Assembly (NCBI GenBank): GCA_036769565.1
Contig: DAIPKW010000002.1
Span: 9,727-73,726, forward strand
DNA from: Thermodesulfobacteriota bacterium
GTDB lineage: Bacteria; Desulfobacterota; BSN033; UBA1163
Direction of reading: 5' to 3'
Length of the DNA: 64,000 nucleotides
In this document: piece by piece, positions 1 through 64,000 of the stretch
How positions within the stretch are numbered: position 1 is the stretch's first letter
Layout of the letters: each line of letters starts with the position of its first letter
Made by a program: the position numbers and the translations under genes
Notes under the pieces: model-generated
The model's input: the letters and a program-made list of their open reading frames with translations, nothing else
Database searches by the model: none
What the model was told of the DNA's origin: nothing

Positions 1-428
1 TAAATGGCAATGGACATTGTCTCCAGTCCGAGGAAGATGATCAGCAGATGGGTCCCTCCTGTCATGAGCATCATCCCAAGTGCTGAGAAAAGGATGAGGG
101 CATAATACTCTCCAAACGCAATCCCTTCCCTGGAGGCATACCCCATGGAGATCAGGACTGTCAGAAAAGCGATGATCAGGATCGTGATCTTAAAGAAGAT
201 GGCAAACCCATCAGTGGTGAACATCCCTTCAAATCCTGTCTTGCCCGATCCGACCAGAGGAAGCGTATAGAAGAAGGCAATGACGACACCGATCAGGCTA
301 AGGATTCCGAGATATCCCTTTCTCTCCCCTTTGGGTGAAAAGACATCAACGAGAAGAACCAAAAACCCAAAGGCGGTGATGATGATTTCTGGCGCAATGA
401 GATAAAGATCAATTTCTGGCAGTTTCAT
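1..428 (-). CDS. nuoN: NADH-quinone oxidoreductase subunit N (N-terminal part; runs off the window edge)
   Basis: Not in the ORF track; translated by hand from ATG at 428 (GGAGG upstream): MKLPEIDLYLIAPEIIITAFGFLVLLVDVF... It is hydrophobic, has the NuoN-typical PE-I start and follows nuoM. Confidence 0.9.
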   Translation of the reverse strand, partial: MKLPEIDLYLIAPEIIITAFGFLVLLVDVFSPKGERKGYLGILSLIGVVIAFFYTLPLVGSGKTGFEGMFTTDGFAIFFKITILIIAFLTVLISMGYASREGIAFGEYYALILFSALGMMLMTGGTHLLIIFLGLETMSIAI

Positions 429-540
429 CGAAAAGCCTCCAAATATATAAAGGAAAGTTCAGATGTCAAAATCCAAAAACCAAAGGAATGGCAAGGGTTA
501 AAATGTCAATTTTTGAAATTTGAGATTCCCTTGAACTTTG

Positions 541-2100
541 TCATTTGACATTCTTACTTTCTATTTCCGCTACCATTTTCGTTGGAGCTGAAAAATCTGC
601 TTTCATCTCCACTTTTGTCCTGAAGTCTTTCAGGAATTTCTCCACGCTTGCATCCATCTTGTTGAAGAAGAGCTTGGGGTAGATCCCCATAAGGAAGATC
701 AGGGCGACCATAGGAATGAGCGTGATGACCTCCCGCGCATTGAGGTCCTTTAAACCCTCGTTCTTCGGATTGTTAATCTTTCCGAACATCACCCGTTGAA
801 ACATCCAGAGCATATAGGCCGCACCCAGTATGACTCCGGTTGCCGCCAAAACACCATAGACGACATTGGATCGAAATGCTCCCAGGAGGATGAGAAACTC
901 TCCCACGAATCCATTCGTTCCTGGAAGTCCGATGGAGGAAAGGGTGACAATCATAAAGAAGGTGGCAAAGACCGGCATCACCTTTGAGATGCCTCCAAAA
1001 TCGGCGATCATCCGTGTGTGTCTCCGCTCATAGATCATTCCGACGATCAAGAAGAGCGATCCCGTGCTGATACCGTGGTTGAGCATTTGATAGATCGAAC
1101 CCTGAACGCCCTGTGTATTGAAGGCGAACATGCCTAACATGACGTAACCAAGATGGCTGACGCTCGAAAAGGCCACCAATCGTTTCAGGTCGGGTTGCAT
1201 CATCGAGACCAGCGCTCCGTAAATGATTCCAATGAGCGCCAATACAGAGATCAAAGGCATCAGTTCGAGAGCCGCATTCGGGAATAGCGGAATGGCAAAC
1301 CGGATGAATCCATAGGTTCCCATCTTGAGCAAGACGCCTGCCAGAATTACGCTTCCTGCAGTAGGCGCTTCGGTGTGGGCATCGGGCAACCAGGTATGGA
1401 ATGGAAACATTGGCACCTTGATCGCAAAGGCCAGTGCAAAGGCTCCAAAGAGCCAGTATTGAGTGCCCAAAGGAATCCCCAGCTTATAAAGCTCCATCAC
1501 ATCAAAGGTGGCCTTTCCAGTTGCCTTCGCATTGATGAAATAGAGCGCTAAAATGGCAACCAGCATGAGCACGCTTCCAGCCATGGTGAAGAGGAAGAAC
1601 TTAATCGCTGCATAGATCCGCCTTGCCGGATTGCCCCAAACTCCAATGAGAAGGTACATCGGGATGAGCATCACTTCCCAGAAGACATAGAAGAGTACAA
1701 GGTCCAGCGCCACCAGTGCCCCAACCATTCCTGTCTCGAGAAAGAGGAAAGAGATCATATACTCTTTCACGCGGAAGGTGATCGCTGTCCAAGAACAGAG
1801 GATGCAGAGCACGGTCAAAAAGGTCGTCAGAAGCACGAGCAGAAGACTGATCCCATCGATCCCGAGTTTATAACTGATGCCATAGGCCTCGACCCACCAC
1901 CAGTCCTCCATGAATTGCATGGCTGCCGAGGTGGAATCGAATTTAAAAAAGAGTGGCAGAGAAGCTATAAATTCAACCAGGGCAAATGCCAGAGTTACCC
2001 TTCGGATCGTCTCCTCTTTCTTAATGAAGAGAAGTAGGATTGCACCGACCAGAGGGAAGAAGATGAGAAAGGATAGAATGGGAATTCCCAAGATGTCCAT
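541..2100 (-). CDS. nuoM: NADH-quinone oxidoreductase subunit M
   Basis: Antiporter-like subunit with motifs [31 protein letters not shown] and HGISTGSLF. Start moved to ATG 2100 (AAGGAG upstream). Confidence 0.97.
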
Positions 2101-2210
2101 GGAATTAACTCCTTTTATTGAAACGACTATTGCGAATGACACCGAATAGGGCGAATGAGAAATTTATGAATATTCGTTTAATTCGTTCTCTTTCGTGTCA
2201 TTCGGGTTAT

Positions 2211-4193
2211 TTAAAAGAATCCCCGGATGATATAGTAGATGACCAGGATCAGCCCTCCCAAAACGATGGAAAAGGCATAATTCTGAACCAATCCTGTCTG
2301 CACCTTACGCATCACACCAGAGAGCCATCCGATCAAATAGGCAATTCCATTGACCGTTCCATCGATCACGAGATCATCGAAGCCCTTCCAGAGCCCCCTG
2401 CCAAGGTTTTTCAGAGAGTTGACAAAGAGCACCTGATAGAGTTCGTCCACATAATATTTATTCGAAACGAGTTGATAGAGCCCTCTCCATCTCTGCGCCA
2501 ACATCTTAGGCAAGGCCGGATTTTTCAAATATAAGAAGTAAGCGATCCCGATCCCAATCAGGGCGATCACCACGGAGACAGCCATGAGCAGAAGCTCCAA
2601 TGTCGCCGAGTGCTCTCCTCCAGCACCTGCTGCCCACGCCTCTTGGATCAGCGAAAAACTTGCATGGGCTTTGACAGGCGGCCCATTGCCTACCACAGGT
2701 GCTAAAAATTCATGGATGTGATTGGCACCTCCTAAGACATGGGGAACACCCACATACCCTCCCACGATGGAGAGGAAAGCCAGAACCATCAATGGGATTG
2801 TCATGATCTTTGGCGATTCATGGATATGGTGTGCCACATGATGGTCCACTCTTGATTCTCCAAAGAAGGCCATGAAGAGCGCCCGGAACATATAGAAGGC
2901 GGTCATGCCCGCAGCCACAGCAGCCACCAGCCAGAGCAGGAAATGGCCGCGTTGGCTGGAGAAGGCCATCCAGAGGATCTCATCCTTGCTGAAGAAGCCC
3001 GAAAGTCCGGGTATACCTGCAATCGCCAGGGTCGCAATGAAGAAGGTGACAAATGTGATGGGAATCTTCTTTCTCAATGCGCCCATCTTCCGAATATCGA
3101 GCTCGCCGCTGAGCGCATGCATCACGCTCCCGGCGCCAAGAAAGAGGAGGCCTTTGAAGAAGGCATGGGTCATCAGGTGAAAGATCCCTGCGGCGTAAGC
3201 TCCCACACCGACTGCCAGAAACATATAACCCAACTGACTGATCGTCGAATAGGCCAGGATCTTCTTGATGTCGTACTGACAGAAGCCTATTGAGGCCGTA
3301 AAGATGGCGGTGGCACAGCCGACGATGGCAACCACGGCCATGGCAATGGGCGCCATGTTATAAAGGATGCTGCAACGGGCAACCATGTAGACACCTGCTG
3401 TCACCATGGTGGCTGCATGGATCAGAGAGCTGACCGGTGTCGGACCCTCCATGGCATCGGGAAGCCAGACATAGAGAGGTATCTGTGCCGACTTTCCGCA
3501 GGCGCCGACAAAAAGCAGAAGCGCAATGGCCGTAGCGGTCGCCGTATCGAGTTTGCCGACATTGGCAAAGACCTCGGTAAAATCGAGCGTCCATATCCCA
3601 TGCTGCCCTAAAGAGGTGAAGAGGAGAAACATCCCCAAGATGAAACCGAAATCACCAACCCGGTTGACGACAAAGGCCTTCTTTCCTGCATTGGATGCAG
3701 AATCCTTCTCATACCAGAAGCCAATCAGAAGATAGGAGCAGAGCCCAACGCCTTCCCACCCCACAAACATCAATAAGAAGTTGTTGGCCAGGACGAGGTT
3801 GAGCATCATGAAGACGAAGAGATTGAGATAAGTGAAATACCGGGTATAACCCGGATCATCATGCATGTATCCTACGGAGTAGATGTGAATGAAGAAGCTG
3901 ACGCCAGTCACGACCAGGGCCATCAGGATGGAGAGGGGATCGATCTGATAACCGATCACGGTCTGAAAAGAACCAGAAACCACCCAGTCAAAGAGGACCT
4001 TTTCAAAGAGCCTTTCTCCAGGAGGTCTTTGGATCAGTTCAAAAAAGATGAGGATCGACGTGAGAAAGGAGAGTCCGATGGCCGAAGGGCCGACCACGCT
4101 GACCACACCCTTTCCCAGGCGCTTCCCTAAGAGCCCGTTGATCAAAAATCCGATAAATGGAAATAGAGGAATTAACCAAACATATTCAAGCAT
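2211..4193 (-). CDS. nuoL: NADH-quinone oxidoreductase subunit L
   Basis: Motifs GWEGVGLCSYLLIGFW, KSAQIPLYVWLPDAMEGPTPVSSLIHAATMV and HLMTHAFFK. Confidence 0.98.
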   Translation of the reverse strand: MLEYVWLIPLFPFIGFLINGLLGKRLGKGVVSVVGPSAIGLSFLTSILIFFELIQRPPGERLFEKVLFDWVVSGSFQTVIGYQIDPLSILMALVVTGVSFFIHIYSVGYMHDDPGYTRYFTYLNLFVFMMLNLVLANNFLLMFVGWEGVGLCSYLLIGFWYEKDSASNAGKKAFVVNRVGDFGFILGMFLLFTSLGQHGIWTLDFTEVFANVGKLDTATATAIALLLFVGACGKSAQIPLYVWLPDAMEGPTPVSSLIHAATMVTAGVYMVARCSILYNMAPIAMAVVAIVGCATAIFTASIGFCQYDIKKILAYSTISQLGYMFLAVGVGAYAAGIFHLMTHAFFKGLLFLGAGSVMHALSGELDIRKMGALRKKIPITFVTFFIATLAIAGIPGLSGFFSKDEILWMAFSSQRGHFLLWLVAAVAAGMTAFYMFRALFMAFFGESRVDHHVAHHIHESPKIMTIPLMVLAFLSIVGGYVGVPHVLGGANHIHEFLAPVVGNGPPVKAHASFSLIQEAWAAGAGGEHSATLELLLMAVSVVIALIGIGIAYFLYLKNPALPKMLAQRWRGLYQLVSNKYYVDELYQVLFVNSLKNLGRGLWKGFDDLVIDGTVNGIAYLIGWLSGVMRKVQTGLVQNYAFSIVLGGLILVIYYIIRGFF

Positions 4194-4213
4194 GTATTAC
4201 TCCTTTTTGCAGT

Positions 4214-4285
4214 TCGGTGTTCGGAGTTCGTAATTCGGAGTTTAAAAACTTATTTTCTCCGAACTCCGAACTCATGGCTCCGAAC
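4214..4285. repeat. Heptamer-periodic palindrome between nuoK and nuoL
   Basis: TTCGGTG-TTCGGAG-TTCGTAA-TTCGGAG versus CTCCGAA-CTCCGAA...CTCCGAA. Confidence 0.8.
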
Positions 4286-4290
4286 TATTT

Positions 4291-4608
4291 TTACCATTTC
4301 AGTAAATTGACTTCATCCACATTGATCGTCTCTCTGGAACGATAGAGCATGACAAAGATGGCCAACCCGACTGCCGCCTCTGCAGCAGCTACGGCCATAA
4401 CGAAGAAAGCAAAGATTACCCCGTCCACCGATTGGAGAAAACGGGAGAGCGTGATGAAGGTCAGATTGACCGCATTGAGCATCAACTCAATACACATAAA
4501 GACGACGATCGCATTGCGACGGGTTAGCGCTCCGATCACACCGATCGTGAAGAGTATCCCGCTTAACATGAGATAGAGGGCAGGGGGAATGGTTGGTACG
4601 ACCCACAT
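4291..4608 (-). CDS. nuoK: NADH-quinone oxidoreductase subunit K
   Basis: About 105 aa with [10 protein letters not shown] and [10 protein letters not shown] motifs. Confidence 0.97.
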
Positions 4609-4620
4609 ATTCAATTCTCC

Positions 4621-5148
4621 TTATGTCCTTTTCTTGCTTAAAATCACGGCGCCGATGATGGCGGCAACCAGAAGGATCGAGACGATCTCAAAAGGAAAGA
4701 GATAGGTTGTAAAAAGACTCTCGCCTACCGTCTTCACGTTGGTACCCATCTTTTCAGGCGTATAGGAACCGGTCTGGCCGGTCGGCGACTTTGCCACAGC
4801 TACATAGAGGAGGCCTATGAGGAAAAGGACCGCCAGAAATCCTCCGATCACCTTGGAATAGACGATCTTCAGTTTCGAGCGAAGCTCTGTCTCCAGATCG
4901 AGGAGCATGATGACGAAGACGATGAGCATCACAATGGCTCCTGCATAGACGATGACCTGGATGATGGCAATAAATGGGTTGTGAAGCAGGATATAGAGCA
5001 CAGCCACGCAGAGTAAGGTCAACACCATGAAGAGCGCGCTGTGAATCGGATTTTTTCGGGTGATGACCAGAATGGAGGCCACAATCGAGACAAAGGCCAT
5101 CCCCATAAAGAGCAACCACTGAAAGAGGATCCCAAAATTTTCAGCCAT
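4621..5148 (-). CDS. nuoJ: NADH-quinone oxidoreductase subunit J
   Basis: Motifs NPIHSALF, QVIVYAGAIVML and PFEIVSILL; operon position. Confidence 0.96.
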   Translation of the reverse strand: MAENFGILFQWLLFMGMAFVSIVASILVITRKNPIHSALFMVLTLLCVAVLYILLHNPFIAIIQVIVYAGAIVMLIVFVIMLLDLETELRSKLKIVYSKVIGGFLAVLFLIGLLYVAVAKSPTGQTGSYTPEKMGTNVKTVGESLFTTYLFPFEIVSILLVAAIIGAVILSKKRT

Positions 5149-5263
5149 AGTCTGACTCCAAATGATTTACTGAAATCCCCCTTTGTCTCCCTTTTACAAA
5201 GAAGGAATCCCGCAAGACGCTGGACTCCTCCCTTTAGCAAAGGGAGGCTGAGAGAGATTTGGT

Positions 5264-5677
5264 TTATGGATTATACTTCTTCTGATCTAACAGCTTCTCC
5301 GTGTTCATGAGAAAGGGTGCCCTTTCCCGAGCCACCCATTCATAATTCTTTCCCACAAAGATGGCATTGACTGGACAGGCCTCTTCACAATACCCGCAGA
5401 AGATGCACCTCAAGGCGTCCAGCTCATAGGTGAGGGGATAACGTCTTCCCTGTTCATTCTCTGCCGTCACAATCGAGATACACTGGGAAGGGCAGACCGC
5501 CATGCAGAGGCCACAGGCCACACACTTCAGCTGGCCCTTCTCATCCTTTTCAAAATACTGGATCCCCCTCCAGCGTTTTGCAGGAGGCACCTTCTGCTCG
5601 GGATACTGAATGGTAATCGGCCTGGAGAAGAACCGACCCAAAGTAAATGCCAAACCTTTAAGTAGTGGGACGATCAT
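5264..5677 (-). CDS. nuoI: NADH-quinone oxidoreductase subunit I (2x[4Fe-4S])
   Basis: TIQYPE motif and two ferredoxin motifs, CVACGLCMAVCP and CIFCGYCEEACP. Confidence 0.97.
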   Translation of the reverse strand: MIVPLLKGLAFTLGRFFSRPITIQYPEQKVPPAKRWRGIQYFEKDEKGQLKCVACGLCMAVCPSQCISIVTAENEQGRRYPLTYELDALRCIFCGYCEEACPVNAIFVGKNYEWVARERAPFLMNTEKLLDQKKYNP

Positions 5678-5755
5678 GTTTAACCCCTTCCTTTAACACT
5701 TCAATGAACGCTTACATATGAATTGCATGAAGAATCTTCTTATTCAAAGCAATTC

Positions 5756-6775
5756 CTATCCCTTCAATGAGACGACCAGCGCGGTGATTAAAAGATTGAT
5801 CAGCGCCAGCGGAAAGAGAATCTTCCACCCAAACTTCATAATCTGATCGTACCGCAACCTCGGAAAGGTCCCTCTCTGCCAGATGAAGAAGAAGCAGAAG
5901 ATGAAGAGCTTACCGCAGAACCAGACGATCCCTGGAATAAAATCGAGCTGTGGCAGAGGAGCCTGCCATCCACCCCAGAAGAGCGTTACGGCCACCGCAC
6001 CCATGGTGATCATATGGGCATATTCCGCCATGAAGAAGAGAGCAAACTTCATACTGCTATATTCGATATTAAACCCGCAGGCAAGCTCCGATTCGGACTC
6101 CGGCATATCAAATGGAGTCCGGTTGATCTCTGCGAGACCACAGATGATGTAGAGAATGAAAGCGACAGGTTGATACCAGATGTTCCAGTTCCAGAACCCG
6201 CCAGCCTGCTGGTTGATGATGTCCGTCAGCCTCAGGCTCTGCGAGAGAATAATCACACCGATAATGGTGATCCCAAGCGCCACCTCGTAACTGATCATCT
6301 GAGCGGCTGCACGAAGGGAACCGGTCAGCCCATACTTATTGCCTGAAGACCAGCCTCCGAGCACAATTCCAAATTCCCCCAGTGAGGCAACCCCGAAGAT
6401 ATAGAGAAGCCCAATATCGACATCTGCAATCCGGAGTTTGACCACCCAATCGGTTCCCGGAATTTTAAACTCATTTCCAAAGGGGATGACTGCAAAGAGG
6501 GCAATGGCCGAGATGATGGCAATCATCGGTGAAAGAACAAAGACTGCTTTGTCTGCCTTACCAGGAACCAGATCTTCTTTGAAAAAAGCCTTAATGCCAT
6601 CCGAGAAGGGCTGAAGGAGTCCAAACGGACCACACCGATTGGGACCAAAACGGATCTGGATGTGGCCCAAGACCTTCCGCTCTAACCAGGTCAGATAGGC
6701 CACGGAGAGCATCAGACACGCAAAGACCACCACACACTTTACAATCGCCTCAATGAGAAGGTATAAGACCTGCAT
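5756..6775 (-). CDS. nuoH: NADH-quinone oxidoreductase subunit H
   Basis: Motifs ERKVLGHIQIRFGPNR, GLLQPFSDGIK, NRTPFDMPESESEL and FPRLRYDQ. Confidence 0.98.
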   Translation of the reverse strand: MQVLYLLIEAIVKCVVVFACLMLSVAYLTWLERKVLGHIQIRFGPNRCGPFGLLQPFSDGIKAFFKEDLVPGKADKAVFVLSPMIAIISAIALFAVIPFGNEFKIPGTDWVVKLRIADVDIGLLYIFGVASLGEFGIVLGGWSSGNKYGLTGSLRAAAQMISYEVALGITIIGVIILSQSLRLTDIINQQAGGFWNWNIWYQPVAFILYIICGLAEINRTPFDMPESESELACGFNIEYSSMKFALFFMAEYAHMITMGAVAVTLFWGGWQAPLPQLDFIPGIVWFCGKLFIFCFFFIWQRGTFPRLRYDQIMKFGWKILFPLALINLLITALVVSLKG

Positions 6776-7025
6776 CCTGCTTCTCCTCTAAATCCTTTTT
6801 GTCAGATAATCCATGCCCATAGGGCACCCTGAAACCATGAGAACAATCTATGGGTATTGAATAAGGTTACGGCTACGAAGCCCGTTTCGTCGTTCGGTAA
6901 CGATTACGGTTAAAAGAATGAAACACGGCAGACGTAGCTTTAAAGACGATACGGGCCCTGAACCTAATTGGTTTCAAGGCGGTCATTGTTACCATCACCG
7001 TTAGACGAAATCCTGATTCCTAAAA

Positions 7026-8978
7026 TTATACCGCAAACAACCCAACCCGAACGCACCTGAGACAGCGTTCTGCCTCCTTCTGTGCAACCGGGATAGGAAA
7101 TCCCTTCTCCACTTCGTCAAAAGTCCACTTTCTCGAATCGGGAGGAAGCATCTCCAGCATGGCCCGTTTCCTTCCGCCAGGAACACCGATCCTCTCATCT
7201 CTATTGTAGACCTTGATCTTCTCCATCAGTGTCTCCAGACGTTCCTCCTCCGACTCTCTGACTTCCACCCCTCTGAGAAACGCATCAATTTTATCAGCCG
7301 CCCTTCTTCCGTGGGCCGCGGCGCGAACAAGGACATCCGGTCCAATCACACAATCGCCTCCGGAGAAAATCCCTTCTCGGTTCGTCTGGAAGGTTCCCTC
7401 TTTTACAGAGATCGTGGAACGTTTGGTCGTCTTCACTCCGTCTTTCTCATCAAGAAAGGAGAGGTCGATCGCCTGGCCAATGGCAGGGATGACGATATCC
7501 GCTTCGATGAAGAATTCCGATCCTTTGATCGGAACTGGTCTTCGCCTTCCGCTCTCGTCTGGTTCGCCGAGCTCCATCCGGATACATTCCATCCCGACCA
7601 CTTTTCCATCCTTCTCGACGATCCGTACTGGATTGCAGAGGTAGTGAAACTTCACGCCCTCCTCTTCGGCGTCGTGGATCTCCACCCGGTCCGCAGGCAT
7701 CTCCTTCTTCGTCCGGCGATAGACCAGGTTCACATCGGGCTTGCCAATTCGGAAGGACGAACGAACACAGTCAATGGCCACATTGCCTCCACCCACAACC
7801 ACCACCCTCTTTCCCTCGGGGTAGGGATCTCTTCCAAGATTGATTTCAAGGAGGTAGTAGACCCCTGGGATAAATCCTTTATATCCCTTGTCCTCTCCCT
7901 CCACACCCATGGGCGTATTGGTCTGGGCACCCACAGCAATATAGATGGCTTTAAAACCCTGCTCGAACATCTGGGAAAGGGTTATATCCTTTCCCACCTG
8001 CGTGTTATATCGGATCTCAACCCCAAGCTGTTGAACCAGACCGGCCTCGTATCTCAATATCTCTCTCGGAAGCCTGTAGTCTGGAATTCCAACAGCAGCC
8101 ATGCCTCCGGGCTCGCCCAATCTCTCAAAAATCGTGACAGAGTAACCCTTCAAAGCCAGATAATAGGCACAGGTCAGCCCAGAGGGTCCAGCTCCGATGA
8201 TCGCTACCTTTTCAGAACGGGCAGAGGTTTTAACCAGGTCGGGTTTGATCTCTCTTTCCAGTTCATAATCTGCCACAAATCGCTTGAGCCATTTGATGGA
8301 GACGCATTCGTCCACATTCTGACGTCTGCAATTGTCCTCACAGGGCCGAATGCAGACCCTTCCAAGCACACCTGCCAAACAGGTCGCCTCCCGTATGGTT
8401 GAAAGAGCCTCCAGATACCTGCCTTCCTTGATCAGCTCCACATAGTGGGTAATCGGAAGGTGGGAAGGACAGGCGCTCTCACAGGGAGCGGTTACCTTCA
8501 CTTTGTACTCTTCACGCGGAATCCTCTTCTTGGACTGAATCGCTTCGATGAACTCTTCCCTGAAATATGCGATGGCATGGAGCACAGGCTTGGGTCCGGT
8601 CTGTCCAAGGTTACATTTCGAACTCCTTAAGATCATCTCGCCTAAGAACTTCAGCTGTTCCAGATCCCCCGCTCTTCCTTCTCCTCCCGCAATCCGGTTG
8701 AGAATCGATGACATAATTTGAGTTCCTACCCGACAGGGGGTGCACTTCCCGCACGATTCCTTCTGGACGGCTTCCATATAGGCACGAATCAGGTCAACGA
8801 TATTGACTTCAGGATCCCGAACGGCAATCCCGTCCCAACCGATGAAGGCCTTGATCTTCTTCTCCTGATCGAATTCAAGGGGAAGATTGAGATTGGAGAT
8901 GGACTGTCTCTCTCCTTCGGGTTTCCCCCGATTATCCACAATTGCCCCACCCCAACTGCTAAAAAGGATATCTGTCAT
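7026..8978 (-). CDS. SfrB/GltD-like FAD and Fe-S NAD(P)H oxidoreductase with an N-terminal NuoF-type [4Fe-4S] motif
   Basis: Starts MTDILFSSWGGAIVDNR...FIGWDG, which resembles Geobacter SfrB as I recall it. Contains SCGKCTPCR...KCNLGQ, GltD-type APCESACP/GRVCIRPCEDNCRR, FAD motif IGAGPSG and NAD(P)H motif VVGGGNVAID. Confidence 0.85.
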   Translation of the reverse strand: MTDILFSSWGGAIVDNRGKPEGERQSISNLNLPLEFDQEKKIKAFIGWDGIAVRDPEVNIVDLIRAYMEAVQKESCGKCTPCRVGTQIMSSILNRIAGGEGRAGDLEQLKFLGEMILRSSKCNLGQTGPKPVLHAIAYFREEFIEAIQSKKRIPREEYKVKVTAPCESACPSHLPITHYVELIKEGRYLEALSTIREATCLAGVLGRVCIRPCEDNCRRQNVDECVSIKWLKRFVADYELEREIKPDLVKTSARSEKVAIIGAGPSGLTCAYYLALKGYSVTIFERLGEPGGMAAVGIPDYRLPREILRYEAGLVQQLGVEIRYNTQVGKDITLSQMFEQGFKAIYIAVGAQTNTPMGVEGEDKGYKGFIPGVYYLLEINLGRDPYPEGKRVVVVGGGNVAIDCVRSSFRIGKPDVNLVYRRTKKEMPADRVEIHDAEEEGVKFHYLCNPVRIVEKDGKVVGMECIRMELGEPDESGRRRPVPIKGSEFFIEADIVIPAIGQAIDLSFLDEKDGVKTTKRSTISVKEGTFQTNREGIFSGGDCVIGPDVLVRAAAHGRRAADKIDAFLRGVEVRESEEERLETLMEKIKVYNRDERIGVPGGRKRAMLEMLPPDSRKWTFDEVEKGFPIPVAQKEAERCLRCVRVGLFAV

Positions 8979-8989
8979 GTTAACCCTCA

Positions 8990-9153
8990 TTTTCGAAAAT
9001 CCGAAATCCGAATATCGGGCGTAGCGTCCTCTTAGGACCAATCCGAAACAAATTTTTAAATTCAAATCACCAAAATTTTTAAGATTCTCTTTCGTTTTGA
9101 ATTTCGAAAATTTGAAATTGTTTCGACATTCGAATCTCGTGCTTCGAATTTAT
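8990..9153. repeat. Heptamer-periodic palindromic element, family C, between nuoD and the sfrB-like gene
   Basis: TTCGAAAATCCGAAATCCGAATATC... on the left and ...TTTCGACATTCGAATCTCGTGCTTCGAATTT on the right. Confidence 0.75.
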
Positions 9154-9158
9154 TCTTT

Positions 9159-10331
9159 TTACCGATCGATCTCACCCAACACAATATCAATACTTCCGAT
9201 GGTGGCGATGACATCGGCAATCAGACTTCCCTCAATCATCTTGGGAAGCGCGCTTAAGTTGAGGAAAGAGGGAGGTCGGATTCTCATCCTCAAAGGTTTA
9301 TTCGAACCATCGCTCACAAGATAGAAACCCAATTCCCCTTTGGCAGCTTCGACACTTGCATAGACTTCCCCTTTGGGTGGCTGGAACCCTTCGGATGCAA
9401 TCTTGAATTGCCGAATCAAAGAGGCGATATCGGTCAGGACCATCTCTTTGGGAGGCAGAACCACCCTGGGATCATCAGCGAGAATCGGGCCTTTGGGCAA
9501 ACGGTCCAGGGCCTGTCTCACAATGGCATTTGACCACTCCATCTCCCTCAACCGGACATAGTACCGATCGTAGACATCGCCTACTGTCCCTGTGGGAATG
9601 TCGAATTCGAAATCCTCATAACTCGAATAGGGAAAAACTTTCCTCACATCCCACTTTACTCCGGATCCACGAAGCGTCGGCCCGGTCACACCCCAATTGA
9701 TGGCATCTTCTTTCGAAATGATTCCCACTTCCTTGGTCCGTTTCAACCAGATCACATTCTTTGTCAGAAGCGTCTCATACTCCTTCATGTGGCCTGGAAA
9801 GGCGTCAACAAAATCCTTGATCTTTTTGTCGATCCCTTCTGGAAGGTCTTTAGCAACCCCTCCGATTCTCAAATAGGTTGGGGTCAATCTTCCGCCGGCC
9901 ACCTCTTCGAAGATCCTGAGAATATCCTCCCTTTCACGGAAATTATAGAAGAGCAGGGTCATTGCGCCGATGTCGAGCGCATGGGTTCCAAGCCAGATGA
10001 GATGTGCCGCAAGCCTCTGGAGTTCAGCCATCATCACTCTCAGGTATTGAGCCCGTTTCGGGACCTCAATGCCAAGAAGTTTTTCAACGGCCAGGACATA
10101 GGCCAGGTTATTCCCCATCGCATTGGTGTAATCTAACCGATCCGTGAGGGGAATGACCTGATGATAGGTTCTGGACTCAGCTAATTTCTCAACCCCCCGA
10201 TGGAGGTGTCCGATGTGGGGAGTTGCTTTAACAATAATTTCTCCATCCAGTTCCAATACAAGCCTCAACACCCCATGTGTGGCCGGGTGCTGGGGACCCA
10301 TATTGATGGTCATGAATCGTGTCTCTGCCAT
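9159..10331 (-). CDS. nuoD: NADH-quinone oxidoreductase subunit D
   Basis: NMGPQHPATHGVLRL, DRLDY and C-terminal DIVLGEIDR. No [NiFe]-binding CxxC pairs. Confidence 0.98.
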   Translation of the reverse strand: MAETRFMTINMGPQHPATHGVLRLVLELDGEIIVKATPHIGHLHRGVEKLAESRTYHQVIPLTDRLDYTNAMGNNLAYVLAVEKLLGIEVPKRAQYLRVMMAELQRLAAHLIWLGTHALDIGAMTLLFYNFREREDILRIFEEVAGGRLTPTYLRIGGVAKDLPEGIDKKIKDFVDAFPGHMKEYETLLTKNVIWLKRTKEVGIISKEDAINWGVTGPTLRGSGVKWDVRKVFPYSSYEDFEFDIPTGTVGDVYDRYYVRLREMEWSNAIVRQALDRLPKGPILADDPRVVLPPKEMVLTDIASLIRQFKIASEGFQPPKGEVYASVEAAKGELGFYLVSDGSNKPLRMRIRPPSFLNLSALPKMIEGSLIADVIATIGSIDIVLGEIDR

Positions 10332-10332
10332 T

Positions 10333-10821
10333 TCAGACCTCGGGGACAAAAGGTTTGTCAAAATCCGGTCCTTCGACCGGGAAATCTTTCCTCAGGGGGT
10401 GTCCTTCATAACCATCCCAGAGGAGGATTCTCCTCAAATCGGGATGATTCTCAAAGGTGATTCCATAAAGATCGTAAACCTCCCTCTCAAGCCAGTTCGC
10501 TGCCTTCCAGATCGATTCGACACTGGGCATCGACTCGCCCTCTCCGATCTTCGTCTTCAATCTCAATCGACTGTTCGATTTGAAGGAGTAGAGGAGATAG
10601 ACCACTTCAAATCGGGGTACCTGTGGGAAATAGTCAACCCCGCAGAGATCGGTCAACATATGGTACTGGAGATCGGGTTCCGCATAGAGAAATCGACAAA
10701 TCTCAAAGAGATCCTTCTTCGGTACCGTAATATTGACTTCACCCCGAAAGGTTGTCACCTCCAAGATCGAAGCGGGAAATTTTGCTTCCAACTTTTTAAC
10801 TGCTGGATGAACTTCTGCCAT
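10333..10821 (-). CDS. nuoC: NADH-quinone oxidoreductase subunit C
   Basis: ANWLEREVYDLYGITFENHPDLRRILL...GHPLRKDFP. Confidence 0.98.
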   Translation of the reverse strand: MAEVHPAVKKLEAKFPASILEVTTFRGEVNITVPKKDLFEICRFLYAEPDLQYHMLTDLCGVDYFPQVPRFEVVYLLYSFKSNSRLRLKTKIGEGESMPSVESIWKAANWLEREVYDLYGITFENHPDLRRILLWDGYEGHPLRKDFPVEGPDFDKPFVPEV

Positions 10822-10822
10822 A

Positions 10823-11344
10823 TCAATCTATCCTTTCCACAATCTCTTCTGGGATCAGCCGAACATTCTTTCGATCGGCAAGGGTTTCTGTCTCAATCTT
10901 CTTCTGGAGTTCAACGATTGCTGTAAGGAGTGTCTCTGGCCTCGGCGGACAGCCCGGTACATAGACATCTACTGGAATCATCTGATCCACACCCTGAACC
11001 ACATTGTAGGTCTTAAAAATTCCTCCTGAACAGGCGCAGGCCCCATAGGCAATGACCCACTTGGGTTCTGGCATCTGTTCATAGATGCGTTTGACCATGG
11101 GCGCCATCTTCTTGGTCAGGGTGCCTGCCACAATCATCAGATCTGCCTGCCGTGGAGATGGCCTGAAGACCTCGGAACCAAATCGCGAAATATCCCACGT
11201 CGCCGAACTGGTGACGATCATCTCCAGCGCGCATCAGGCAAGACCGAAGGTGACCGGCCAGATCGAATACTTTCGGCCCCAGTTGACCACTTTATCCAGT
11301 ACAGGCATCAAGGGGGTTTTTTCAAGGTAGGTTTCTATTCCCAT
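10823..11344 (-). CDS. nuoB: NADH-quinone oxidoreductase subunit B, with an in-frame TGA (putative selenocysteine) at 11234-11236
   Basis: The track ORFs 11234..11455 and 10823..11221 are in one frame: ...TGG CCG GTC ACC TTC GGT CTT GCC TGA TGC GCG CTG GAG ATG = [13 protein letters not shown], matching the NuoB GLxCCxxEM motif. Downstream motifs [14 protein letters not shown] and PGCPPRPE are intact. Reads 173 aa from ATG 11344. Confidence 0.93.
11198..11216 (-). promoter_or_regulatory. Putative bacterial SECIS hairpin of nuoB
   Basis: Minus-strand CGUCACC-AGUUC-GGCGACG gives 6 pairs plus one A.C mismatch. The loop starts 24 nt after the UGA and has G at position 2 followed by U, which fits the bacterial SECIS model. 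Confidence 0.6.
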
Positions 11345-11691
11345 TCGAGTGCTCCTTTTTTCCAAATATAGATATAGGCAATGATCAAAATCCCAATAAA
11401 TACGGCCATCGAAACAAAGCCAAACATCTTCAAATCTTTGAAGATGACGGCCCATGGATAGAGAAAGACGATTTCAATATCGAAGATCAGAAAGAGCAAG
11501 GCAATGATATAGTATTTGATCGGGATCCTCCGAAAGGAAGAACCATAGGTCGTCATGCCACACTCGTAAGGTGCCTCTTTAAGCAGTGTCTGCTTTCTCT
11601 GGCCTAAGAGATAAGAGGCGAGAATGGCAAAGCAGGCAAAGATGACGGCTATGGCAAAATAGAAAAGGATGGGAAGATAATCCATTAACAT
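11335..11691 (-). CDS. nuoA: NADH-quinone oxidoreductase subunit A
   Basis: PYECG, KYYIIALLFLIFDIEIVFLYPWAV and WKKGALEW. Confidence 0.98.
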   Translation of the reverse strand: MLMDYLPILFYFAIAVIFACFAILASYLLGQRKQTLLKEAPYECGMTTYGSSFRRIPIKYYIIALLFLIFDIEIVFLYPWAVIFKDLKMFGFVSMAVFIGILIIAYIYIWKKGALEWE

Positions 11692-11739
11692 GATGATACC
11701 CTCTTATGAAAATTTTTTTGTGCCCTGTCGACCTATAAA

Positions 11740-11769
11740 ATTGGCTCCGTCTCGTCAAGTGGGGCCAAT
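11740..11769 (-). terminator. Weak hairpin followed by a short U run between fdhA and nuoA
   Basis: Minus-strand ATTGGC-C-CC...GG-A-GCCAAT with a 12-nt loop and one mismatch, followed by TTTAT. Confidence 0.3.
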
Positions 11770-11779
11770 CCTCTTCGTA

Positions 11780-14452
11780 CTATCCCCCATATTTCTCAAC
11801 CCGCACGGTTGAATATTTAAGATCCGGGATCTTCGACTCTGGATCAAGCACCGTATTCGTAAGAAGATTGACCGGTGCCTCGCTAAAGTGAAACTTTGCA
11901 AAGACCACACCTCTTCCAACCCTATCGGTAACCTTCGCTTTTGAAATGAAATCGCCTCTACGGCTGACCACCCTTATCCGATCACCCTCTTTGATTCCAA
12001 GTTGGGTTGCATCGGATGGGTTTATTTCCACGAGGCTTTCAGGAGACATCTCGTTGAGAAGTCTGACTTTACGGGTCATACTGCCCGCATGATAATGGTA
12101 GTAGTCCCGACCTGTGCTTAAGATGAACGGATACTCCTGATCCGGAACCTCGGGTGGAGGAGTGAAATCCACCGGAACAAAGAGCCCTTTTCCTCGAACG
12201 ATTTTGCCTCTATGAAGGATCGGTGTTCCGGGATGATCCTCCGTTGGGCACGGCCACTGCAGGCCACCAGATTCCAATCTGGCATAGGTGATGCCTGCGT
12301 ACTGAGGCGTGACTTTCCGAATCTCTTCGAAGATGGCTTCAGGACCTTCATAATCCATGGAGTAACCCAATCTCCTCGAGATTTCAGAGATGATCTTCCA
12401 ATCTGGCATCGCTCCTTTCGGTCCCTCGACAACCTTTCTCACCCTTTGAACCCTTCTCTCAGTGTTCACAAAGGTTCCGTCCTTCTCGAGGAAGCAGAGA
12501 GAGGGCAAGACAACGTGGGCCATCTGTCCGGTCTCTGTTAAAAAGATGTCCTGGACCACAAGAAGTTCCAGCCCAGCATAGGCCTTCTTAAGATGGGATA
12601 GGTCAGGATCTGTTACCATGGGATTTTCGCCCATGATGTAGAGGGCTTTGATCTTTCCATCCAGGGCCGCCTTGCTCATCTCCACGACCGTCAAACCCGG
12701 CTTTCCTGAAAGAGAGACACCCCATTGGCTTTCGAATTTATCCTGCAACTCTCTTACGGCCACGCTCTGATATCCAGGATAGACCGTGGGCAGACAACCC
12801 ATGTCACAGGCGCCCTGGACATTGTTCTGACCTCTCAGTGGGTTGACACCACTTCCGGGTCTTCCCACCTGACCGCAGAGAAGGGCCAGATTGGAAATCG
12901 CCTTTACCCCATCTGTTCCAGAAGAGTGTTGGGTAATGCCCATGCAGTAAAGAATGGCCGCATTTTTAGCGGAACCATATATCCGAGCGGCCTTAATCAA
13001 CTTCTCTTTGGGAATGCCGGTCACTTGTTCCACAAACTCTGGCGTATACCGGGCGACCTTCTCTTTGACCGCTTCAAAGCCTTCTGTATTCTGTTCGATA
13101 AAGGATTTATTATAAAGGTTTTCTCTGATGATGATGTGGGCCAACCCATTTAACCAGGCAATATCATCTCCAGGCTTGGGTTGAAGCCAGAGGGTGGCTT
13201 CCTCAACCAGATCGATCTTTCTCGGATCAACGACAATGATCTTCGCCCCATTGAAACGGGAACGATGCCTCAAGAGCATCCCGATGACCGGATGGGTCTC
13301 TGTGGTGTTGCTCCCGGTAACCAACAAGACATCGGCCTGCTGAAAATCAGCAAGAGAATTGGTCATGGCTCCAGAGCCGAGGGTGGTGGCCAGACCGACC
13401 ACTGTACTGGAGTGTCAGAGACGGGCGCAATGGTCGATATTGTTCGTGCCGATGGCCGCCCTGATCAACTTCTGGAAGAGATAGTTCTCCTCGCATGTGG
13501 CGCGCGCCGAGGCGAGGCCAGCAATACTGTCAGGTCCATACTTCTCTTTAATGGCCTTGAGTTTGTCAGAGACAAAGCTTAAAGCTTCGTCCCAGCTCAC
13601 CTCTCGGAATGAGCCATTTTCTCGGATCAGAGGCATGTGAAGTCGATCTGGGCTGTTCACAAATTCAAATCCGAACCGTCCTTTCACGCAGAGCACGCCG
13701 TTATTGGTTCCGAGCCCTTCTTTGGTGGTAATCTTAAACACCCGGTTACCTACCGCGTTCACTTCCAGGGAACAACCCACTCCGCAATAGCCGCATACTG
13801 TGGTCACCCTTTTAGCCTGCCACTTCCTTCCTTTGATGGGGCTCACATTTTCAGTCAACGCTCCCACAGGACAGGCTGCGAGACATTCGCCGCAGGAGAT
13901 ACATCGTTCGGGTTTGATCGGCTCAACTCTGGCATTAAAACCGGTTCCCTGAAGATCGAGGACTTCTCTGCCAGCAATCTCTCGGCAGGCACGGATACAA
14001 CGGCTGCAGAGGATGCAGCGATTGGGATGGTACTTGATCGCAGGTGTGGAATAGGTCTTGTACTCTTTGGCAGGTGTCTCCACCTGATACTCGGCTTTTT
14101 GAATCCCATACTCATAAACATAATCCTGAAGATCGCATTCACCACCTTTATCACAGACCGGGCAATCAAGAGGGTGATTTACCAGCATGAACTGGAGGAC
14201 TTCTCTTCGAATCTCCCGAATCTTCGGGGTGTCGGTTTCGATCACCATGCCATCTGTGGCTGGAGTGTTACAAGCAGTGACAGGGTTTTCGAGATCTTTA
14301 ACCTCAACCACACACATCCTGCAGAAACCTGTGGGAATAAGGCTCTCCATGTGGCACAGCGTTGGTATTCGGAAACCGTTCTGCTGAGCAATGCTCAGTA
14401 TTGTAGCTCCCTCCTCCGCCTCAATAGCTCTGCCATTGATTGTAACTCTCAT
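11780..14452 (-). CDS. fdhA: Selenocysteine-containing formate dehydrogenase alpha subunit (Mo/W-bisPGD) with a NuoG-type Fe-S N-terminus
   Basis: The track ORFs 13415..14452 and 11780..13402 join in frame through TGA at 13415-13417: DHCARL-U-HSSTVVGLATT. N-terminal motifs IPTLCH/GFCRMC, HPLDCPVCDKGGECDLQ, CILCSRC, CISCGEC and CGYCGVGC; also LRGQNNVQG. Confidence 0.95.
13386..13402 (-). promoter_or_regulatory. SECIS hairpin of fdhA
   Basis: Minus-strand GUGGUC-GGUCU-GGCCAC, a 6-bp stem with a G-starting loop 18 nt after the UGA. Confidence 0.75.
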
Positions 14453-14523
14453 TGCGATCTTCTCCTCTAAAAATGAAATGCCGCTTCAGGCATCATCTCG
14501 TTGCTATTTTTATTCAAAAGACT

Positions 14524-14541
14524 TTGTGAAATATTTAATTA
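14524..14541. promoter_or_regulatory. Possible Rex-like operator upstream of fdhA
   Basis: TTGTGAA-ATAT-TTAATTA matches 11 of 14 positions of TTGTGAA-N4-TTCACAA. It lies just downstream of a minus-strand TTGACA (14573-14578). Confidence 0.35.
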
Positions 14542-14798
14542 GCCCATATTCAATAGAACAACCAGTTAAATTTGTCAAGTAAAAAAATGAGATTTTTTAA
14601 AAAAGCTATGGACATTAGATGAGAGCGATTTTTGAACTATTTCTAAACTTAATAACTTATTGAAAACAAAAGATAATTTGTGAAATGAATAAGCCAAAAG
14701 GAGTCTATAGGGTCTTCGCTTTTAGATCTTGAAAAAAATTGCTTTTTTAAATATCCTTAATTTAAGCTTATCTGATTCCTTATAAAAGGGTGTCTAAG

Positions 14799-15638
14799 AT
14801 GCGATTCGGATTCCATATCTCCATTTCCGAAGGATTCTTAAGGGTCGTTGAAAAGGCCCAATTTCGGGGTTGTGAGACCATTCAATTCTTCTCCAGAAAT
14901 CCAAGAGGTTGGAAATACGATTCTCTCGATCAGGAAGAAGCGGAAAGATTCCGGCAATCGATTCAATCCTCCAACCTTTCTCCTCTCTTTCTCCATCTTC
15001 CCTATCTTCCCAATATCGCCTCAAAGAATTCAAAATTCTATAACCGCTCCATCGATTCAATCGTCATTGACCTCGAACGTGCAGAGCTACTGGGAGCTAC
15101 CTATCTCATCATCCATATCGGTCACCGGATGGAGTCTTCAGAGGATGAAGCCATTGAGTCTGTGGCATGGGCCATCAATCAGGTATTCGATCGGATGAAG
15201 AATTCTATCGTTCTTCTTCTCGAAAATACTGCTGGCCAAGGGACTGAGATCGGTTATGAATTGAATCAGATCGCAAAGATCATTGAAAGGGTTGGAGAAA
15301 GAGACCGGATTGGAATCTGTTTTGATACAGCCCATGCCTTTGAAGCAGGCTACGATCTTTCGAACAGAGATGGAATCGAGAGCACACTCGAATCCTTCGA
15401 TCGGATGATCGGTCTGAAAAAACTCCACCTCCTTCATCTGAACGATTCAAAGACTCCCCTCGGTTCGAAAAAAGACCGACACTGGCACATCGGCGAAGGC
15501 TATATTGGATTGGAGGGATTCCGATACTTGATTAACCACCCTCTCTTGAACCACCTGCCCGGAATTATGGAGACTCCAAGAAAAGACACCGTTGAAGATT
15601 TGAAAAATATGAAAGTGATGAGAAGTCTCGTCCAGTAG
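14799..15638 (+). CDS. nfo: Endonuclease IV (AP endonuclease 2 family)
   Basis: GFHISI, LENTAGQG, CFDTAHAF, HLNDSK...DRHWHIGEG and METP zinc-ligand motifs. Confidence 0.93.
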   Translation: MRFGFHISISEGFLRVVEKAQFRGCETIQFFSRNPRGWKYDSLDQEEAERFRQSIQSSNLSPLFLHLPYLPNIASKNSKFYNRSIDSIVIDLERAELLGATYLIIHIGHRMESSEDEAIESVAWAINQVFDRMKNSIVLLLENTAGQGTEIGYELNQIAKIIERVGERDRIGICFDTAHAFEAGYDLSNRDGIESTLESFDRMIGLKKLHLLHLNDSKTPLGSKKDRHWHIGEGYIGLEGFRYLINHPLLNHLPGIMETPRKDTVEDLKNMKVMRSLVQ

Positions 15639-15653
15639 AGAAAATTACTTTAC

Positions 15654-15774
15654 AGGTAAAAGGTTAAGAGGTCAGGGCTAAGAAGCCAGTTTGGCCAAAG
15701 GTAAATGGGTTAGGGCTAATGATTGAAAGCCGTTACCTTTACCTATAGACCAAACCGGCGTCCTAACCTTAACC
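15654..15774. repeat. Intergenic palindromic repeat, family A (copy 1)
   Basis: Core GCCAGTTTGGCCAAAGGTAAATGGG with a complementary arm CCAAACCGGC and AGGTTAAG/CCTTAACC ends. Homologous to 20583-20745 and 31441-31551. Confidence 0.75.
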
Positions 15775-15799
15775 ATATATTTATATCCAACGTTAAGAC

Positions 15800-17320
15800 A
15801 TGCTCCTCATCCACCCTCCTGTGGTAAGACCTTGTGAACCTCCGGCAGGGATTGCCAGAATTTGTGGCGCCCTCAATCACTATGGAATCCACTTCACTGT
15901 TCTGGAGGCAAATTTAGAAGGTCTCCTCGATCTCCTTAATTCTCAACCCTGCTCAGCGGACACCTGGACCTTACGGGCATTTCGTCATCTTCTCCGCCAT
16001 CTCAATTCCTTAAGAGATGGAGAGGCTTATAAAAAAGAGGGTCAATATCGCCGAGCCATCAACGATCTGAATCGACTTCTTAAGATATCCGGCATTTCCA
16101 ATGGCGTCCGCTTGAGTCTGGTAAATTACGAACATGAAATGCTCACTCCGACAAGGAGCAGAGACCTCATACAGACGGCAAAACATTTCGAGGAGAATCC
16201 CTTCTATCCCTATTTTAAAAAAAGGCTTGCTGGCCTTTTTAAAAAGTCCATGCCATCCCTGCTCGGCTTTTCGCTTAACTATTCAAGTCAGGCACTGACC
16301 ACTTTTGCCATGATTGGCTTTCTTAAAAGGAATTACCCCGGAGTAAAAATCATTTTGGGCGGAGGGCTTGTGACTTCCTGGATGAGGAACCCGAATTGGA
16401 AAAATCCTTTTCAAGATTGGGTTGAACATCTTGTGGCAGGTCCCGGTGAAGTTCTCCTGCTTTCACTCCTCAATATCAAGGGGACCGGAAATATCCATTA
16501 CAGGCCTCTTTATGACCCGTTTCCCTTGAAGGATTATTTCGCTCCTGGACTGATTCTCCCATACAGTGCTTCAAGCGGCTGTTACTGGAACCGATGTCTA
16601 TTCTGCCCGGAGAGGGCTGAGGGAAACCCATATCATCCCATCCCTGAAGAAAAGGTGATGGATGATCTTCTCGCTCTCATCCATAAGCATCAGCCGGTCC
16701 TCATCCATCTCTTAGACAATGCGATCTCTCCGTCACTGATGAGAACCATTTCCCTACATCCCTTGGGAATCCCTTGGTATGGCTTTGCCAGAATCACCCG
16801 CCACCTGACAGACCTCGAATTCTGTCATGCCTTAAAACAATCAGGATGTGTGATGCTACAGCTTGGCTTAGAATCAGGAGATCAGACCGTTCTCGATGCC
16901 TTACAAAAGGGAATCCAACTTGAAGAGGCTTCACTCACTTTGAAGAATCTAAAAAAGGCAGGGATTGCCACCTATCTCTATCTTCTTTTTGGAACTCCAT
17001 CCGAAGGGTTGCCAGAAGCAAGAAGAACGCTGGAGTTTGTGGTGAAACACCATGAGAGCATTGATTTTTTGAACCTTTCCATCTTCAATATGCCAATCTA
17101 TGGGCCGGAAGTCGAACAGATAGAGACAAGGGCCTTTTATGAAGGAGATCTTTCGCTTTATACAGGTTTTGATCATCCGAAGGGGTGGAGCCGTCCATTG
17201 GTCCGGCAATTCCTTGATAAAGAATTTAGACGACATCCCGCCATTACCCCCATTCTGAGGAGAGACCCACCTGTCTTCACCTCGAATCACGCTCCGTTTT
17301 TCTCAGAAAAGACGCTTTAG
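15800..17320 (+). CDS. Radical SAM protein with a probable N-terminal cobalamin-binding-like domain; substrate unknown
   Basis: SSGCYWNRCLFC (CxxxCxxC), QLGLESG, N-terminal LLIHPP...PPAGIA and KIILGGG. Confidence 0.8.
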   Translation: MLLIHPPVVRPCEPPAGIARICGALNHYGIHFTVLEANLEGLLDLLNSQPCSADTWTLRAFRHLLRHLNSLRDGEAYKKEGQYRRAINDLNRLLKISGISNGVRLSLVNYEHEMLTPTRSRDLIQTAKHFEENPFYPYFKKRLAGLFKKSMPSLLGFSLNYSSQALTTFAMIGFLKRNYPGVKIILGGGLVTSWMRNPNWKNPFQDWVEHLVAGPGEVLLLSLLNIKGTGNIHYRPLYDPFPLKDYFAPGLILPYSASSGCYWNRCLFCPERAEGNPYHPIPEEKVMDDLLALIHKHQPVLIHLLDNAISPSLMRTISLHPLGIPWYGFARITRHLTDLEFCHALKQSGCVMLQLGLESGDQTVLDALQKGIQLEEASLTLKNLKKAGIATYLYLLFGTPSEGLPEARRTLEFVVKHHESIDFLNLSIFNMPIYGPEVEQIETRAFYEGDLSLYTGFDHPKGWSRPLVRQFLDKEFRRHPAITPILRRDPPVFTSNHAPFFSEKTL

Positions 17321-17359
17321 CTCACACCCCATCTCCAATCAATACAATTGAAATTCTCT

Positions 17360-18811
17360 TTAACTGATATTGAGAAGTCCCTTGACCCGGTTGATTTTTG
17401 CTTCGATCTCTCCTTGGCGGCCAATCATGATGCGTTGTGCCATGGGCGAGCCCGCCCCATGCATCGACTCAATCAGATAGGCAACCGCACCCGCACCTGC
17501 CACCAAATTTTCAATCAAACGTAAGACCTTGATCCGGTCAACCACAGCAACACCTTGGGCGGCAGCCAAATACTTCTTAATGTAAGGCTCTGTCACGGGG
17601 TCTTCCATCTCTTTGGAAGATGGCAATGTCCCGATCAATCCTCCAGCAATATCGGTGGCCAGGCGCGCCAATTCGAAAGGAAAGCGGGTCACGTTAAGTT
17701 TGCAGACATTGGCCAAGAGCAGATCCACCTCATAGTTCCCGGCCTTCGTAGGATGTCCTAAGGCTGAGCAGGCAATGCCGCAAGCAAACATGGTTTCATT
17801 AAGATGAATCATTTCGACGATCTTATCTCGAATGTGGAAGGCATGCTCAACTCCATTCATCCGGGCGATCAGAGCGGTTGCTCCGATGAGGACATCACCC
17901 ACGCCTACCTTACATCCCCCATAACTCTGGCGGTGATAAGCGGCAAATCGCTCCACCAGCCTTCCGGATAGACCGACTTCTCCATTGAGAAAGATGCGCT
18001 CTTCGGGAACAAAGACATCCTCAAAGACTGCCATCACCTCCTGACCACCGAAGGTTGGATTCCCTGCATCAAATGATCCCAGACCTTCCAGCTTTCGGGT
18101 ATCACTGGCTTGTCTTCCATAAATATACTTAACGCCTCTCGTATTCGTTGGAAGCGCAAAACAGATGGCCCAATCCTTCTCTTCCAAAGTCAGGTTGGTC
18201 GTAGGCATGACAATCATCTCATGGGAGTTAACCATACCCGTTTGGTGAAGCTTGGCCCCGCGCACCACCACGCCATCTCGCTTTCGCTCCACCACTCGCA
18301 GAAATAGATCCGGATCGGATTGGTCCTTGGGTCGTTTCGCCCGATCGCCCTTTGGATCGGTCATGGCCCCATCCACCACCAGATCTTCCTGCTGAATCCG
18401 GGACCAATATTTCCTGAAACGTGGATGGTAATTCGTGCCATGTTCCTGATCACATTCGTAGGTGACACTGAAGACCGCATTGGCCGCATCTAAACCTACG
18501 CACCGCTGGAAACAACATCCTGTCAGATTTCCGCAATGCCTCTGCATCATCACCTTCTTCACCAAGTCCTCCGCACTCTGATGGAGATGGGTAAAACGAT
18601 TGATCTCCTCCCCATTTAAAGAGGAACACGTTCGGAAAAGAGATCGTGTCTCATCACGATGGGCGCAATCGAAAGTGGCAGCCACGGCGCGAACCGATGG
18701 CGAGATCAAAGGATGCTCTGGTAGATCTTGCTCTCTCTTGCCCATCACATTGGCCTCTAAGCCCAGAGACTTGAGCGAAGCGATATACTCTTCCCCTTTT
18801 TTGAGTGCCAT
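17360..18811 (-). CDS. abfD: 4-hydroxybutyryl-CoA dehydratase family (AbfD/HpaB-like, FAD and [4Fe-4S])
   Basis: CFQRCVGLDA, GAMTDPKGDR, HRQSYGGCKVGVGDV, HLNET and ESMHGAGSP. Start placed at ATG 18811 behind AAGGAGG. Confidence 0.85.
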   Translation of the reverse strand: MALKKGEEYIASLKSLGLEANVMGKREQDLPEHPLISPSVRAVAATFDCAHRDETRSLFRTCSSLNGEEINRFTHLHQSAEDLVKKVMMQRHCGNLTGCCFQRCVGLDAANAVFSVTYECDQEHGTNYHPRFRKYWSRIQQEDLVVDGAMTDPKGDRAKRPKDQSDPDLFLRVVERKRDGVVVRGAKLHQTGMVNSHEMIVMPTTNLTLEEKDWAICFALPTNTRGVKYIYGRQASDTRKLEGLGSFDAGNPTFGGQEVMAVFEDVFVPEERIFLNGEVGLSGRLVERFAAYHRQSYGGCKVGVGDVLIGATALIARMNGVEHAFHIRDKIVEMIHLNETMFACGIACSALGHPTKAGNYEVDLLLANVCKLNVTRFPFELARLATDIAGGLIGTLPSSKEMEDPVTEPYIKKYLAAAQGVAVVDRIKVLRLIENLVAGAGAVAYLIESMHGAGSPMAQRIMIGRQGEIEAKINRVKGLLNIS

Positions 18812-18833
18812 CTCCATACCTCCTTTCCAGAAT

Positions 18834-20519
18834 CTATGACCTTGTGAGCTGGCGATACTTGATCCGATGCGGCTGATCTGCCTCCGCTCCAAGGCGACGC
18901 TTCCGGTCTGTTTCATAGTCTGAATAATTCCCTTCGAACCAGACCACCTTGCTCTCACCCTCAAACGCTAAAATATGGGTAGCGATCCGATCGAGAAACC
19001 AGCGGTCATGACTGACTACGACGACCGTGCCACCAAAATTCTCCAGGGCCTGCTCCAGCGCCCGAAGCGTGTTCACATCGAGATCATTCGTCGGTTCGTC
19101 AAGCAGAAGAACGTTCGCTCCCTCTTTGAGCATTCGTGCGAGGTGGACACGGTTACGCTCTCCGCCAGATAACATGCCCACCCTCTTCTGTTGATCCGTA
19201 CCCGAGAAGTTGAACCGGGCGACATAGGCTCGTGAATTGATCTGTCGGTTTCCAAGCTGAATGGTATCCTTCTTCTCTGAAATCACCTCCCAGATCGTCT
19301 GTTCCGGGTCGAGAATATCTCGGCTCTGATCCACATAGGCCATTTTCACCGTCTCCCCAACCCGTATGGTTCCAGAGTCAGGTTCTTCCTGGCCCGTGAT
19401 AAGTCGAAGGAGTGTGGTCTTGCCTGCGCCATTGGGACCGATGATTCCGACGATCCCGCCCGGAGGCACTGAAAAGGTCAGATTCTCCATCAGAATCCTA
19501 TCTCCATAGGTTTTAGTAACATTTCGGCACTCGATCACAACCTCTCCAAGCCGGGGGCCTGGTGGGATGTAGATTTCGAGCTCCTTAGCCAATCTCTCAC
19601 TCTCTTTTCCAAGCAGGGCCTCATAGGAAGCGATTCGTGCTTTTGACTTGGCCCGCCTCCCCTTTGGCGTCATTCGAATCCACTCCAGTTCCCTCTGAAG
19701 CGTCTTCTGACGCTCACTCTCTGTCTTCTCCTCCTGCCTCAAACGATTCTCCTTCTGTTCAAGCCATGAAGAATAGTTCCCTTTCCATGGAATGCCTTCT
19801 CCCCGATCCAGTTCCAGAATCCATCCTGCCACATTGTCCAGAAAGTAGCGATCATGGGTCACCGCAATGACCGTACCAGAATACCGTTTTAAATGCTGCT
19901 CAAGCCAGGCCACGGTCTCGGCATCGAGATGGTTGGTTGGTTCATCCAGAAGTAAAATGTCCGGCCTTCGGAGTAGAAGCCTGCAAAGTGCCACGCGCCT
20001 TCTTTCGCCACCCGAAAGGATTTTCACAGGCATCTCTCCTGGAGGACAGCGAAGCGCATCCATCGCCATCTCAAGGCGTGAATCAAGATCCCAGGCATTG
20101 AGCGCATCCAGTTTCTCCTGCACCTCGCCCTGTCGTTCGATCAGACGGTTCATCTCTTCATCTGAGAGAGGTTCTGAAAACTTCTCGCTGATCCGGTTAA
20201 ATTCATTCAGTAGATCAACCGTCTCCTGGACTCCTTCCTCGACGATTTCGCGCACGGTTTTGGTCTCATCAAGCTTTGGTTCCTGTTCGAGAAAACCGAT
20301 CGTGTAACCCGGCGTCAGGATCGTCTGCCCATTGAACTCTTTATCTTCGCCTGCGATGATTCGAAGTAAAGAACTTTTTCCTGATCCATTCAGGCCAATG
20401 ACACCGATCTTGGCACCGTAAAAATAGGAGAGGGAGATATCTTTCAAGACTGGCTTTTTATCGTAGTACTTGTTCACCCTCATCATAGTGTAAATGATCT
20501 TTTGTGATTCATCCGCCAT
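18834..20519 (-). CDS. ettA: Energy-dependent translational throttle ABC-F protein
   Basis: KDISLSYFYGAKIGVIGLNGSGKS, two ABC cassettes, LELDRG and PWKGNYSSWLEQK. Confidence 0.95.
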   Translation of the reverse strand: MADESQKIIYTMMRVNKYYDKKPVLKDISLSYFYGAKIGVIGLNGSGKSSLLRIIAGEDKEFNGQTILTPGYTIGFLEQEPKLDETKTVREIVEEGVQETVDLLNEFNRISEKFSEPLSDEEMNRLIERQGEVQEKLDALNAWDLDSRLEMAMDALRCPPGEMPVKILSGGERRRVALCRLLLRRPDILLLDEPTNHLDAETVAWLEQHLKRYSGTVIAVTHDRYFLDNVAGWILELDRGEGIPWKGNYSSWLEQKENRLRQEEKTESERQKTLQRELEWIRMTPKGRRAKSKARIASYEALLGKESERLAKELEIYIPPGPRLGEVVIECRNVTKTYGDRILMENLTFSVPPGGIVGIIGPNGAGKTTLLRLITGQEEPDSGTIRVGETVKMAYVDQSRDILDPEQTIWEVISEKKDTIQLGNRQINSRAYVARFNFSGTDQQKRVGMLSGGERNRVHLARMLKEGANVLLLDEPTNDLDVNTLRALEQALENFGGTVVVVSHDRWFLDRIATHILAFEGESKVVWFEGNYSDYETDRKRRLGAEADQPHRIKYRQLTRS

Positions 20520-20582
20520 CTTGAGTGATACCTCCTGCTTTTATCAGTAATCCTTTAGAGGGATGAAAACTGTTATTTGGTC

Positions 20583-20745
20583 AAGGCTAAGGTAAGGGTG
20601 AGGATGCCGGTTTGGGCAAAGTAAATGGGTAAGGGAAATTGTTTCCGCCCGGGGTGGATCCGCCTATGGCGGAAAGACCAACCACCCAATCCATTATAAC
20701 TAAACTGGCCTCTTTACCTTCACCTTTTGACCTTCGGCTTCACTT
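20583..20745. repeat. Intergenic palindromic repeat, family A (copy 2), with an internal TCCGCC-TAT-GGCGGA hairpin
   Basis: GCCGGTTTGGGCAAAGTAAATGGG ... TAAACTGGCC-TCTTTACCTTCACC; lies between ettA and the nitroreductase gene. Confidence 0.75.
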
Positions 20746-20755
20746 TTTAAAATAA

Positions 20756-21637
20756 CTATCGCCACCTCACCTTAGGGGGTTGGCGTTGAACAAGGTTCGG
20801 ATATTTGACGTCTGGGTAGCCAAGCCCCATCGCTGAGTAGCACCGATGATCTGCTGGAATACCCAGCCAGCGTTTGATCTTTGGTCCATGGTTTACTGCA
20901 TTGACCAGAAACCCATTAAAACAGCACCCAAATCCTAAACTATGTGCCATTAAAGAACAGTGATACAGAGCCACCGAACAATTAAAGGCTGAAGAGCTGT
21001 CCCAGGATTCGGCATGGGTGATCATCACAACCGGCGCATGATAGAAGAGGCGATCCTCTCCCCGATTAAAAGCCTCACGGGCAACCCTCATTTTCGGAAG
21101 AGAATCCTTCAAATATTCGACCGTCTTCTTTCCTGCAACCAGAGAAAGTAAAAAACGGCTAAACCCTCCCTCCACTCTTGAAAAGAGCTTCTCATAAAAT
21201 CGGATGGTCATCTGTCTTAAAGTTTCAATCTGATCTGGTGATCTCAGCACAATATAATGGACATTCTGGCTGTTTGTACCTGTTGGTCCATATCTTCCAG
21301 CATCAAGGATTTTTTTCAAAGTCTGCTCCGGAACCGGCTCAGAGGTGTATCTTCGCACCGAACGCCTCTCGCGTAAGAGAAGCTCCAACTCCTCCGGTGA
21401 AACAGCCGGAGTTTCCCCTCCCTTAGGATGTTTTTCCTGGAGCATCCCTTGATAGAGTATGGCTTCGCTTGGACAGACAGCAGCGCAATGACCACAACCA
21501 ATGCACCATGCTCCTCGAACAACCTTGGCCATCTCCTCAGCCATCTCAAGCACGAAGCTCGGGCAAACCGCCACACACCGTTTACAGCCAATACATTTCT
21601 TTTCGATCACTTCTGGAGGGTTCGCTTCCCGTTTCAT
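20756..21637 (-). CDS. Nitroreductase family protein with an N-terminal 2x[4Fe-4S] ferredoxin domain
   Basis: CIGCKRCVAVCP, CIGCGHCAAVCP, RRSVRRY and PTGTNSQ. Confidence 0.9.
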   Translation of the reverse strand: MKREANPPEVIEKKCIGCKRCVAVCPSFVLEMAEEMAKVVRGAWCIGCGHCAAVCPSEAILYQGMLQEKHPKGGETPAVSPEELELLLRERRSVRRYTSEPVPEQTLKKILDAGRYGPTGTNSQNVHYIVLRSPDQIETLRQMTIRFYEKLFSRVEGGFSRFLLSLVAGKKTVEYLKDSLPKMRVAREAFNRGEDRLFYHAPVVMITHAESWDSSSAFNCSVALYHCSLMAHSLGFGCCFNGFLVNAVNHGPKIKRWLGIPADHRCYSAMGLGYPDVKYPNLVQRQPPKVRWR

Positions 21638-21705
21638 CAATGAGTACTCCTTCACCTCTTAAGAAATTTGGTCAATGAAAATATAACCAATCGATTGTTG
21701 TATGG

Positions 21706-21749
21706 ATCCCCACGAGCGAAGCCCTTGGTCTTCTGCGAAGGTGGATAAA
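21706..21749. repeat. Short hairpin element resembling IS200/IS605-associated repeats
   Basis: ATCCCCACGAGCGAAGCCCTTGGTCTTCTGCGAAGGTGGATAAA, with imperfect CCACG...C(T)TGG pairing. No transposase nearby. Confidence 0.4.
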
Positions 21750-21750
21750 G

Positions 21751-24015
21751 TTATGGCCTTCTGTTTCTGAAGGCCTCGGCAAATGGATTATTGGTGAACG
21801 TATTCTTCTGCTTTGGCCGGATCTCCTGTCTCTTCTCTTCCTTCCTTTTCTCCTTCCCTTTTGAAGCCCCATCGGAAACAGGCTGACTACCCTTCATGGA
21901 AAGGGAAATCCGTCTCCTCTCGAGGTCCACTTCCAATACCGTCACCCATACCTTTTGATGAACCTTCACGACCTCTGCTGGATTTTTTATAAACCGGTTC
22001 GAAAGTTCACTGATATGCACCAGCCCATCTTGATGAACGCCAATGTCAACGAAGACGCCAAAGGCCGTAATATTTGTCACAATTCCTGGAAGCTTCATTC
22101 CAGGCCTGACATCCTCGATTTTTTCAACCCCATCGGCAAAATGGAAGGTTTCGAACTGCTCACGAGGATCGCGGCCAGGCTTGGCGAGCTCCGACAGAAT
22201 ATCGCTCAGCGTGGGAAGCCCCACCTTATCGGAGACGTACTGTTTCAGATCGATTCTCTCCCGAAGCTTCTCCTCACGCATCAGATCCAGAACTGTGCAG
22301 CCCAGATCCCTGGCCATGGCATCCACAATGGGATAGCTCTCTGGATGGACAGCGCTTCGATCGAGCGGGTTTTCTCCGTCCCGGATACGTAAAAATCCAG
22401 CCGCCTGTTCAAAGGCCTTAGGTCCCAAGCGAGGGACCTGTTTCAATGCTTCCCTCGATCGAAATGGTCCATGCTGGTTCCGGTACTCCACAATCCCTCT
22501 GGCAAGCTGAGGTCCTAAGCCCGAAACATAGCTCAGAAGCTGTTTGCTTGCCGTATTGACCTCAACACCCACATGGTTCACACAGCTTATCACGATGTCG
22601 TCGAGACTGTTTTTTAACGCACCCTGATCCACATCGTGTTGATATTGGCCAACGCCGATTGACTTTGGATCAATCTTAACCAGTTCTGCCAACGGGTCCA
22701 TCAGCCTTCGTCCAATGGAAACAGCTCCGCGCACGGTTACATCCTGATCAGGGAATTCCTCCCTGGCTGCTTCAGAAGCTGAATAAACGGAGGCTCCACT
22801 CTCGTTGACCATCACTAATTGTATCTCCTTAGAGAGATTAAGGCTCCTGATAAAGGCCTCTGTCTCCCTTCCACCTGTCCCATTCCCAACGGCAATGGCC
22901 TCTATGCTAAAACGTTCACATATCTCTCGGATCTTTGAACCGGCCTCTATGGCAGCCGATTCAGACTGGAGGGGATAGATGATTTCGTGATGCAGAAGTT
23001 TGCCCTGGCGATCGAGGCAGACCACTTTACACCCGGTCCGAAAACCAGGATCGATGGCAAGCACATTCTTCTGGCCAAGGGGCGGAGCAAGAAGTAGTTG
23101 TCGGAGGTTTTCCGCAAAGACCTTGATGGCCTCCTCATCTGCCCGCTTCTTAGTTGCCAGCCGTATCTCTGTCTCCATCGAAGAAGAAAGAAGTCTTTTA
23201 TAACTGTCATGCACAGCCATCTTAACCTGTTCTGATGGAGGTCCTTCCCCTTTGACAAAAAGGGTTTCGAGAATGCTTAAGGCTTCCTCTTCGGGAGGTA
23301 AAACCCTTAAGGTAAGAAACCCCTCCTTGTCTCCTCGCCTCATGGCAAGAACCCTATGAGAGGGCGCAGTGCTAACCGGTTCTTCCCAGTCGAAATAATC
23401 TTTATACTTAATCCCTTCAGCCATTTTCTCAGGAATCACCTTTGATTTAAAAACGGCCTTCAAAAAATAGAAATCGCGCATCCTGGCACGGGCAGTCTGA
23501 TCTTCATTGACCCACTCTGCAATGATGTCTCGTGCTCCTGCAAGAGCGTCATCGGCAGATTCAACCCTCTTCTCAGGATCAACGAAAGCCAATGCTTCAG
23601 CCATCGGATCCATCTCCTCCTGTTCAAAAAGGCGCTGGGCTAAGGGTTCGAGTCCCTTTTCTCTGGCAACGGTTGCCCGGGTCCTCCGTTTCGGCCGGTA
23701 AGGCAGATAGAGATCTTCGAGGACAACCATGGTCTCAGCCGCAAGGATCTTCTCCTTTAACCCATCCGGGAGCTGTCCCCGCTCCTCAAGAGATTTAAGA
23801 ATCGCTTCTCGACGCTTATCTAATTCAGCAAGTTGATTCAGCCGATCTCGAATCGCTGTGATGGCAACCTCATCCAGAGAACCGGTGGCCTCTTTTCGGT
23901 ATCGGGCAATAAAGGGAATGGTTGCCCCCTCATCCAAAAGTTCAGCGGTAGCCTGGACCTGTTGTGGGGTGAGACGGAGTTCCTGCGCAATCTTCTGAAC
24001 ATGTATCTGGCTCAT
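21751..24015 (-). CDS. tex: Tex family RNA-binding transcriptional accessory protein
   Basis: TIPFIARYRKEATGSLDE, DPGFRTGCK, VNESGASVYSAS, DPKSIGVGQYQHD and a C-terminal S1 domain. Confidence 0.96.
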   Translation of the reverse strand: MSQIHVQKIAQELRLTPQQVQATAELLDEGATIPFIARYRKEATGSLDEVAITAIRDRLNQLAELDKRREAILKSLEERGQLPDGLKEKILAAETMVVLEDLYLPYRPKRRTRATVAREKGLEPLAQRLFEQEEMDPMAEALAFVDPEKRVESADDALAGARDIIAEWVNEDQTARARMRDFYFLKAVFKSKVIPEKMAEGIKYKDYFDWEEPVSTAPSHRVLAMRRGDKEGFLTLRVLPPEEEALSILETLFVKGEGPPSEQVKMAVHDSYKRLLSSSMETEIRLATKKRADEEAIKVFAENLRQLLLAPPLGQKNVLAIDPGFRTGCKVVCLDRQGKLLHHEIIYPLQSESAAIEAGSKIREICERFSIEAIAVGNGTGGRETEAFIRSLNLSKEIQLVMVNESGASVYSASEAAREEFPDQDVTVRGAVSIGRRLMDPLAELVKIDPKSIGVGQYQHDVDQGALKNSLDDIVISCVNHVGVEVNTASKQLLSYVSGLGPQLARGIVEYRNQHGPFRSREALKQVPRLGPKAFEQAAGFLRIRDGENPLDRSAVHPESYPIVDAMARDLGCTVLDLMREEKLRERIDLKQYVSDKVGLPTLSDILSELAKPGRDPREQFETFHFADGVEKIEDVRPGMKLPGIVTNITAFGVFVDIGVHQDGLVHISELSNRFIKNPAEVVKVHQKVWVTVLEVDLERRRISLSMKGSQPVSDGASKGKEKRKEEKRQEIRPKQKNTFTNNPFAEAFRNRRP

Positions 24016-24168
24016 AGCATATCCTTCAAAAGAAGTTAAATGAATCCCTTTTTCACAATGAACGAAAGGAATCGTAACAGAGTCTTGACCGAGGTTCAAT
24101 GATGAGGGTGAGAAGTTATCCATTCTGTAAGTGTTCGAGACGAAAGCGGTCAGACACGTGGGGCTTAA

Positions 24169-25443
24169 TCAACTCCTTGGGTATCGATGATGCCTTCTTT
24201 CCATGATTCCTAAGCCGCACAAAACAGCCACTGCCGCCGCCCCAGCCAGGAGGAGGAAGGCCAGCTGGTAGCTTCCGGTCTCATCAAAGATGACTCCACC
24301 GATGTAGGCCCAGAATCCTCCACCCAAGAAATGGATGGTGTTCACAAAACCGGTAAGAACGCCGATGGATCTCACTCCATAAAGTTTCCCAATCAGCATG
24401 GGAGTCAGTGGGGCAGTGATCAGATGGGTGAAGCCGAAGAGCCAGGCAAATAGGTAAAGGGAAGGGAGTGTCTTAAACTGAAGCACCAGCAGGTAGAGAA
24501 AGAAACAGAGTACGAATGTCAGGACAATAGGGATCTTATTGCCTATCCGGTCAGCCACAGGCCCTGCCACCAGAACCCCTGCCAAGCTCATCAACCCATA
24601 CCAGCCCAACATATTTCCTGCTGTCTGCGGCGAGACACCATAATCCGTTGCCAGGGGGATCAGGTGGGTGGTGGCAAAATAATCGCCTCCTCCGCAGATG
24701 AACATGATCACCACAAAGAGCCAGTAGGAGCGGGTCTTCATCGTCTGCTTCAAACCGAAATCCTCCTCGGTCACTAGAAAGAAAGGGTTCCCTTTTGTCT
24801 CCGTTTTTCCGATCTTCTCACCTTCCTGTCCCAAAGGTTTCAGCCCAAGGTGATGGGGATCTCCCCTGATCACAAAGAAAGCGATTAAAATATTGACGAT
24901 CAGGATGACGATGCCAATGGAGAGGTACAATGCCCTCCATCCGTAACTCAAAGTAAAGAGGCTGAAGAGCGGTACAAGCGCAAAATGGCCGAACGAATTT
25001 CCAGATAGGGCCAGGCTGATGGCCAGGCCGCGCTTTTTTTCAAACCACTTGCTCGTGACTGTGGCAATAAAGGGAACCGCTGTGCCCGCTATACCGATGG
25101 CGGCTAACACTCCGTAAGAGAGGAAGAACTGGCTGATGGATTGGATGGTTGATGTCAATGCAAATCCGGCCGATATAAAGAGGGACGAGGCGATGATCAC
25201 CCATTTGGGACCATAACGATCATAGAGTCTTCCAGTAAGGATGAGGGCGAAGGCAAAAACAACCATGTTCACGAAGAAGACAAGGGAGACCGCCCCCCGG
25301 CTCCATCCAAATTCTTCGAGCATGGGTTTGAACATGACCCCGAAAGCATACCGGGCGCCGGCGTTGAAAAAGAGAATGATGAATGAAGCAACAACAATAT
25401 ACCACCCATAGAATAGACGATCGTTTTCTAAGAACCTCTTCAT
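24169..25443 (-). CDS. MFS transporter (OFA/MCT-like)
   Basis: About 12 hydrophobic segments; YGWYIV start, GRLYDRYGPK and WFEKKRGLAISL. Confidence 0.88.
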   Translation of the reverse strand: MKRFLENDRLFYGWYIVVASFIILFFNAGARYAFGVMFKPMLEEFGWSRGAVSLVFFVNMVVFAFALILTGRLYDRYGPKWVIIASSLFISAGFALTSTIQSISQFFLSYGVLAAIGIAGTAVPFIATVTSKWFEKKRGLAISLALSGNSFGHFALVPLFSLFTLSYGWRALYLSIGIVILIVNILIAFFVIRGDPHHLGLKPLGQEGEKIGKTETKGNPFFLVTEEDFGLKQTMKTRSYWLFVVIMFICGGGDYFATTHLIPLATDYGVSPQTAGNMLGWYGLMSLAGVLVAGPVADRIGNKIPIVLTFVLCFFLYLLVLQFKTLPSLYLFAWLFGFTHLITAPLTPMLIGKLYGVRSIGVLTGFVNTIHFLGGGFWAYIGGVIFDETGSYQLAFLLLAGAAAVAVLCGLGIMERRHHRYPRS

Positions 25444-25646
25444 CCTTTCAACCTTCCCTCCGCATTAGAGAACTCATCCGAAAACAACACCAATCTACCT
25501 CTTCTTCCCGGTTTTCAATATTCATCAATATTGGGTAAGGAAGGATAATACCTTGGAGAAGGATTCGCAAGATAGACTCGGATAGGACCAAGAACCTTTC
25601 CCCAGGTTAATAGGCAGTTCAAAACGAAAAGAGGGGCTGGAATTTT

Positions 25647-28592
25647 CTAAATCGTTGAAGCCTGTCTTTCTGAAATCTTCTCCTGTTTGAGACGGGTCTT
25701 GAGCCAGACCTGTAGCCGCTCTTCAAGTGGACCCACCCATTTCTCAATGGAGGCGATATCTCCCTCCACCAGGGCTTTCCGGTGTTCGGGGGTGAGGTCA
25801 TAGGAGGCCAGCACCCCTGCGGGATTTTCTGCCAGGGCAGTGAGGAACTTATTATCCTCTGCTGCCCTTTCGAGCACGGTCAGAATCGCTTTGATCGAAG
25901 AGACTTTGAATTCGGGAATCTTGGCCTGGGGATCGAAGGCTGGATTGGTGAGCCGGTTTGCTGGAGCCTCTCTCCAATGAAAAGCCATGAAGGCCAGGCC
26001 TGGCCTGACCCGATCGGTCTTTTTGGCCTTGGTCTGAACCGCTCCCCTTCTAGAGCTGAGAGAGACCAAATCACCTTCTACGATTCCAAGTCGGCTTGCA
26101 TCTTCAGGGTGGATCTCAACCTGGCTTTCCGGCACCAGTGTTTCAAGAACATGGGATCGGTGGCTCATGCTTCCAGTGTGCCAATGTTCAAGAATCCTCC
26201 CTGTGGTCAACAGCAGTGGATAAGCCGATGTTGGAAGTTCAGCAGGTGGCCGATCATGGACCATATGGAATCTGCCTCGACCTCGCGTGAATTGACCTCT
26301 ATGCAGAATAGGGGTTCCGGGATGTCTTTTGTCCCAGCAGGGCCATTGGAGTCCACTCCGATTGAGACGATCATGCTTGATCCCCCCATATATCGGAGTA
26401 AGCCGCGAGACCTCATCCATGATCTCTGCACTCGAACGGTAGTCCATGGGATATCCCAACCGCTTGGAGATCTCGGCAATGATCTCCCAGTCGAGCTTCG
26501 CCTCACCCGGTGGATCAAGTGCTTTTCGAACGCGCTGGACACGACGTTCGGTATTGGTGAAGGTTCCATCTTTCTCTGCAAAACTGGCTGCTGGCAGAAT
26601 CACATCCGCAAGCTGGGCCGTCTCTGTGAAAAAGATGTCCTGCACGACGAGAAACTCAAGCCTGCTCAACGCCTCTCTGGCATGGTCTAAATCGGGCTCG
26701 CTCAGCATGGGATTTTCTCCCATCACATAGAGCGCTTTCAGCTTCCCATCGTAAGAGGCTTGTATCATCTCTGTGATCGTAAGTCCGGGCTTTTCGCTCA
26801 ACCTCCTTCCCCAGGCTTTCTCAAATTTCTCTCTGACTTGAGGATTGTCCACCCGCTGATATCCCGGGAAAAATACAGGTAAGGCACCCATGTCGCAGGC
26901 ACCCTGAACATTGTTCTGTCCTCGAAGGGGTGAAAAACCCGTTCCCTTTCTGCCCAAATTTCCGGTGAGCATGAGAAGGTTTGCAATCGTCTTCACATTA
27001 TCTGTTCCGGTCGTATGCTGTGTAATCCCCATGCCGTAAAGGACGATGGCCTTTTTCGCCCTTCCGAAAAGGAGTGCCGCTTGTCTGATCTTCCCTTTGG
27101 CAACTCCTGTTAGCGTTTCGACCGTTTTAAGATCATAGGGTTTCAGCGATTCGACAAAAGGCTCAAACTCTTCGCATCGCTCCGCAATAAACCTTTGATC
27201 ATAGAGGTTCTCTGCAAGGATCTCGTGCATCATTCCGTTAAGAAGCGCCACATCCGTTCCGGGCAGATGGTCGAGATGGACCTCTGCGATATCGCAAAGC
27301 TCAATTCGCCGTGGGTCTGCCACGATAAGCTTGGCTCCTCGATGTTTGACCGCCCGTCTGATCTTCCTTCCAATGATGGGATGGCATTCCGTTGTATTTG
27401 AACCGATGACGAAAAATAGTTCGGCGTAATCAATATCCGAGATGGAATTGCTCATAGCTCCATCGCCAAAGGCGGCCAGAGCAGCTGCCACGGTAGAGGC
27501 ATGGCAGAGACGGGCGCAATGATCCACATTGTTCGTGCCAATAACCGCTCTTGCAAATTTCTGAAAGACGTAATTCTCCTCATTGGTGCACTTGGCTGAG
27601 CTGAGAAGTCCGATGGAATCCGGTCCTGTTTGACGGAGGGTTTGAGAGATGGATTTTGCCATACGCTCCAGCGCTTCGTTCCAGCTCACTTCACGAAAGA
27701 CCTTCTCAACATCAACCCCGCTCACATCTTTGGAAACCCCTTCTCTCCGTATTAAGGGCCGGGTCAGCCGATCTTTATGATGAACAAAGTCAAGGCCATA
27801 ACGTCCTTTCACGCAGAGTTCTCCCCTGTTCACAGGGCTCCTCTCGTCGCCTCTCACCCTGACGATTCTGCCAGCTCGAACTCCCAGATGGATGGAACAA
27901 CCCACCCCACAGTAGGGGCAGATCGTTTCGATCTCTCTTTCAGGTACGAGAAGGTGCTTGGGCACCAGGGCTCCGGTCGGACAATGCTCCACGCATTCGC
28001 CGCAACTCTGGCAGATGGATTGAGCGAGGGGTTTATTGCCAAAGGGGCGAATCATCGTCTCAAAACCCCGCTGGCAGAAATCGATGGCTCCAACGCCAAC
28101 GATCTCATCGCACCTTCGTACACATTTTCCACAGAGGATGCACTTGTCCGGCTCAAAATCAAAGGCAGGGTTGGATCGATCCGGTGGTCTTTTCCGTGCT
28201 GTTCTCCTGAGCCGCTCAATCGATCTCTGATCCACACCCACATATCGGGCCACCTTAAGAAGTTCGCACTCTTCGCTCTTATTGCAGAGGAGGCATTCAT
28301 ACGGATGATTGGCAATCATCAGCTCCACCATCGTCCGCCTCATCCTATTGATCTCCTCAGTCTCTGTCTTAACCACCATGCCCTCCTGGGCTGGCGTGGT
28401 GCAGGAGGTGGGCAGCCCCCGCATTCCTTTGATCTCAACGATGCATAAACGGCAAGCCCCAAAGGGCAAAAGAGCAGGGTCGTAACAGAGCGTGGGCACG
28501 TAACGGCCTGTCTTTCGAATTGCCTCAAGAACGGTTGAGCCTTCTGCAACAACCACTTCTTGACCATCAATGGTGAGCTTAATCTTCTTCAT
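25647..28592 (-). CDS. fdhF: Cysteine-type formate dehydrogenase alpha subunit with a ~79-aa C-terminal helical extension
   Basis: DHCARLCHASTV (Cys ligand), N-terminal Fe-S motifs, CPYCGVGC, LRGQNNVQGACDMG. The normal end PEFKVSSIK is followed by an extra domain. Confidence 0.93.
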   Translation of the reverse strand: MKKIKLTIDGQEVVVAEGSTVLEAIRKTGRYVPTLCYDPALLPFGACRLCIVEIKGMRGLPTSCTTPAQEGMVVKTETEEINRMRRTMVELMIANHPYECLLCNKSEECELLKVARYVGVDQRSIERLRRTARKRPPDRSNPAFDFEPDKCILCGKCVRRCDEIVGVGAIDFCQRGFETMIRPFGNKPLAQSICQSCGECVEHCPTGALVPKHLLVPEREIETICPYCGVGCSIHLGVRAGRIVRVRGDERSPVNRGELCVKGRYGLDFVHHKDRLTRPLIRREGVSKDVSGVDVEKVFREVSWNEALERMAKSISQTLRQTGPDSIGLLSSAKCTNEENYVFQKFARAVIGTNNVDHCARLCHASTVAAALAAFGDGAMSNSISDIDYAELFFVIGSNTTECHPIIGRKIRRAVKHRGAKLIVADPRRIELCDIAEVHLDHLPGTDVALLNGMMHEILAENLYDQRFIAERCEEFEPFVESLKPYDLKTVETLTGVAKGKIRQAALLFGRAKKAIVLYGMGITQHTTGTDNVKTIANLLMLTGNLGRKGTGFSPLRGQNNVQGACDMGALPVFFPGYQRVDNPQVREKFEKAWGRRLSEKPGLTITEMIQASYDGKLKALYVMGENPMLSEPDLDHAREALSRLEFLVVQDIFFTETAQLADVILPAASFAEKDGTFTNTERRVQRVRKALDPPGEAKLDWEIIAEISKRLGYPMDYRSSAEIMDEVSRLTPIYGGIKHDRLNRSGLQWPCWDKRHPGTPILHRGQFTRGRGRFHMVHDRPPAELPTSAYPLLLTTGRILEHWHTGSMSHRSHVLETLVPESQVEIHPEDASRLGIVEGDLVSLSSRRGAVQTKAKKTDRVRPGLAFMAFHWREAPANRLTNPAFDPQAKIPEFKVSSIKAILTVLERAAEDNKFLTALAENPAGVLASYDLTPEHRKALVEGDIASIEKWVGPLEERLQVWLKTRLKQEKISERQASTI

Positions 28593-28855
28593 CGGTTTCC
28601 TCTCTTCCTAGCCTTAGAGACTGTGTCTTAATGTGTCTTAATCAGAAGAGACTATTTTCTCAAAAAGGGGAGAAGTGGTCAGGTGAAAGAGATTTAGAGC
28701 GGTTACCTTTAACCGTTCGGATTCAGGCTTTCCGAACATATTAAAACATTCGATTTGATACAAGCTCCGATTCCCTATCATCTAAAACACCCGCATTCTA
28801 AATCTTTGGGACCTGACTCGCTCTCCCCTTTAGCCTATGATGATGAAACAGTTTC

Positions 28856-30706
28856 CTAACAGACACGAATTGCGTGAAATTTGCATGCCTCATAACAGGC
28901 GCCACATTTTGTGCATCGATCTTGTGCGATGGCATGGGGTTTCTTCTTCTCTCCCGTGATCGCTTCAACCGAACACTTTTTCGCACAGGCGCCACAACCA
29001 TTGCAGATTTCGGGATCGATCTCGTAATGGAACAAGGCTTTACATACCCCTGCCTCACACCGTTTCTTCAGGATATGGGCTTCGTACTCAGGGAGAAAGT
29101 AACGAAGGGTCGTTTGCACCGGATTGGGAGCGGTCTGACCCAGACCACAGAGCGAACCTTTTTGAACGGTCTCGCTTACCTCCTTGAGAATCTCGAGATC
29201 TTCGGGCGTTCCTTTTCCCTCGCAGATCTCATTGAGGATGTCGAGCATCTGTCGCGTGCCAAGGCGGCAGGGGATACACTTTCCGCATGACTCATTAGCC
29301 GTGAAAGAGAGAAAATACCTTGGTATATCCACCATACAGGTCTCCTCATCCATCACCACCATACCACCAGATCCCATGATGGAACCCGCTGCTGTGAGCG
29401 ACTCATAATCAACGGGCAGGTCGAAAAGCTCAGCCGGAATGCATCCTCCTGAGGGGCCACCGGTCTGAACCGCCTTCACTCTTTTCCCTTTTCCCACACC
29501 TCCACCAATCTCATAGATGATCTCTTTGAGACGAATCCCCATGGGAACTTCGATGAGACCGGTTCGCTCCACTTTTCCTGCCAGGGCAAAGGTCTTTGTC
29601 CCTTTGCTCTTCTCCGTTCCAAAGCTGGCATACCACTTCGCTCCTTTTTCCAAAATGGCGGAGACATTGGCAAAGGTCTCCACATTGTTGATGTTGGTGG
29701 GATTTCCCCAGAGTCCTTTAATCGCTGGAAAAGGAGGCCTTGATCGCGGCATGCCCCTGCCACCGGCAATCGAAGCCATCAGGGCAGTCTCCTCTCCACA
29801 GACAAACGCTCCTGCCCCTTCTTTGATGTGAATCTCAAAACTGAAACCACTCCCCATGATATGTCGACCTAATAGATTGGCCTCTTCCATCTGGATCAGG
29901 GCTGTCTCCAGCCGCTTAATGGCTAATGGATATTCGGCACGGATATAGATGTAACCTTCGCTGCATCCGATCGCATAGGCTCCGATGAGCATTCCCTCAA
30001 GAACAGAGTGGGGATCTCCTTCGAGCAGGGAGCGATCCATAAAAGCACCCGGGTCTCCCTCGTCCGCATTACAGATGATATACTTTGTTCGGCCGGGCGC
30101 CTTTTTGGCGAATTCCCACTTCATTCCCGTAGGAAAACCAGCACCTCCTCTTCCACGAAGGCCTGAATCCTTGATCTCTTGAATCACCTCTTCCGGAGCC
30201 ATCTGAAGCGCCTGCGCCAACCCGCTGTATCCGCCCCGGGCAATGTAGTGTTCAATATTCTCCGGGTCAATGATACCGCAATTTCGAAGCGCAATCCGAA
30301 CCTGGGGTTTGATCATGGGCAGATCCTCGAAGTGTGGGATCCCATCCACAGGCCCAACGCCAATGAAACAGACAGCCCACTCTGGCTTTGGATCGTCGTC
30401 TTTAAGATAGGCAAGGAGAATCTCTTCGGTCTTTTTGGCTGTGAGGTTTCCATAGTAGATAAAAGGTCCTCCTGGTTTCCGGACCGCCATAATCGGCTCA
30501 AGATAGCAGGTGCCAATGCATCCGACCTGGAGGATGCGACCCAGAAGGTTCATCTGTTTGAGCGTCTGTTTGGCCGCTGCAAATACCTCATCCGCACCGG
30601 CTGCTTTACCGCAGGTGCCCATACCGATCTGGATGAGGGGCTGCTTTAGGTTCTCGAGCGCTCTCCAGTTTTTCTCAGCCCGCTGCTTGATCAATGAAAA
30701 ATCCAT
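28856..30706 (-). CDS. NuoF/HydB(HylB)-like NADH-binding flavoprotein subunit
   Basis: SGLRGRGGAGFPTGMKW, NADEGDPGAFMDR, GGPSGG, SCGKCIPCR, an N-terminal GTCG/GCIGTC [2Fe-2S] domain and a C-terminal 2x[4Fe-4S] domain. Confidence 0.92.
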   Translation of the reverse strand: MDFSLIKQRAEKNWRALENLKQPLIQIGMGTCGKAAGADEVFAAAKQTLKQMNLLGRILQVGCIGTCYLEPIMAVRKPGGPFIYYGNLTAKKTEEILLAYLKDDDPKPEWAVCFIGVGPVDGIPHFEDLPMIKPQVRIALRNCGIIDPENIEHYIARGGYSGLAQALQMAPEEVIQEIKDSGLRGRGGAGFPTGMKWEFAKKAPGRTKYIICNADEGDPGAFMDRSLLEGDPHSVLEGMLIGAYAIGCSEGYIYIRAEYPLAIKRLETALIQMEEANLLGRHIMGSGFSFEIHIKEGAGAFVCGEETALMASIAGGRGMPRSRPPFPAIKGLWGNPTNINNVETFANVSAILEKGAKWYASFGTEKSKGTKTFALAGKVERTGLIEVPMGIRLKEIIYEIGGGVGKGKRVKAVQTGGPSGGCIPAELFDLPVDYESLTAAGSIMGSGGMVVMDEETCMVDIPRYFLSFTANESCGKCIPCRLGTRQMLDILNEICEGKGTPEDLEILKEVSETVQKGSLCGLGQTAPNPVQTTLRYFLPEYEAHILKKRCEAGVCKALFHYEIDPEICNGCGACAKKCSVEAITGEKKKPHAIAQDRCTKCGACYEACKFHAIRVC

Positions 30707-30767
30707 AGCGCACCTCAATCTTTCTCTCTTCAGGTTATCTCATCTTTAAAACCACCCCAAGGGCAAT

Positions 30768-30850
30768 TTATAGCGCAAGTCTTTAGCCCTGCCCGCCTAC
30801 AGGACAGGCAGGTAGGCCTCTCGAAGCAACCCTAAAGGGCTGCGTTACAA
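30768..30850. repeat. REP-like composite hairpin
   Basis: TAGCGCAAGTCTTTAG...CCTGCCCGCC...GGCAGG...GCAACCCTAAAGGGCTGCGTTA, with nested inverted repeats. Confidence 0.55.
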
Positions 30851-30873
30851 TGAAATTTAAAAAATCAGTCAAT

Positions 30874-31383
30874 TTAAGTCTCTCTTGAGCGGATCTCGTC
30901 AATCAACTTCAATGCCCTCGACCGATTCAGGCTTCCGTAGACAGAATCGTTGATCACCATGACCGGTGCCAGAGCACAGGAGCCAAAGCAGGCGACCGTC
31001 TCTATCGTAAAAAGGCCATCCTCTGTCATCTGCCCTGGGACGACCTTAAGATAATCCACCAGTGTGTCCAGAAGCCGATCCGAACCTTTGACATGGCAGG
31101 CTGTTCCCCGACAGACCCGAATGATATACTTTCCAACGGGCTGAAAACGGAACTGGGCGTAGAAGGTCGCCGTTCCAAAGACCTTTGCGGCAGAAAGTCC
31201 AGTGAGACGGGCGATCTCAAGCATAGCCTGTTCCGGTAAAAAGCCAAGCGTCCTCTGAACCCGCTGGAGCATGGGAATCAGTTCACTCGGCCTTCCCTTA
31301 AATTCTTTCCTCATCTCATGAATAAGATGTTCGATCTCCAGCTTGCCTTCTATTGATAAATCCTCACAAATGGCCTGTTCCAT
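30874..31383 (-). CDS. NuoE/HydC-like [2Fe-2S] subunit
   Basis: ATFYAQF, VCRGTACHVKG and VACFGSCALAPV. Confidence 0.93.
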   Translation of the reverse strand: MEQAICEDLSIEGKLEIEHLIHEMRKEFKGRPSELIPMLQRVQRTLGFLPEQAMLEIARLTGLSAAKVFGTATFYAQFRFQPVGKYIIRVCRGTACHVKGSDRLLDTLVDYLKVVPGQMTEDGLFTIETVACFGSCALAPVMVINDSVYGSLNRSRALKLIDEIRSRET

Positions 31384-31440
31384 AGATGCTCCCTTCCTTA
31401 GGATGAATCGCTCGAACTCTTTATTCAGAAAAATAAGTCT

Positions 31441-31551
31441 CTGGGCTAGGGCATGGATGCCTATCTCTTATATCCGTAAGGTCTATGGGCTTTAAATTAA
31501 TAGCCATAACCTTTGCCCAAACTGGCGTCTTTGCCTTTACCTTAACCTAAG
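31441..31551. repeat. Intergenic palindromic repeat, family A (copy 3)
   Basis: CCATAACCTTTGCCCAAACTGGCGTC...TTTACCTTAACC is the reverse complement of the family A core. Confidence 0.7.
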
Positions 31552-31593
31552 AACAATCTTTATCCTTCAAGAATGACACTCCATCAAGAAGGA

Positions 31594-32277
31594 TTACCAG
31601 GCTTCTCGCTCCAGTCGCTTGTAGATGAACATCAGTTGTTCCTCGGTCAACTCCCCAATATTCTTCCGAATCCACTCCAGATCACCGGAAAGAATCGCAG
31701 CCTTTGCCTTACGGGTGAGCCGATATTCTTTCAGGGCTTCTGAACCATTCTCCATCAATTCGCGCCAGAACTCTCCGTCATGATAGGCCCTTTCGAGAAC
31801 CCGGATGACCTCTTCCTTCTGGATCAGTCTCTCTTCATGCGTCTCGGAGATGAGCTTTTCCATGGACTCCCTCTCTTTCTTTTCCAGCGCACCTTTTACC
31901 GCTGTTTTAAATTCATCTTCGGTAAAGGGCTTGCGCAGGTAGTCCGAGACCCCCATCTTTACGGCCTGGACTGCTGAAGCGACAGAGGGGTAACCCGTGA
32001 TAATGACCACATTGGTCCTTGGCCGCTTCTCCCGCACCTCTTGGATGACCTCCATCCCATCCATATCAGGCAACCGAAGGTCTGCCACCAAGAGGTCAAA
32101 CTCCGTTGCCTTAAACTTATCGAGTGCGTCATGCCCTGTTTCAGCGAGATCCACTTCATAGCCTTCTTCACGCATCACCATCTCAAGTCCCTTTGCAACG
32201 TTTAATTCATCCTCCACCAGAAGAACATGGGGCCGATAAGTCGTCTCACTTCGTACGGTCGTTTGGATTGCGTTCAT
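31594..32277 (-). CDS. Response regulator: receiver domain plus a C-terminal helical domain, with no DNA-binding output
   Basis: LLVEDE, LLVADLRLPDMDG (phosphoacceptor Asp) and YLRKPF. The C-terminal 71 aa are homologous to the FdhF extension. Confidence 0.9.
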   Translation of the reverse strand: MNAIQTTVRSETTYRPHVLLVEDELNVAKGLEMVMREEGYEVDLAETGHDALDKFKATEFDLLVADLRLPDMDGMEVIQEVREKRPRTNVVIITGYPSVASAVQAVKMGVSDYLRKPFTEDEFKTAVKGALEKKERESMEKLISETHEERLIQKEEVIRVLERAYHDGEFWRELMENGSEALKEYRLTRKAKAAILSGDLEWIRKNIGELTEEQLMFIYKRLEREAW

Positions 32278-32315
32278 TGCTTTTACCTCCTTTCATCTAT
32301 CGTCACCCTCTATTT

Positions 32316-32332
32316 AGCAATAGCAATGCCAA
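32316..32332 (-). promoter_or_regulatory. Sigma54 (-24/-12) promoter for the receiver-nuoE-nuoF-fdhF cluster
   Basis: Minus-strand TTGGCATTGCTATTGCT has exact GG-N10-GC spacing and near-consensus TGGCA-N6-TTGC, about 40 bp upstream of an AAGGAGG-ATG. Confidence 0.8.
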
Positions 32333-32427
32333 TTGAGACATACTCTTCGATTATTTAAATTCTCTTGTAATTTTAAATAGTTAAAATGAATCAATTTCAC
32401 CAAAAAAGGAGGTTGAATCACCAAATC

Positions 32428-32444
32428 GTATAAAATTTTATACA
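32428..32444. promoter_or_regulatory. Palindromic candidate enhancer (UAS) for the sigma54 activator
   Basis: GTATAAAA-T-TTTTATAC is a perfect 8-bp inverted repeat about 100 bp upstream of the -24 box. Confidence 0.55.
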
Positions 32445-32524
32445 CCTGGAAAGAGTGAAAAAATGATTTTATTGTTGCTTTAGATAATTAGAAGTGTATA
32501 ATAGAATATACAGAGAGAGTATGA

Positions 32525-33792
32525 ATGAGTGAAAAAGTGGAATTTGAGACCCTTTATAGCATTCTTCGGGATATCAGTGCATCGCTCGATTCCGGCGCAC
32601 ATGTTAGAGATGTTATGGAAACCATTGTTATGAAGTCTGCCCAGATGTTCAAGGCAAGTGGCGCTGTGATTCGAATTTTAAATCCCAAGACCCGACACCT
32701 CGATCTGGGAGCTGCATACGGTTTGAGTGACCAGTACCTTTCAAAGGGACCATCATTCCGGGAGGAATCCATAATGGAATTCTGTCGGCAAAACAAAGTG
32801 ATGGTCATCCGCGATATTCTCAATGACCCTTTTGTTCAATACCCTAAGGAGGCCTGGGCAGAAGGGATCCGGATGATGGTGGATGCACCCATTACTTATC
32901 GAGACGAGGTTCTTGGGATACTTCGAATCTATTTTGATGAACCAAAAGAATTTTCTGAAACAGAGCTACAATATCTCATCCTTATTGCAGAACGGGGGCC
33001 GTTGTCATCCAGAGGGCAAAGCAGATCGAGAGGCAAGAATCCCGTTATGATCAGTTAGCCCTTCAAACAGAAAAACTATCGGCCCTGGGCCGAATGGCGG
33101 CTGGCATCGCCCATGAGATCAATAATCCCCTTGCCGGCATCCTCCTCTTCAGCTCAAACCTCTTAAAAAAGGTTCCGCAGGAAGGCCCTTTCAGAGAGGG
33201 GCTTCAGATCATTGTTCAAGAGACTCTCCGTTGTAAAGCCATTATTCAGGACCTTCTCGAATTCTCACGTGCAAACGAGCCCAAAACAACCCCATCCAAT
33301 GTGAATCAGGTGATGGAGAGGGCTCTCCATCTGCTCGCAAATGAATTCAAGCTTCGCCACATTCAGCTCGAATTGGACCTGGCCAAATCGTTGCCGCAGA
33401 TCCTCATTGATGAAAACCAGATCGAGCAGATCTTCGTCAACCTGTTGCTCAATGCCATTCAGGCGATCGAAGAGCAGGGAACGATAACCATCCGAACCTA
33501 TATGAGTTCAAATCGGAAAAATGTGACGATCGATATCGCTGATACAGGATGCGGGATTCCCCCAGAAAATATGTCGAAGATCTTTGAGCCGTTCTTCTCT
33601 ACGAAGTCAAAGGGAACCGGCCTTGGCCTGGCCGTAACCTATGGAATCGTCCAAAAACATGGGGGACACATCTATGCCGACAACCAGCGAAAACAGGGAG
33701 CCCGTTTCGTTGTGGAGCTTCCCATTCCCCTTGGAGTTGATCCAAGAGAAAGACAGAGAGATGAAACCAGCAAAGATCTTAATCATCGATGA
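32525..33792 (+). pseudogene. GAF-domain sensor histidine kinase, split by a 1-nt frameshift (real mutation or sequencing error)
   Basis: The GAF ORF 32525.. and the HisKA/HATPase ORF (AHEINNPL, NLLLNA, DTGCG, GTGLGL) join if the G5 run at 32994-32998 is G6, giving ...IAERGAVVIQRAKQIE...QTEKLSALGRMAAG (422 aa). Confidence 0.8.
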
Positions 33793-35162
33793 TGAACCTG
33801 TCGTCTGTAAAGGATGCCACTTGGCGCTCTCAAACGAAGACCATATCGTTGAGATCTGCATGACGGGCAGAGAAGGGGTGGCCCTCATGGAGCAGGGCGA
33901 CTATGATCTGGTCCTTCTCGATATGAAGTTACCCGACATCGAGGGCATGGAGATCCTTAGAACGATCCATCAAAAGAAACCGAATCTCCTTGTCATCGTC
34001 ATGACCGGCTATTCCACTGTTCAGAATGCAGTCGAGGCCATGAAGTTAGGTGCTTTTGACTACCTCTCCAAACCTTTTACCGATGAAGAATTAATCCTCA
34101 CTGTCCAGAGGGCCATTGAAAAGAAGCGATTGGCGGAGGAAAACCTTCTTCTGCGAAAGGAACTCTTCGAGCGATTCCGTTTTGAAAATATTGTCGGAGA
34201 GAGCCCCAAAATCCTCTCCGTCTTTGAACAGGTCGAAAGGGTTGCTCCGACCGATAGCACCGTGCTCCTCTATGGAGAAAGCGGCACGGGCAAAGAGCTC
34301 TTTGCAGGAGCCATCCATGCCAGAAGCCAGAGGGCTCATCGTCAATTCATTGCCGTGGATTGCTCCACGCTTTCGCCAAGTCTGCTCGAAAGCGAGCTCT
34401 TCGGCCATGTCAGGGGAGCCTTTACGGGCGCGGTTCGGGACAAAGAGGGCATTTTTAGTGTAGCCCATGGAGGCACCCTCTTTATGGACGATGTGACCAA
34501 TCTCAACCTTGAGATCCAGGGAAAACTTTTGAGGGTTCTTGAGACCGGAGAATATAAACCCGTAGGAGCGAGCCACTCTCAAAAGACCGATGTCAGGATC
34601 ATTGCGGCCACCAACAGGGATCTAAAGGCAATGGTCGAAGAGGGACAGTTCCGAGAGGATCTCTATTATCGGTTAAATGTCTTTCCCATCTATATTCCAC
34701 CACTCCGTGAGAGAAAGGAGGATATCCCCAAGCTCGCCTACCATTTTCTCAGACATTTCTGCCGAAAAACGGGGAAGCGGATCGAAGGGTTCTCAGATGA
34801 AGCCCTGGAGAGCTTAATGCAGTACGATTGGCCTGGCAATGTCCGGCAATTGAAGAATGTGGTCGAACGACTGGTGATCATGGCCGACAACACAAAACTC
34901 GATCTGCCCCACCTGCTCGATCAGCTTCAGAGTAGACGGTCCTGGAAGGGTCACCCCATCCCCGAAACCCTCAAAGAACTGAATGCCGAAAAGAAGCGGC
35001 TACTCGAAGAGACCTTCGGTCAAATTCAGAAGGCCTTCCTCATCAATGCCCTCCGGGCTTCGAATGGAAACATCACCCGTGCCGCCGAGAGGGTTGGGCA
35101 TGCAACGGCCCAATTTCTGCGCCCTCCTCAAAAAACACCGTATCTCGGCCAAGGAGACTTAG
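33761..35162 (+). CDS. NtrC-family sigma54-dependent response regulator; a +1 frameshift disrupts the C-terminal HTH
   Basis: Receiver domain, GESGTGKE, GAFTGA, RYDWPGN-type motif. Removing one base at 35096-35099 restores GNITRAAERVGMQRPNFCALLKKHRI with a stop at 35160-35162. As given, the ORF runs to 35185 in the wrong frame. Confidence 0.85.
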
Positions 35163-35254
35163 AACCGATACTTTATTTTCGTTGATTTAATACTATAGCG
35201 ACACTTATGTGGAAAACCTTATATAATCAGCAGAAAGAAGGCACACTACGGTAC

Positions 35255-35333
35255 GTCATACCTGCGAAAGCAGGTGTCCAGTATTTTGTTAAAGGCCCAA
35301 CGACTTCTGGATTCCCGTTTTCACGGGAATGAC
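35255..35333. repeat. REP/dRS3-like pair of inverted hairpins
   Basis: GTCATACCTGCGAAAGCAGGTGTCCAG ... CTGGATTCCCGTTTTCACGGGAATGAC; matches the widespread GTCATTCCCGCGAAAGCGGGAATCCAG-type element. Confidence 0.8.
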
Positions 35334-35393
35334 AAAAAAGTCGCTGTAGGGTTAATTGATCTGAAAGAAACTTGAAGGAAAGGAGAGATCCGC

Positions 35394-36110
35394 TTGTTAC
35401 ATCTAAGAGAGATTAGGTTACGAATCGATCAATATCCAACTTTAAACCATTATCCCTTTCATCTGGAAGTTCTCCAGAAAACTCGAAGCATCGAGTTCTC
35501 TTCTCCTGTGACTTTTTTCATTGGGGAAAACGGCTCGGGAAAATCAACCCTTCTCGAAGCCATCGCGCGGCGATGCAACATCCATATCTGGAGTGGCGTT
35601 GAATATACCCGTGTGAACCCCAATCCCTATGAGCAGGCATTGTTCCTCTATCTTGAGGTCGAATGGACGAATGGCATTCTTCCGGGCTCTTTTTTCTCTT
35701 CTCAAATCTTCAGAAACTTCGCACAATTGGTTGAGATATGGGAGGCGGATAATCCTGGCCAGATCGATTGTTTTGGGGGGAAGTCCTTATTAACCCAGTC
35801 TCATGGCCAATCCCTGATGTCCTACTTTAAATCCCGGTACAAGATCAAAGGGCTCTATCTTATGGATGAACCGGAAACAGCGCTCTCGCCCAAAAGCCAA
35901 CTCCAGCTTCTCCATCTCCTTCAGGAGATGAGTCGCCTGGGGCACGCCCAGTTCATCATTGCCACCCACTCCCCTATCCTTTTAGCCTGTCCAGGAGCCG
36001 TGATTTATAGTTTTGATCATACTCCGCTTAAGGAAATCCAATACGAAGAGACAGACCATTACCGGATTTACAAAACTTTCATGGAGAACCCAGAAAGACA
36101 TTTTGAATAG
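35394..36110 (+). CDS. Predicted ABC/AAA ATPase (COG3910-like)
   Basis: GENGSGKSTLLEA, QSHGQS, MDEPETALSP and IATHSPIL. Confidence 0.85.
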   Translation: MLHLREIRLRIDQYPTLNHYPFHLEVLQKTRSIEFSSPVTFFIGENGSGKSTLLEAIARRCNIHIWSGVEYTRVNPNPYEQALFLYLEVEWTNGILPGSFFSSQIFRNFAQLVEIWEADNPGQIDCFGGKSLLTQSHGQSLMSYFKSRYKIKGLYLMDEPETALSPKSQLQLLHLLQEMSRLGHAQFIIATHSPILLACPGAVIYSFDHTPLKEIQYEETDHYRIYKTFMENPERHFE

Positions 36111-36145
36111 GAGTGAAGTGGCTTACGCCATGGGTTGAACTTTGA

Positions 36146-36865
36146 TCAGGTAGATTCTCCGCGGCTCTTTATGGCCCAAGCTTCATATTTGGCTGAGATT
36201 TCGAGATACTGTTTTACATCTACAATCGGTCGGTTGATCTCTCCCAAAAGGGTGGGCTCCACTTTCCCATGGCGAACCAGCATTCGCCCGGCCTTCTGAA
36301 TCATCTCAAGGCGAGGCTCAAGAAGTTGTGGCGCCATCTGAAGCGCAATGGAGCCGGGAATGCAGATCTCTCCAATGGGTTCGCAGCCAAAGTTCGCAGC
36401 CTGAGCCCTGAACGTCATGATTAAAGGCTGAAAACTTTCCACTTCTGGAAATCCCGATGTTGAGACGAGGAAGAATTTGGAGGGCATCTTCCAGCTGAAA
36501 GGGTGTCTTATTCGATTTGAAGGGTCAGGCCGTAAAAATGGATCCATACAACAGATCATGCGATCCATCACGGTCTTCATCGGTCCGCTCATACTGTCCG
36601 TATAGACCGGGGTCCCCATCACAAAGAGAGCCGACTCTCTCATGACGGGATAGATCTGGTCCATATCATCTCTTTGAGCACATTGACCAGGCGTTTTATG
36701 CATACACGTCAGGCATGCCTTGCAGTATGAGATATTCATTTCCTTAAGCTGGAAATCCTTTACCGTTGCTCCTCCCTCTGAAAGCCCCTTCAAAAGCGAG
36801 TCGAGCAATCTCCATATTACACCTTTCTTTCCCCTCGCACTTCCATTCAATGCAATTACCTTCAT
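36146..36865 (-). CDS. Flavodoxin-family / iron-sulfur flavoprotein-like NAD(P)H-dependent FMN reductase
   Basis: KVIALNGSAR, CKACLTC...C..DDM, GTPVY and MKTVMDR. Confidence 0.82.
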   Translation of the reverse strand: MKVIALNGSARGKKGVIWRLLDSLLKGLSEGGATVKDFQLKEMNISYCKACLTCMHKTPGQCAQRDDMDQIYPVMRESALFVMGTPVYTDSMSGPMKTVMDRMICCMDPFLRPDPSNRIRHPFSWKMPSKFFLVSTSGFPEVESFQPLIMTFRAQAANFGCEPIGEICIPGSIALQMAPQLLEPRLEMIQKAGRMLVRHGKVEPTLLGEINRPIVDVKQYLEISAKYEAWAIKSRGEST

Positions 36866-36978
36866 AATGCCTCCCTTGCGGTAGAATCATTCCCCTTCTA
36901 AATCTCAACATCCGCCTACGACCATTCAACTCCATTCATATTCAGGGCTAAAGCCCTGAGTCACATTTAATGGCTCTG

Positions 36979-37881
36979 TCATTCTTTTCTGACGTATTGA
37001 TCTTCTTTCTGCACAACAGCGCCCGATCGGATGAGCCGTTCCAGGTGTTTCTTCATGATGGCTTGCTCGCCCAAATCGAAGAAGGCTTTAGGTTCCCTCG
37101 GTTTGCCATAAACGATTCTGGCTTCTATAATTTCTCTCATCGTCCGAGGCTTCTTTAGCAATTCAAGCAATCGCTGCTCCCGCTTGCTGATGATGTTCAA
37201 GTAATCATCCCAGAGGGGCATCTGTGTATTTTGGAAAACCCCTTTCTCATGGCTCGAGATCAGAATGTTTGCCGGAATTTGCTTTAACCGTAATACGGAT
37301 TCGATCGTCTCTTCGATGCTCGAGTGGGCATCACCATAATAGGGACCAAATGGAGCAAGGTCATAATCTCCTATGAAAAGGATCCCTATTTCTCTAAAAA
37401 GGAACCCGAGATGGCCGGGCGTATGTCCTGGGGTTGAGATGACTTCCACGGTCTGTACTCCAAGATCCAGGATCTGGCCGCCCTGGAGAAATCCTGCAGG
37501 CTTTCTCGGTTTGAAGTGAAACTGTTCCTGAATCATCTGCCTCCAATATGCTCGATACTCCCCATAATCCATTCCATACCAGTCAAGAAAGAGATCAATA
37601 TCTGATAGCGGAACAACCTCCTTCTCTGAAACCCAGAGAGGTAGATCATCAAATAGGTCGAGATGCATAAAATGATCTTCGTGGACATGGCTGAGCCAGA
37701 CCGCATTGACTCTGTTCTCATCGCGCAGCCTGGCAAGCCGTGTTCGATCTGAGGCTGGATCAATGAGAATACCTGCGTCTTCGATATATAAAGAATGGCA
37801 AAAAGGATACTTCCCTTGATTCTCTCCGGGAATAAACCAGACTGGACCAAAATGAACTTCTTCTATACGTTCCTTCTCCAC
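36979..37881 (-). CDS. Metallo-beta-lactamase fold hydrolase
   Basis: SHVHEDH, TPGHTPGH, GDYDL and SSHE. Confidence 0.88.
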   Translation of the reverse strand: MEKERIEEVHFGPVWFIPGENQGKYPFCHSLYIEDAGILIDPASDRTRLARLRDENRVNAVWLSHVHEDHFMHLDLFDDLPLWVSEKEVVPLSDIDLFLDWYGMDYGEYRAYWRQMIQEQFHFKPRKPAGFLQGGQILDLGVQTVEVISTPGHTPGHLGFLFREIGILFIGDYDLAPFGPYYGDAHSSIEETIESVLRLKQIPANILISSHEKGVFQNTQMPLWDDYLNIISKREQRLLELLKKPRTMREIIEARIVYGKPREPKAFFDLGEQAIMKKHLERLIRSGAVVQKEDQYVRKE

Positions 37882-37996
37882 CCCAATCTTTCTCCTTCGC
37901 CAGGCTCAACCTGGCCGAAGTGAAACCGTTTTTGAATTCCTGTGGTCCTTATTTCTTCGAATACCAAAAACATCGAATCAGAGGGGAATGTTTATT

Positions 37997-38839
37997 CTAC
38001 AAGACCTCTATCTCTTCTAAGATGCGCTCTCTGGTTTCGAGGACGGTATGGCTCTTTCTGGCCTTTTCCACGATCTCTTTGCCCATTAAGGCGGCGCCAA
38101 GTGCTCCGGTCAGCAGAGGCGCTTCAGGCACCAATATCGCCTGGCCCAACTGCTCAGAAAGCGCTTTAATCAACCCCCTGTTCATCCCCCCACCTCCCGT
38201 CACAATGACGGATGGCTCTACTTTTAGCCGGCTAACCATTCGGACAATCCTTTCAGCAAGCGATTGATGAACCCCTGCCAACAGATCTTCCACAGCCACC
38301 CCTTCGGCCAGACTCGATGCCACCTCCTGTTGCGCCCAGATCGTGCAGATATTGCTGATCTTTGCAGGGCTTCTGCTTCGAAGGGAAAGTTCTCCTACCC
38401 GATCCAACGAAACACCAAGGGTATCGGCAATCACCTCGATGAATCGACCGCTGCCAGCCGCACACTTATCATTCATCACAAAATCGAGGATCTTCCCTGA
38501 ACCATCGATCTTGATCCCTTTCACATCTTGTCCGCCAATATCAATGACCGTTCTCGCCTTCGGGAAGAGATGAATAATCCCCTTGGCATGACAAGTGATC
38601 TCGGTAAACTGCTTGTCGGAAAAAGGGACATTAATCCTTCCATATCCTGTGGAAACGATGTAGGTGATCTGCGAGAAGGAAAGGGAGGCCTTATTTAACG
38701 CCTCTTCCATAACCTTGTTGGCCAGGCGCCGCTGTTCTGGACCGGTGGGTCCGATGACGGAGGCGATGACTCCCTGATTGAGAATCACCACCTTCGTCAT
38801 TGTAGAACCGATGTCAATGCCCGCAAAAAAGGAGGTCAA
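37997..38839 (-). CDS. ATP-dependent activator, HgdC/BzdQ-like (ASKHA ATPase)
   Basis: GIDIGSTMTK, STGYGR, EITCHAKG, IDIGGQD, MNDKCAAGSGRF and NICTIWA. Confidence 0.92.
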   Translation of the reverse strand: MTSFFAGIDIGSTMTKVVILNQGVIASVIGPTGPEQRRLANKVMEEALNKASLSFSQITYIVSTGYGRINVPFSDKQFTEITCHAKGIIHLFPKARTVIDIGGQDVKGIKIDGSGKILDFVMNDKCAAGSGRFIEVIADTLGVSLDRVGELSLRSRSPAKISNICTIWAQQEVASSLAEGVAVEDLLAGVHQSLAERIVRMVSRLKVEPSVIVTGGGGMNRGLIKALSEQLGQAILVPEAPLLTGALGAALMGKEIVEKARKSHTVLETRERILEEIEVL

Positions 38840-38851
38840 CGTTCAATCCCT

Positions 38852-38879
38852 GTAGGGAACGCATATATGCGTTTCCTAC
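38852..38879. repeat. GTAG-type REP hairpin
   Basis: GTAGGGAACGCAT-AT-ATGCGTTTCCTAC, a near-perfect palindrome. Confidence 0.75.
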
Positions 38880-38897
38880 GATCGTCTGTGGGTGAAG

Positions 38898-40301
38898 TTA
38901 GGCAGCCTTGTTCATTCGAACGGATTCCAGTGTTTCGATGAAGGCATCAATCTTGTTTCTGGTATCCAGTTCGGAATAAGAGGTCATATCAATGATGTCA
39001 CTTTCCAGGATGAGAGAAGGAAGTTCCCTGTAAACCTTCTCTTTCCTCCCATCTTTACCAACGACATAGAGAGGAATGGGTTTATAAATCTTTGCCAGAT
39101 GGTGTAACTGCCAGATCAGGCCTACATGCCAGGTTCGGCAGGAGAATGCCTCATGCATGACCACACCATCGATTTTATATTCTTCGATCCGGTTGATGAG
39201 ACGTTCCACATCGGGTTCGGAATCCGGCCGCTTCTTCGCTCGATCATACCAGAAGGTCCAGTATCCAAGCCATCTCCATGCCAGATGTTCAATCGGATCT
39301 TTTGTCTCGGGCAGGTCCATCTGATGAAGAGGTGCAACCATGCGATAGGTCGTCTCAACCGGAAAAGAAGCCCCCTTGCTATTGAAATAGTTAAAATCGT
39401 TCAGGGCATACCAGGCCGGCAATCCGCCTCCCCACATGAGCCGATATTTTTCGTCTTCAACCTCTCCCTCGCCTTTGGCAATCTTCTCCTCCAACTCTTT
39501 CTTTAGGTCCAAAAAGAAATCATAAGCCTTCTGAGTGGCCATCATGAAGTTGATAGGCACCATGGTATTCATGGCATCCCCTGTGCCCATCGGGCAAGGC
39601 ACGGCTTTTCGAAGATCGTAGGTCTCCTCGATCAGGTTCCATGTCCGATCGCTTAAATCCACCAACTCCCTCAGACGATCATAATCCATCTTCTTCTTCG
39701 TCTGCTCTTCGATGAAACTAACCAGCCCGCGCAACTGTTTGACAATATATTTGTGGTAGTATTCCCAAACATCGCGGTGATCCTGGTTTCTCTGGAAGAG
39801 GGGGTAGGGAAGATCGATATTATAGATGGGGACATCGGGCATGAACTGTTGTGAAGCCTGATACCACTTCGATCGTGGGTCACAGAGGATCTGGCCGCTG
39901 GAGATCATAAAGTCAGGCCTGGCCATTCCTCCCCAGGGAGCATCTGGAGGCATCTGGCCCAGTTCTTCCCGCCATTGATCAAAACCGATCCCGCAGAGGG
40001 CGTACGTGCATAAGGAGCGGGAGAGGCCGAGCGATTCAGCCCTTTGAAGGAATCGCTCTGCATCTCTCTTGGCACCGCAGACGCCAGCGAAATTTTCTGT
40101 CCATATTGGTATCACATCGAGCGCCCGGAAGATCTCTTCGTGATGGCAGACGATGAAGGTGTAGGCCAATTTCTGTTTTCCCTCAGCTCTGGCCTGTAGG
40201 GTTCCGGTGATAAACTCTTTCACCATGGGGCCGATAGTAGCCGCTGCCTTCGTGGCCGTCATCCTCTTTTTGGGTTTCGCCTCTTTCTGCTCTTCAGCCA
40301 T
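38898..40301 (-). CDS. 2-hydroxyacyl-CoA dehydratase / benzoyl-CoA reductase subunit (BzdO/BcrB-like)
   Basis: PIWTENFAGVCGAK, RSLCTYA, CDPRSKWY, IDGVVMHEAFSCRT and KIDAFIE. Confidence 0.82.
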   Translation of the reverse strand: MAEEQKEAKPKKRMTATKAAATIGPMVKEFITGTLQARAEGKQKLAYTFIVCHHEEIFRALDVIPIWTENFAGVCGAKRDAERFLQRAESLGLSRSLCTYALCGIGFDQWREELGQMPPDAPWGGMARPDFMISSGQILCDPRSKWYQASQQFMPDVPIYNIDLPYPLFQRNQDHRDVWEYYHKYIVKQLRGLVSFIEEQTKKKMDYDRLRELVDLSDRTWNLIEETYDLRKAVPCPMGTGDAMNTMVPINFMMATQKAYDFFLDLKKELEEKIAKGEGEVEDEKYRLMWGGGLPAWYALNDFNYFNSKGASFPVETTYRMVAPLHQMDLPETKDPIEHLAWRWLGYWTFWYDRAKKRPDSEPDVERLINRIEEYKIDGVVMHEAFSCRTWHVGLIWQLHHLAKIYKPIPLYVVGKDGRKEKVYRELPSLILESDIIDMTSYSELDTRNKIDAFIETLESVRMNKAA

Positions 40302-40348
40302 GATTCAAACCTCCTTTCACCCTCATCACAAACTACCCCGAAAATCCC

Positions 40349-40388
40349 ACTTGTACCTATAATTGCGATCGCAATTATAGGTACAAGT
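40349..40388. repeat. Perfect 40-bp palindrome with no spacer
   Basis: ACTTGTACCTATAATTGCGA|TCGCAATTATAGGTACAAGT. Confidence 0.95.
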
Positions 40389-40458
40389 CTTTAATCTGTC
40401 TGTCGGCTGGTATCGTACAGACCCTTAACCTATAGACTAATTTTATCAGCCTCCAACA

Positions 40459-41619
40459 TTACCCGATCATTTCCAGAAAGGCCTGAATTCGGGTTCTCAA
40501 TTGGCCCATGGTTCCAGCTGAATAGATATCCTCCAGGTGAAGCAAGGGAACGTTGAGCGACTGATAGTAAGCCTTGCGGGCAGGGACTTCAAAACCGAAG
40601 GGATCGCAATACTTATACACATAGAGAATCGCCCCATTCACTTTAAACTCTCTGGCATAGGCTCCGATATCGCCAAAGCGGTTGGCTATATCCCCTTCAA
40701 ACGTTCCCGTCTTATTGGCTCTGTAAGTCTTTGGACAATTGATCTTATCCAGATAACGACGGGCTAAGGCATCGATAGGATTTCGATTCAGATCCGTCTT
40801 AGGAAGATGATCCCTGGCCCCGTTGCAAAGGGTATCTGCGACGACATGGCCCCCTAATTCTTCGACCAATCGAATCAATTCGATATTGTCAAGACAGGCG
40901 CCATCTATAAGAATCCTCGGTCCCCTCTTCAGGGAAGATGCCTTCCGGTGCTTCACCTCTGATAAAACCTGATCGAAGAGGCTATTCGACTCTTCAATTG
41001 GGAGACTCGATCCGACCGTCAGGGTCATCGTCAATTCGGTTCCCGAGATGAGAGGGGGGTCCGATTTTCTCAATTCATAGAGCGCCCTTACCTTATCCCG
41101 GTTCTCATTATGGATCTGAATCGCCTGTTTTAAGCTCTCTTCGGATATCGTTGTTCCTAAAAATTTCTCCAAACTCTTTCTGAAGGTGTTCAACTCCTCC
41201 CCGAAGAACTCAAAGGAAGACGCTTCGCAGACAGAAGGGATATTCACAAAGTGAAAATAGGAGAAAGGCAGTCCATAACTCCAGGTGCTGAAACTTCGGA
41301 CCATGCTATCGCATCCATGGGGAATCACTATGCCGGAGAGAAACGCATACTTCTCTTTGACGGACAGATCAAAACAACTCCGGTAATAGGGACAGACGAT
41401 TGTCTCAAGAAGTGTGTCTCCCATCGTAATGGGTTCGTGAATATCCCCTCTCACCCGAAAAGGGATGGCTCTGGAGGCGGTGATGATCTCCAGTGGCACA
41501 AAAGAACAGACATACCCAATGATCTTTCTCCCTTCTTTTTCAAGCTTTTTTGCCCTTAACCCATAATCCTGATAGTATCTTTCGACTGTTCTCAAAATAT
41601 CGTCCTGTTTGTGATCCAT
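40459..41619 (-). CDS. 2-hydroxyacyl-CoA dehydratase / benzoyl-CoA reductase subunit (BzdN/BcrC-like)
   Basis: IGYVCSFVPLEII, IVCPYYRSCFD, PHGCDSM, YKYCDPFGFE and TRIQAFLEMI. Confidence 0.85.
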   Translation of the reverse strand: MDHKQDDILRTVERYYQDYGLRAKKLEKEGRKIIGYVCSFVPLEIITASRAIPFRVRGDIHEPITMGDTLLETIVCPYYRSCFDLSVKEKYAFLSGIVIPHGCDSMVRSFSTWSYGLPFSYFHFVNIPSVCEASSFEFFGEELNTFRKSLEKFLGTTISEESLKQAIQIHNENRDKVRALYELRKSDPPLISGTELTMTLTVGSSLPIEESNSLFDQVLSEVKHRKASSLKRGPRILIDGACLDNIELIRLVEELGGHVVADTLCNGARDHLPKTDLNRNPIDALARRYLDKINCPKTYRANKTGTFEGDIANRFGDIGAYAREFKVNGAILYVYKYCDPFGFEVPARKAYYQSLNVPLLHLEDIYSAGTMGQLRTRIQAFLEMIG

Positions 41620-41686
41620 CGCTCTTCTCCTATTAGCCTCCCTTTTCCGCTAAACCTGTATGATCTTCTTTCAGAAATCCACTGCC

Positions 41687-42439
41687 CTACTTTATCCTTT
41701 CAAAATCTCCAAACATCATAAATAAATTAGCAAAATTTGGTTTAATGGCAACGGCGGCTTGTATCATCGCTTTTTTGTCTTTGCTGGCCATGGTCTGCTG
41801 AAGCTTATTGAGCGTCTCGGATTCCGATTTGATATAATTTTTTATTTTGATCGTCTTATCAGGAGAGAAACCGAAAAGCTTCTCATCGAATTTCACATTT
41901 TCAATTTTTTTCCAAAGGGATAAAGCTTCATTGAGCGATGTTTGAATTCCGCGGACGTCTCCATCCGTCAAAGTTTCGGGGGTCTTTCCCTTAGCTGTTA
42001 AAACAATGACCTCCATGGGTTCATGAAATTCAGTTAAGTAGTCAACAAAATAATCCATATTATTTCTTTTCCTCAACTTCATAAAAATCATCCGGATCTC
42101 TTCTAAAACATCATGGGCTTTCAAAAGGTCCTTCTCATTCAAAATAATCTTATCTGCATCCACAATGGCCTGCTCCACTTTATCGAAATCTTTTTCCCAT
42201 TCCAAATCTTTCTTCTTAAAAGTTTTATAGGTTTTCTTAAACGCCTTCCAATTTTCTTTCAAAAAGTTCATCGCCGTTTTGGATTCTTCCATTTTCCCCT
42301 GGCTGGTGAGGGCAAGGGCAGGGATATAGGCCCTATCAAAAGAAACAAAATCCTTCATTAAGTCTGCAGCCCTGGATGCCCCGTATAGCAGAAACAAAGT
42401 GACGCCTAAGATACTGATAATCAAAAGATGTTTTTTCAT
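41687..42439 (-). CDS. Hypothetical secreted alpha-helical protein
   Basis: Signal-peptide-like N-terminus MKKHLLIISILGVTLFLLYGASRA-AD; Lys-rich and visibly more AT-rich than its neighbours. Confidence 0.75.
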   Translation of the reverse strand: MKKHLLIISILGVTLFLLYGASRAADLMKDFVSFDRAYIPALALTSQGKMEESKTAMNFLKENWKAFKKTYKTFKKKDLEWEKDFDKVEQAIVDADKIILNEKDLLKAHDVLEEIRMIFMKLRKRNNMDYFVDYLTEFHEPMEVIVLTAKGKTPETLTDGDVRGIQTSLNEALSLWKKIENVKFDEKLFGFSPDKTIKIKNYIKSESETLNKLQQTMASKDKKAMIQAAVAIKPNFANLFMMFGDFERIK

Positions 42440-42517
42440 TTCCGTCTCCTTCCTCATTGTTTTCAGTCTTTCAAGTTTCAGCGGATAGATAATATCGCTT
42501 GATGGTCCGGAATCTTT

Positions 42518-43306
42518 CTAATGGCCTGTTGATTCCAAGCTCTCCATGGCGATTTGTGCCGCCCCCAAGGCTGCGGTCATCTGGGGATTGGTTGGGACGA
42601 GGATATCCTGTCCTCGGATCTCTTTCAGGGCCTCTACCAATCCGATGTCTCGGGCTCCGCCACCGGTCATGCCGACATCCGGCTCCACGCCGATCCTTTC
42701 GGCCAGACTGTTGATCTGGGCTGCAAGGGCCCGGTGCAGGCCTGCCAAAAGGTCCTCCTTTTTGACCTCTTGGGAGAGCCGAGAGATCGCCTCTGTCTCT
42801 GCAAAGACTGCACACCCGGTATTGAAATCAACCCTCTTTTTCGATTTTAAAGACAAGGGACCGATCTCCTCCACATTGACTTGGAGAACTTTGGCAATCA
42901 CCTGAAGGATCCTTCCGCTGCCTCCTGCACATTTACCGCTCAATAAAAAATTGTGAACCCCTCCATTCCCATCGGTGCGGAGAACCTTGGTGTAAAGATC
43001 TCCTACATCCACGACCGTCCTCACGGTAGGAAGAAGGGCTGAAATCCCTTTTGCAAGACAGACTATTTCTGATTTAATCTCATCTGCATAGGGGACCATC
43101 TTCGATCCATATCCTGTGGCAATGGTTCGCAAGACATCCCTCTCTGTTTTTCCTGACTGAGAAAGCAACTCGCCCCTAACCTTTTCGGCAGTCAGTCTAA
43201 AATCGCCGCCGGAGGGACACTCATATTGAGCCACTTGACCCTGATCGTCGAGGGCAATCCCTTTTGAAACAGCTGACCCAATATCAATACCCAAAATCAA
43301 AACCAT
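42518..43306 (-). CDS. Second ATP-dependent activator paralogue (BzdP-like)
   Basis: GIDIGSAVSK, ATGYGS, VDVGDLYTK, SGKCAGGSGR and TGCAVFAE. Confidence 0.88.
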   Translation of the reverse strand: MVLILGIDIGSAVSKGIALDDQGQVAQYECPSGGDFRLTAEKVRGELLSQSGKTERDVLRTIATGYGSKMVPYADEIKSEIVCLAKGISALLPTVRTVVDVGDLYTKVLRTDGNGGVHNFLLSGKCAGGSGRILQVIAKVLQVNVEEIGPLSLKSKKRVDFNTGCAVFAETEAISRLSQEVKKEDLLAGLHRALAAQINSLAERIGVEPDVGMTGGGARDIGLVEALKEIRGQDILVPTNPQMTAALGAAQIAMESLESTGH

Positions 43307-43506
43307 ATCTCCTCGCAATGTGCGAATCTTCTAAATAGATAACATAAATCCTCACCTACCACAATTTGGTTGAGTCTTATAAAGCCCTCTCTTTTGCCAC
43401 GACTAAAATTGCTCAGGTTCGGTCGTCTTAAATAAAAAGGCGAACCGACTTTTTCATTGTCCGTTCGCCTTTCACCTTCTACTTTCCACCCCCTACTTTC
43501 TACTTT

Positions 43507-45090
43507 CTACTTTATCTTAAACGCCTCCTCCATCCCGATATACTTCTTCCTCAGTTTGGGCTTCTCAATCTTGCCGGTGGGATTGCGCGGGACTTCACCG
43601 AAAAAGACCTTGCGGGGTCGCTTGTATCGGGGTAATGGTTCACAAAAGCTTAAAACCTCCACCTCGGTCAAGGTCTTGCCTGGCACAACCTCCACAATCA
43701 CACCAACAACCTCTCCCAAACGCTCATCCGGCAATCCAATCGCAGCCACATCCTTAACTCCGGGCAAGGTGTGGAGAAAATCCTCCACTTCTACGGGAAA
43801 GACATTTTCGCCTCCGCAGATGATGAGATCTTTCTTGCGATCGACCAGATAGATGAAATCATCCTCATCCAGCCTTCCCATATCGCCCGTATAGAGCCAT
43901 CCGTTACGGAGCGTCTTTGCCGTGGCCTCAGGATTCTTATAATACTCCCTCATCACACCATCTCCCCGCACGACCAGCTCTCCAACATCGCCCTTCTTCA
44001 CCTCATTGCCTTCCTCATCCACAATACGGGCCTCCCAATTAAATCCAGGAAGGCCAATGGCTCCGACCTTGTGCTCATTTTCGATCCCAAGGTGGACACA
44101 ACCTGGGCCGGTTGACTCGCTCAAACCGTAATTGGTATCATACTGCATCTTCGGGAAATACTCCTTCCAGTGTTTAACCAGAGATGGAGGAACGGGTTGG
44201 GCTCCAATGTGCATCAGCCTCCACTGACTGAGTTCGTAGTCCTTCAATTTTAGCTCTCCACTGTCGAGCTTCAGAAGGATGTCTTGAGCCCAGGGCACAA
44301 GTAGGAAAATGATGGTGGCTTTCTCCTCGCTGATTGCCTGAAGGATCCACTCAGGCTGAATCCCCTTTAAGATGATCCCCACCCCTCCCACAATGAAACT
44401 GCCGAACCAGTGCATCTTGGCTCCGGTATGATAGAGTGGAGGAATGAGAATAAAACTGTCTCTTTTCGTCTGATAATGGTGGTGATTCTCTGTGATGCAG
44501 GCACAGACCATGTTTTTGTGAGTCAGCAGGATCGGTTTGGGTTGACCGGTTGTGCCTGAGGTAAAATAGAGACCACAGGGATCATCATAGCGAATGTCAA
44601 CCTTTAAAGGAGTGGAGGGAGCTCTTTCCAAAATGCGTTCAAATGGCTCAGAAAAGTTGGGTAATTCCTTTCCGACAAAGATGTAGTCTTTGACCGTGGG
44701 CAGTTCATCCTTGATGGCGGTCACCCGGTCGATGAACTCCTCACCGAAGATCATGCTCTGAGGCTCTGCGACCTCACAGCAATATTTAATATCGCTTCCC
44801 GAAAAACGGAAGTTGAGTGGCACAGCCCAGGCTCCTGTGCGGATGATACCGAAGTAGGCGATGAGCCATTCGAGGGAGTTCATCATCAGATGGATGACTT
44901 TATCCCCCTTCTTGATGCCTTTCTGTGTGAGGACATTAGCAAACCGGTTGGCCTGCTCATCGAACTGCTTCCAGGTGATCTCTCGCCTCTTGCCTTCTGC
45001 CGGCGACCTCTCGATAAGAGCTATGTCATTCGGATAGAGGCGTCCATTTCTCGCCAGAATCTCTCCGATATGGATATCCAGGCTATTCAT
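43507..45090 (-). CDS. Acyl-CoA synthetase (AMP-forming)
   Basis: YFTSGTTGQPK, YGLSES, YTGDMG, DRKKDLII and NPTGKIEK. Start at ATG 45090 behind GAAGGAG. Confidence 0.93.
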   Translation of the reverse strand: MNSLDIHIGEILARNGRLYPNDIALIERSPAEGKRREITWKQFDEQANRFANVLTQKGIKKGDKVIHLMMNSLEWLIAYFGIIRTGAWAVPLNFRFSGSDIKYCCEVAEPQSMIFGEEFIDRVTAIKDELPTVKDYIFVGKELPNFSEPFERILERAPSTPLKVDIRYDDPCGLYFTSGTTGQPKPILLTHKNMVCACITENHHHYQTKRDSFILIPPLYHTGAKMHWFGSFIVGGVGIILKGIQPEWILQAISEEKATIIFLLVPWAQDILLKLDSGELKLKDYELSQWRLMHIGAQPVPPSLVKHWKEYFPKMQYDTNYGLSESTGPGCVHLGIENEHKVGAIGLPGFNWEARIVDEEGNEVKKGDVGELVVRGDGVMREYYKNPEATAKTLRNGWLYTGDMGRLDEDDFIYLVDRKKDLIICGGENVFPVEVEDFLHTLPGVKDVAAIGLPDERLGEVVGVIVEVVPGKTLTEVEVLSFCEPLPRYKRPRKVFFGEVPRNPTGKIEKPKLRKKYIGMEEAFKIK

Positions 45091-45145
45091 AAAACTCTCC
45101 TTCAAAAAACTTTCAGTGCATTATTTCACAAAAATAAGAAAAAAA

Positions 45146-45170
45146 TCCCCCCAATCAGACGCAGGGGGGA
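45146..45170 (-). terminator. Rho-independent terminator after livF
   Basis: TCCCCCC-loop-GGGGGGA hairpin next to a plus-strand A-rich run (45131-45145) that reads as a U tract on the minus strand. Confidence 0.65.
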
Positions 45171-45174
45171 ACGA

Positions 45175-45978
45175 TTATAACCATCTTTTACGCCGTTTAT
45201 AAGCCTTCACATCCTTGTAGGATTTTAAGGCTCCCGAACTTGCCGTTCCAAGATAGAACTCTTTGACGTCGGGATTCTCTCTTAAACGAGCAGCCTCATC
45301 CTCCATCATGATCTTGCCGTTCTCCATCACATATCCATAATGAGCGATCTGAAGGGCCATGTTGGCATTCTGCTCCACCAACATGATCGTTGTTCCCTGC
45401 TCTTCATTGATCCGCTTCACAATCTCAAAGATCTCTCTCACCAAAAAGGGGGCTAAGCCCAAGGATGGTTCATCCAGAAGCAGCAGTTTGGGCTGTGCCA
45501 TCAGGGCACGCCCCATCACGAGCATTTGCAACTCTCCACCGCTACAATAACCTGCCAGTCGGTTTTTACGAGCCACCAGAGGCTGGAAGTAATGGTAGAC
45601 CAGTTCTAAATCCTTCTTGTAGGGTTTGCCCCAACGGGTGGCTGTCCCAACCCGGAGATTCTCTTCAACGGTGAGCAGCTTAAAGGGCTGGCGTCCCTCC
45701 ATCACTTGGATGATCCCGAGTCTTGTGATCTGTTCTGGAGATGAGTTGTGAATGTTGTGCCCTTCATAAACGATGTTACCCTCGGTCACCTTGCCATTCT
45801 CCGGTTTAAGAAGCCCGGAGATCGCTTTGAGGGTTGTCGTCTTTCCAGCGCCATTGCTGCCAAGAAGCGAAACGATCTGTTTTTTCTTGACGACGAGCGA
45901 AACCCCTTTGAGGACTTGAATTACATCAGAATAAACCACACTGATATTATTGAGTTGGAGCAGGATATTGTCTTCCAT
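45175..45978 (-). CDS. livF: Branched-chain-type ABC transporter ATP-binding protein
   Basis: LGSNGAGKTT, CSGGELQML, LDEPSLGLAP and VEQNA. Confidence 0.9.
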   Translation of the reverse strand: MEDNILLQLNNISVVYSDVIQVLKGVSLVVKKKQIVSLLGSNGAGKTTTLKAISGLLKPENGKVTEGNIVYEGHNIHNSSPEQITRLGIIQVMEGRQPFKLLTVEENLRVGTATRWGKPYKKDLELVYHYFQPLVARKNRLAGYCSGGELQMLVMGRALMAQPKLLLLDEPSLGLAPFLVREIFEIVKRINEEQGTTIMLVEQNANMALQIAHYGYVMENGKIMMEDEAARLRENPDVKEFYLGTASSGALKSYKDVKAYKRRKRWL

Positions 45979-45986
45979 AAGTTACC

Positions 45987-47057
45987 TCAATAAGAAAAAG
46001 GCCAGAGCCTGAAACTGGCACGAATGATCCGCCATACCTCTGCCAATCCCCTCGGCTCAAAAATGATAAAGAGCACAATCGCCAGCCCAAAAATGAATTC
46101 ACGAAGCGGTGCAATCGTCAGGGCCACCCCTGCAAGGGCAGGCAGGTTCATAAAATATTCCGATGCAAGACTCAATATCTCATTGAGCGAGGTGATGAAA
46201 ATGGCTCCAAAGACACTGCCGGTAAGGCTTCCCAGACCGCCGATGATGATCATGGCGATAAATTCGACAGAGAGAAAGAGCGTAAAGGGGTCTGGGGTAA
46301 TGCTCGCTAAATAGTGCGTCCAGAGCGCTCCTGCAAATCCAGCATAAAAGGAACTGATGGCGAAAGCCAACAGTTTGTAATGAAAGATGGGAATGCCCAT
46401 GCCCTCGGCAGCCCGATCATTGTCACGGATGGCCACGAAGGCCCTCCCATATCGTGTTCGAAGAAGGTTCTTTGCAATCCATAGCATCACCACCAAGGAT
46501 ATGAAAACGATATAGAAAAAAGCAAAATCACTTTTGAGACTTAAACCAAACAGGCTTGCCCTTGAAAGGATGATCCCCTGCAGCCCACCAGTGAGGCTTT
46601 CCCATTGGACGAAGATGAATTGAATGATGAACTGACCTGCAAGTGTAGCAATGGTCAGATAGAGGTGTTTGAGCCTTGCTGAAGGAAGGCCAAAAACCAG
46701 ACCCACGGCGGCGGTCATAATCCCCGCCGAGAGAAGGGAGAGAGGAAAAGGAAAACCGAGTTTGGTCGAAAGGATGGCCGCGGTATAACCTCCCACTCCA
46801 AAGAAGGCTCCGTGACCAAGTGAGATCTGCCCGGTAAATCCGATCAGAAGGTTAAGACCCACGGCTGCAATGGCAAAGATTCCAATGTGATTGATCACGT
46901 AAAGGAGATACGAACTACTGATCCAAGGAATCACAACAAACAGGATCACAAGCCCGATCAACATGGAGACTCGGCCGAAATCGGTCTCAAAAATCGTTAG
47001 CTCCTCATCGTATCTCTCTTTATAGTTTCCACAGGGATGCAATCGCAGTTTTTTCAT
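45987..47057 (-). CDS. livM: Branched-chain-type ABC transporter permease
   Basis: GLNLLIGFTGQISLGHGAF, GRAFVAIRDN and IIGGLGSL. Confidence 0.9.
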   Translation of the reverse strand: MKKLRLHPCGNYKERYDEELTIFETDFGRVSMLIGLVILFVVIPWISSSYLLYVINHIGIFAIAAVGLNLLIGFTGQISLGHGAFFGVGGYTAAILSTKLGFPFPLSLLSAGIMTAAVGLVFGLPSARLKHLYLTIATLAGQFIIQFIFVQWESLTGGLQGIILSRASLFGLSLKSDFAFFYIVFISLVVMLWIAKNLLRTRYGRAFVAIRDNDRAAEGMGIPIFHYKLLAFAISSFYAGFAGALWTHYLASITPDPFTLFLSVEFIAMIIIGGLGSLTGSVFGAIFITSLNEILSLASEYFMNLPALAGVALTIAPLREFIFGLAIVLFIIFEPRGLAEVWRIIRASFRLWPFSY

Positions 47058-47127
47058 TCCGCCTCCAAACTCATCACAATGAACTTTTTGTTTACCGTTC
47101 TTCGTTTAACGTTTATCGTTTTTTCAA

Positions 47128-48006
47128 TTACACTCGCTCAATTTCTACCAGGCCAAAGAGTCCATAAGGTTTCACCAAAAGGATGAAGACCAGGATAATG
47201 TAAGGTACGACCTCTCGAAGGGAGGTTGAAATATATCCTCCTGTAAAGGTCTCTAAGACACCGATAATGATTCCTCCGATGATGGCCCCGCCAATGCTTT
47301 CCAACCCTCCGAGGATGACCACCGGAAAGACCTTGAGGCCAATGATGCTGATGCTATGCACATTGACACCGCTGATGATCCCCAGGATAATGCCGCTCAT
47401 TGCACAGACCAAGGCCGCAATGGCCCAGGACAGGGCAAAGACTCTCCTGACATGAACACCAAGCGAGAGGGCAGCGGTCTGATTGTCTGCCACGGACCGC
47501 ATATAGATGCCCTGGGAGGAGTATTTGAAGAAAAGTCCGAATAACAGAAGAAAGATGATGCTGATGACAAACGAGGCCACATAGACCGGTGCAATGTTAA
47601 TGTTTCCTATTCGAACGGAGATATCCTCTGGAAGGAAGGTGGGGTAGGCAAATAAATTGCCTCCAAAGATAAAGAGCAGTAGTCCCTTGAACATGGCTGC
47701 CAGCCCAACCGTGAGCATGATGACCATGATCAGGGCCTCTCCGATCAGGGGGCGCAGGAAAAGGCGCTCAATGATAAATCCCAGGACAAAACATCCGATC
47801 AGGGTCAGGAAAAAAGCAATGAGAAAAGGGATCTTCGCCCAGGCCGCCAGCACCAGAAAGAGAAATGCCCCAATGGCCAAAAGATCTCCGTGGGCAAAGT
47901 TGAGGACACTCGAGGACTTAAAGATCATCACGAAGCCCAGAGCTGCAAGGGCATAAAGAAAGCCTACGGATAACCCTTGAATCAAGAGCTGAAGAAAGAA
48001 ATCCAT
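47128..48006 (-). CDS. livH: Branched-chain-type ABC transporter permease
   Basis: YALAALGF, VLNFAHG and VILGGLES. Confidence 0.9.
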   Translation of the reverse strand: MDFFLQLLIQGLSVGFLYALAALGFVMIFKSSSVLNFAHGDLLAIGAFLFLVLAAWAKIPFLIAFFLTLIGCFVLGFIIERLFLRPLIGEALIMVIMLTVGLAAMFKGLLLFIFGGNLFAYPTFLPEDISVRIGNINIAPVYVASFVISIIFLLLFGLFFKYSSQGIYMRSVADNQTAALSLGVHVRRVFALSWAIAALVCAMSGIILGIISGVNVHSISIIGLKVFPVVILGGLESIGGAIIGGIIIGVLETFTGGYISTSLREVVPYIILVFILLVKPYGLFGLVEIERV

Positions 48007-48084
48007 AGATATCAATCCTCCTCTCGCTTTATAACACTATCGCTTTTACGAGAAAATCATTTTCTTCGATAAATTCATCTCAAT

Positions 48085-48218
48085 ATATCTAAATTCCAAT
48101 CACCAAATTCCAAACAAATTCCAATCATCCAATAACAAAAGAACCTATTCCCAAATCATATTTGAAAATTTGGTTATTGATGTTTGGTGATTATTTGATA
48201 ATTGGAATTTGGGTATTT
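48085..48218. repeat. Heptamer-periodic palindromic element, family B (copy 1)
   Basis: The left arm AAATTCCAATCACCAAATTCCAA... is complementary to the right arm ...TTGGTGATT...TTGGAATTT. Shares AAATTCCAATCACCAA and CCAATAACAAAA with 56598-56770. Confidence 0.8.
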
Positions 48219-48225
48219 ACAGCTC

Positions 48226-50172
48226 CTATTCGACGTCCAATATCCTCACCTTTGTTTCAATCGTTCCTATATGTCCATCCCGGTACCGGACCTTACCAGT
48301 TACCTGTAGCTCCTTCTGGCCACTATACATGGCTTCGATCAAGTTAATATATTGCTCATAGACAAACTTTCTTCGAACTTTTCCTGTTCGCGTCAGCTCC
48401 TCATCATCGGCATCGAGAAGTTTATACAGGAGGATGATCTTATGCAATCTCATCGGTTTGGGCAACTGGGTATTCACATGGCGGACTTCACCAAGAATCA
48501 GTTCTTCAACCTCGGACCGTTGAGAAAGATCGGTATAAGTCGTATAGGGTATCATCCGATCCTCTGCCCAACTGCCCACGTTGCCAAAATCGATATTAAT
48601 GAAACCCGTGATATAATCACGGCCCTCCCCCCAGACCACAGCTTCTTTAATATAGGGGCTGAATTTGAGTCTTGTTTCGATGAAATCTGATGAAATGGCC
48701 TCGCCAGCCTTGGTCCGCATAATCTCTTCCTTGCGGCCAATGATGAGAAGATGCCCATCGTCATCAATATAACCGGCATCTCCCGTATGGAGCCAACCAT
48801 CGCGAAGGGCTTTATTCGTGGCCTCTGAATCTTGATAATAACCCACAAAGCTGGAAGGGGTTTTAACGAGAACCTCCTGGTCTTCAGCAATCCTAATTTC
48901 GGTTCGGGGCAGAGGCTTGCCAACCGATTCAGGTTTAACCTCCTTGTCTGGCTGTACCTGAAAAACCCCTCCGCCTTCGGTCAGACCGTAGGCATGCTTC
49001 AAATTCAATCCTTTCGCCCTGAAGAAACGGATCACATCCGGACTGATGGGGTGTCCTCCTGTGACAGCAGCACGGATCTGTGAGCAGCCTACCCGATCAA
49101 GAAGAGGCTTATAGACGATCTTTCCGAAGAGTTTGTGAAGAAAAGAGAGAGAAGCCGGGATGGGTTCCTTCTTCGATTCCCGATCCACCACCGCCCCTCC
49201 AATCTTCTCACCTAAGTGAAACAGTTTCCGTTTGATCCAGCCTGAGTCTGCCATCTTCACCCTGATCTTAGAGGCAAGATCTTCCCAGAATCGAGAAGAG
49301 GTGATGATTACGACCGGTCCGATCTCACGGAAATCTTCCGCCTGAGTCTCTAAGGTCTCTGGGAAGTTCATCGCCATCCCGGTAAGAGGAGAGACCCCCA
49401 TCCCCCACATCTGATCAACAATCCAGGCGGTTGGGGTGATCGAAATCCAGTTGTCCCCTACGCCAATAGGAGCGGTCTCGATCCATTTACGGGCAATCTC
49501 CGTAAAACTCTGATGGGAGATCATTGCCAGTTTTGGAATGCCCGTCGTCCCAGAGGTCATGATCATCAGTGCCACTTCCTCTGGCTTTCCTTTCCAAAGC
49601 TCCTCTTCGTAAAGACGGGGCTGTTTCTTATCCAACTCTTCACCTAATTTCAGGAGCTCCTGAAAGCTCATCAACCATGGATTGCCAGCATACGTCCTCA
49701 TCCCTGTGGGATCAATATAGATGACCTTCCGGACATGAGGAAGCTGCTCCTTCATCTCCAGGAGTTTATCCACCTGCTCCTGATCCTGGACAATCGCAAT
49801 GGCCGCCTGAATCCGGTTCAGCATCGTGGCTAATTCTTTTGCGATCGAAGAGGTAAACATATTGACTGTGATCGCACCAATGGCCTGGGCCCCCAACTCT
49901 CCGAATAACCACTCCGGATGGTTATTGACAATGAGGCCAATATTCTCTCCCCGCTTCAACCCGAGGGCTAACAGACCCAGCGCGACCTGTTTGGTATAGC
50001 GGTGGTAATCCTCCCAGGTATAGGCCAGCCATATTCCGAACATCTTTTCGCGGATGGCGATTTGAGAGGTTCCCAAACGCTCTGCCTGTTTAGCTAAAAT
50101 CTGTGGCAGGGTGAGCTTGGCTAAAGATTGCACAACCTCTTCATCGAAACGTTTTGCTCTGCTAACTTCCAT
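48226..50172 (-). CDS. Long-chain acyl-CoA synthetase-like AMP-binding protein embedded in the ABC operon
   Basis: MTSGTTGIPK, YGLTE and HTGDAG. The track's N-terminal extension is a translated repeat. Confidence 0.9.
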   Translation of the reverse strand: MEVSRAKRFDEEVVQSLAKLTLPQILAKQAERLGTSQIAIREKMFGIWLAYTWEDYHRYTKQVALGLLALGLKRGENIGLIVNNHPEWLFGELGAQAIGAITVNMFTSSIAKELATMLNRIQAAIAIVQDQEQVDKLLEMKEQLPHVRKVIYIDPTGMRTYAGNPWLMSFQELLKLGEELDKKQPRLYEEELWKGKPEEVALMIMTSGTTGIPKLAMISHQSFTEIARKWIETAPIGVGDNWISITPTAWIVDQMWGMGVSPLTGMAMNFPETLETQAEDFREIGPVVIITSSRFWEDLASKIRVKMADSGWIKRKLFHLGEKIGGAVVDRESKKEPIPASLSFLHKLFGKIVYKPLLDRVGCSQIRAAVTGGHPISPDVIRFFRAKGLNLKHAYGLTEGGGVFQVQPDKEVKPESVGKPLPRTEIRIAEDQEVLVKTPSSFVGYYQDSEATNKALRDGWLHTGDAGYIDDDGHLLIIGRKEEIMRTKAGEAISSDFIETRLKFSPYIKEAVVWGEGRDYITGFINIDFGNVGSWAEDRMIPYTTYTDLSQRSEVEELILGEVRHVNTQLPKPMRLHKIILLYKLLDADDEELTRTGKVRRKFVYEQYINLIEAMYSGQKELQVTGKVRYRDGHIGTIETKVRILDVE

Positions 50173-50189
50173 ATGCCCATGACTCCATA

Positions 50190-50285
50190 TTGGAATAATG
50201 GAACGATGGAAGAATGGAATATTGAGCTTCCTTATCAAATGAATGATTTTTATTGATCCATTATTCCACTATTCCATTATTCCAT
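50190..50285. repeat. Periodic palindromic element (GGAATAAT type)
   Basis: TGGAATAATGGAACGATGGAAGAATGGAATATT versus CCATTATTCCACTATTCCATTATTCCA. Confidence 0.8.
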
Positions 50286-51113
50286 TTAAAATTTGGTTGT
50301 CTCGCCCAGATAGGCTTTGATCACTTCCGGGTGATTCTGAATCTCTTCCGGAGTTCCCTCTGCGATCTTCTCTCCAAAATTCAAGACCATGATCCGCTGA
50401 GACACGCTCATCACAACCGACATGTCATGTTCTACCAGGATCATCGTCTGACCCCAGGCTGAGTTCAGCTCGAGTAAAAATCGGACCATATCCTCTTTTT
50501 CCTCGAGCGTCATCCCGGCAAAGGGTTCGTCCAGAACCAAAAGCTTAGGCTCTAATGCCAGCGCCCTGCCCAGTTCCACTCTCTTTCGTAAACCATAGGG
50601 AAGAGATCCCACGGTTTTTTTACGGATGGGTTGCATCTCAAGAAAATCAATCAGCTCTTCGAGAATCTGTCGGTGTTCTACTTCCTTCTTCCTCACGGAT
50701 CGAGAGAATAAAGCGGCCCCTCCAAAACCATAGTCACAATATAGATGCCGTGCCAAAAGCATGTTGGAAAGCACGGTCATGCCTGGAAAGAGTTCAATGT
50801 TCTGATACGTCCGTCCAATTCCCTTCTGGGTGATTTCATGAGGGTGCTGGCCCATGATCTCCTCTCCATTGAAGAGGATCTTTCCGCTCTGCGGGTGATA
50901 GTAACCGGTAATGGAATTCATCAGACTGGTCTTACCCGCACCGTTGGGCCCGATGACGCTGACCAGTTCGCCTGTGTGAACCGTCAGGTTAACATCATGC
51001 AGGGCCATCACCCCCCCGAAGTTGAGAGTAACATTTTTAACCTCAAGCTCAGCAGTCTTCTGGGAGACTTGTTCCGGTGAAAAGATTTTCGGCTGACCTC
51101 GAAATGCCTTCAT
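50286..51113 (-). CDS. livG: Branched-chain-type ABC transporter ATP-binding protein
   Basis: IGPNGAGKTS, RTYQN, LPYGLRKRVELGRAL, LDEP and VEHDM. Confidence 0.9.
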   Translation of the reverse strand: MKAFRGQPKIFSPEQVSQKTAELEVKNVTLNFGGVMALHDVNLTVHTGELVSVIGPNGAGKTSLMNSITGYYHPQSGKILFNGEEIMGQHPHEITQKGIGRTYQNIELFPGMTVLSNMLLARHLYCDYGFGGAALFSRSVRKKEVEHRQILEELIDFLEMQPIRKKTVGSLPYGLRKRVELGRALALEPKLLVLDEPFAGMTLEEKEDMVRFLLELNSAWGQTMILVEHDMSVVMSVSQRIMVLNFGEKIAEGTPEEIQNHPEVIKAYLGETTKF

Positions 51114-51154
51114 GGTTCACCTTCTCAGATCTATATAGAATGGCCTTTAGTGCT

Positions 51155-51202
51155 CCTCTTTCCCCCTGCGTCAATCCGTTTCAGACACAGGGGGAAAGAG
51201 GC
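51155..51202 (-). terminator. Long GC-rich hairpin after the substrate-binding protein gene (terminator or mRNA-stabilising stem)
   Basis: CCTCTTTTCCCCCTGCGTC...GACACAGGGGGAAAGAGG. Confidence 0.65.
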
Positions 51203-51240
51203 AAAGGATTTTAAACTTTCAACTCAAATGGAAACCACAA

Positions 51241-52446
51241 CTATCTTTTCGGTGTCCTCAAGACCTTGATGGCTCCCTTTCCTGGAGAAAAGTAATCGGT
51301 CATGGGAGTATACGTGGTATCCTCATGCACTTGAACAATCCTGGTCACATTGGACCCTTCGTGTTTATCTTTGGTATAGGTGATTTTGGGGACAAGACCG
51401 CCAAAATCTTCATCCTTAAAAGTCTCGAGCGCTTTATTGATATTCTCTGCATTGATCGTCTTAAATAATCCAGACGCCCGGTGTACGGCTCGCTCCATGA
51501 TCATTCCGACCACAACGCCTTCCCAGTAGGAGGTATCATACTTGTCCACAGACTTGTACTTCTTGATGAGGCTATCCATTAACTCCATTCCCCAGATCTT
51601 ATCTCCGGGAAGGGTTCCGCAGAAACTCATGAAGAGACGATCCCGAATCAGTCCTTTACCCAGTTTAAAGAAATCGGCATCCGTGATCGTCCAGGTTCCA
51701 AAAATGGGGCCTTTAAAATCAACCCGGTCCGCCGCAGTCAGGGCTCGGATCACTGCCTCAGGAAGCATCTGAACAGAGATATATTCCGCCCCTTTTCCTT
51801 TCAGCCGGAGCACTTCTGTGGAGATGTCAATGGTGGCCATTGGAAACTCTTCGATCCCCACGATATTGATGCCATGTTTCCCGGCATAGTCTTTGCTTGG
51901 ATCATGAATCGATTTTCCGAAGGTGGTATTGTAAGTCAACAGACCCACTTTGGGAGCATCTTTGCCTTTATGGATGGCTTTGATATATTCCAGAACCGCA
52001 TGTGAATCCATCACATAACTCCCAAAAGGCAGATAGATATAGTCCACTGGCGGAGCTAAAATTCCCTGAAAGGTGGAAAAGACGATGGTGGGAATTTTAT
52101 GTTCCTGGATAATGGGTTTGATCATAATGCTAGTTCCCGCATCCCAGGTGGTAATCATATCCATCTTCTCTTCACAGAATTTTTTCACCAATTTTACACC
52201 TTCTGGAGGCTTGAACGCATGATCCACCACAGTGAGTTCCAGTTTTCTCCCGCCCACACCACCTTTGACCTCATTGACGTGACGGACGTAGTCCGTAATT
52301 CCTTTGGCATGATACTGGCCCCAGGTGGAGGCTGGACCCGTGAGATTGATCACCGCCCCCAATCGAACAGGCTGGGTCCAACCTTCTACTGTCAGGCTAA
52401 AACAAAAAGCCACTAAGACAATTGAAAAAATAAATATCTTTTTCAT
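51241..52446 (-). CDS. ABC transporter substrate-binding protein (LivK / periplasmic binding protein type 1)
   Basis: Signal peptide, LGAVINLTGPAS, VNEVKGGVGGRKLEL; first gene of the Liv-type operon. Confidence 0.88.
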   Translation of the reverse strand: MKKIFIFSIVLVAFCFSLTVEGWTQPVRLGAVINLTGPASTWGQYHAKGITDYVRHVNEVKGGVGGRKLELTVVDHAFKPPEGVKLVKKFCEEKMDMITTWDAGTSIMIKPIIQEHKIPTIVFSTFQGILAPPVDYIYLPFGSYVMDSHAVLEYIKAIHKGKDAPKVGLLTYNTTFGKSIHDPSKDYAGKHGINIVGIEEFPMATIDISTEVLRLKGKGAEYISVQMLPEAVIRALTAADRVDFKGPIFGTWTITDADFFKLGKGLIRDRLFMSFCGTLPGDKIWGMELMDSLIKKYKSVDKYDTSYWEGVVVGMIMERAVHRASGLFKTINAENINKALETFKDEDFGGLVPKITYTKDKHEGSNVTRIVQVHEDTTYTPMTDYFSPGKGAIKVLRTPKR

Positions 52447-52590
52447 AAGTATCCCCTCCCTTTTTTGGTTAAAATAACTCCCGATTTAATTCTCTTTTTT
52501 TCATCTGCATGTGCGGTAGACAAAAACTCCTCAAAATATCTTTAACAATCTTGATGAATCACCTCCTTTCCCGATAGAATTCAGTCCTTA

Positions 52591-52711
52591 CCCTGTTAGA
52601 AAGCCCCGATGCTCGCAGCGGGGATGAGTTAATTACCTCCTTGGTGAACACGGGGTTTAATGCCCCGTGTGAGCTTTCCCGTTAGAAGGGCAAAGCTTTT
52701 CTAACGGTGTT
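52591..52711. repeat. Non-autonomous palindromic element resembling IS200/IS605-family ends
   Basis: CCCTGTTAGAAAG-CCCCG...CGGGG ... CACGGGG-TTTAATG-CCCCGTG ... CTTTTCTAACGG, with GTTAGAAAG/CTTTTCTAAC inverted termini. Confidence 0.55.
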
Positions 52712-52997
52712 TAATTAATCATTAGACGTTCCTATAAGGCGAACCCATTTTACACATCTAAAAACAAAAAGCAAGTAAAATATTTCACACGGTAATAAAG
52801 ATTTTTTCTCAAATGATTTCAATCCAATGTCGAATCATCTCTACAATAAAAATCCGTTATCTGAGTCACATTCAGATAGCAGCCCGACTATCTTCCTTTC
52901 CTCCAGAGATCACAAGCAATACCTCTGGACCCGAAAAGAGAGTATCTAAAAAAAGATCGAATGTCAAGGAGTTTCGGAAGGCGAAACGCAATTTTTC

Positions 52998-55900
52998 TTA
53001 ATTCAACCGCACTGAGACCACTTTTGAAACGCCAGGGGTCTCCATCGTGATCCCATAGAGGGTATTGGCCATCTCCATCGTCTTTTTATTGTGTGTGATG
53101 AGAATAAACTGAGAGGTTTTAGAAAACTCCTTTACCATCTCGATGAAACGGTTGATGTTAGCATCGTCCAAAGGTGCATCGATCTCATCGAGCAGACAGA
53201 AGGGTGTGGGTTTGATCATGAAGAGTCCGAAGAGTAAGGCGGTTGCAACCAGAGCTTTCTCTCCTCCTGAAAGCAGGTCAATATTCTGTAACTTCTTTCC
53301 CGGAGGCTGGGCAATGATATCCACTCCAGAGGTGGAGGGATCCTGTTCATCCACCAGAATGAGACTGGCCTGTCCGCCCTTGAAGAGCCTGACGAAAACC
53401 TCCTTGAACTTCTCATTGACCAGATGAAAGGTTTCTAAGAACCGTTTCGTTGTCGTCCGGTTGATCCGGACAATGGCTTTCTTCAGTGTATCGAGCGCCT
53501 GTTGAAGGTCGCTCTGCTGTTCGGTCAGAAAGTCATGTCTCTGTTTTAGCTCCTGATACTCCTCAAGGGCCAGAAGGTTGACCTCCCCAAATGCTTCCAG
53601 ACTTGTTTTTAGCTCAGCAAGCCGTTTGGACATCTCTTCCCTTGGAAACTCCTCTGGAACCATACCGATCGAGGTCGAAAGTGTAGCACCATAGCGTTCT
53701 CTCATCGAATCCTGTAAATGCTGGAGTTTCAACTGAATCTCAGAAACACGGATCTCCTCCTCATGGCTTTTCTGCCGGACATCTTCCAACTCGTGTCGAA
53801 GATATCTCGCTGAAGCCTCTGCCTCCTTCCATTCATTCGAGAGCGCCTCCACCTTCTCCCTCTGGTGAACCAGACTCTCTTCTTTCAACCGGTGGTTCTG
53901 AATCAACTCTTCGAGTTCCTTTTCTCTCTCATCGATCCTTTCCCCCAGTGTGGTCACTTCCTGTCGGGAGATTCGGATTCTCTTCACCCGATGAACTACC
54001 TGTTCTCGCAATGTCCGGATATTTTCCGAGAAGTTAAGAATCTGACCTTCCACCCCCCTCTGTTTCTCCTCGATCGAAGCTAAATGGACCTTTTTATCTG
54101 TGATCCTTCCTCCCAACTCCTCTGCCCCTTCTCTGACTTCCTCCTCGGTCTTCTTCAGGGATTGAAGCTCCTCCTCCTTCTTCTGTCGAGCAACCTCCTC
54201 TTTCTCCATCTGATCCAGAACGGCCTTTGTCTCCTCCTCGATCTCTCGGCCCTCTCTTTGGAGCTCTTCTCCCTCGAATTGAAGAAGTTCCTCTCTCTGT
54301 TGGAATTGTGAGATCTCCTTTCTCACCCCTTCCAGATCCCTGTCCTGATGGAGGAGTTCAATCTCTTTGGCCTGAATCTCTCTCTTTCTATTTTCCAACC
54401 GAATCTCTCTTTCGAGGATCTCCTGGTGAAGCCGGCCCTCCTCATCAAGGGCCTGACGGCATCTCTCCTCCTCGGCTTCAATCTTCTTCTCAAGCTCTCG
54501 GATCTCACGCCTTCTTTCAAGAATGCCAAGGCCCTGATCACGGCTTCCTCCAGAGATCAGACCTGTCCGCTCGACCACCTCACCCTCCAGGGTGACGAGG
54601 GTCACAAAGGTCCCTTCTCTCTTGATCCACTGGAGTGCTCTCTCCAGATGATCAACCACACCCACATCTCCGATCAGAAACTCTGCGATGTGAGAAAATC
54701 CTTCCTTCACTTTAACGAACCTCATCAGAGCCACTGGCCCATCTTCAAATTCGGTTCGCACAGGCCTCTCTCTTTCCGAATGACCTTCTGCCCCTACAGG
54801 AATGAAACTTCCACGGCCCAAAGATTCTCGCTTGAGGAATTCGATGGCAGCGACTGCCTCTCTTTCATCGGCCACCATCAGATATTGCAACCGTTGTCCC
54901 AAAACCGCCTCCAGGGGGATCTCATACGAAGGCTCGGGCTCCAGGATATCCGCCACCACCCCAGAGATCCGACTCCATTGCTCAGGCTCTTCCCGCTTTC
55001 TGAGGAGAAGAGACTTGACGCCTTTTTCAAACCCTTCATAACTCTCCTGAAGTTCTTTGAGGGATTGGTACCGAGAGCGATCCTGTCTCAATCTCTCTTC
55101 GGCTTCGAATCGTTCGGATTGCCTGGCCAGAAAGGCCTCCTTCAACGCTTCCAGCTCTTCTGTCCACTTCTCCTTCTCCTCTTGGAGTGTCCTCTGAATG
55201 GATCGATTGATCTCTCTCTCCTTCTCCGCTCTTGATAAGGTCTCGTTGAGCCGGGCCAGTCCTGTCTTCACCTCTTCAGACTCTTTTGCATGAGAGCGAA
55301 TCCGTTTCTGAAGATCCTCGCTTCTCTCCTCGAGATGGGACTGACGGTTTCTCAGGGAGGTGAGCCGGGTCAGCGTATTGATCAACGCTCCCTTTTCCGC
55401 TTCGATCTGATCCGATACGTCCTGTAATGTTCCTCTGAACTCGTTGTAGAGCACTTCCCATTCTTTAACGATCTCTTCAATCTCGCGACTCTCCCGTTCC
55501 AGCTCCTTTCGGGTCTCTTCCGTTCTTCTTCGTTCTTTCCGGATCTCTTTTAAAGACCGGAGCCCCTCTCCAACCTCCTCTTTCATCTGGGCCTCCTGTC
55601 TCTGAAGCCCCTCCTTCTCTCTCCTGAAGAACTCGACTTCGCTCTCCATCCTTTGAATCTTCTGATTCAGATCGTAAATCTCCTGCTGGAGGCTTCGGAG
55701 TCTCTCCTCTTCCTCCAAACTTCTCATTCTCATCCCTTCGACCGATGCCTCCCTTTCGGCCATCTGTCCGGAGATCACCGCCTCTCTCTCCCTCAGGGCT
55801 TTGAGATAACCGCGGGCCGCCTCCCCTTTTTCTGAAAGCTCTCCATATTCCTGAAGGGCAAAACGGAGCTCGATCTCCCGGACTTCCTTCCGCATCGCCT

Positions 55901-56555
55901 TATACTCCTCTGCCCGCTTCACCTGCCTTTCCAGGGTGACGATCTGACGCTTCACTTCAGCGATGATGTCCTGAATCCTCAGAAGATTCTGCTGGGTCGC
56001 ATCCATCTTCATCAGAGCAAGCCTTTTCCGTTCCTTATACTTCGCAATCCCTCCTGCCTCTTCAATGAGGAAGCGTCGGTCCTGCGGATTGGCATGGATG
56101 AGGTACTCCACCCGGCCCTGCTCAACAATCGAATAGCCATTCACCCCGATCCCTGTATCGAGGAAGAGATCGATGATATCTCTCAGGCGACAGGGAGTCC
56201 GGTTGATCAAGAATTCACTCTCTCCTGATCGGAAGAGTCTGCGGGTGATGGTGATCTCGCTGTATTGCTGGTATTCCTGGGGAGCAGACCCATCCTCATT
56301 GGAGAAGGTGAGGCTCACTTCGGCCATTCCCAGGGGTTTTCGACCATCCGTGCCACTGAAGATCACATCCTCCATCAACTTGCCGCGAAGATGTTTGGCA
56401 CTCCGTTCGCCAATCGCCCAGAGGATGGCATCGACGATGTTCGACTTTCCGCAACCATTAGGTCCAACGATCGTTGTAATCCCTTCTGGAAACGTGAGCT
56501 GAAGCCGGTCCACAAACGATTTAAACCCGATCATCTCCAGTGATTTGAGTTTCAT
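52998..56555 (-). CDS. smc: Chromosome segregation protein SMC
   Basis: GFKSF, VGPNGCGKSNIVDAI, long coiled coils with a hinge, LLSGGEK and LDEIDAPLD. Confidence 0.98.
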   Translation of the reverse strand: MKLKSLEMIGFKSFVDRLQLTFPEGITTIVGPNGCGKSNIVDAILWAIGERSAKHLRGKLMEDVIFSGTDGRKPLGMAEVSLTFSNEDGSAPQEYQQYSEITITRRLFRSGESEFLINRTPCRLRDIIDLFLDTGIGVNGYSIVEQGRVEYLIHANPQDRRFLIEEAGGIAKYKERKRLALMKMDATQQNLLRIQDIIAEVKRQIVTLERQVKRAEEYKAMRKEVREIELRFALQEYGELSEKGEAARGYLKALREREAVISGQMAEREASVEGMRMRSLEEEERLRSLQQEIYDLNQKIQRMESEVEFFRREKEGLQRQEAQMKEEVGEGLRSLKEIRKERRRTEETRKELERESREIEEIVKEWEVLYNEFRGTLQDVSDQIEAEKGALINTLTRLTSLRNRQSHLEERSEDLQKRIRSHAKESEEVKTGLARLNETLSRAEKEREINRSIQRTLQEEKEKWTEELEALKEAFLARQSERFEAEERLRQDRSRYQSLKELQESYEGFEKGVKSLLLRKREEPEQWSRISGVVADILEPEPSYEIPLEAVLGQRLQYLMVADEREAVAAIEFLKRESLGRGSFIPVGAEGHSERERPVRTEFEDGPVALMRFVKVKEGFSHIAEFLIGDVGVVDHLERALQWIKREGTFVTLVTLEGEVVERTGLISGGSRDQGLGILERRREIRELEKKIEAEEERCRQALDEEGRLHQEILEREIRLENRKREIQAKEIELLHQDRDLEGVRKEISQFQQREELLQFEGEELQREGREIEEETKAVLDQMEKEEVARQKKEEELQSLKKTEEEVREGAEELGGRITDKKVHLASIEEKQRGVEGQILNFSENIRTLREQVVHRVKRIRISRQEVTTLGERIDEREKELEELIQNHRLKEESLVHQREKVEALSNEWKEAEASARYLRHELEDVRQKSHEEEIRVSEIQLKLQHLQDSMRERYGATLSTSIGMVPEEFPREEMSKRLAELKTSLEAFGEVNLLALEEYQELKQRHDFLTEQQSDLQQALDTLKKAIVRINRTTTKRFLETFHLVNEKFKEVFVRLFKGGQASLILVDEQDPSTSGVDIIAQPPGKKLQNIDLLSGGEKALVATALLFGLFMIKPTPFCLLDEIDAPLDDANINRFIEMVKEFSKTSQFILITHNKKTMEMANTLYGITMETPGVSKVVSVRLN

Positions 56556-56597
56556 TCGATCATCCCTGACCACTCAATTAACGAATTGTTATGGAAC

Positions 56598-56770
56598 AAA
56601 TCAAACACCAATAACCAGATAACAACCCAAATTCCAATCACCAAGCACCAATAACCAAATAATGACCAATTTTCCAATAACAAAAAGTAAAATCCTTTTT
56701 CCCCTTTTTGGTTATTCGAATTTGGTTATTGGTTATTATTGGGTGATTGATTATTGGTGATTGGTTATTT
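56598..56770. repeat. Heptamer-periodic palindromic element, family B (copy 2)
   Basis: CACCAATAACCA... units on the left and TTGGTTATT/TTGGTGATT units on the right; overlaps the gltX stop codon. Confidence 0.8.
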
Positions 56771-58171
56771 CTTTCCAATGTACTGCACTGCCTTTTGGAG
56801 CCTCTTGATCACCTTCTCTTTGCCCAGGATCTCCATCACCTCGTCAATGGGCGGGCTTACGGCCCGGCCTGTCAGGGCCACTCGAAGGGGTTGGGCCACC
56901 TTGACCAGAGGCGCCTGATGCGATTCGGCAAGCCGCTGGATCAGAAGGTGGCTGCCCTCTCTCTTGAGAATCGCCTCCTTCGAGAGAGACTCCACCATCT
57001 CTTTAAAGATGGGCAGAGACTCCTCTCTTAAAAATTTCTGTGCTGAAGCCTCCTCATAGACAATCTCATCGCTGAAATAGAATGCCGAAAGCTCAGCCAT
57101 CTCAACCAGAGTCTTCACCCTCTCTCTGAGAGAGAGAACTACTTTTCTCAAGAGATCGAAATCGCCAATCGAATATCCCTTGGCTTCCATAAACGGCAAG
57201 ACCTTCTTGACCAGTTCATCCGGCTCCATCCTCTTAATATACTGCGAATTGAGCCAGTCCAGCTTTCCCGGATTGATGGCAGCGGCTGCCTTGCCCACAG
57301 CCTCCAGCGTGAACTTTTCGATCAACTCCTTCAGGGTGAACTCCTCTTGATCGCCATAGGACCATCCCAGCCGCACCAGATAGTTCACCACAGCCTGAGA
57401 AAGGTAGCCCATCTTCTGATACTCCATCACCGACTGGGCGCCATGCCTTTTGGAAAGCTTCTTCTTGTCCGGACCAAGGATCATCGGCACATGACCGAAC
57501 TTGGGAAGAGGATATCCTAAGGCCTGGTAGATCTGAATCTGCCTGGGAGTGTTATTGAGATGGTCATTTCCGCGGATGACATGGGTGATGGCCATGGTCA
57601 CATCATCCACAACCACAGAGAAGTTGTATGTGGGAAGCCCGTCACTTCTCAGGATGATGAGGTCATCCAGTTCGCTGTTGTCGAATTCGACTCGACCCTG
57701 AATGAGATCTTCGACCACAGTCTTCCCTTCGTCCGGTGAGAAGAATCGGATCGCAAAGGGACGATCCTGAGGAAATGCTTTTCGACGAAGGCAGGTCCGG
57801 TCATATTTGGGTTTGAGCCCTGCCTTCATGGCCGCCTCTCTTTTGGCATCCAGTTCGTCCGGTGGGCAGTAACATCGGTAAGCCTTTCCCTTGCTCATCA
57901 AAAGCTCAGCCATCTCCTGATAGAGAGCAATTCTCTGGGTCTGGTAGAAGGGACCTTCATCCCAGTCGAGTCCTAACCACCTCATGGCATTGAGAATGAC
58001 CTGGATCGACTCTTGGGTCGATCGCGCCACATCCGTATCCTCGATCCGGAGAATGAACGCACCTCCATGATGACGCGCCAGCAACCAGTTAAAGAGGGCG
58101 GTTCGCGCACCTCCAATATGGAGGTCCCCTGTTGGACTTGGAGCAAATCGTGTTCTAACAGTGGCCATCAC
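56765..58171 (-). CDS. gltX: Glutamate--tRNA ligase
   Basis: RFAPSPTGDLHIGG (HIGH-like), LRIEDTD and KLSKR (KMSKS-like). Confidence 0.98.
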   Translation of the reverse strand: MMATVRTRFAPSPTGDLHIGGARTALFNWLLARHHGGAFILRIEDTDVARSTQESIQVILNAMRWLGLDWDEGPFYQTQRIALYQEMAELLMSKGKAYRCYCPPDELDAKREAAMKAGLKPKYDRTCLRRKAFPQDRPFAIRFFSPDEGKTVVEDLIQGRVEFDNSELDDLIILRSDGLPTYNFSVVVDDVTMAITHVIRGNDHLNNTPRQIQIYQALGYPLPKFGHVPMILGPDKKKLSKRHGAQSVMEYQKMGYLSQAVVNYLVRLGWSYGDQEEFTLKELIEKFTLEAVGKAAAAINPGKLDWLNSQYIKRMEPDELVKKVLPFMEAKGYSIGDFDLLRKVVLSLRERVKTLVEMAELSAFYFSDEIVYEEASAQKFLREESLPIFKEMVESLSKEAILKREGSHLLIQRLAESHQAPLVKVAQPLRVALTGRAVSPPIDEVMEILGKEKVIKRLQKAVQYIGKK

Positions 58172-58178
58172 AAAAAAA

Positions 58179-58214
58179 TCCCCCTTTTCCTTCTTCCCTG
58201 AGAGGAAGGGGGGA
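58179..58214 (-). terminator. Hairpin plus U7 tract between alaS and gltX
   Basis: Minus-strand UCCCCCC-UUCC...GGAA..GGGGGA followed by UUUUUUU, directly before the gltX start. Confidence 0.6.
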
Positions 58215-58236
58215 ATTCATTCCGACATGAGAATCA

Positions 58237-60861
58237 TCAAATGAGATCATCAATGGCTTTAAGCGCCTCGTCCAATCTTTCCGGATCGGTCCCTCCGGCT
58301 TGGGCAAAATCGGGCCGACCTCCTCCTGTTCCTTTCACATGAAGGGCCACTTTTTTGACCAGCTCATTGGCTTTGAATCGGGAGGTCAGATCTTCGGTGA
58401 TGCCCATCAACAGTGAAACCTTGGTCTCACTCTGGCTTCCCAAAAGGATGATCCCTGAACCGATCTTTCCCTTCAATTGATCCACATACTCCCTTAATCG
58501 CTTTGGATCCTTTCCGTCTACTCGGGCTGATAAAACCTTTATGCCTTTCACCTCTTTGACCAGCGAAAGCAGGTTCAAGATCTCCTGATTTGCCATCTTC
58601 GACTGATAGGACTCAATCTCCCTCTCCAACTCCTTCTGACGCTGTAGCAGTCGCTCCACCCTCACCACAATCTCATTGAGAGGCGATTTCAGTGAAGAGG
58701 CAATCCCCTCGAGTTGATGCTCCACCTGCCTAATAAATTGATACGCCCCTTCACCGGTGAGGGCTTCGATTCTTCTCACGCCAGCAGCCACACCGGACTC
58801 GTGAAGGATTTTGAAGATGCCAATATCGCCTGTCCGCCCTGTGTGTGTGCCTCCGCAGAGTTCGATGCTGAAATCCGAGACCCGGACGACTCTCACCTTC
58901 TCTCCGTATTTCTCTCCAAAGAGGGCCATGGCTCCAGTCTGAAGAGCCTCCTCCACATCCATGATCTTCGTTTCGACCTTCATGTTCTGCCGGATCTTCT
59001 GGTTGACCATCGCCTCAATCTGTTCAAGGTCTTTCCTTTCGATAGGAGCGAAATGAGTGAAGTCAAATCGCAATCGGTCCGGAGCCACCAGAGAGCCAGC
59101 CTGATGAACATGGTTTCCCAAAATCTCCCTCAGCACGGCTTGAAGCAGATGGGTGGCAGTATGATTGAGCGCAATGGCCTGCCTTCGCTCCTGATCCACC
59201 TTCAGGGTCGCCTCCATCCCAACGTCCACCTTGCCCCTTTTCACCCGTACCCGATGGACGATTAGACCCTCCAGCGGTCTGAGCGTATCTTCCACTTCCA
59301 GAGAGAAGTTCTCCTGAAAGATGATCCCCTTATCTCCGACCTGCCCTCCGGTCTCTCCATAAAAGGGCGTCTTTTCAGTCAGGACTTCGACTTCCTCTCC
59401 TTCGATGGCAGAGGAGATCAACTCATCCCCTTTGATCAGTTTCACGATCTTCGATTCGCACTGGGTCTCCTCATACCCTACAAATCCGGTGAATACCCCC
59501 TCATTGAAAAGGCGCCGATATATCTCCTTGGTCTTTCCCTCTCCGATCCCCTGCCAGGACTGTTTGCTCTTCTGTCTCTGCTCTTCCATCTGTGTCTTAA
59601 ACCCCTCCTCATCAAAACGCATCCCTTCTTCCTGGAGAATCTCGGTGGTCAGGTCGAGAGGAAAACCATAAGTGTCGTAAAGGCGGAAGGCTATCTCTCC
59701 GGAAAGGACCTTTCCCTTCTCTTTTCTCAATCGGTCCAGTTCTTCTCTCAGAATCCTTAATCCCGAATCGAGCGTCTCTGAAAAACGCTCCTCCTCATTA
59801 CGGATCACTTTGGAGACGATCGCCTCGGTCTCCCTCAATTCGGGGTAAGCATCCTTCATTAGATCCACGACCTTCTTGGAGGTCTGATAGAGAAAAGGAT
59901 GCTCAATGCCAAGCATCTTGCCATGTCTCATCGCCCTTCGCATAATCCGGCGAAGCACATAGCCTCTGCCCTCATTTGAGGGTAGAACGCCATCGTTGAT
60001 CAAAAAGGCGGATGCCCGGCTGTGATCGGCAATGACCCGCATGGAGATATCGGCTTTAGGATCTTTCCCATAGGCGAGGTGGCTGATCTCTCCAATCTCT
60101 TGGATGATCGGAACGAAGAGGTCGGTCTCAAAGTTACTCTTCACGCCCTGAAGAATGGCAGAGATTCGCTCTAATCCCATGCCTGTATCGATACAGGGCT
60201 TTGCAAGAGGGGTCATCTTGCCCTGAGCGTCACGGTTGAACTGCATGAAGACGAGGTTCCAAAGTTCGAGGTAGCGGTCGCAGTCGCATCCCACAGCGCA
60301 ATCAGGCCGACCGCAACCCATGGACTCTCCCTGATCGATCACGATCTCAGAGCAGGGTCCACAGGGCCCTGTCTCCCCCATGGCCCAGAAGTTATCCTTC
60401 TCCCCTAACCGAACGATCCGGTCTGCTGGAATGCCAATCTTACGCCAGAGGTCGAAGGCCTCGTCGTCATCGAGATAGATGGTGATCCACATCTTATCCG
60501 CAGGAAGTCTCCATTCTCGAATGAGAAGGTCCCATGCCATCTCAATGGCGCCCTCCTTAAAGTAGTCGCCAAAAGAGAAGTTCCCTAACATCTCGAAGAA
60601 GGTGTGGTGACGGGCCGTCTTGCCTACATTTTCAAGATCATTATGCTTGCCTCCAGCGCGAACGCACTTCTGGGAGGTGGCAGCGCGGACATAGTCCCGG
60701 GTCTCTTCAGCTAAAAAGACCCCTTTGAACTGAACCATTCCGGCATTGGTGAAGAGCAGGGTGGGATCATTTCTGGGAACGAGCGACGAACTGGAAACGA
60801 CCCGGTGATTTCTCACCTCAAAGTATTTGAGAAAGGCCCTTCGAATCTCATCCGAGGTCAT
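58237..60861 (-). CDS. alaS: Alanine--tRNA ligase
   Basis: LLFTNAGMVQFK, HHTFFEMLGNFSFGDYFK, ELCGGTH and GGGRPDFAQAGG. Confidence 0.99.
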   Translation of the reverse strand: MTSDEIRRAFLKYFEVRNHRVVSSSSLVPRNDPTLLFTNAGMVQFKGVFLAEETRDYVRAATSQKCVRAGGKHNDLENVGKTARHHTFFEMLGNFSFGDYFKEGAIEMAWDLLIREWRLPADKMWITIYLDDDEAFDLWRKIGIPADRIVRLGEKDNFWAMGETGPCGPCSEIVIDQGESMGCGRPDCAVGCDCDRYLELWNLVFMQFNRDAQGKMTPLAKPCIDTGMGLERISAILQGVKSNFETDLFVPIIQEIGEISHLAYGKDPKADISMRVIADHSRASAFLINDGVLPSNEGRGYVLRRIMRRAMRHGKMLGIEHPFLYQTSKKVVDLMKDAYPELRETEAIVSKVIRNEEERFSETLDSGLRILREELDRLRKEKGKVLSGEIAFRLYDTYGFPLDLTTEILQEEGMRFDEEGFKTQMEEQRQKSKQSWQGIGEGKTKEIYRRLFNEGVFTGFVGYEETQCESKIVKLIKGDELISSAIEGEEVEVLTEKTPFYGETGGQVGDKGIIFQENFSLEVEDTLRPLEGLIVHRVRVKRGKVDVGMEATLKVDQERRQAIALNHTATHLLQAVLREILGNHVHQAGSLVAPDRLRFDFTHFAPIERKDLEQIEAMVNQKIRQNMKVETKIMDVEEALQTGAMALFGEKYGEKVRVVRVSDFSIELCGGTHTGRTGDIGIFKILHESGVAAGVRRIEALTGEGAYQFIRQVEHQLEGIASSLKSPLNEIVVRVERLLQRQKELEREIESYQSKMANQEILNLLSLVKEVKGIKVLSARVDGKDPKRLREYVDQLKGKIGSGIILLGSQSETKVSLLMGITEDLTSRFKANELVKKVALHVKGTGGGRPDFAQAGGTDPERLDEALKAIDDLI

Positions 60862-62060
60862 CTTTTTAAACCCATGCCTCCCATCTTTGGATCGAGCTTT
60901 GGATCGAGCGGCCTTCCCGGTCTCGCCTTCTTCTCCCCCTCTTTCTCTTTTCCAAACGTCTCGAAATCATCCCAGGACGTATCGCTCGTCGCAAGAATTC
61001 CTTTCACTCTCAAGGAAAAGTCATCTGGGTTGCTGCAATGCTTGAGGGCCTCCTCGTAGGTGATCAGATTCTGTTTCATCAGGAACATCAGCGACTGGTC
61101 GAAAGTCTGCATTCCGTAAGTCGTCTGTCCCTTGGAGATAGCGTCGTTGAGCTCGTTCGTCTTATCTTTCTCAATGATGCACTCCCTCACTCGGGCTGTG
61201 GAGACCAAGACCTCCACGGCTGGAACCCGTCCCATTCCATCCGCCCTTGGAACGAGCCTCTGAGAGATCACACCTTTGAGGACGGCGGCTAATTGGAGCC
61301 TCACCTGTTTCTGGTGGTAAGGAGGAAAGACAGAGATGATACGGGTGATCGTCTCCGTGGCATTGAGGGTATGGAGGGTGGACATGACGAGATGGCCTGT
61401 CTCCGCTGCGGTTAGAGCGGTCTCGATCGTCTCAAAGTCCCTCATCTCGCCGACCAGGATCACATCCGGGTCCTGCCGCAGGGCCACCCGCAAGGCACTG
61501 GCGAAAGAGCTGGTATCCGACCCAACCTCCCGTTGGTCAACGATCGATTGCTTGTCATCGTGGATGAACTCGATCGGATCTTCAATCGTGATGATATGGC
61601 AATTCCGACTTCTATTAATAATGTCAACCATAGAAGCAAGAGTCGTTGACTTGCCGCTACCGGTCGTTCCCGTGACGAGGATGAGCCCCCTGTTTTCAAG
61701 GGAGATCTTGCCAATCACTGGAGGCAGGTGGAGTTCCTCTAAGGTTTTGATCTGATAGGGAACGATTCGAAGGGCAATGGAGAGTTTCCCTCTCTGCTGG
61801 TAGACATTGATCCGGAATCGGCCCAGACCGTGGACCTCGTAGCCCATATCAACTTCCCGGTTCTTGATGAACCGCTCTTTCTGCCAGTCGTTCATCAGAC
61901 CGTAAGCCATCTTCGAAAGATCTTCATGATCGAAGGGTTTTACGTTTTGATGAGGCTGCAGGGTGCCATTGATTCTGAAGATAGGAGGGGCACCTTCTTT
62001 GAAATGAACATCAGATGCCTCGTTCTCTAAGGCGTCCATCAGGATTTCGTTGAGATCCAT
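60858..62060 (-). CDS. pilT: PilT/PilU-family type IV pilus ATPase
   Basis: VTGTTGSGKSTTLA, ITIEDPIE, LRQDPDVILVGEMRD and STLHT. The canonical AIRNLIRE motif is replaced by RVRECIIE, so this is a paralogue. Confidence 0.88.
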   Translation of the reverse strand: MDLNEILMDALENEASDVHFKEGAPPIFRINGTLQPHQNVKPFDHEDLSKMAYGLMNDWQKERFIKNREVDMGYEVHGLGRFRINVYQQRGKLSIALRIVPYQIKTLEELHLPPVIGKISLENRGLILVTGTTGSGKSTTLASMVDIINRSRNCHIITIEDPIEFIHDDKQSIVDQREVGSDTSSFASALRVALRQDPDVILVGEMRDFETIETALTAAETGHLVMSTLHTLNATETITRIISVFPPYHQKQVRLQLAAVLKGVISQRLVPRADGMGRVPAVEVLVSTARVRECIIEKDKTNELNDAISKGQTTYGMQTFDQSLMFLMKQNLITYEEALKHCSNPDDFSLRVKGILATSDTSWDDFETFGKEKEGEKKARPGRPLDPKLDPKMGGMGLKR

Positions 62061-62131
62061 CTTTGCCTCCATAACCGCCGTGGCGGGATGATTCACACTC
62101 AACTCAGCCTAAATCCGGGAGTTTAGAGAAT

Positions 62132-62190
62132 TTGATTCTTGAACATTCGAATTTTTTTCAGATTTCGATATTCAAATTTCAGATTTTTAA
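62132..62190. repeat. Single arm of a TTCGAA/heptamer-periodic element (family C; full copy at 8990-9153)
   Basis: TTGAACATTCGAATTTTTTTCAGATTTCGATATTCAAATTTCAGATTT parallels 9096-9153. Confidence 0.65.
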
Positions 62191-62201
62191 AGATTCCCTT
62201 C

Positions 62202-63218
62202 TTATTTTGGAGCACCTGCCCTCGAGAGAGAGACGCTTTGAAGAACATCTTTCTCCATCTGTTCAAGGATCTTCGGATTCTCCTTCAAAAACTGCTTTGC
62301 ATTCTCCCTTCCCTGACCGATCCGCTGTCCGCCAAAGGTATACCAGGTTCCGCTCTTCTCCACAATATTCTTCTCCACAGCCAGATCGAGGACATCCCCC
62401 TCTCTCGAAATCCCCTCACCATGGATGAGGTCAAATTCCACCTCTTTGAAAGGAGGGGCGACCTTATTCTTCACCACACGGACCTTGGTTCGGCTGCCAA
62501 TCACATCCTGCCCCAATTTGATAGAGCCGATCCTCCGGACATCGAGACGGACCGAGGAATAGAACTTGAGGGCATTGCCACCGGTCGTCGTCTCTGGATT
62601 TCCGAACATCACACCAATCTTCATCCGGATCTGATTGACGAAGATGACGATCGTATTCGACTTGCTGATGGTTGCCGTCAATTTTCTTAAGGCTTGAGAC
62701 ATTAATCTGGCCTGAAGCCCCATATGGGCATCGCCCATCTCGCCCTCGATCTCCGCTTTTGGAACGAGGGCCGCTACAGAGTCGATGACGATCACATCCA
62801 CGCCACCGCTGCGGACGAGATGTTCCGCAATCTCGAGGGCCTGCTCTCCAGTATCGGGTTGTGAGAGAAGAAGCTCATCCACCTTCACCCCTAATTTCTT
62901 CGCATACTGGACATCGAGCGCATGCTCCGCATCAATAAAGACAGCGATCCCTCCTCTCTTCTGTGCTTCGGCAACAACATGGAGGGCTAAGGTCGTCTTT
63001 CCGGATGCCTCAGGACCGAAAATCTCAATGACCCGTCCCTTGGGTAATCCACCCACACCAAGGGCGATATCGAGGGACAGAGAGCCAGTTGAAATCGTGG
63101 GAATCTCTCCTGGCATGGTTTCCGCACCAAGCTTCATGATGGCGCCTTTGCCGAACTGTTTTTCGATCTGCGAGACCGCCAGATCGACTGCCTTTTTTCT
63201 GCTCGGATCCTCCTTCAT
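62202..63218 (-). CDS. recA: Recombinase A
   Basis: [40 protein letters not shown] and TGGNALKFY. Confidence 0.99.
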
Positions 63219-63229
63219 TCTCCCTCCTT

Positions 63230-63298
63230 TATTTCAGATTTTAGATTTACGATTTCAGATTTTTCAATCTGCAATCTGCGATCCGCAATCTGCAATTT
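63230..63298. repeat. Heptamer-periodic palindrome between thpR and recA
   Basis: TTTCAGA-TTTTAGA-TTTACGA-TTTCAGA versus AATCTGC-AATCTGC-GATCCGC-AATCTGC. Confidence 0.8.
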
Positions 63299-63863
63299 AA
63301 AGGTCTCCAAACTTCACTTCCCTCAATCTGGTATAGACCGCTCCTTCTGGTCTCAGATCACTCTTAAAGAGGACGACCCTTTCGGCATGAAAACTTCCAA
63401 ATTCTTCTTCCCGATACTTCTCCATCTCCTTTAGCAGCTCATCCTTTCCCCGATTTGATCTCATCCTTCCTAAAGTCAGATGGGGATGATATGGGCGATC
63501 CTCAGGTTGAAACCCGATCTTCTGAAGCTCTCCTTCCAACCTCCTCTGAATGGAGACTAAAACCTTCTTCTCATCAGGCAATCCTATCCAGATTACTCTG
63601 GGATTCTTCAAGCTTGGAAAAGCACCGATTCCCTTCACGGTAATCGATATGGAAGGGGTTACCCGAACAGGCTCTTCGATCGCTTGGGTTATCGCATCAA
63701 TCTGCGATTCTTCGATATTTCCAAAAAATTTTAGGGTGAGATGAATATTGCGAGGGCTCACCCATCGGACATCGGCTCTCGCGGACTTTAAATCTTGCTG
63801 AACCTCCCCGATCCTCTTCAAAATCGCTTCCGGAAGCTCAATCGCTAAAAAAGATCGAAGCAA
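63297..63863 (-). CDS. thpR: RNA 2',3'-cyclic phosphodiesterase (2H family)
   Basis: Two HxT motifs (HLTLKFFG, HLTLGR) and position upstream of recA. Confidence 0.93.
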   Translation of the reverse strand: MLRSFLAIELPEAILKRIGEVQQDLKSARADVRWVSPRNIHLTLKFFGNIEESQIDAITQAIEEPVRVTPSISITVKGIGAFPSLKNPRVIWIGLPDEKKVLVSIQRRLEGELQKIGFQPEDRPYHPHLTLGRMRSNRGKDELLKEMEKYREEEFGSFHAERVVLFKSDLRPEGAVYTRLREVKFGDL

Positions 63864-64000
63864 CCAAACCCTCTATGAGAGCGCTCTGAAAGACTAATTT
63901 TTCGCCCTCAGATATTATTGGAAATGATTGATTCGATGTTAACACAAATAGAAAAAAAGTCAATGTTAAAAAGGATTTGGAGACCTTCCCATGGTTCAAT

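Follow-up and report, generated by a model that had tools for sequence, protein, structure and literature searches.

A complex I operon with a NuoF/GltD-type flavoprotein in the nuoEFG slot and an adjoining selenocysteine formate dehydrogenase: a candidate electron-input head

Several lineages combine the 11-subunit core of complex I with an input module of their own in place of NuoEFG, as in Fpo with FpoF (F420H2), cyanobacterial NDH-1 with NdhS/V/O (ferredoxin), and Campylobacter Nuo (flavodoxin). Formate dehydrogenases are also found on complex-I-like membrane modules, namely in Escherichia coli formate hydrogenlyase (FdhH-HycBCDEFG; PMC9474812), Fdh-Mrp-Mbh, and Fdh-Ech, in which the NuoD homologue is the large subunit of a proton-reducing [NiFe] hydrogenase. 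The NADPH-dependent formate dehydrogenase purified from Moorella thermoacetica consists of a 96-kDa alpha and a 76-kDa beta subunit, the latter annotated as sfrB (PMC13040438). Both this enzyme (Moth_2312/2314) and Geobacter SfrAB (GSU0509/0510) are soluble, and their genes lie outside nuo operons.

The locus described here lies in a 64,000-nucleotide stretch of DNA from a Thermodesulfobacteriota bacterium (the window). Open reading frames and Pfam/NCBIfam profiles give the minus-strand order fdhA(Sec)-nuoA-nuoB(Sec)-nuoC-nuoD-flavoprotein-nuoHIJKLMN, in agreement with the gene order of an initial annotation made from the sequence:

14452..11780, minus strand, fdhA, 890 aa, 98.1 kDa, in-frame TGA at 13417-13415
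11691..11335, minus strand, nuoA (Pfam Oxidored_q4, E = 6.7e-36)
11344..10823, minus strand, nuoB, selenoprotein, in-frame TGA at 11236-11234
10821..10333, minus strand, nuoC (Pfam Complex1_30kDa, E = 6.9e-47)
10331..9159, minus strand, nuoD, quinone type (570 bits on TIGR01962)
8978..7026, minus strand, FdhB/SfrB-like flavoprotein, 650 aa, 72.5 kDa
6775..5756, minus strand, nuoH
5677..5264, minus strand, nuoI, two [4Fe-4S] motifs
5148..4621, minus strand, nuoJ
4614..4291, minus strand, nuoK
4193..2211, minus strand, nuoL
2142..541, minus strand, nuoM
428..1, minus strand, nuoN, cut by the window end

All 11 core subunits of the canonical complex I of Thermus thermophilus (Nqo1-14) and E. coli (Nuo) are present in their usual order. 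The window NuoB is nearest to T. thermophilus Nqo6 (2fug_6, E = 3e-65), and NuoD carries the quinone-site motifs QHPATHG and DRLDY with equivalents of His38 and Tyr87; inspection found neither the N- nor the C-terminal [NiFe] cysteine motif in NuoD. By these markers the Nuo core is of the true respiratory type, as initially proposed, and unlike that of the formate hydrogenlyase-type systems. Gene calls and Pfam/NCBIfam domains reveal no nuoE, nuoF, or nuoG within the operon, and the flavoprotein gene occupies the slot of nuoEFG, as had also been noted. Canonical complex I thus differs in having NuoE, the FMN/NADH-binding domain of NuoF, and a degenerate NuoG, in place of which the window operon encodes a GltD-type FAD/NADPH module and a predicted active Sec-Mo/W formate site.

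The flavoprotein contains NADH_4Fe-4S (the C-terminal domain of NuoF), Fer4_20, and Pyr_redox_2 domains. Its cluster N3 ligands are C76, C79, C82, and C122 (C-x2-C-x2-C-x39-C), and the motifs of its GltD/NfnB-type module indicate two 4Fe-4S clusters, FAD and NADPH sites, and a C-terminal CxxC. In domain terms, the protein is a fusion of the NuoF cluster N3 domain to a GltD-type FAD/NADPH module. The top PDB matches to the GltD part are Stn/NfnABC-type bifurcating transhydrogenases (8oh5, 9bov, 9n5u; E = 4e-117 to 2e-102), in which a GltD module is likewise wired to NuoG- and NuoF-like parts. Those enzymes, however, are soluble and possess both a NuoE-like subunit and an intact NuoF-like FMN subunit, whereas NuoF is here reduced to the N3 domain and fused at the N-terminus of the GltD module.

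FdhA carries Fer2_4, NADH-G_4Fe-4S_3, Fer4_Nqo3, Molybdop_Fe4S4, Molybdopterin, and Molydop_binding domains and scores 878.6 bits on the TIGR01591 Fdh-alpha profile (cut-off 666); among solved structures, FdsA of Rhodobacter capsulatus comes nearest (6tg9_A, E = 7e-237). Motifs mark a 2Fe-2S cluster, a His-ligated 4Fe-4S cluster, two further 4Fe-4S clusters, and FS0, and the catalytic residues are U346, H347, and R540, with the Sec codon in the context HCARL-U-HSS. These features identify FdhA as a cytoplasmic selenocysteine formate dehydrogenase alpha subunit with a NuoG-type N-terminus, and the Fe-S domains together with the HPLDCPVCDKGGECDLQ motif bear out the initial reading of that N-terminus. 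As in canonical complex I, the N1b, N4, and N5 motifs of NuoG (FdhA) and the N3 motif of NuoF (flavoprotein) are represented, whereas E. coli FdhH has no NuoG-type N-terminus and docks via HycB. The pair resembles Moorella NADP-FDH and Geobacter SfrAB in composition and size: like the Moorella enzyme, it has a two-protein make-up (98.1 and 72.5 kDa) and a Sec alpha subunit with a NuoG-like N-terminus. It differs in gene order, with the beta gene placed between nuoD and nuoH and nuoABCD separating it from the alpha gene.

Among the closest relatives, a set of 33 species-level genomes of Syntrophales-like MAGs with flavoprotein identity of at least 75%, the flavoprotein gene sits between nuoD and nuoH in every case; the synteny survey suggested in the initial annotation thus finds the embedding kept in 33/33. 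At loci of 60% identity or less, no nuo genes were found beside flavoprotein homologues. The operon occurs in three variants. In variant 1 (the window and eight species), FdhA(Sec) is directly 5' of nuoA and no NuoG-like gene lies within the operon. Variant 2 (≈20 species), found in the sister sub-clade, has the order nuoABCD-flavoprotein-[894-aa NuoG/SfrA-like paralogue]-nuoH-N; in locus L016 the spacers measure 26-45 nt. All Fe-S motifs are retained in the paralogue, but it has GARLSSGSS at the site of CARLUHSS in FdhA and no longer has the catalytic Arg; lacking Sec, His, and Arg, it is by sequence non-catalytic, a degeneration resembling that of NuoG itself, and the variant-2 complex would therefore be driven solely by NADPH. 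Variant 3 (loci L142 and L086; NuoD 62% identical) belongs to a distant lineage and has nuoABCD-flavoprotein; the very next gene in L142 encodes a catalytic FdhA(Sec), and locus L086 breaks off within the flavoprotein gene. Beyond the clade, flavoprotein and FdhA genes adjoin each other and stand alone, as in Desulfacinum infernum and Syntrophomonadaceae among others, a pairing that matches the Moorella NADP-FDH.

Every variant seen therefore pairs the flavoprotein with a protein bearing a NuoG-type N-terminus, encoded next to it or directly 5' of nuoA, which speaks for these two proteins as the electron-input head. The initial annotation had described a complex I apparently refitted with a formate dehydrogenase and an SfrB-like flavoprotein; the conserved element is the flavoprotein with a NuoG-like partner, and a catalytic formate dehydrogenase is limited to the sub-clade of the window and to L142. 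The flavoprotein may have arrived by in situ replacement of nuoEFG or by insertion into an 11-gene operon.

In nuoB, the TGA stands where the tandem-Cys ligands of cluster N2 have their first Cys (FGLA-U-CALEM), at the position of Cys45 in Nqo6 from T. thermophilus. Sixteen related species share this TGA with the window, whereas 11 others have TGC or TGT at the site; downstream of the TGA lies

11198..11216, minus strand, SECIS-like hairpin of nuoB, CGUCACC-AGUUC-GGCGACG, beginning 18 nt 3' of the UGA

Although the folding energy of this hairpin is by itself unremarkable, pairing in its stem reaches 94% across the 17 TGA sequences, two compensatory pairs included, as opposed to 64% in the 11 sequences with Cys. 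With TGA exchanging for Cys codons and a covarying hairpin 3' of it, the selenocysteine in NuoB is genuine by comparative criteria, and both in-frame Sec codons (fdhA and nuoB) of the initial annotation are confirmed. A variant genetic code is ruled out, since nuoB itself terminates at TGA. NuoB does not appear in a 2026 table of 119 selenoprotein families. In metagenome loci, Sec-containing NuoB is widespread and occurs in canonical 14-gene and 11-gene nuo operons as well; hence it is no special adaptation of this operon.

We consider it somewhat better than an even chance that the operon encodes a quinone-reducing, proton-pumping NuoABCDHIJKLMN in which NuoEFG has been swapped for a two-protein head of the Moorella-type NADP-FDH/SfrAB family. 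On our best reading, FdhA and the flavoprotein would dock on NuoI/B/C/D. In favour of the proposal as a whole, the flavoprotein retains only that part of NuoF, the N3 domain, which touches NuoG in complex I; the long window spacers (nuoD-flavoprotein, 180 nt; flavoprotein-nuoH, 250 nt) count against it. NADP(H) would bind at the GltD-type FAD, with electrons passing via two [4Fe-4S] clusters to the NuoF-type N3 cluster, and FdhA would provide the NuoG-type chain (equivalents of N1b, N4, and N5) together with the site of formate/CO2 conversion, a Sec/Mo(W)-bisPGD centre. Beyond the N5-type cluster, the route would lead to NuoI (N6a, N6b), then to N2 in NuoB, where selenocysteine would hold one of four ligand positions in place of the canonical Cys, and finally to menaquinone at NuoD/NuoH. 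The complex would thus be a formate- and/or NADPH:menaquinone oxidoreductase, donors that set it apart from the Fpo, NDH-1, and Campylobacter systems, as does the make-up of its module; we infer the NADPH specificity, the menaquinone partner, and the operating direction. The reaction is probably reversible, and in reverse the proton-motive force would drive menaquinol electrons to CO2 (yielding formate) or NADP+, a possible mode for a Syntrophales-like anaerobe degrading aromatic compounds or fatty acids. In this uncultured anaerobe, complex I probably connects formate or NADPH with the quinone pool of the membrane. Our literature search found no published account of a flavoprotein and FDH/NuoG-like module on complex I.

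The transcription of fdhA bears on this reading through two promoter-like elements:

14524..14578, minus strand, fdhA promoter-like element: -35 TTGACA 14578-14573, -10 TATTGA 14555-14550, TTTCACAA box 14531-14524
11730..11758, minus strand, nuoA promoter-like element: -35 TTGACG 11758-11753, 17-nt spacer, -10 TAGGTC 11735-11730

The former, predicted by consensus match, is near-identical in 8/9 variant-1 relatives. The latter also occurs in variant-2 operons, which have no such fdhA upstream, and the motif CTTGACAAA..TTGTAGTTT..TTTTCACAA is kept 5' of nuoA in variants 1 and 2. Because fdhA has its own conserved element and relatives without such an fdhA retain that of nuoA, fdhA is probably a separate transcription unit, which in part counts against the proposal by the initial annotation's own standard. 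No terminator-like site was found in the fdhA-nuoA intergenic region. Both promoter-like regions share the layout TTGACAAA, ≈47 nt, then TTTCACAA, which suggests common regulation of fdhA and nuo.

Such co-regulation would also suit two separate enzymes, a soluble Moorella-type NADP(H)-FDH and a "headless" 11-subunit complex I fed by ferredoxin or another carrier, with genes interleaved for co-expression. The Moorella homologue is a soluble alpha2beta2 enzyme (PMC13040438), so the pair can work without a membrane partner; other taxa commonly carry the flavoprotein and FdhA as a stand-alone pair, a separate promoter-like element precedes fdhA, and 11-gene nuo operons without an extra gene make up 15 of the 36 metagenome loci in which the gene after nuoD is visible. 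This account is nevertheless the less probable one, a tentative possibility, as it does not explain why the flavoprotein lies in the exact nuoEFG slot in 33/33 species, why variant 2 packs a dead NuoG-like paralogue tightly into the operon, or why an FdhA with a NuoG N-terminus always adjoins operons without that paralogue. A dead FDH alpha subunit with NADPH alone, moreover, has no obvious soluble function.

An N-module could instead come from elsewhere, since the statement that nuoEFG is missing holds within the operon but overlooked nuoE- and nuoF-like genes on the same strand, 11 kb away:

25647..31383, minus strand, separate cluster
31383..30874, minus strand, nuoE-like gene (NF005722, 148.6, cut-off 141)
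30718..28856, minus strand, nuoF/HydB-like gene, 620 aa (NF010120, 406.9, cut-off 389)
28592..25647, minus strand, Cys-type catalytic fdhA, 981 aa, HCARLCHAS (Fdh-alpha, 856 bits)

Both the NuoE and NuoF cut-offs are passed, and nuo operons split from a separate nuoEFG have been reported (PMC5736913), so these proteins might dock on the Nuo core, with the flavoprotein as an accessory or alternative NADPH entry. We judge this improbable: the NuoF-like protein has the N-terminal extension and C-terminal two-[4Fe-4S] ferredoxin domain typical of soluble, often bifurcating enzymes of the HydB/HylB type, it is paired with a fully catalytic FDH instead of a degenerate NuoG, and the conserved in-operon pair would be left without a role. 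The cluster probably encodes a self-contained NAD/ferredoxin-linked FDH. Artefact or decay, in which sequencing errors or lesions of pseudogenes would account for the TGAs and a chimeric assembly for the gene order, might be suspected from public gene calls, which break nuoB into 36 aa plus 104 or 132 aa and fdhA into 345 plus 540 aa, but is effectively refuted. Sixteen other species share the nuoB TGA, which is exchanged for Cys codons only, synonymous changes mark purifying selection on either side of it, its hairpin covaries, 79/80 further metagenome loci carry a nuoB that has the same TGA and is otherwise intact, and independent assemblies repeat the gene order.

A TTG at 9065, called as the start of the flavoprotein gene, is an artefact of the ORF caller; the conserved start is MTDILF (8978).

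The nuo operon encodes eleven core subunits of complex I together (NuoA, B, C, D, H, I, J, K, L, M, and N), and our gene calls bear out the order proposed in the initial annotation, fdhA(Sec)-nuoA-nuoB(Sec)-nuoC-nuoD-flavoprotein-nuoHIJKLMN. Every gene assignment in the operon is confirmed by Pfam and NCBIfam, and NuoN, though cut at the window end, is complete in relatives. The NADH-oxidizing N-module, comprising NuoE, NuoF (FMN), and NuoG, is absent from the operon, as had been claimed, and a 650-aa FdhB/SfrB-like flavoprotein is encoded in its slot. An Rfam search gave no match within the operon.

Genes of the nuo operon (nuoA-D, flavoprotein, and nuoH-M assigned by Pfam/NCBIfam)
14452..11780, minus strand: fdhA, with an in-frame TGA (13417-13415) whose surroundings, HCARL-U-HSS, are classical
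11691..11335, minus strand: nuoA
11344..10823, minus strand: nuoB, with an in-frame TGA at 11236-11234
10821..10333, minus strand: nuoC
10331..9159, minus strand: nuoD
8978..7026, minus strand: flavoprotein, 650 aa
6775..541, minus strand: nuoH, I, J, K, L, and M
428..1, minus strand: start of nuoN, cut by the window end

The N-terminus of the 890-aa formate dehydrogenase (FDH) alpha subunit FdhA is of the NuoG type, with a 2Fe-2S site, the His-ligated HPLDCPVCDKGGECDLQ cluster, and two more 4Fe-4S sites, so that domains and motifs agree with the earlier assignment. FdhA also contains the FS0 cluster, the Mo/W-bisPGD domains, and the active-site residues U346, H347, and R540. In the flavoprotein, the N3-cluster domain from the C-terminus of NuoF (C76-x2-C79-x2-C82-x39-C122) is fused to a GltD/NfnB-type module that has two [4Fe-4S] clusters together with FAD and NADPH sites, and a displaced CxxC lies at its extreme C-terminus. 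The Fer4_20 match covers only profile positions 29-112 (residues 163-244), and the C-terminal EAERCLRC (residues 630-650) resembles the missing first CxxC shifted to the end of the protein; if it is the relocated motif, the N-terminal cluster site of the GltD module looks like a circular permutation.

NuoD is of the quinone type, as had been proposed. The quinone-site His and Tyr are present (QHPATHG and DRLDY), TIGR01962 scores 570 bits, and neither an RxCGxC nor a DPCxxC [NiFe] motif occurs in the protein, whose match to Pfam NiFeSe_Hases falls under the cut-off (21.7 versus 25.8 bits). A formate hydrogenlyase or group 4 membrane-bound [NiFe] hydrogenase is ruled out because NuoD lacks the [NiFe] cysteines.

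The spacers flanking the flavoprotein gene are unusually long, at 180 nt (8979-9158) and 250 nt (6776-7025, both minus strand), and the 180-nt nuoD-flavoprotein spacer is AT-rich with repeated TTCGAA-like palindromes. The same spacers measure ≈30 to 45 nt in some relatives; in the window they may contain internal regulatory elements or be what is left of a lost gene.

Conservation of this arrangement was surveyed by scanning for the flavoprotein in one genome per GTDB species, retaining the best 80 of 345 relatives, and mapping all window proteins onto the retained loci by tblastn. Within these best 80, the flavoprotein is flanked by nuo genes at each of the 33 loci that share 75% identity or more, all of which keep nuoD-flavoprotein-nuoH, and no locus at or below 60% identity has nuo genes beside it. 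The 33 nuo-linked loci come from Syntrophaceae, Thermodesulfobacteriota, or "Deltaproteobacteria" MAGs recovered from groundwater, serpentinite, peat, and lake water. An fdhA(Sec) of the window's kind lies immediately upstream of nuoA in the window and eight other species.

In a midpoint-rooted neighbor-joining (NJ) tree of NuoC, NuoD, the flavoprotein, and NuoH, the nuo-linked loci form two reciprocally monophyletic groups. Variant 1, found in the window and those eight species, has the layout fdhA(Sec)-nuoABCD-flavoprotein-nuoH-N. Variant 2 (≈20 species) has the layout nuoABCD-flavoprotein-X-nuoH-N, in which X is an FdhA paralogue of 877 to 894 aa, 44% identical to FdhA, that retains the entire NuoG-type N-terminus and the FS0 motif. 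At the position of CARLUHSS in FdhA, however, X reads GARLSSGSS, and the catalytic Arg is gone; X scores 659 bits on Fdh-alpha, just under the cut-off of 666, and 423 bits on NuoG. In one variant-2 locus (L016), the flavoprotein and X genes have spacers of only 26 to 45 nt. Variant 3 is a more distant lineage seen in two metagenome contigs, L142 and L086, with the nuoABCD-flavoprotein order and identities to the window of 62% for NuoD, 60% for the flavoprotein, and 55% for FdhA. In L142, the flavoprotein is followed by a fully catalytic FdhA(Sec) with HCARLUHSS; the L086 locus stops inside the flavoprotein gene. Each variant seen thus encodes the flavoprotein and a protein with a NuoG-type N-terminus, either adjoining it or immediately upstream of nuoA. 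The FDH-containing electron-input head of the initial annotation was largely right in its anatomy and plausible in its function, but the conserved core is the flavoprotein with a NuoG-like partner, not FDH activity.

Upstream of nuoA, inspection of the ORFs in another variant-2 locus (L011, 497-6975) revealed an hdrA-like gene, a gene for a 264-aa Cys-rich Fe-S protein that is FrhB/FdhB-like by eye, and a short Sec-FdhA gene whose product has no N-terminus of the NuoG type; this set of genes suggests an Hdr-linked FDH. Seven further loci (L014, L016, L017, L021, L022, L027, and L030) have a tblastn match to the short FdhA at the equivalent position; the Sec motif was confirmed in six of them, and the L022 match lies at the same coordinate. 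By these matches, eight variant-2 genomes have an FDH upstream of nuoA, as variant 1 does, but of a different type.

The flavoprotein-FdhA pair also occurs outside nuo operons. In outgroups, an FdhA-like gene directly follows the flavoprotein gene with no nuo genes, and such stand-alone pairs are found in a Syntrophales MAG, Desulfacinum infernum DSM 9756, and many Syntrophomonadaceae and Bacillota MAGs. The window FdhA clusters with the catalytic FdhAs of these pairs in an NJ tree, in which a long sister branch holds the variant-2 paralogues. The NADPH-dependent FDH purified from Moorella thermoacetica consists of a 96-kDa Sec alpha subunit and a 76-kDa beta subunit from "sfrB2" (PMC13040438); the window proteins are 98.1 kDa (FdhA) and 72.5 kDa (flavoprotein). 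Like FdhA, the alpha subunit of this Moorella-type NADP-FDH/SfrAB family has a NuoG-type Fe-S N-terminus, Mo/W-bisPGD, and a Sec/Cys-His-Arg active site, and its beta subunit (≈76 kDa) joins a NuoF-type 4Fe-4S domain to a GltD FAD/NADPH module as the window flavoprotein does. NADPH-dependent formate/CO2 chemistry is predicted for the window pair. The nearest PDB entries are NfnA of 9n5u and the StnC-type chains of 9bov and 8oh5 for the GltD part of the flavoprotein, the C-terminal N3 domain of HydB, StnB, and NuoF for its N-terminal part, and FdsA of Rhodobacter capsulatus for FdhA. The Moorella-type enzymes are soluble and encoded by adjacent alpha and beta genes, whereas in the window nuoABCD stands between the two genes, with the beta gene placed within a nuo operon. 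The pair may have replaced nuoEFG in situ or been inserted into an 11-gene operon; the nearest nuo operon outside the clade was not recovered by a NuoD search, whose best 120 matches all had at least 84% identity and belonged to the same clade.

The second unusual feature of the operon is the in-frame TGA in nuoB. This codon takes the place of the first Cys in the tandem CC that provides ligands to cluster N2, and NuoB U37-C38, C103, and C132 align with Cys45, Cys46, Cys111, and Cys140 of Thermus thermophilus Nqo6, so that all four N2 ligand positions are present, with Sec standing in for Cys at the first. Among members of the clade, TGA is found in the window and 16 other species (n = 17), whereas 11 have TGC or TGT. 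The codons flanking the TGA differ only synonymously, the frame is conserved on both sides, and Cys forms occur at four or more separate positions in the tree. Beginning 18 nt past the UGA is a 7-bp hairpin (11216-11198) whose apical loop, AGUUC or AGUAU, contains a G; its pairing reaches 94% in the 17 TGA sequences, with two compensatory pairs, but 64% in the 11 Cys sequences. Covariation was preferred to folding energy as the SECIS criterion because single-sequence folding gave a z-score of ≈0 even for the bona fide fdhA element. A variant genetic code is ruled out, since nuoB itself ends in TGA, which is thus a normal stop in this genome. None of selA, selB, selC, or selD lies within the 64-kb window; the Sec machinery is implied in the genome by the Sec-type fdhA. 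Both Sec codons of the initial annotation are upheld.

Sec-NuoB extends well beyond this lineage. An exact-pattern scan of metagenome contigs for FGLA-TGA-C-A-I-E-M, which leaves out the window's own clade (it has ALEM), gave at least 120 matches. Among the 80 listed loci (L083-L162), nuoB is otherwise intact in 79, and the gene after nuoD, where visible, is nuoE in 18, nuoH in 15, and the flavoprotein in two. The 18 nuoE loci are canonical 14-gene nuoA-N operons with a degenerate nuoG, and the 15 nuoH loci are 11-gene operons. Each metagenome sequence group has its own hairpin ≈17 to 20 nt past the UGA, one group has full-length Cys-type relatives that go under the names Nitrospirae or Thermodesulfovibrionales, and Sec-NuoB is found overall in two or more phyla and in both operon types. 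Because of the TGA/Cys alternation, the covarying hairpin, and the metagenome loci, Sec-NuoB is, on comparative grounds, a genuine and widespread selenoprotein not peculiar to this operon. The initial annotation needs the correction that Sec-NuoB is general to many complex I operons.

A May 2026 review tabulating 119 prokaryotic selenoprotein families has no NuoB, PF01058, or complex I entry (PMC13188914), the deep-Sep paper makes no mention of Sec-NuoB, and no description was found in the full-text literature searched, whose coverage excludes most subscription journals. Public gene calls split Sec-NuoB into two fragments, so this selenoprotein family has a bearing on the annotation of many MAGs, and Sec at an N2 ligand position is relevant to the tuning of the last cluster's potential. 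Two public metagenome assemblies, L081 (ERZ1744544) and L082 (JGI 3300010288), hold contigs with the same gene order and a NuoC identical to that of the window; their automated calls break fdhA into 345 + 540 aa and nuoB into 36 + 104 or 132 aa, and both selenoproteins are thereby misannotated in public data.

Sigma-70-like promoter elements precede both fdhA and nuoA and share a common layout of CTTGACAAA, ≈47 nt, and TTTCACAA.

Promoter-like elements
14578-14524, minus strand: fdhA element, with -35 TTGACA at 14578-14573, -10 TATTGA at 14555-14550, and a TTTCACAA box at 14531-14524
11730-11758, minus strand: nuoA element, with conserved CTTGACAAA..TTGTAGTTT..TTTTCACAA

The fdhA element is almost identical in eight of the nine variant-1 loci, and the nuoA element is also found upstream of variant-2 nuoA, where this fdhA is not upstream. 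For these two reasons, fdhA probably starts its own transcript, the outcome that the initial annotation had set against its own proposal, although no terminator was found between fdhA and nuoA in the window or two relatives. The "weak hairpin" reported at this junction (≈11768-11735) overlaps the -35 box of the nuoA element. The TTTCACAA box could be an operator.

The simplest reading of the operon is that a two-protein head, the flavoprotein and its NuoG-like partner, would replace the NADH module NuoEFG. The flavoprotein has kept exactly the piece of NuoF that contacts NuoG in complex I, and FdhA or X has kept the N1b-N4-N5 wire that delivers electrons to NuoI. Variant 2 would then be an NADPH:quinone complex I, since the FAD/NADPH site is the sole substrate site that remains, and in variants 1 (the window) and 3, an active Sec-Mo/W site would add formate/CO2. 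We lean, with some reserve, toward physical attachment of the head to Nuo. Against attachment stand the solubility of the Moorella homologue and the near-identical promoter-like element that fdhA has of its own, both of which would suit a free NADP-linked FDH. A further point against it is that nuoE/nuoF-like genes and a Cys-type fdhA occur elsewhere in the window, as follows.

31383..25647, minus strand: nuoE-like gene (169 aa), nuoF/HydB-like gene (620 aa), and Cys-type catalytic fdhA (981 aa)

The 620-aa protein has a C-terminal two-[4Fe-4S] domain, and this FdhA has HCARLCHAS and a C-terminal extension of ≈80 aa. The nuoE/nuoF-like pair is of the HydB/HylB type and lies beside the catalytic FDH, 11 kb from the nuo operon. 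From its domain content, the cluster is probably a self-contained NAD/ferredoxin-linked FDH, possibly bifurcating, rather than a complex I N-module.

If the head is attached, reverse operation, in which the proton-motive force would drive electrons from menaquinol to formate or NADPH, would be an attractive role for the enzyme in an anaerobe of the kind that the rest of the window points to. Benzoyl-CoA-reductase-like BcrAD/HGD-D proteins, CoA ligases, and an HpaB/AbfD-family dehydratase are encoded there, which speaks for the degradation of aromatic compounds or fatty acids. A bolder proposal is that uncultured syntrophs have rebuilt complex I as a reversible machine, coupled to the proton-motive force and with a Sec-ligated N2, that wires menaquinone to CO2/formate and NADP(H), and whose GltD-type FAD might bifurcate or confurcate electrons, with the formate site at low potential and the quinone path at high potential. 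Sec ligation of N2 would then be a trait widespread in the complex I of anaerobes, Nitrospirota-type 14-subunit enzymes included, yet missing from the known selenoprotein families. We regard this full scheme as speculative and rather unlikely; if true, a single enzyme would solve the reverse-electron-transport problem that syntrophic oxidation poses.

To our knowledge, only a handful of electron-input modules (NADH, F420H2, ferredoxin, and flavodoxin) are known for complex I, the largest respiratory enzyme. Relatives with alternative modules include Fpo with FpoF, cyanobacterial NDH-1, and Campylobacter Nuo, and in Fdh-Ech and Fdh-Mrp-Mbh, FDHs are plugged onto complex-I-like hydrogenases. NuoG itself is thought to derive from an FDH. 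The formate hydrogenlyase FHL likewise has an FDH plugged onto a complex-I-like hydrogenase (PMC9474812). We found no description of a quinone-type nuo operon with an SfrB/FdhB-type flavoprotein and an FDH/NuoG-like partner in the literature searched, which covers few subscription journals. If it functions as proposed, the head would let complex I draw electrons directly from NADPH and formate, or pass them back, with conservation of energy, and would give syntrophs a concrete route for reverse electron transport from menaquinol to formate. With either an FDH or its dead NuoG-like descendant in the head, this living lineage would also re-enact the presumed origin of NuoG.

Elsewhere in the window, the regions 17360-18964 and 37997-45105 (minus strand) fit a fermenting or syntrophic lifestyle; they include the gene for an HpaB/AbfD-family protein resembling 4-hydroxybutyryl-CoA dehydratase. 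An Rfam nhaA-I RNA (52874-52932, minus strand; 40.2 bits against a gathering score of 37) lies upstream of two genes, one for the periplasmic binding protein (52446..51241) of a branched-chain-amino-acid-type ABC transporter and one for a CoA ligase.

Follow-up and report, generated by a model that had tools for sequence, protein, structure and literature searches.

A UGA codon at a ligand position of cluster N2 suggests that the complex I subunit NuoB is a selenoprotein

Within complex I, cluster N2 is the final electron carrier and passes electrons directly to quinone. In the 64-kb stretch of DNA analysed here (the window), the gene of NuoB carries an in-frame UGA at codon 37, at the position of the first cysteine of the tandem pair that binds this cluster. 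The locus raises the question of whether this codon stops translation, is read as an ordinary amino acid, marks a damaged gene or encodes selenocysteine (Sec). On the comparative evidence presented below, it is highly probable that nuoB encodes a selenoprotein, in which UGA37 would be decoded as Sec with the help of a downstream hairpin and N2 would be bound by Sec37, Cys38, Cys103 and Cys132. The coordinates of the features are collected in Table 1.

Table 1. Positions of the nuoB features and of the surrounding operon in the window
Feature	Position	Strand	Remarks
nuoB CDS	10823..11344	-	173 codons + stop; Sec (U) predicted at codon 37; from translation
In-frame UGA, codon 37 of nuoB	11234..11236	-	predicted to be read as Sec
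nuoB own stop codon, TGA	10825..10823	-	from translation
Cys38, second tandem cysteine	11231..11233	-	= Nqo6 Cys46; structure alignment
Cys103, N2 ligand	11036..11038	-	= Nqo6 Cys111; structure alignment
Cys132, N2 ligand	10949..10951	-	= Nqo6 Cys140; structure alignment
Candidate bacterial SECIS-type hairpin, CGUCACC-AGUUC-GGCGACG	11198..11216	-	folded segment beyond a ribosome sitting on the UGA
Hairpin, 5' arm	11216..11210	-	
Hairpin, loop AGUUC	11209..11205	-	
Hairpin, 3' arm	11204..11198	-	
fdhA, formate dehydrogenase alpha subunit	11780..14452	-	NuoG-like N-terminus; first gene of the operon
In-frame UGA of fdhA	13417..13415	-	CARL-U-HS, catalytic site
nuoA	11335..11691	-	PF00507; overlaps the nuoB start by 10 nt
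nuoC	10821..10333	-	PF00329
nuoD	10361..9159	-	PF00346; TIGR01962 at 570 bits
Flavoprotein, NuoF C-terminal [4Fe-4S] domain fused to a GltD-like domain	7026..9065	-	PF10589, PF14691, PF07992
nuoH, I, J, K, L, M (membrane arm)	541..6775	-	Pfam

The nuoB gene and its codon 37

The nuoB product matched PF01058 at 107.8 bits (Pfam cut-off 27) and the NCBIfam models NF005012 (242 bits, cut-off 116) and TIGR01957 (234 bits, cut-off 142.7), and it was aligned to PDB 2FUG_6 with E = 3e-65. It shares the PF01058 domain, the place in the operon and the four ligand positions with canonical NuoB/Nqo6/NDUFS7 (PSST; PDB 2FUG/4HEA chain 6, 7AWT chain B), and its identity to bacterial NuoB proteins whose structure or sequence is known is 60-68%. 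In the alignment to solved structures, U37 corresponds to Cys45 of Nqo6 from T. thermophilus and to Cys63 of NuoB from E. coli. All four N2 ligand positions are present, U37, C38, C103 and C132 being aligned with C45, C46, C111 and C140 of Nqo6. The gene differs from canonical NuoB in the UGA and SECIS-type hairpin at the first tandem Cys, and its protein also has an extra Cys105, two residues past the ligand Cys103 (GACACSGG). The TGA, in the context FGLA-TGA-CALEM, is the only one in frame, and both the translation and the structure alignment agree with the initial annotation, in which nuoB was described as intact except for this single codon at the first tandem Cys.

A lone internal stop normally points to a pseudogene, and standard annotation would flag the gene in this way. 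It is nevertheless extremely improbable that nuoB is a pseudogene or that the TGA is a sequencing or assembly error. The remaining operon is intact, the same TGA is identical in two independently assembled JGI samples, and it is kept across lineages with saturated synonymous sites. Moreover, it recurs at the aligned codon of at least about 118 metagenome contigs, which have at least 111 distinct downstream sequences and span at least four clades. The metagenome scan used a degenerate pattern with TGA at the first tandem Cys position only, and about 118 of the 120 pattern matches listed were genuine NuoB/NDUFS7. Purifying selection was found along the whole frame, with dN/dS of 0.02-0.15 over the first 36 codons and 0.03-0.04 downstream of the TGA, in comparisons in which dS ranged from 0.4 to saturation.

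Among the four closest species-representative genomes, TGA occupies codon 37 of nuoB in three (L001, L003 and L004). The fourth (L002, 93% identical) has TGT at this codon and has lost the hairpin through synonymous changes; the Cys twins of Sec-NuoB are in general 92-95% identical. The aligned codon is TGC or TGT in 77 other genome loci, and Cys is invariant in all of them. The search for orthologues with TGA or Cys at this position, proposed at the outset, has returned both forms.

If UGA37 terminated translation, the products would be a 36-residue peptide and a 132-residue protein re-initiated at Met42, or the truncated product only, perhaps as a selenium-independent regulatory device. Gene callers do yield ORFs of 36 and 132 aa, which bears out the expectation that standard annotation would split nuoB, and 132-aa truncated entries are common in databases. 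An ATG also lies five codons past UGA37. However, GGAG directly touches this ATG, which makes the Shine-Dalgarno spacing unusable, and a start at Met42 loses both tandem cysteines; therefore, such a protein would not bind N2 through four ligands. Strong purifying selection, moreover, acts in frame on the N-terminal 36 codons and on residues 38-41 (CALE), and the hairpin, which has the spacing and the loop of a SECIS, decays where the codon is TGT. Termination at UGA37 is considered very unlikely.

The hairpin downstream of UGA37

The initial annotation also described a hairpin whose loop begins 24 nt after the UGA, with GU at loop positions 2-3. The spacing, the G at position 2 and the U at position 3 were all recovered, but the full 7-bp stem was not, because the fifth pair is an A.C mismatch (11212 with 11202) and six of the seven positions pair. 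The published bSECIS model comprises an upper stem of 4-16 bp, an apical loop of 3-9 nt with G at position 1 or 2 followed usually by G or U and separated from the UGA by 16-37 nt, and a minimum free energy of <= -7.5 kcal/mol (PMC13188914 Fig. 2A). The window hairpin agrees with this model in loop size (5 nt), stem (7 positions, 6 pairs), position of the G and spacing (24 nt). Its segment is marginal in energy, with -7.2 kcal/mol (ensemble -7.65) against the limit of -7.5, a comparison to be read with the fact that the segment scored by the published model is unspecified.

Considered alone, the window hairpin is no more stable than expected by chance (-7.2 kcal/mol vs a shuffle mean of -7.43, z = 0.11), and the minimum-energy fold of its 60-nt context is another structure. 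No Rfam SECIS family matched at nuoB, either at the gathering score or at E <= 10. The better-than-chance case for the hairpin and its UGA comes only from the comparison with relatives. The Sec hairpins of relatives have 6-8 perfect pairs and energies of -10 to -14.4 kcal/mol, while Nitrospirota clade B1 is at -6.5; the Sec forms were compared, at -7.2 to -14.4 kcal/mol, with -2.9 in the Cys twin L002. The apical loops of other Sec clades are AGUAU, CGGGA, GGA, AGGU and GUA. The TGA and the hairpin are kept together in L001, L003 and L004 and in more than 50 distinct clade-A metagenome sequences, so that the conservation in close relatives on which the initial reading had been made to depend is present.

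Two measures were rejected as evidence. Folding energy (MFE of nt 11-48 after the codon) did not discriminate between Sec and Cys forms (mean -9.40 vs -9.45, Mann-Whitney p = 0.85), and fixed-position tests were adopted in its place. A permissive hairpin rule (6 bp or more, one defect tolerated, a loop G and a loop start at 19-37) was satisfied by 100% of the Sec forms but also by 75% of the Cys forms. A comparable hairpin can also fold in some Cys homologues (L009, L014), since the codons for V-A-S-S-A-T are palindromic by nature.

In the fixed-position tests, 91.6% of the stem cells pair, compared with 15-54% in slid-position controls, and stem pair 27-45 varies among GC, CG, UA, UG and AU. 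The covariation score was reached by none of 500 shuffles, which answers favourably the covariation test suggested in the initial annotation. Sec forms pair at 6.18 of the seven positions on average and close Cys forms at 4.08. Synonymous entropy in the Sec forms is 0.48, 0.16, 0.00, 0.00 and 0.32 at codons +7 to +11, against 0.74 +/- 0.21 gene-wide, and the hairpin window is the minimum of the gene (0.16 vs 0.74). No such dip was found in 12 close Cys relatives (0.68) or, over the hairpin codons, in the eukaryotic Sec forms. In the Nitrospirota-like genes, an independent dip is present in three sub-clades (0.06, 0.15 and 0.34), each time as the minimum of the gene. These results indicate that the hairpin is under selection as RNA and that this selection is specific to Sec forms.

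Operon context and the decoding of UGA37

The gene order is nuoA-B-C-D-...-H-I-J-K-L-M, with nuoB between nuoA and nuoC/D, as for canonical NuoB. NuoD and NuoB together form the pocket of quinone and N2. The fused NuoF/GltD-like flavoprotein, whose start codon is uncertain, occupies the usual place of nuoE/F/G and is kept in clade-A operons. Unlike canonical complex I, the complex encoded in the window is not a standard NADH dehydrogenase, since FdhA (Sec) and this flavoprotein replace NuoEFG. It probably connects formate or NAD(P)H with the quinone pool, and possibly runs in reverse.

FdhA/FdhF is the most widespread bacterial selenoprotein. The earlier statement that fdhA has a UGA with a SECIS holds for the UGA, which lies at CARL-U-HS; the SECIS amounts to a weak match to Rfam SECIS_3, located exactly there (13362-13420(-), 21.3 bits, E = 0.15, under the gathering score), and a hairpin fold was also computed at this UGA. 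The presence of a predicted Sec-type fdhA in the nuoB operon is evidence that the organism decodes Sec. Apart from nuoB and fdhA, no other motif-embedded in-frame TGA was found in the window scan.

UGA37 might also be read by a near-cognate tRNA (Trp, Cys or Arg) or be reassigned, so that the residue would not be Sec. Low-level read-through of UGA is known in bacteria, and neither selA/B/C/D nor any tRNA gene, including tRNA-Sec, was found within the 64-kb window. Nevertheless, Cys occupies this position without exception in the 77 Cys-type homologues, and a conserved hairpin whose apical loop carries G/U is a signal for Sec and not a generic signal for read-through. A classic Sec site is used by fdhA of the same operon, and the eukaryotic counterparts have SECIS-like elements past the stop codon. 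Reassignment in the genetic code was ruled out by stop-codon usage, TGA being the ordinary stop of 11 of the 47 genes in the window, nuoB among them. Reading of UGA37 as a residue other than Sec is thus regarded as very unlikely, and decoding as Sec as very likely.

In the proposed selenoprotein mechanism, a ribosome would arrive at UGA37 while the hairpin, 17-39 nt downstream, would act as a bacterial SECIS. The hairpin would recruit SelB with Sec-tRNA(Sec), and Sec would be inserted instead of termination taking place. The full-length NuoB of 173 residues would then bind the [4Fe-4S] cluster N2 through Sec37, Cys38, Cys103 and Cys132. As a result, the electron donor to (mena)quinone would carry one selenolate, on the first residue of the strained tandem pair beside the quinone pocket. 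Sequence comparison establishes a conserved and selected UGA, a conserved, covarying hairpin peculiar to Sec forms, purifying selection over the whole frame, the existence of Cys twins, and where the codon falls with respect to the N2 ligands of solved structures; we infer the insertion of Sec, the ligation of N2 by selenium and its functional consequence. N2 is unusual in having two neighbouring cysteines as ligands, a feature to which its high, pH-dependent potential and the mechanism of coupling have been related (PMC8042128). The Sec ligand may shift the potential of N2 or its pH dependence, because the pKa of a selenol is lower. It may also relieve strain in the tandem-Cys geometry through the longer C-Se and Fe-Se bonds, or confer resistance to oxidative damage.

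Sec-NuoB in other lineages and its significance

Sec-NuoB was also found in Nitrospirota-like operons with nuoEFG, and the Sec form occurs in marine, haptophyte-like eukaryotic NDUFS7 genes with SECIS-like elements past the stop codon. As expected of eukaryotic selenoprotein genes, the NDUFS7 contigs combine an in-frame UGA with SECIS-like elements of AUGA..AA..GA type located in the 3' UTR. One locus (L172) matched Rfam SECIS_1 at 34.9 bits (gathering score 35) with E = 0.0033. In a pattern-and-fold scan, SECIS-like elements were detected in 11 of 15 loci, with a density of 12 per 4,449 nt of 3' region compared with 1 per 12,497 nt of control. The same recoding thus recurs in marine eukaryotes as well as in two or more lineages of bacteria, a scope wider than that claimed in the initial annotation.

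Complex I is probably a natural selenoenzyme, with Sec at the first tandem-Cys ligand of N2, in several unrelated lineages: Desulfobacterota (Syntrophales-like), Nitrospirota (Thermodesulfovibrionia-like), a third bacterial clade of high GC content, and haptophyte-like marine eukaryotes, in their mitochondria. The SECIS elements appear to have evolved independently in each of them. Such a NuoB would represent a selenoprotein family not described before, and its N2 would be the first iron-sulfur cluster of a respiratory complex with a selenolate ligand. The May 2026 catalogue, which covers 119 families of prokaryotic selenoproteins, does not include NuoB, and NCBIfam has no NuoB selenoprotein entry, in line with the earlier remark that NuoB is outside the listed bacterial families. 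The full-text literature searched did not describe Sec in either NuoB or NDUFS7, although absence there is not proof. The only catalogued selenoprotein whose name contains 'NADH:ubiquinone oxidoreductase' is part of the sodium-pumping NQR enzyme, which belongs to a different Pfam family and is unrelated to complex I.

Several known systems are nevertheless comparable. As in FdhA/FdhF, the UGA of nuoB would be recoded through an adjoining downstream hairpin in the coding region, Sec would serve as a metal ligand, and Cys orthologues exist. However, the Sec of FdhA ligates the Mo/W of the pterin cofactor and is catalytic, whereas that of NuoB would ligate an iron of an electron-transfer [4Fe-4S] cluster, and the sequences of the two hairpins are unrelated. 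The [NiFeSe] hydrogenases (FrhA, VhuA/VhuU) are relatives of the complex I Q-module, their large subunit corresponding to NuoD and the small one to NuoB (PF01058); the NuoB product gave weak FrhG/VhuG matches in the NCBIfam profile search. These enzymes likewise have Sec in place of a metal-ligating Cys, but in the large subunit and on nickel, while the Sec of NuoB would lie in the homologue of the small subunit, on N2, the equivalent of the proximal cluster. A likeness also exists to known selenoproteins with Sec for Cys in an iron-sulfur binding motif, some of which have adjacent C/U. None of these is a complex I subunit and none is common to eukaryotic mitochondria, whereas the UC pair of NuoB is the tandem motif of N2.

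The Sec-NuoB genes expose a systematic annotation error. Databases store them as truncated proteins of 132 aa or as split genes and, therefore, complex I may be counted as defective when metabolism is reconstructed. Selenium at an N2 ligand would offer a site-specific spectroscopic handle, through 77Se hyperfine coupling and Se K-edge EXAFS, without mutagenesis, and the Sec/Cys twins provide a natural experiment on the role of the first tandem cysteine. In the organism of the window, the combination of Sec-NuoB with an input module of Sec-formate dehydrogenase and GltD-like flavoprotein bears on the connection from formate to quinone in syntrophs. Recurrent gain at one residue, if true, would imply a specific functional advantage at the junction of N2 and quinone. 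Respiratory energy conservation would be tied to the supply of selenium in syntrophic anaerobes and Nitrospirota and, it appears, also in abundant marine algae.

The in-frame TGA of nuoB and the ligands of cluster N2

With Cys put in for the internal stop before the family searches, the window NuoB matched PF01058 at 107.8 bits against a cut-off of 27 (Pfam), and the NCBIfam NuoB models matched as well. Alignment with solved structures, with the numbering checked, placed codon 37, Cys38, Cys103 and Cys132 at Cys45, Cys46, Cys111 and Cys140 of T. thermophilus Nqo6 (2FUG/4HEA chain 6) and at Cys63, Cys64, Cys129 and Cys158 of E. coli NuoB (7AWT chain B). N2, the last [4Fe-4S] cluster before quinone, has its ligands at these four positions. 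The translation and the alignment bear out the initial annotation in placing the TGA at the first tandem Cys, and its reading of NuoB as a selenoprotein is supported by sequence comparison with relatives. The tandem pair is unusual and strained, and its first Cys (C85 in Y. lipolytica) is more mobile and adjoins a quinone-ligating tyrosine (PMC8042128). An extra Cys105, two residues past Cys103, is shared with Cys twins from the same clade as the window and with the Nitrospirota-like clades (GSCACSGG/GSCACTGG); T. thermophilus Nqo6 (GACASSGG) and the eukaryote-type sequences read (GSCANGGG) lack it.

In a set with a single genome for each GTDB species, the four NuoB loci nearest to the window protein were 95, 93, 92 and 88% identical to it. 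The orthologue check proposed earlier found TGA at the same codon in three of them (L001, L003, L004), TGT in L002, and TGC or TGT in the 76 remaining loci. When metagenome contigs were scanned with the degenerate pattern G-L-A-TGA-C-A-x-E-M, at least 120 matched; among the matches listed, about 118 translate as genuine NuoB/NDUFS7 on either side of the TGA, and at least 111 distinct 60-nt sequences follow it. The exact window nuoB, TGA included, was present in contigs of two JGI samples; one of these contigs diverges from the window elsewhere. Compared with L001, L003, L004 and the sister-lineage locus L088, dN/dS was 0.02-0.15 upstream of the TGA (36 codons) and 0.03-0.04 downstream of it (125 codons), at dS from 0.4 to saturation. 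These values indicate that both halves are under purifying selection as a single frame; a pseudogene or a discarded leader peptide is at odds with such low ratios on both sides.

TGA is an ordinary stop in this organism, terminating 11 of the 47 window genes, nuoB among them. In a scan of the window, only nuoB and fdhA had an in-frame TGA within a conserved motif, the latter at the catalytic site where it had been expected.

Features of the window and loci with an in-frame TGA in nuoB or NDUFS7
Feature	Position or loci	Strand	Remarks
Complex I operon	541-14452	minus	order fdhA, nuoA, B, C, D, fusion gene, nuoH, I, J, K, L, M
fdhA	14452..11780	minus	TGA in frame at 13417..13415 within CARL-U-HS
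nuoB	11344..10823	minus	173 codons, single internal stop; translation starts MGIETYLEK
Ala36 codon	11237-11239		GCC, directly before the UGA
In-frame TGA, codon 37	11236..11234	minus	inside nuoB
Hairpin CGUCACC-AGUUC-GGCGACG	11216..11198	minus	SECIS-type; loop starts 24 nt after UGA
Cys105 codon	11030-11032		GACACSGG
Second cluster	25647-31383	minus	NuoE-like 169 aa, NuoF-like 620 aa, FdhA/NuoG-like 981 aa
Dehydratase/reductase genes	37997-45105	minus	two BcrAD/BadFG-type ATPase and two HGD-D-type dehydratase/reductase genes, beside AMP-dependent ligases
Operon 3' of nhaA-I match	52446..45175		periplasmic binding protein first; branched-chain amino-acid-type ABC transporter genes
nhaA-I riboswitch (Rfam)	52874-52932	minus	40.2 bits vs gathering score 37
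Nitrospirota-like (Thermodesulfovibrionales-like) Sec-NuoB	L084, L090, L098, L102, L136, L139, L143, L144, L149, L151, L154, L155 and others		TGA at same codon; hairpin UGACGA-CGGGA-UCGUCA
Eukaryotic NDUFS7 (PSST), nuclear	L085, L087, L094, L113, L116, L127, L135, L137, L140, L157, L159, L165, L172, L191, L194		TGA at first tandem Cys
Truncated Sec-NuoB entries	P0053, P0094, P0100, P0107, P0108, P0112, P0119; L201, L202		protein collection entries and loci

The hairpin downstream of the UGA

The hairpin sequence, its spacing from the UGA and the G and U at loop positions 2 and 3 were found as first described; the full seven-pair stem was not, pair 5 being an A.C mismatch. Its loop size, stem length, G position and UGA-to-loop spacing fall within the constraints for bacterial SECIS (bSECIS) hairpins taken from PMC13188914 Fig. 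2A, and its energy is marginal to the threshold of that published model. On its own the window hairpin is no better than chance (-7.2 kcal/mol vs -7.43 +/- 2.17 for shuffles, z = 0.11), and the minimum-energy fold of the 60-nt context is a different structure. The case rests on comparison with relatives.

In a 46-sequence alignment, the seven-pair helix was paired in 91.6% of cells, against 15-54% in control registers slid one to three columns, and none of 500 shuffles reached the observed covariation score, so that the covariation test called for earlier is positive. Pair 1 occurs as GC (27), CG (13), UA (2), UG (2) and AU (1), and pair 4 as CG (28), UG (12) and UA (6). Normalised synonymous-codon entropy across 55 distinct sequences of the window's own Sec-NuoB clade averaged 0.74 +/- 0.21 over the gene and fell to 0.48, 0.16, 0.00, 0.00 and 0.32 at codons +7 to +11 after the TGA, a stretch in which the 6-codon minimum of the whole gene (0.16) lies. 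No such dip was found over the hairpin site in 12 close Cys-containing relatives (0.68, rank 40/115), nor in the eukaryote-type Sec forms (rank 110/115). Mean pairing at the seven positions was 6.18/7 in Sec forms vs 4.08/7 in close Cys relatives (p = 9e-6). L001, L003 and L004 kept both TGA and hairpin, as a Sec reading had predicted, whereas in the Cys twin L002 three pairs have been abolished, all by synonymous changes, and the L002 segment folds at -2.9 kcal/mol vs -7.2 to -14.4 in Sec forms. The comparison indicates selection on the nuoB hairpin at the RNA level, confined to genes with TGA at this codon. Two Cys homologues, L009 and L014, can still fold it because the V-A-S-S-A-T codons are inherently palindromic, which probably eased conversion of the site.

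Synonymous variation at the Ala36 codon is also suppressed in Sec forms, with an entropy of 0.19 in the window's clade and 0.36-0.38 in other Sec clades vs 0.81 in distant Cys forms, which might reflect an influence of codon context on recoding.

Predicted Sec-NuoB in other bacteria and in eukaryotes

The metagenome matches listed form several clades with distinct hairpins, all placed at a nearly equal distance from the UGA (for example GGCUGCU-GGA-AGCAGCC and GGCUUG-CGGGU-CAAGCC). Among named relatives, Nitrospirae and Thermodesulfovibrionales MAGs are nearest to the largest non-window clade. Three sub-clades of this clade each have a synonymous-site minimum right after the UGA (0.06, 0.15, 0.34; the gene-wide entropy of the first is 0.61). 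Some of its operons are canonical nuoA-N with nuoEFG (L151, L098) and others are nuoABCDHIJKLM lacking EFG; since input modules differ among Sec-NuoB operons, Sec at N2 would not be tied to one of them. A third bacterial clade on high-GC contigs (L082, L160, L170) has the motifs MMAVGTARFDISRFG and GVCTIAGGPF, and its hairpin, GGCGGCCG-GUA-CGGC(U)CGCU, carries a bulged U.

The eukaryotic Sec-NDUFS7 proteins share the signature CAVEMMH...GSCANGGGYYHYSY, and their N-termini resemble mitochondrial presequences. Some contigs have apparent introns, among them four further loci of this type (L081, L097, L145, L175). Of the named relatives, the haptophyte Diacronema lutheri is nearest (82% identity), and Cys twins exist (P0242, 95% identity). 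No conserved hairpin follows the UGA in these genes; in 11 of 15 loci, AUGA..AA..GA SECIS-like elements lie 45-300 nt past the stop codon, at 12 per 4,449 nt vs 1 per 12,497 nt of control sequence. Rfam SECIS_1 independently finds one of them (34.9 bits vs a gathering score of 35, E = 0.0033). The L172 transcript carries two SECIS-like elements in tandem (711-767 and 833-884) after the NDUFS7 stop, the second being the SECIS_1 match.

Operon context, annotation and predicted consequences

The window complex I operon lacks nuoE, nuoF and nuoG. Between nuoD and nuoH lies a 679-residue gene that fuses the NuoF C-terminal [4Fe-4S] domain to a GltD-like domain, and the Sec-containing fdhA 5' of nuoA has a NuoG-like N-terminus; the sister lineages L088, L096, L121, L193 and L200 have an FdhA/NuoG-like gene between the GltD-like gene and nuoH. 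The operon resembles a variant of complex I linked to formate or NAD(P)H. The second cluster, whose 981-aa gene has no in-frame TGA, probably encodes a soluble NAD-linked formate dehydrogenase or related enzyme. The operon behind the nhaA-I match is not a cation transporter. The window's benzoyl-CoA-reductase-type and HGD-type genes would fit a syntrophic anaerobe that has a benzoyl-CoA or 2-hydroxyacyl-CoA pathway; related MAGs carry Syntrophales or Deltaproteobacteria labels.

Neither NuoB nor PF01058 is listed among the 119 prokaryotic selenoprotein families catalogued in May 2026; the one family with a similar-sounding name, NqrE, belongs to the unrelated Na+-NQR. NCBIfam release 20 likewise lacks a NuoB model specific to selenoproteins, and both sources agree with the initial annotation on the absence of NuoB from listed families. 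Sec-NuoB is unmentioned in a 2022 review, the GOS study, the BSepDB paper and the algal selenoproteome paper (and one supplement). Full-text searches for selenocysteine or selenoprotein together with NuoB, NDUFS7 or cluster N2 yielded no relevant report, although reports outside the searched literature are possible. To judge by these sources, the family has not been described before. As anticipated of standard annotation, gene callers cut Sec-nuoB into 36 + 132 residues, the 36-aa piece being an orphan ORF, and Sec forms stand in the protein collection as truncated 132-135-residue 'NADH-quinone oxidoreductase subunit B'. Public gene calls also split fdhA (345 + 540 aa). Such systematic mis-annotation would make complex I appear incomplete.

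Recoding of UGA37 to selenocysteine via a SECIS hairpin in the coding region is well supported by the sequence comparisons; the full-length protein would then bind N2 via Sec37, Cys38, Cys103 and Cys132. Selenium incorporation into NuoB and any effect on N2 are predictions. A selenolate has a lower pKa, and C-Se and Fe-Se bonds are longer. Speculatively, selenium at position 37 might, because of the lower pKa, change the potential or redox-Bohr behaviour of N2; the longer bonds might relax the strained tandem geometry, or Sec might guard the most mobile N2 ligand against oxidative loss. FdhA and a GltD-like flavoprotein occupy the place of NuoEFG in the window enzyme, and therefore, judging from gene content, this complex I may link menaquinone to formate or NAD(P)H and could conceivably run in reverse. 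Sec at the first tandem Cys of N2 appears to recur across bacterial phyla and eukaryotes, more widely than initially stated, and some marine algae may have a mitochondrial complex I that is a selenoenzyme.

Follow-up and report, generated by a model that had tools for sequence, protein, structure and literature searches.

In anoxic carbon cycling, the direction in which electrons flow between formate and CO2 is set by the formate dehydrogenases (FDHs) of the syntrophs and sulfate reducers among the Thermodesulfobacteriota. To our knowledge, the post-translational regulation of these enzymes is essentially unknown. The FdsABG(D)-type FDHs and the HydABC/HylABC-type bifurcating enzymes have been described, as far as we know, with neither a C-terminal LigA-like tail nor a receiver subunit. 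Likewise, we know of no link between the LigA/SonA systems and formate enzymes or receivers. For a two-component protein that controls a metabolic enzyme by binding it directly, the closest precedent is MSMEG_2064, an orphan receiver protein built into the mycobacterial respiratory complex I as a structural subunit (PMC10068793).

We analysed a stretch of 64,000 nucleotides of Thermodesulfobacteriota DNA (the window), in which an FDH alpha subunit (FdhA) and a response regulator end in the same kind of domain, called here the tail (Table 1). The two genes are encoded on the minus strand, at the positions given by an earlier sequence-only reading once these are reverse-complemented; read on the plus strand, the same coordinates give no meaningful translation. 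No paper linking the tail to FDH or to response regulators was found in the literature.

The formate dehydrogenase operon and the adjacent two-component genes

FdhA is composed of a NuoG-like Fe-S N-terminus, a Mo/W-bisPGD formate dehydrogenase and the C-terminal tail (Pfam domains Fer2_4, NADH-G_4Fe-4S_3, Molybdop_Fe4S4, Molybdopterin and Molydop_binding). It belongs to the alpha subunit equivalog TIGR01591, whose threshold is 666 bits together with a Cys or Sec active-site residue. As first read, this residue is Cys: in the motif HCARLCHAS it occupies the position of the TGA codon in relatives, and HCARL* (TGA/Sec) is found in L002 and in the second FDH of the window. The NuoF/HydB-like subunit carries one 2Fe-2S domain more at its N-terminus and 2x[4Fe-4S] at its C-terminus and is encoded next to a NuoE-like subunit, the domain composition of HydABC/Bfu-type electron-bifurcating modules. 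The NuoEF-type FDH complex is probably flavin-based electron-bifurcating. Genes orthologous to that of the downstream MFS transporter follow the tailed FDH in L006, L089 and L093 and, in L088 and L090, a free tail ORF of the FDH type.

Table 1. Coordinates of the features of the formate dehydrogenase locus in the window
Feature	Position	Strand	Details
MFS transporter	24169..25443	-	directly downstream of fdhA; Pfam MFS_1; without tail
fdhA	25647..28592	-	981 aa; TIGR01591 856.5 bits over residues 223-901, and Pfam domains
FdhA tail domain	25674..25898	-	about residues 899-973; tail HMM 103 bits, NF038399 41.5 bits
NuoF/HydB-like flavoprotein subunit	28856..30718	-	Pfam Complex1_51K, NADH_4Fe-4S, 2Fe-2S_thioredx, Fer4
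NuoE/HydC-like 2Fe-2S subunit	30874..31383	-	Pfam 2Fe-2S_thioredx, 162 bits
Response regulator, REC + tail	31594..32277	-	227 aa; first gene of the operon
Regulator tail domain	31597..31824	-	about residues 152-227; tail HMM 130 bits; C-terminal Trp
REC domain	31894..32226	-	residues 18-128; PF00072 100.6 bits
Predicted sigma-54 type -24/-12 promoter	32317..32331	-	TGGCATtgctaTTGC; ~40 nt 5' of regulator ATG
Palindrome, candidate NtrC-type activator site	32428..32443	.	GTATAAAATTTTATAC; 0 chance matches expected in the window
Second GTATA-N6-TATAC palindrome	32496..32511	.	68 bp from the first
Cytoplasmic GAF-HisKA-HATPase histidine kinase	32525..33792	+	Pfam; frameshift-split near 32995-33000
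NtrC-type sigma-54 activator	33641..35185	+	REC, AAA+, HTH_8 (Pfam)

The predicted sigma-54 promoter (TGGCAT-N5-TTGC) has the -24 GG and -12 GC at the correct spacing, a candidate site upstream and an activator gene adjacent. A scan of 124 regions upstream of tail genes gave 60 with such a motif; all 60 belonged to genes encoding a receiver with a tail (REC-tail), and none of the non-REC tail genes among these 124 regions had it. The palindrome GTATA-N6-TATAC occurred in 61 of 171 fetched loci, upstream of the REC-tail gene in those inspected, and pairs of it 66-70 bp apart are also present in L001, L014, L056, L058, L066 and L069. Nearly all loci have an NtrC-type activator gene next to that of REC-tail. 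The kinase gene of the window is frameshifted, tblastn with the intact L003 orthologue changing frame at residue 161. From the conserved adjacency of the GAF-HisKA-HATPase gene, its product is a putative cognate kinase. On these predictions, promoter and palindromes connect the operon with the GAF kinase and the NtrC-type activator encoded next to it.

A homologous C-terminal domain in FdhA and the regulator

FdhA and the regulator end in a homologous helical domain of ~75 aa, which confirms the central claim of the sequence-only reading. The tails, which start at ILTVLERAAEDN in FdhA (about residue 903 of 981) and at VIRVLERAYHDG in the regulator (about residue 157 of 227), align without gaps with 25 identical residues out of 69 (36%; BLASTP, E=6e-13). 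Moreover, when an HMM made from regulator tails of other organisms (A3) was scored on all 688 six-frame ORFs of the window (at least 45 aa), the FdhA ORF was the sole match besides the regulator (40.5 bits, E=9e-12). Because TIGR01591 stops at residue 901 and Molydop_binding at 897, the last ~80 aa of FdhA constitute an appendage, and the protein does extend beyond the usual end of FDH alpha subunits, as had been claimed. In the AF2 model of the FdhA tail (pLDDT ~85), six short helices are seen and the last 11 aa are disordered. After this tail come nine more residues, ISERQASTI (25650-25676), in place of the single Trp with which most members of the family terminate. The Trp is the exact C-terminal end of 93 out of 93 distinct regulator tails and is found in just 19 of 66 FDH tails, having been lost in the clade of the window; the FDH and regulator tails are thus not equivalent.

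The regulator has the residues of a PF00072 receiver, namely the acidic pocket E22/D23, the phospho-acceptor D66, T94 and K116, all conserved at 90% or more in an alignment of 35 relatives (A5). REC and tail are separate domains in its model, with a low-confidence helical linker (135-145). In agreement with the initial description, no DNA-binding domain was detected in the regulator with Pfam and NCBIfam models, which gave REC and tail only. A DNA-binding output of the tail itself is unlikely, since the domain also sits on FdhA, FocA and GcvH and since P0216 has a separate HTH.

The tail is a distant member of the LigA/NHLP clan. The only curated model with consistent matches, and the nearest one, is NCBIfam NF038399 ("Os1348 family NHLP clan protein"), which is without assigned function. 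Against its curated cut-off of 40 bits, the FDH tail scored 41.5 bits (just above), the regulator tail 27 bits (below) and ten other family members 21-72 bits, straddling the cut-off. For standalone and other tails, scores of 21-43 bits were obtained over the first ~60 residues. The word "uncharacterised" used in the sequence-only reading is therefore right for function, but the family already had a name and the FDH tail passes its cut-off. In Pfam, no family was significant (Frankia_peptide, LigA and NHase_alpha were all sub-threshold): for LigA (PF07746, gathering score 25.3) the FDH tail reached 12.7 bits (E=0.15) and the regulator tail gave no match, and scores for TIGR03793 (NHLP/Nif11 leader; 50.9 needed) stayed at 12-13 bits. 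The suspected resemblance to LigA and NHLP proteins was borne out. The top Foldseek matches of the AF2 tail model (pLDDT 77) were the C-terminal domain of DesB (TM 0.59-0.60, with 3wr8 at 0.59 over 68 columns; probability ~1.0, but E 0.05-0.4) and SonA chains (TM ~0.5-0.6), which assigns a LigA-like helical fold to the predicted tail, and the best PDB sequence matches in a profile search were SonA/LigA-domain chains (E ~0.02). Among the matches of the profile search against the PDB (E<=10) and the 50 that Foldseek listed, there were LigA-domain/SonA chains and unrelated proteins only; the idea of an FdsD-like accessory subunit was dropped because no FDH or accessory chain was among them.

Distribution of tail proteins and possible roles of the tail

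Tail architectures were taken from an exhaustive profile search; the initial homologue search with the two tails had returned only proteins of less than 150 aa, many of them fragments, and was uninformative in this respect. Genome scans were made with class-specific alignments, the mixed tail alignment (A2) being without a conserved stretch of 7-10 columns. The tail is linked to formate loci and nearly always C-terminal (the exceptions are one tail-BON protein and the inner copy of tandem-tail proteins). It is found alone, after REC or REC-REC, on FdhA, on the FocA formate channel, on GcvH, and in two copies with an HTH or with an Fe-S domain. Tandem tails in one polypeptide occur in P0215 and P0216, the latter being the single DNA-binding architecture seen with the tail. 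The 1692 relatives of the regulator (E<=1e-20) comprise the 227-aa REC-tail form and a REC-REC-tail form of ~380 aa.

Considering the loci with both a tailed FdhA and its upstream region on the contig, an upstream tail gene was present in 16/16 genome loci and 26/26 metagenome loci, encoding a REC-tail protein in 38 of them and a small "WLWCRLxQEKW" tail protein in four (L136, L138, L140, L145). In these four and in L170, a non-REC tail protein is the first gene of a NuoEF-FDH operon without two-component genes. The same small subfamily precedes a tailed FocA in L083, L147 and L168 (in L168 without any FDH within 10 kb) and accompanies tailed partners only. L105 and L129 were rejected as cases of tailed FdhA without upstream NuoF: their upstream ORFs are the C-terminal Pyr_redox_2 part of a protein cut by the contig end, consistent with the long NuoF variants (~1020-1075 aa) of other loci. 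Further arrangements are two REC-tail genes in tandem (L074), an FdhA gene with a tail gene of its own behind it (L149, L150, L153), and an FdhA without tail together with a REC fused to NuoE (L081), which places the receiver covalently in the complex.

A second locus type was also found. In 33 of 52 informative species-level REC-tail loci, the neighbour is HdrA-MvhD-FdhB-FdhA(Sec) and there is no other tail ORF, REC-tail being about twice as frequent beside these Hdr-linked untailed Sec-FDH operons. Standalone tails precede tail-less Sec-FdhA (L152, L170) and an Hdr-FDH cluster (L084). Across both locus types, the tail is the best-conserved part of the regulator (68% identity; REC 59%, linker 37%), to the same degree with or without a tailed neighbouring FDH.

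The tail pairs at the operon level are far too frequent for chance, and the tail probably tethers FdhA, the regulator and kindred formate proteins together, as judged from gene content. The pairing, the small tail-FocA pairs and the REC-NuoE fusion lend support to such a physical coupling. In the model that we favour, to which we would give slightly less than an even chance, the tail would be an autonomous C-terminal LigA/NHLP-like docking module specialised for the formate-metabolism machinery. The sigma-54 promoter, driven by the GAF kinase and the NtrC-type activator, would co-express REC-tail, the NuoE-like and NuoF-like subunits and tailed FdhA. REC-tail, as a putative second phosphorylation target of the adjacent kinase, would be tethered by its own tail to that of FdhA through a homotypic interface, also used by REC-tail proteins to self-pair in genomes with tail-less FDH. 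The receiver would then be a detachable regulatory subunit of the NuoEF-type FDH complex, whose assembly, oligomerisation or activity may be modulated by its phosphorylation state. Docking is suggested by the C-terminal LigA-like domain of DesB and by SonA bound to SonM, which are protein-protein clamps; against a tail:tail contact, the partners that this fold binds in its solved relatives are not homologous to it (LigB-type domains, SonM), and the FDH tails of the window's clade lack the terminal Trp of the regulator tails. The homotypic docking imagined in the sequence-only reading is partly supported. It keeps the homologous tails, the formate-locus linkage and the constant presence of a tail gene upstream of tailed FdhA, but attachment to a tailed FDH can be neither the only nor the ancestral role of REC-tail, since most of the informative loci have an untailed FDH, with REC-tail alone, and the regulator tail is equally conserved there. 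This equal conservation implies a main partner common to both situations.

In an alternative that we regard as unlikely, each tail would separately bind a conserved non-tail surface of the FDH machinery (FdhA core or NuoEF/HdrA module). The FdhA tail would be a cis accessory subunit, standalone tails would act in trans and REC-tail as a phosphorylation-controlled competitor, so that tails would co-occur through a common target and not by mutual contact. The commonness of single-tail operons, the conservation of the regulator tail irrespective of an FDH tail, the interchange of tailed FdhA with FdhA plus a separate tail gene and the heterologous partners of all solved fold relatives (LigA-LigB, SonA-SonM) agree with it. 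However, the FocA-tail and small-tail pair remote from any FDH does not, tandem tails and a subfamily restricted to tailed partners fit tail:tail contact more simply, and no candidate binding surface was identified.

Less likely again, REC-tail may act within the signalling circuit, as phosphate sink, connector or anti-activator on the GAF kinase or NtrC-type activator, and tune the transcription of the fdh operon by sigma-54; in that case, the tail of FDH would be a titrating decoy (enzyme-abundance feedback) or an unrelated oligomerisation appendage sharing ancestry only. The intact catalytic residues of REC, the position of REC-tail as first gene after the activator sites and promoter in both locus types, and, in Hdr-type loci, its location amid the genes for the kinase, the activator and a further single REC are in favour of this proposal, which nevertheless leaves unexplained the non-REC tails that head operons without two-component genes, the tails on FocA and the REC-NuoE fusion. 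Finally, we reject as very improbable that tails are remnants or components of a RiPP precursor system of the NHLP/LigA type (leader-like, for instance with a modified C-terminal Trp), which the weak NHLP-clan, Frankia_peptide and LigA matches, the SonA-like fold and the strict Trp of regulator tails might recall, but tail proteins terminate with the domain, in most cases in Trp, and so have no core peptide, a GG cleavage motif is absent, no inspected neighbourhood contains RiPP maturase genes, and the tail is carried by large enzymes, channels and receivers.

Significance and comparison with described systems

Beyond the docking model, it is possible, if rather doubtful, that the tails form an undescribed docking system, a "formate metabolon" of FDH, FocA, small adaptors and receivers, with the receiver docked on a bifurcating FDH. 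A domain common to an FDH, a formate channel and a two-component receiver would be a concrete handle on post-translational FDH regulation, and the present findings suggest what may be the function of a domain family so far named but not characterised. The tail may add a new type of output to the response-regulator repertoire; if the model is true, this new class would be an enzyme-docking domain mirrored on its target. In many uncultured lineages, moreover, the conserved sigma-54 promoter and candidate activator site mark out a candidate formate regulon. Experiments could start from two strains in culture, Dethiosulfatarculus sandiegensis SPR (L036, tailed FDH) and Desulfosarcina alkanivorans PL12 (L050, untailed Sec-FDH).

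Compared with NF038399, the tail family has one helix more at its C-terminus, which ends in R-L-x-x-E-x-W-COOH, most of its members fall below the cut-off, and its tails are fused to REC, FdhA and FocA in formate loci. The LigA domain (PF07746) has the same helical fold and shares the motif L-T-x-E-E-x-x-A-x-x-x-G-D with the tail, and DesB, like tailed FdhA, is an enzyme with a LigA-like domain fused C-terminally, whereas the partners of LigA and SonA are dioxygenase or methyltransferase domains. The operon itself has the subunit set and gene order of FdsABG(D)-type FDHs and of HydABC/HylABC-type bifurcating enzymes, and shares NuoE-like, NuoF-like and NuoG-fused FdhA subunits with NuoEF-linked FDHs. 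MSMEG_2064, unlike REC-tail, binds NuoB through the REC itself, with the phospho-acceptor Asp buried (PMC10068793), and has no tail domain, nor does its enzyme have a matching one. It is physically part of its complex (PMC10068793), as is proposed here for REC-tail. Both are CheY-like receivers encoded with a NuoE/F/G-related redox complex.

The shared C-terminal domain and its fold

The response regulator that opens the operon has a canonical receiver domain (REC; residues 18-128, D66, T94, K116), and domain searches recognised no output domain in the ~75 residues that follow it. In FdhA, where Cys occupies the selenocysteine position (HCARLCHAS; HCARL-TGA in relatives), the match to the formate dehydrogenase (FDH) equivalog model stops at residue 901, so that about 80 residues are extra. 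The sequence-only reading had claimed that these two C-termini are one domain, hereafter the tail, with correct coordinates for genes that themselves lie on the minus strand. The claim is borne out: aligned gap-free, the tails share 25/69 residues (E=6e-13) and, among the 688 ORFs of the window scored with a profile made of regulator tails of other organisms only, the FdhA ORF was the sole match besides the regulator itself (E=9e-12).

The tail gave no significant family in Pfam. NCBIfam NF038399 ("Os1348 family NHLP clan protein"; function unassigned) was the only model matched consistently, with scores on either side of its 40-bit cut-off (41.5 for the FDH tail, 27 for the regulator tail, 21-43 for other members), and a profile search against PDB sequences returned only SonA and LigA-domain chains, weakly (E~0.02). 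The AlphaFold model of the FDH tail consists of six short helices (pLDDT 77) with the final 11 residues disordered; its best Foldseek match was the C-terminal LigA-like domain of the gallate dioxygenase DesB (TM 0.59), together with the borosin precursor domain SonA bound to its methyltransferase SonM. These profile and model matches thus place the tail as a predicted distant LigA/NHLP-clan domain, as the sequence-only reading had correctly suggested. In the regulator model, REC and tail form distinct units separated by a low-confidence helical linker.

Related loci encode the GAF-HisKA-HATPase kinase in one ORF of ~415-435 aa; in the window it is split. With an orthologue (locus L003) as tblastn query, the frame changes at residue 161, and the split reflects either a genuine pseudogene or a mistake of assembly or sequencing. 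The window also encodes a second NuoG-fused FdhA, a selenocysteine enzyme (NNIDHCARL-TGA-HSSTV) that lacks the tail, so the genome has a Cys-FDH with the tail and a Sec-FDH without it. This second FDH also comes after the tailed FDH in L001/L015, L009 and L117.

Coordinates of features in the window and in fetched loci (L numbers) of other genomes and metagenomes
Feature	Position	Strand	Remark
Second FdhA	window 11783-14485	-	TGA at 13415-13417
MFS transporter	window 24169-25443	-	last listed gene of the operon, which runs right to left
FdhA, 981 aa, NuoG-like N-terminus	window 25647-28592	-	follows NuoF-like gene
End of FDH tail	window 25647-25673		KISERQASTI
NuoF/HydB-like flavoprotein with additional Fe-S domains	window 28856-30718	-	follows NuoE-like gene
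NuoE-like 2Fe-2S protein	window 30874-31383	-	follows regulator
Response regulator, 227 aa	window 31594-32277	-	first gene of operon
Sigma-54 type promoter TGGCATtgctaTTGC	window 32317-32331		~40 nt upstream of regulator ATG
Two GTATA-N6-TATAC palindromes	window 32428-32443 and 32496-32511		~100-180 bp upstream of promoter
GAF-HisKA-HATPase kinase, two frames	window 32525-33792	+	frameshift near 32995-33000
Tailed FocA with tail-only gene directly upstream	L083 2-229 + 238-1635; L168 9669-11362		Dehalococcoidales
FdhA remnant + tail ORF	L171 8001-8342; L091 9821-10237; L092 9472-9846		113 aa in L171
Tail-only ORF, 86 aa as called (protein P0001)	L088 7121-7399		upstream of MFS gene
REC fused to NuoE-like subunit	L081 10246-11253		Response_reg 33-143, 2Fe-2S_thioredx 185-326 (Pfam)
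Tandem pair of REC-tail genes	L074 8741-10234		3' of NtrC-type activator gene

Architectures and genomic pairing of the tails

Searched exhaustively with a profile, 1.84 billion representatives yielded 445 clusters at E<=0.001. Briefly, the tail occurs standalone (74-82 aa), behind an N-terminal extension of 30-90 aa in small proteins, in REC-tail and REC-REC-tail regulators, on FdhA and on FocA-type formate channels. Other combinations, all known from short contigs, are a BldC/excisionase-type HTH (P0216, in L085) and an Fe-S (Fer4_22) protein (P0215, in L086), each with two tails, GcvH-tail and one protein with the tail preceding a BON domain (P0258, P0321). Almost always the tail closes the protein, the motif being R-L-x-x-E-x-W-COOH. 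Trp is the very last residue in all 93 distinct regulator tails, in 26/29 standalone and 2/2 FocA tails, and in only 19 of the 66 FDH tails; in the window FDH tail, Ile replaces it and eight more residues follow.

Every ORF of 80 species-level loci (collected with the regulator-tail profile) and 80 metagenome loci (collected with the FDH-tail profile) was scored with the tail HMM and against the proteins of the window. The REC-tail genes fall into two locus types. Type I (19 species loci and the window) has a GAF kinase and NtrC-type activator followed by REC-tail, NuoE, NuoF and FdhA, and FdhA is tailed in 16 of the 17 loci that have it on the contig; the cultured Dethiosulfatarculus sandiegensis provides one of these (L036). 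In type II, represented by 33 species loci (Desulfosarcina alkanivorans PL12, L050, among them), the order is activator, REC-tail, kinase, single REC, a stretch of ~4.5 kb and Sec-FdhA; L002 is the only locus that was read through, and there the stretch codes for HdrA(Sec), MvhD and FdhB. The FDH of type II loci is untailed and no further tail ORF was found in these loci. L081 is the one type I (NuoEF-FDH) operon whose FdhA is untailed; there a REC is fused to the NuoE-like subunit, in addition to a separate REC-tail gene upstream.

Seen from the FDH side, a tailed FdhA implies an upstream tail gene, as a one-sided rule: it was present in 26/26 such metagenome operons with the upstream region on the contig, as REC-tail or REC-REC-tail in 22 and as a small protein without REC in the other four (L136, L138, L140, L145), where it belongs to a separate subfamily, "WLWCRLxQEKW". 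To this subfamily also belong the tail-only genes (74-95 aa) directly preceding tailed FocA in Dehalococcoidales (L083, L147, L168); no FDH was found within 10 kb in L168. L105 and L129, candidate exceptions with tailed FdhA, proved to have long NuoF variants cut by the contig end. The NuoF-matching ORF has ~1020-1075 aa instead of ~620 in tailed-FDH operons L007, L014, L022, L051, L099, L105, L108, L124 and L129, and the partial ORF just upstream of fdhA in L105 and L129 carries a Pyr_redox_2 (GltD/NfnB-like) domain, which points to a fusion of NuoF with a Pyr_redox_2-type domain as the long form, giving a different electron-input module.

Separate tail genes also follow FdhA (L149, L150, L153), precede NuoE, NuoF and a tail-less Sec-FdhA (L152, L170) or precede an HdrCBA-FlpD-FdhBA cluster (L084). 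ORFs of about 113 aa as called, composed of the final ~30 FdhA residues and the tail, adjoin Hdr-FDH clusters (L171, L092) or kinase and activator genes (L091), and a tail-only ORF is found upstream of an MFS gene in L088 and L090. These free-standing tails of FDH type (~87-90% identity to the window FDH tail) could either be left over from deletions or work as mini-proteins. In L074, two REC-tail genes stand in tandem.

A strict sigma-54 motif was found in 60 of 124 scanned tail-gene upstream regions; every one of these belongs to a REC-tail gene, and the regions of non-REC tail genes gave no match. The GTATA-N6-TATAC palindrome, with 0 occurrences expected by chance in the window, was found in 61 of the loci collected, type I as well as type II; in those inspected it lies 5' of the REC-tail gene, and it is often paired 66-70 bp apart. 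It is a candidate binding site of the adjacent NtrC-type activator, the layout being as expected for such activation; REC-tail and FDH are thus predicted to be co-expressed under the neighbouring two-component system.

Docking reading and its alternatives

The tail domain is firmly tied to formate machinery, and within operons tails tend to come as pairs. This pairing takes three independent forms: FdhA-tail is matched by either REC-tail or a small tail, and FocA-tail by a small tail. Because of these pairs, the tandem tails within single proteins, the C-terminal position, the flexible linker and the clamp-type fold, a docking module whose units pair is the most economical reading. A phosphorylatable receiver would be tethered to FDH through the tails, and the REC-NuoE fusion independently argues for a receiver physically in the FDH complex; we infer, as a possibility, a phosphorylation-dependent control of FDH.

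The sequence-only reading had proposed such a homotypic, post-translational control. The operon-level pairs and the tie to formate loci lend it partial support; three points stand against its simple form, in which the regulator tail binds the FDH tail. Type II loci outnumber type I loci about two to one; no part of the regulator is better conserved between its two forms than the tail (68% identical; REC 59%, linker 37%); and the terminal Trp is relaxed in the FDH tail. Because of them, we tentatively favour, at somewhat less than even odds, a homotypic interface through which regulators would pair with themselves in all loci and, where FDH is tailed, also with FDH. The main rival, in which individual tails each bind a common non-tail surface on the FDH machinery, is somewhat less likely. 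A role inside the signalling circuit, next to whose kinase and activator genes the REC-tail genes lie, is less likely still, and a RiPP-related role, which the SonA match could evoke, is very unlikely.

A search of the accessible literature found no paper connecting this domain to FDH, FocA or response regulators. What is new is a family specialised to formate metabolism, the tail mirrored on enzyme, channel and receiver, and a conserved regulon. The fold class and receivers acting through protein binding were already known. Mycobacterial complex I is a structural precedent for a receiver within such a complex (PMC10068793), and the solved relatives of the tail fold, the DesB C-terminal domain and SonA, are clamps gripping another protein.
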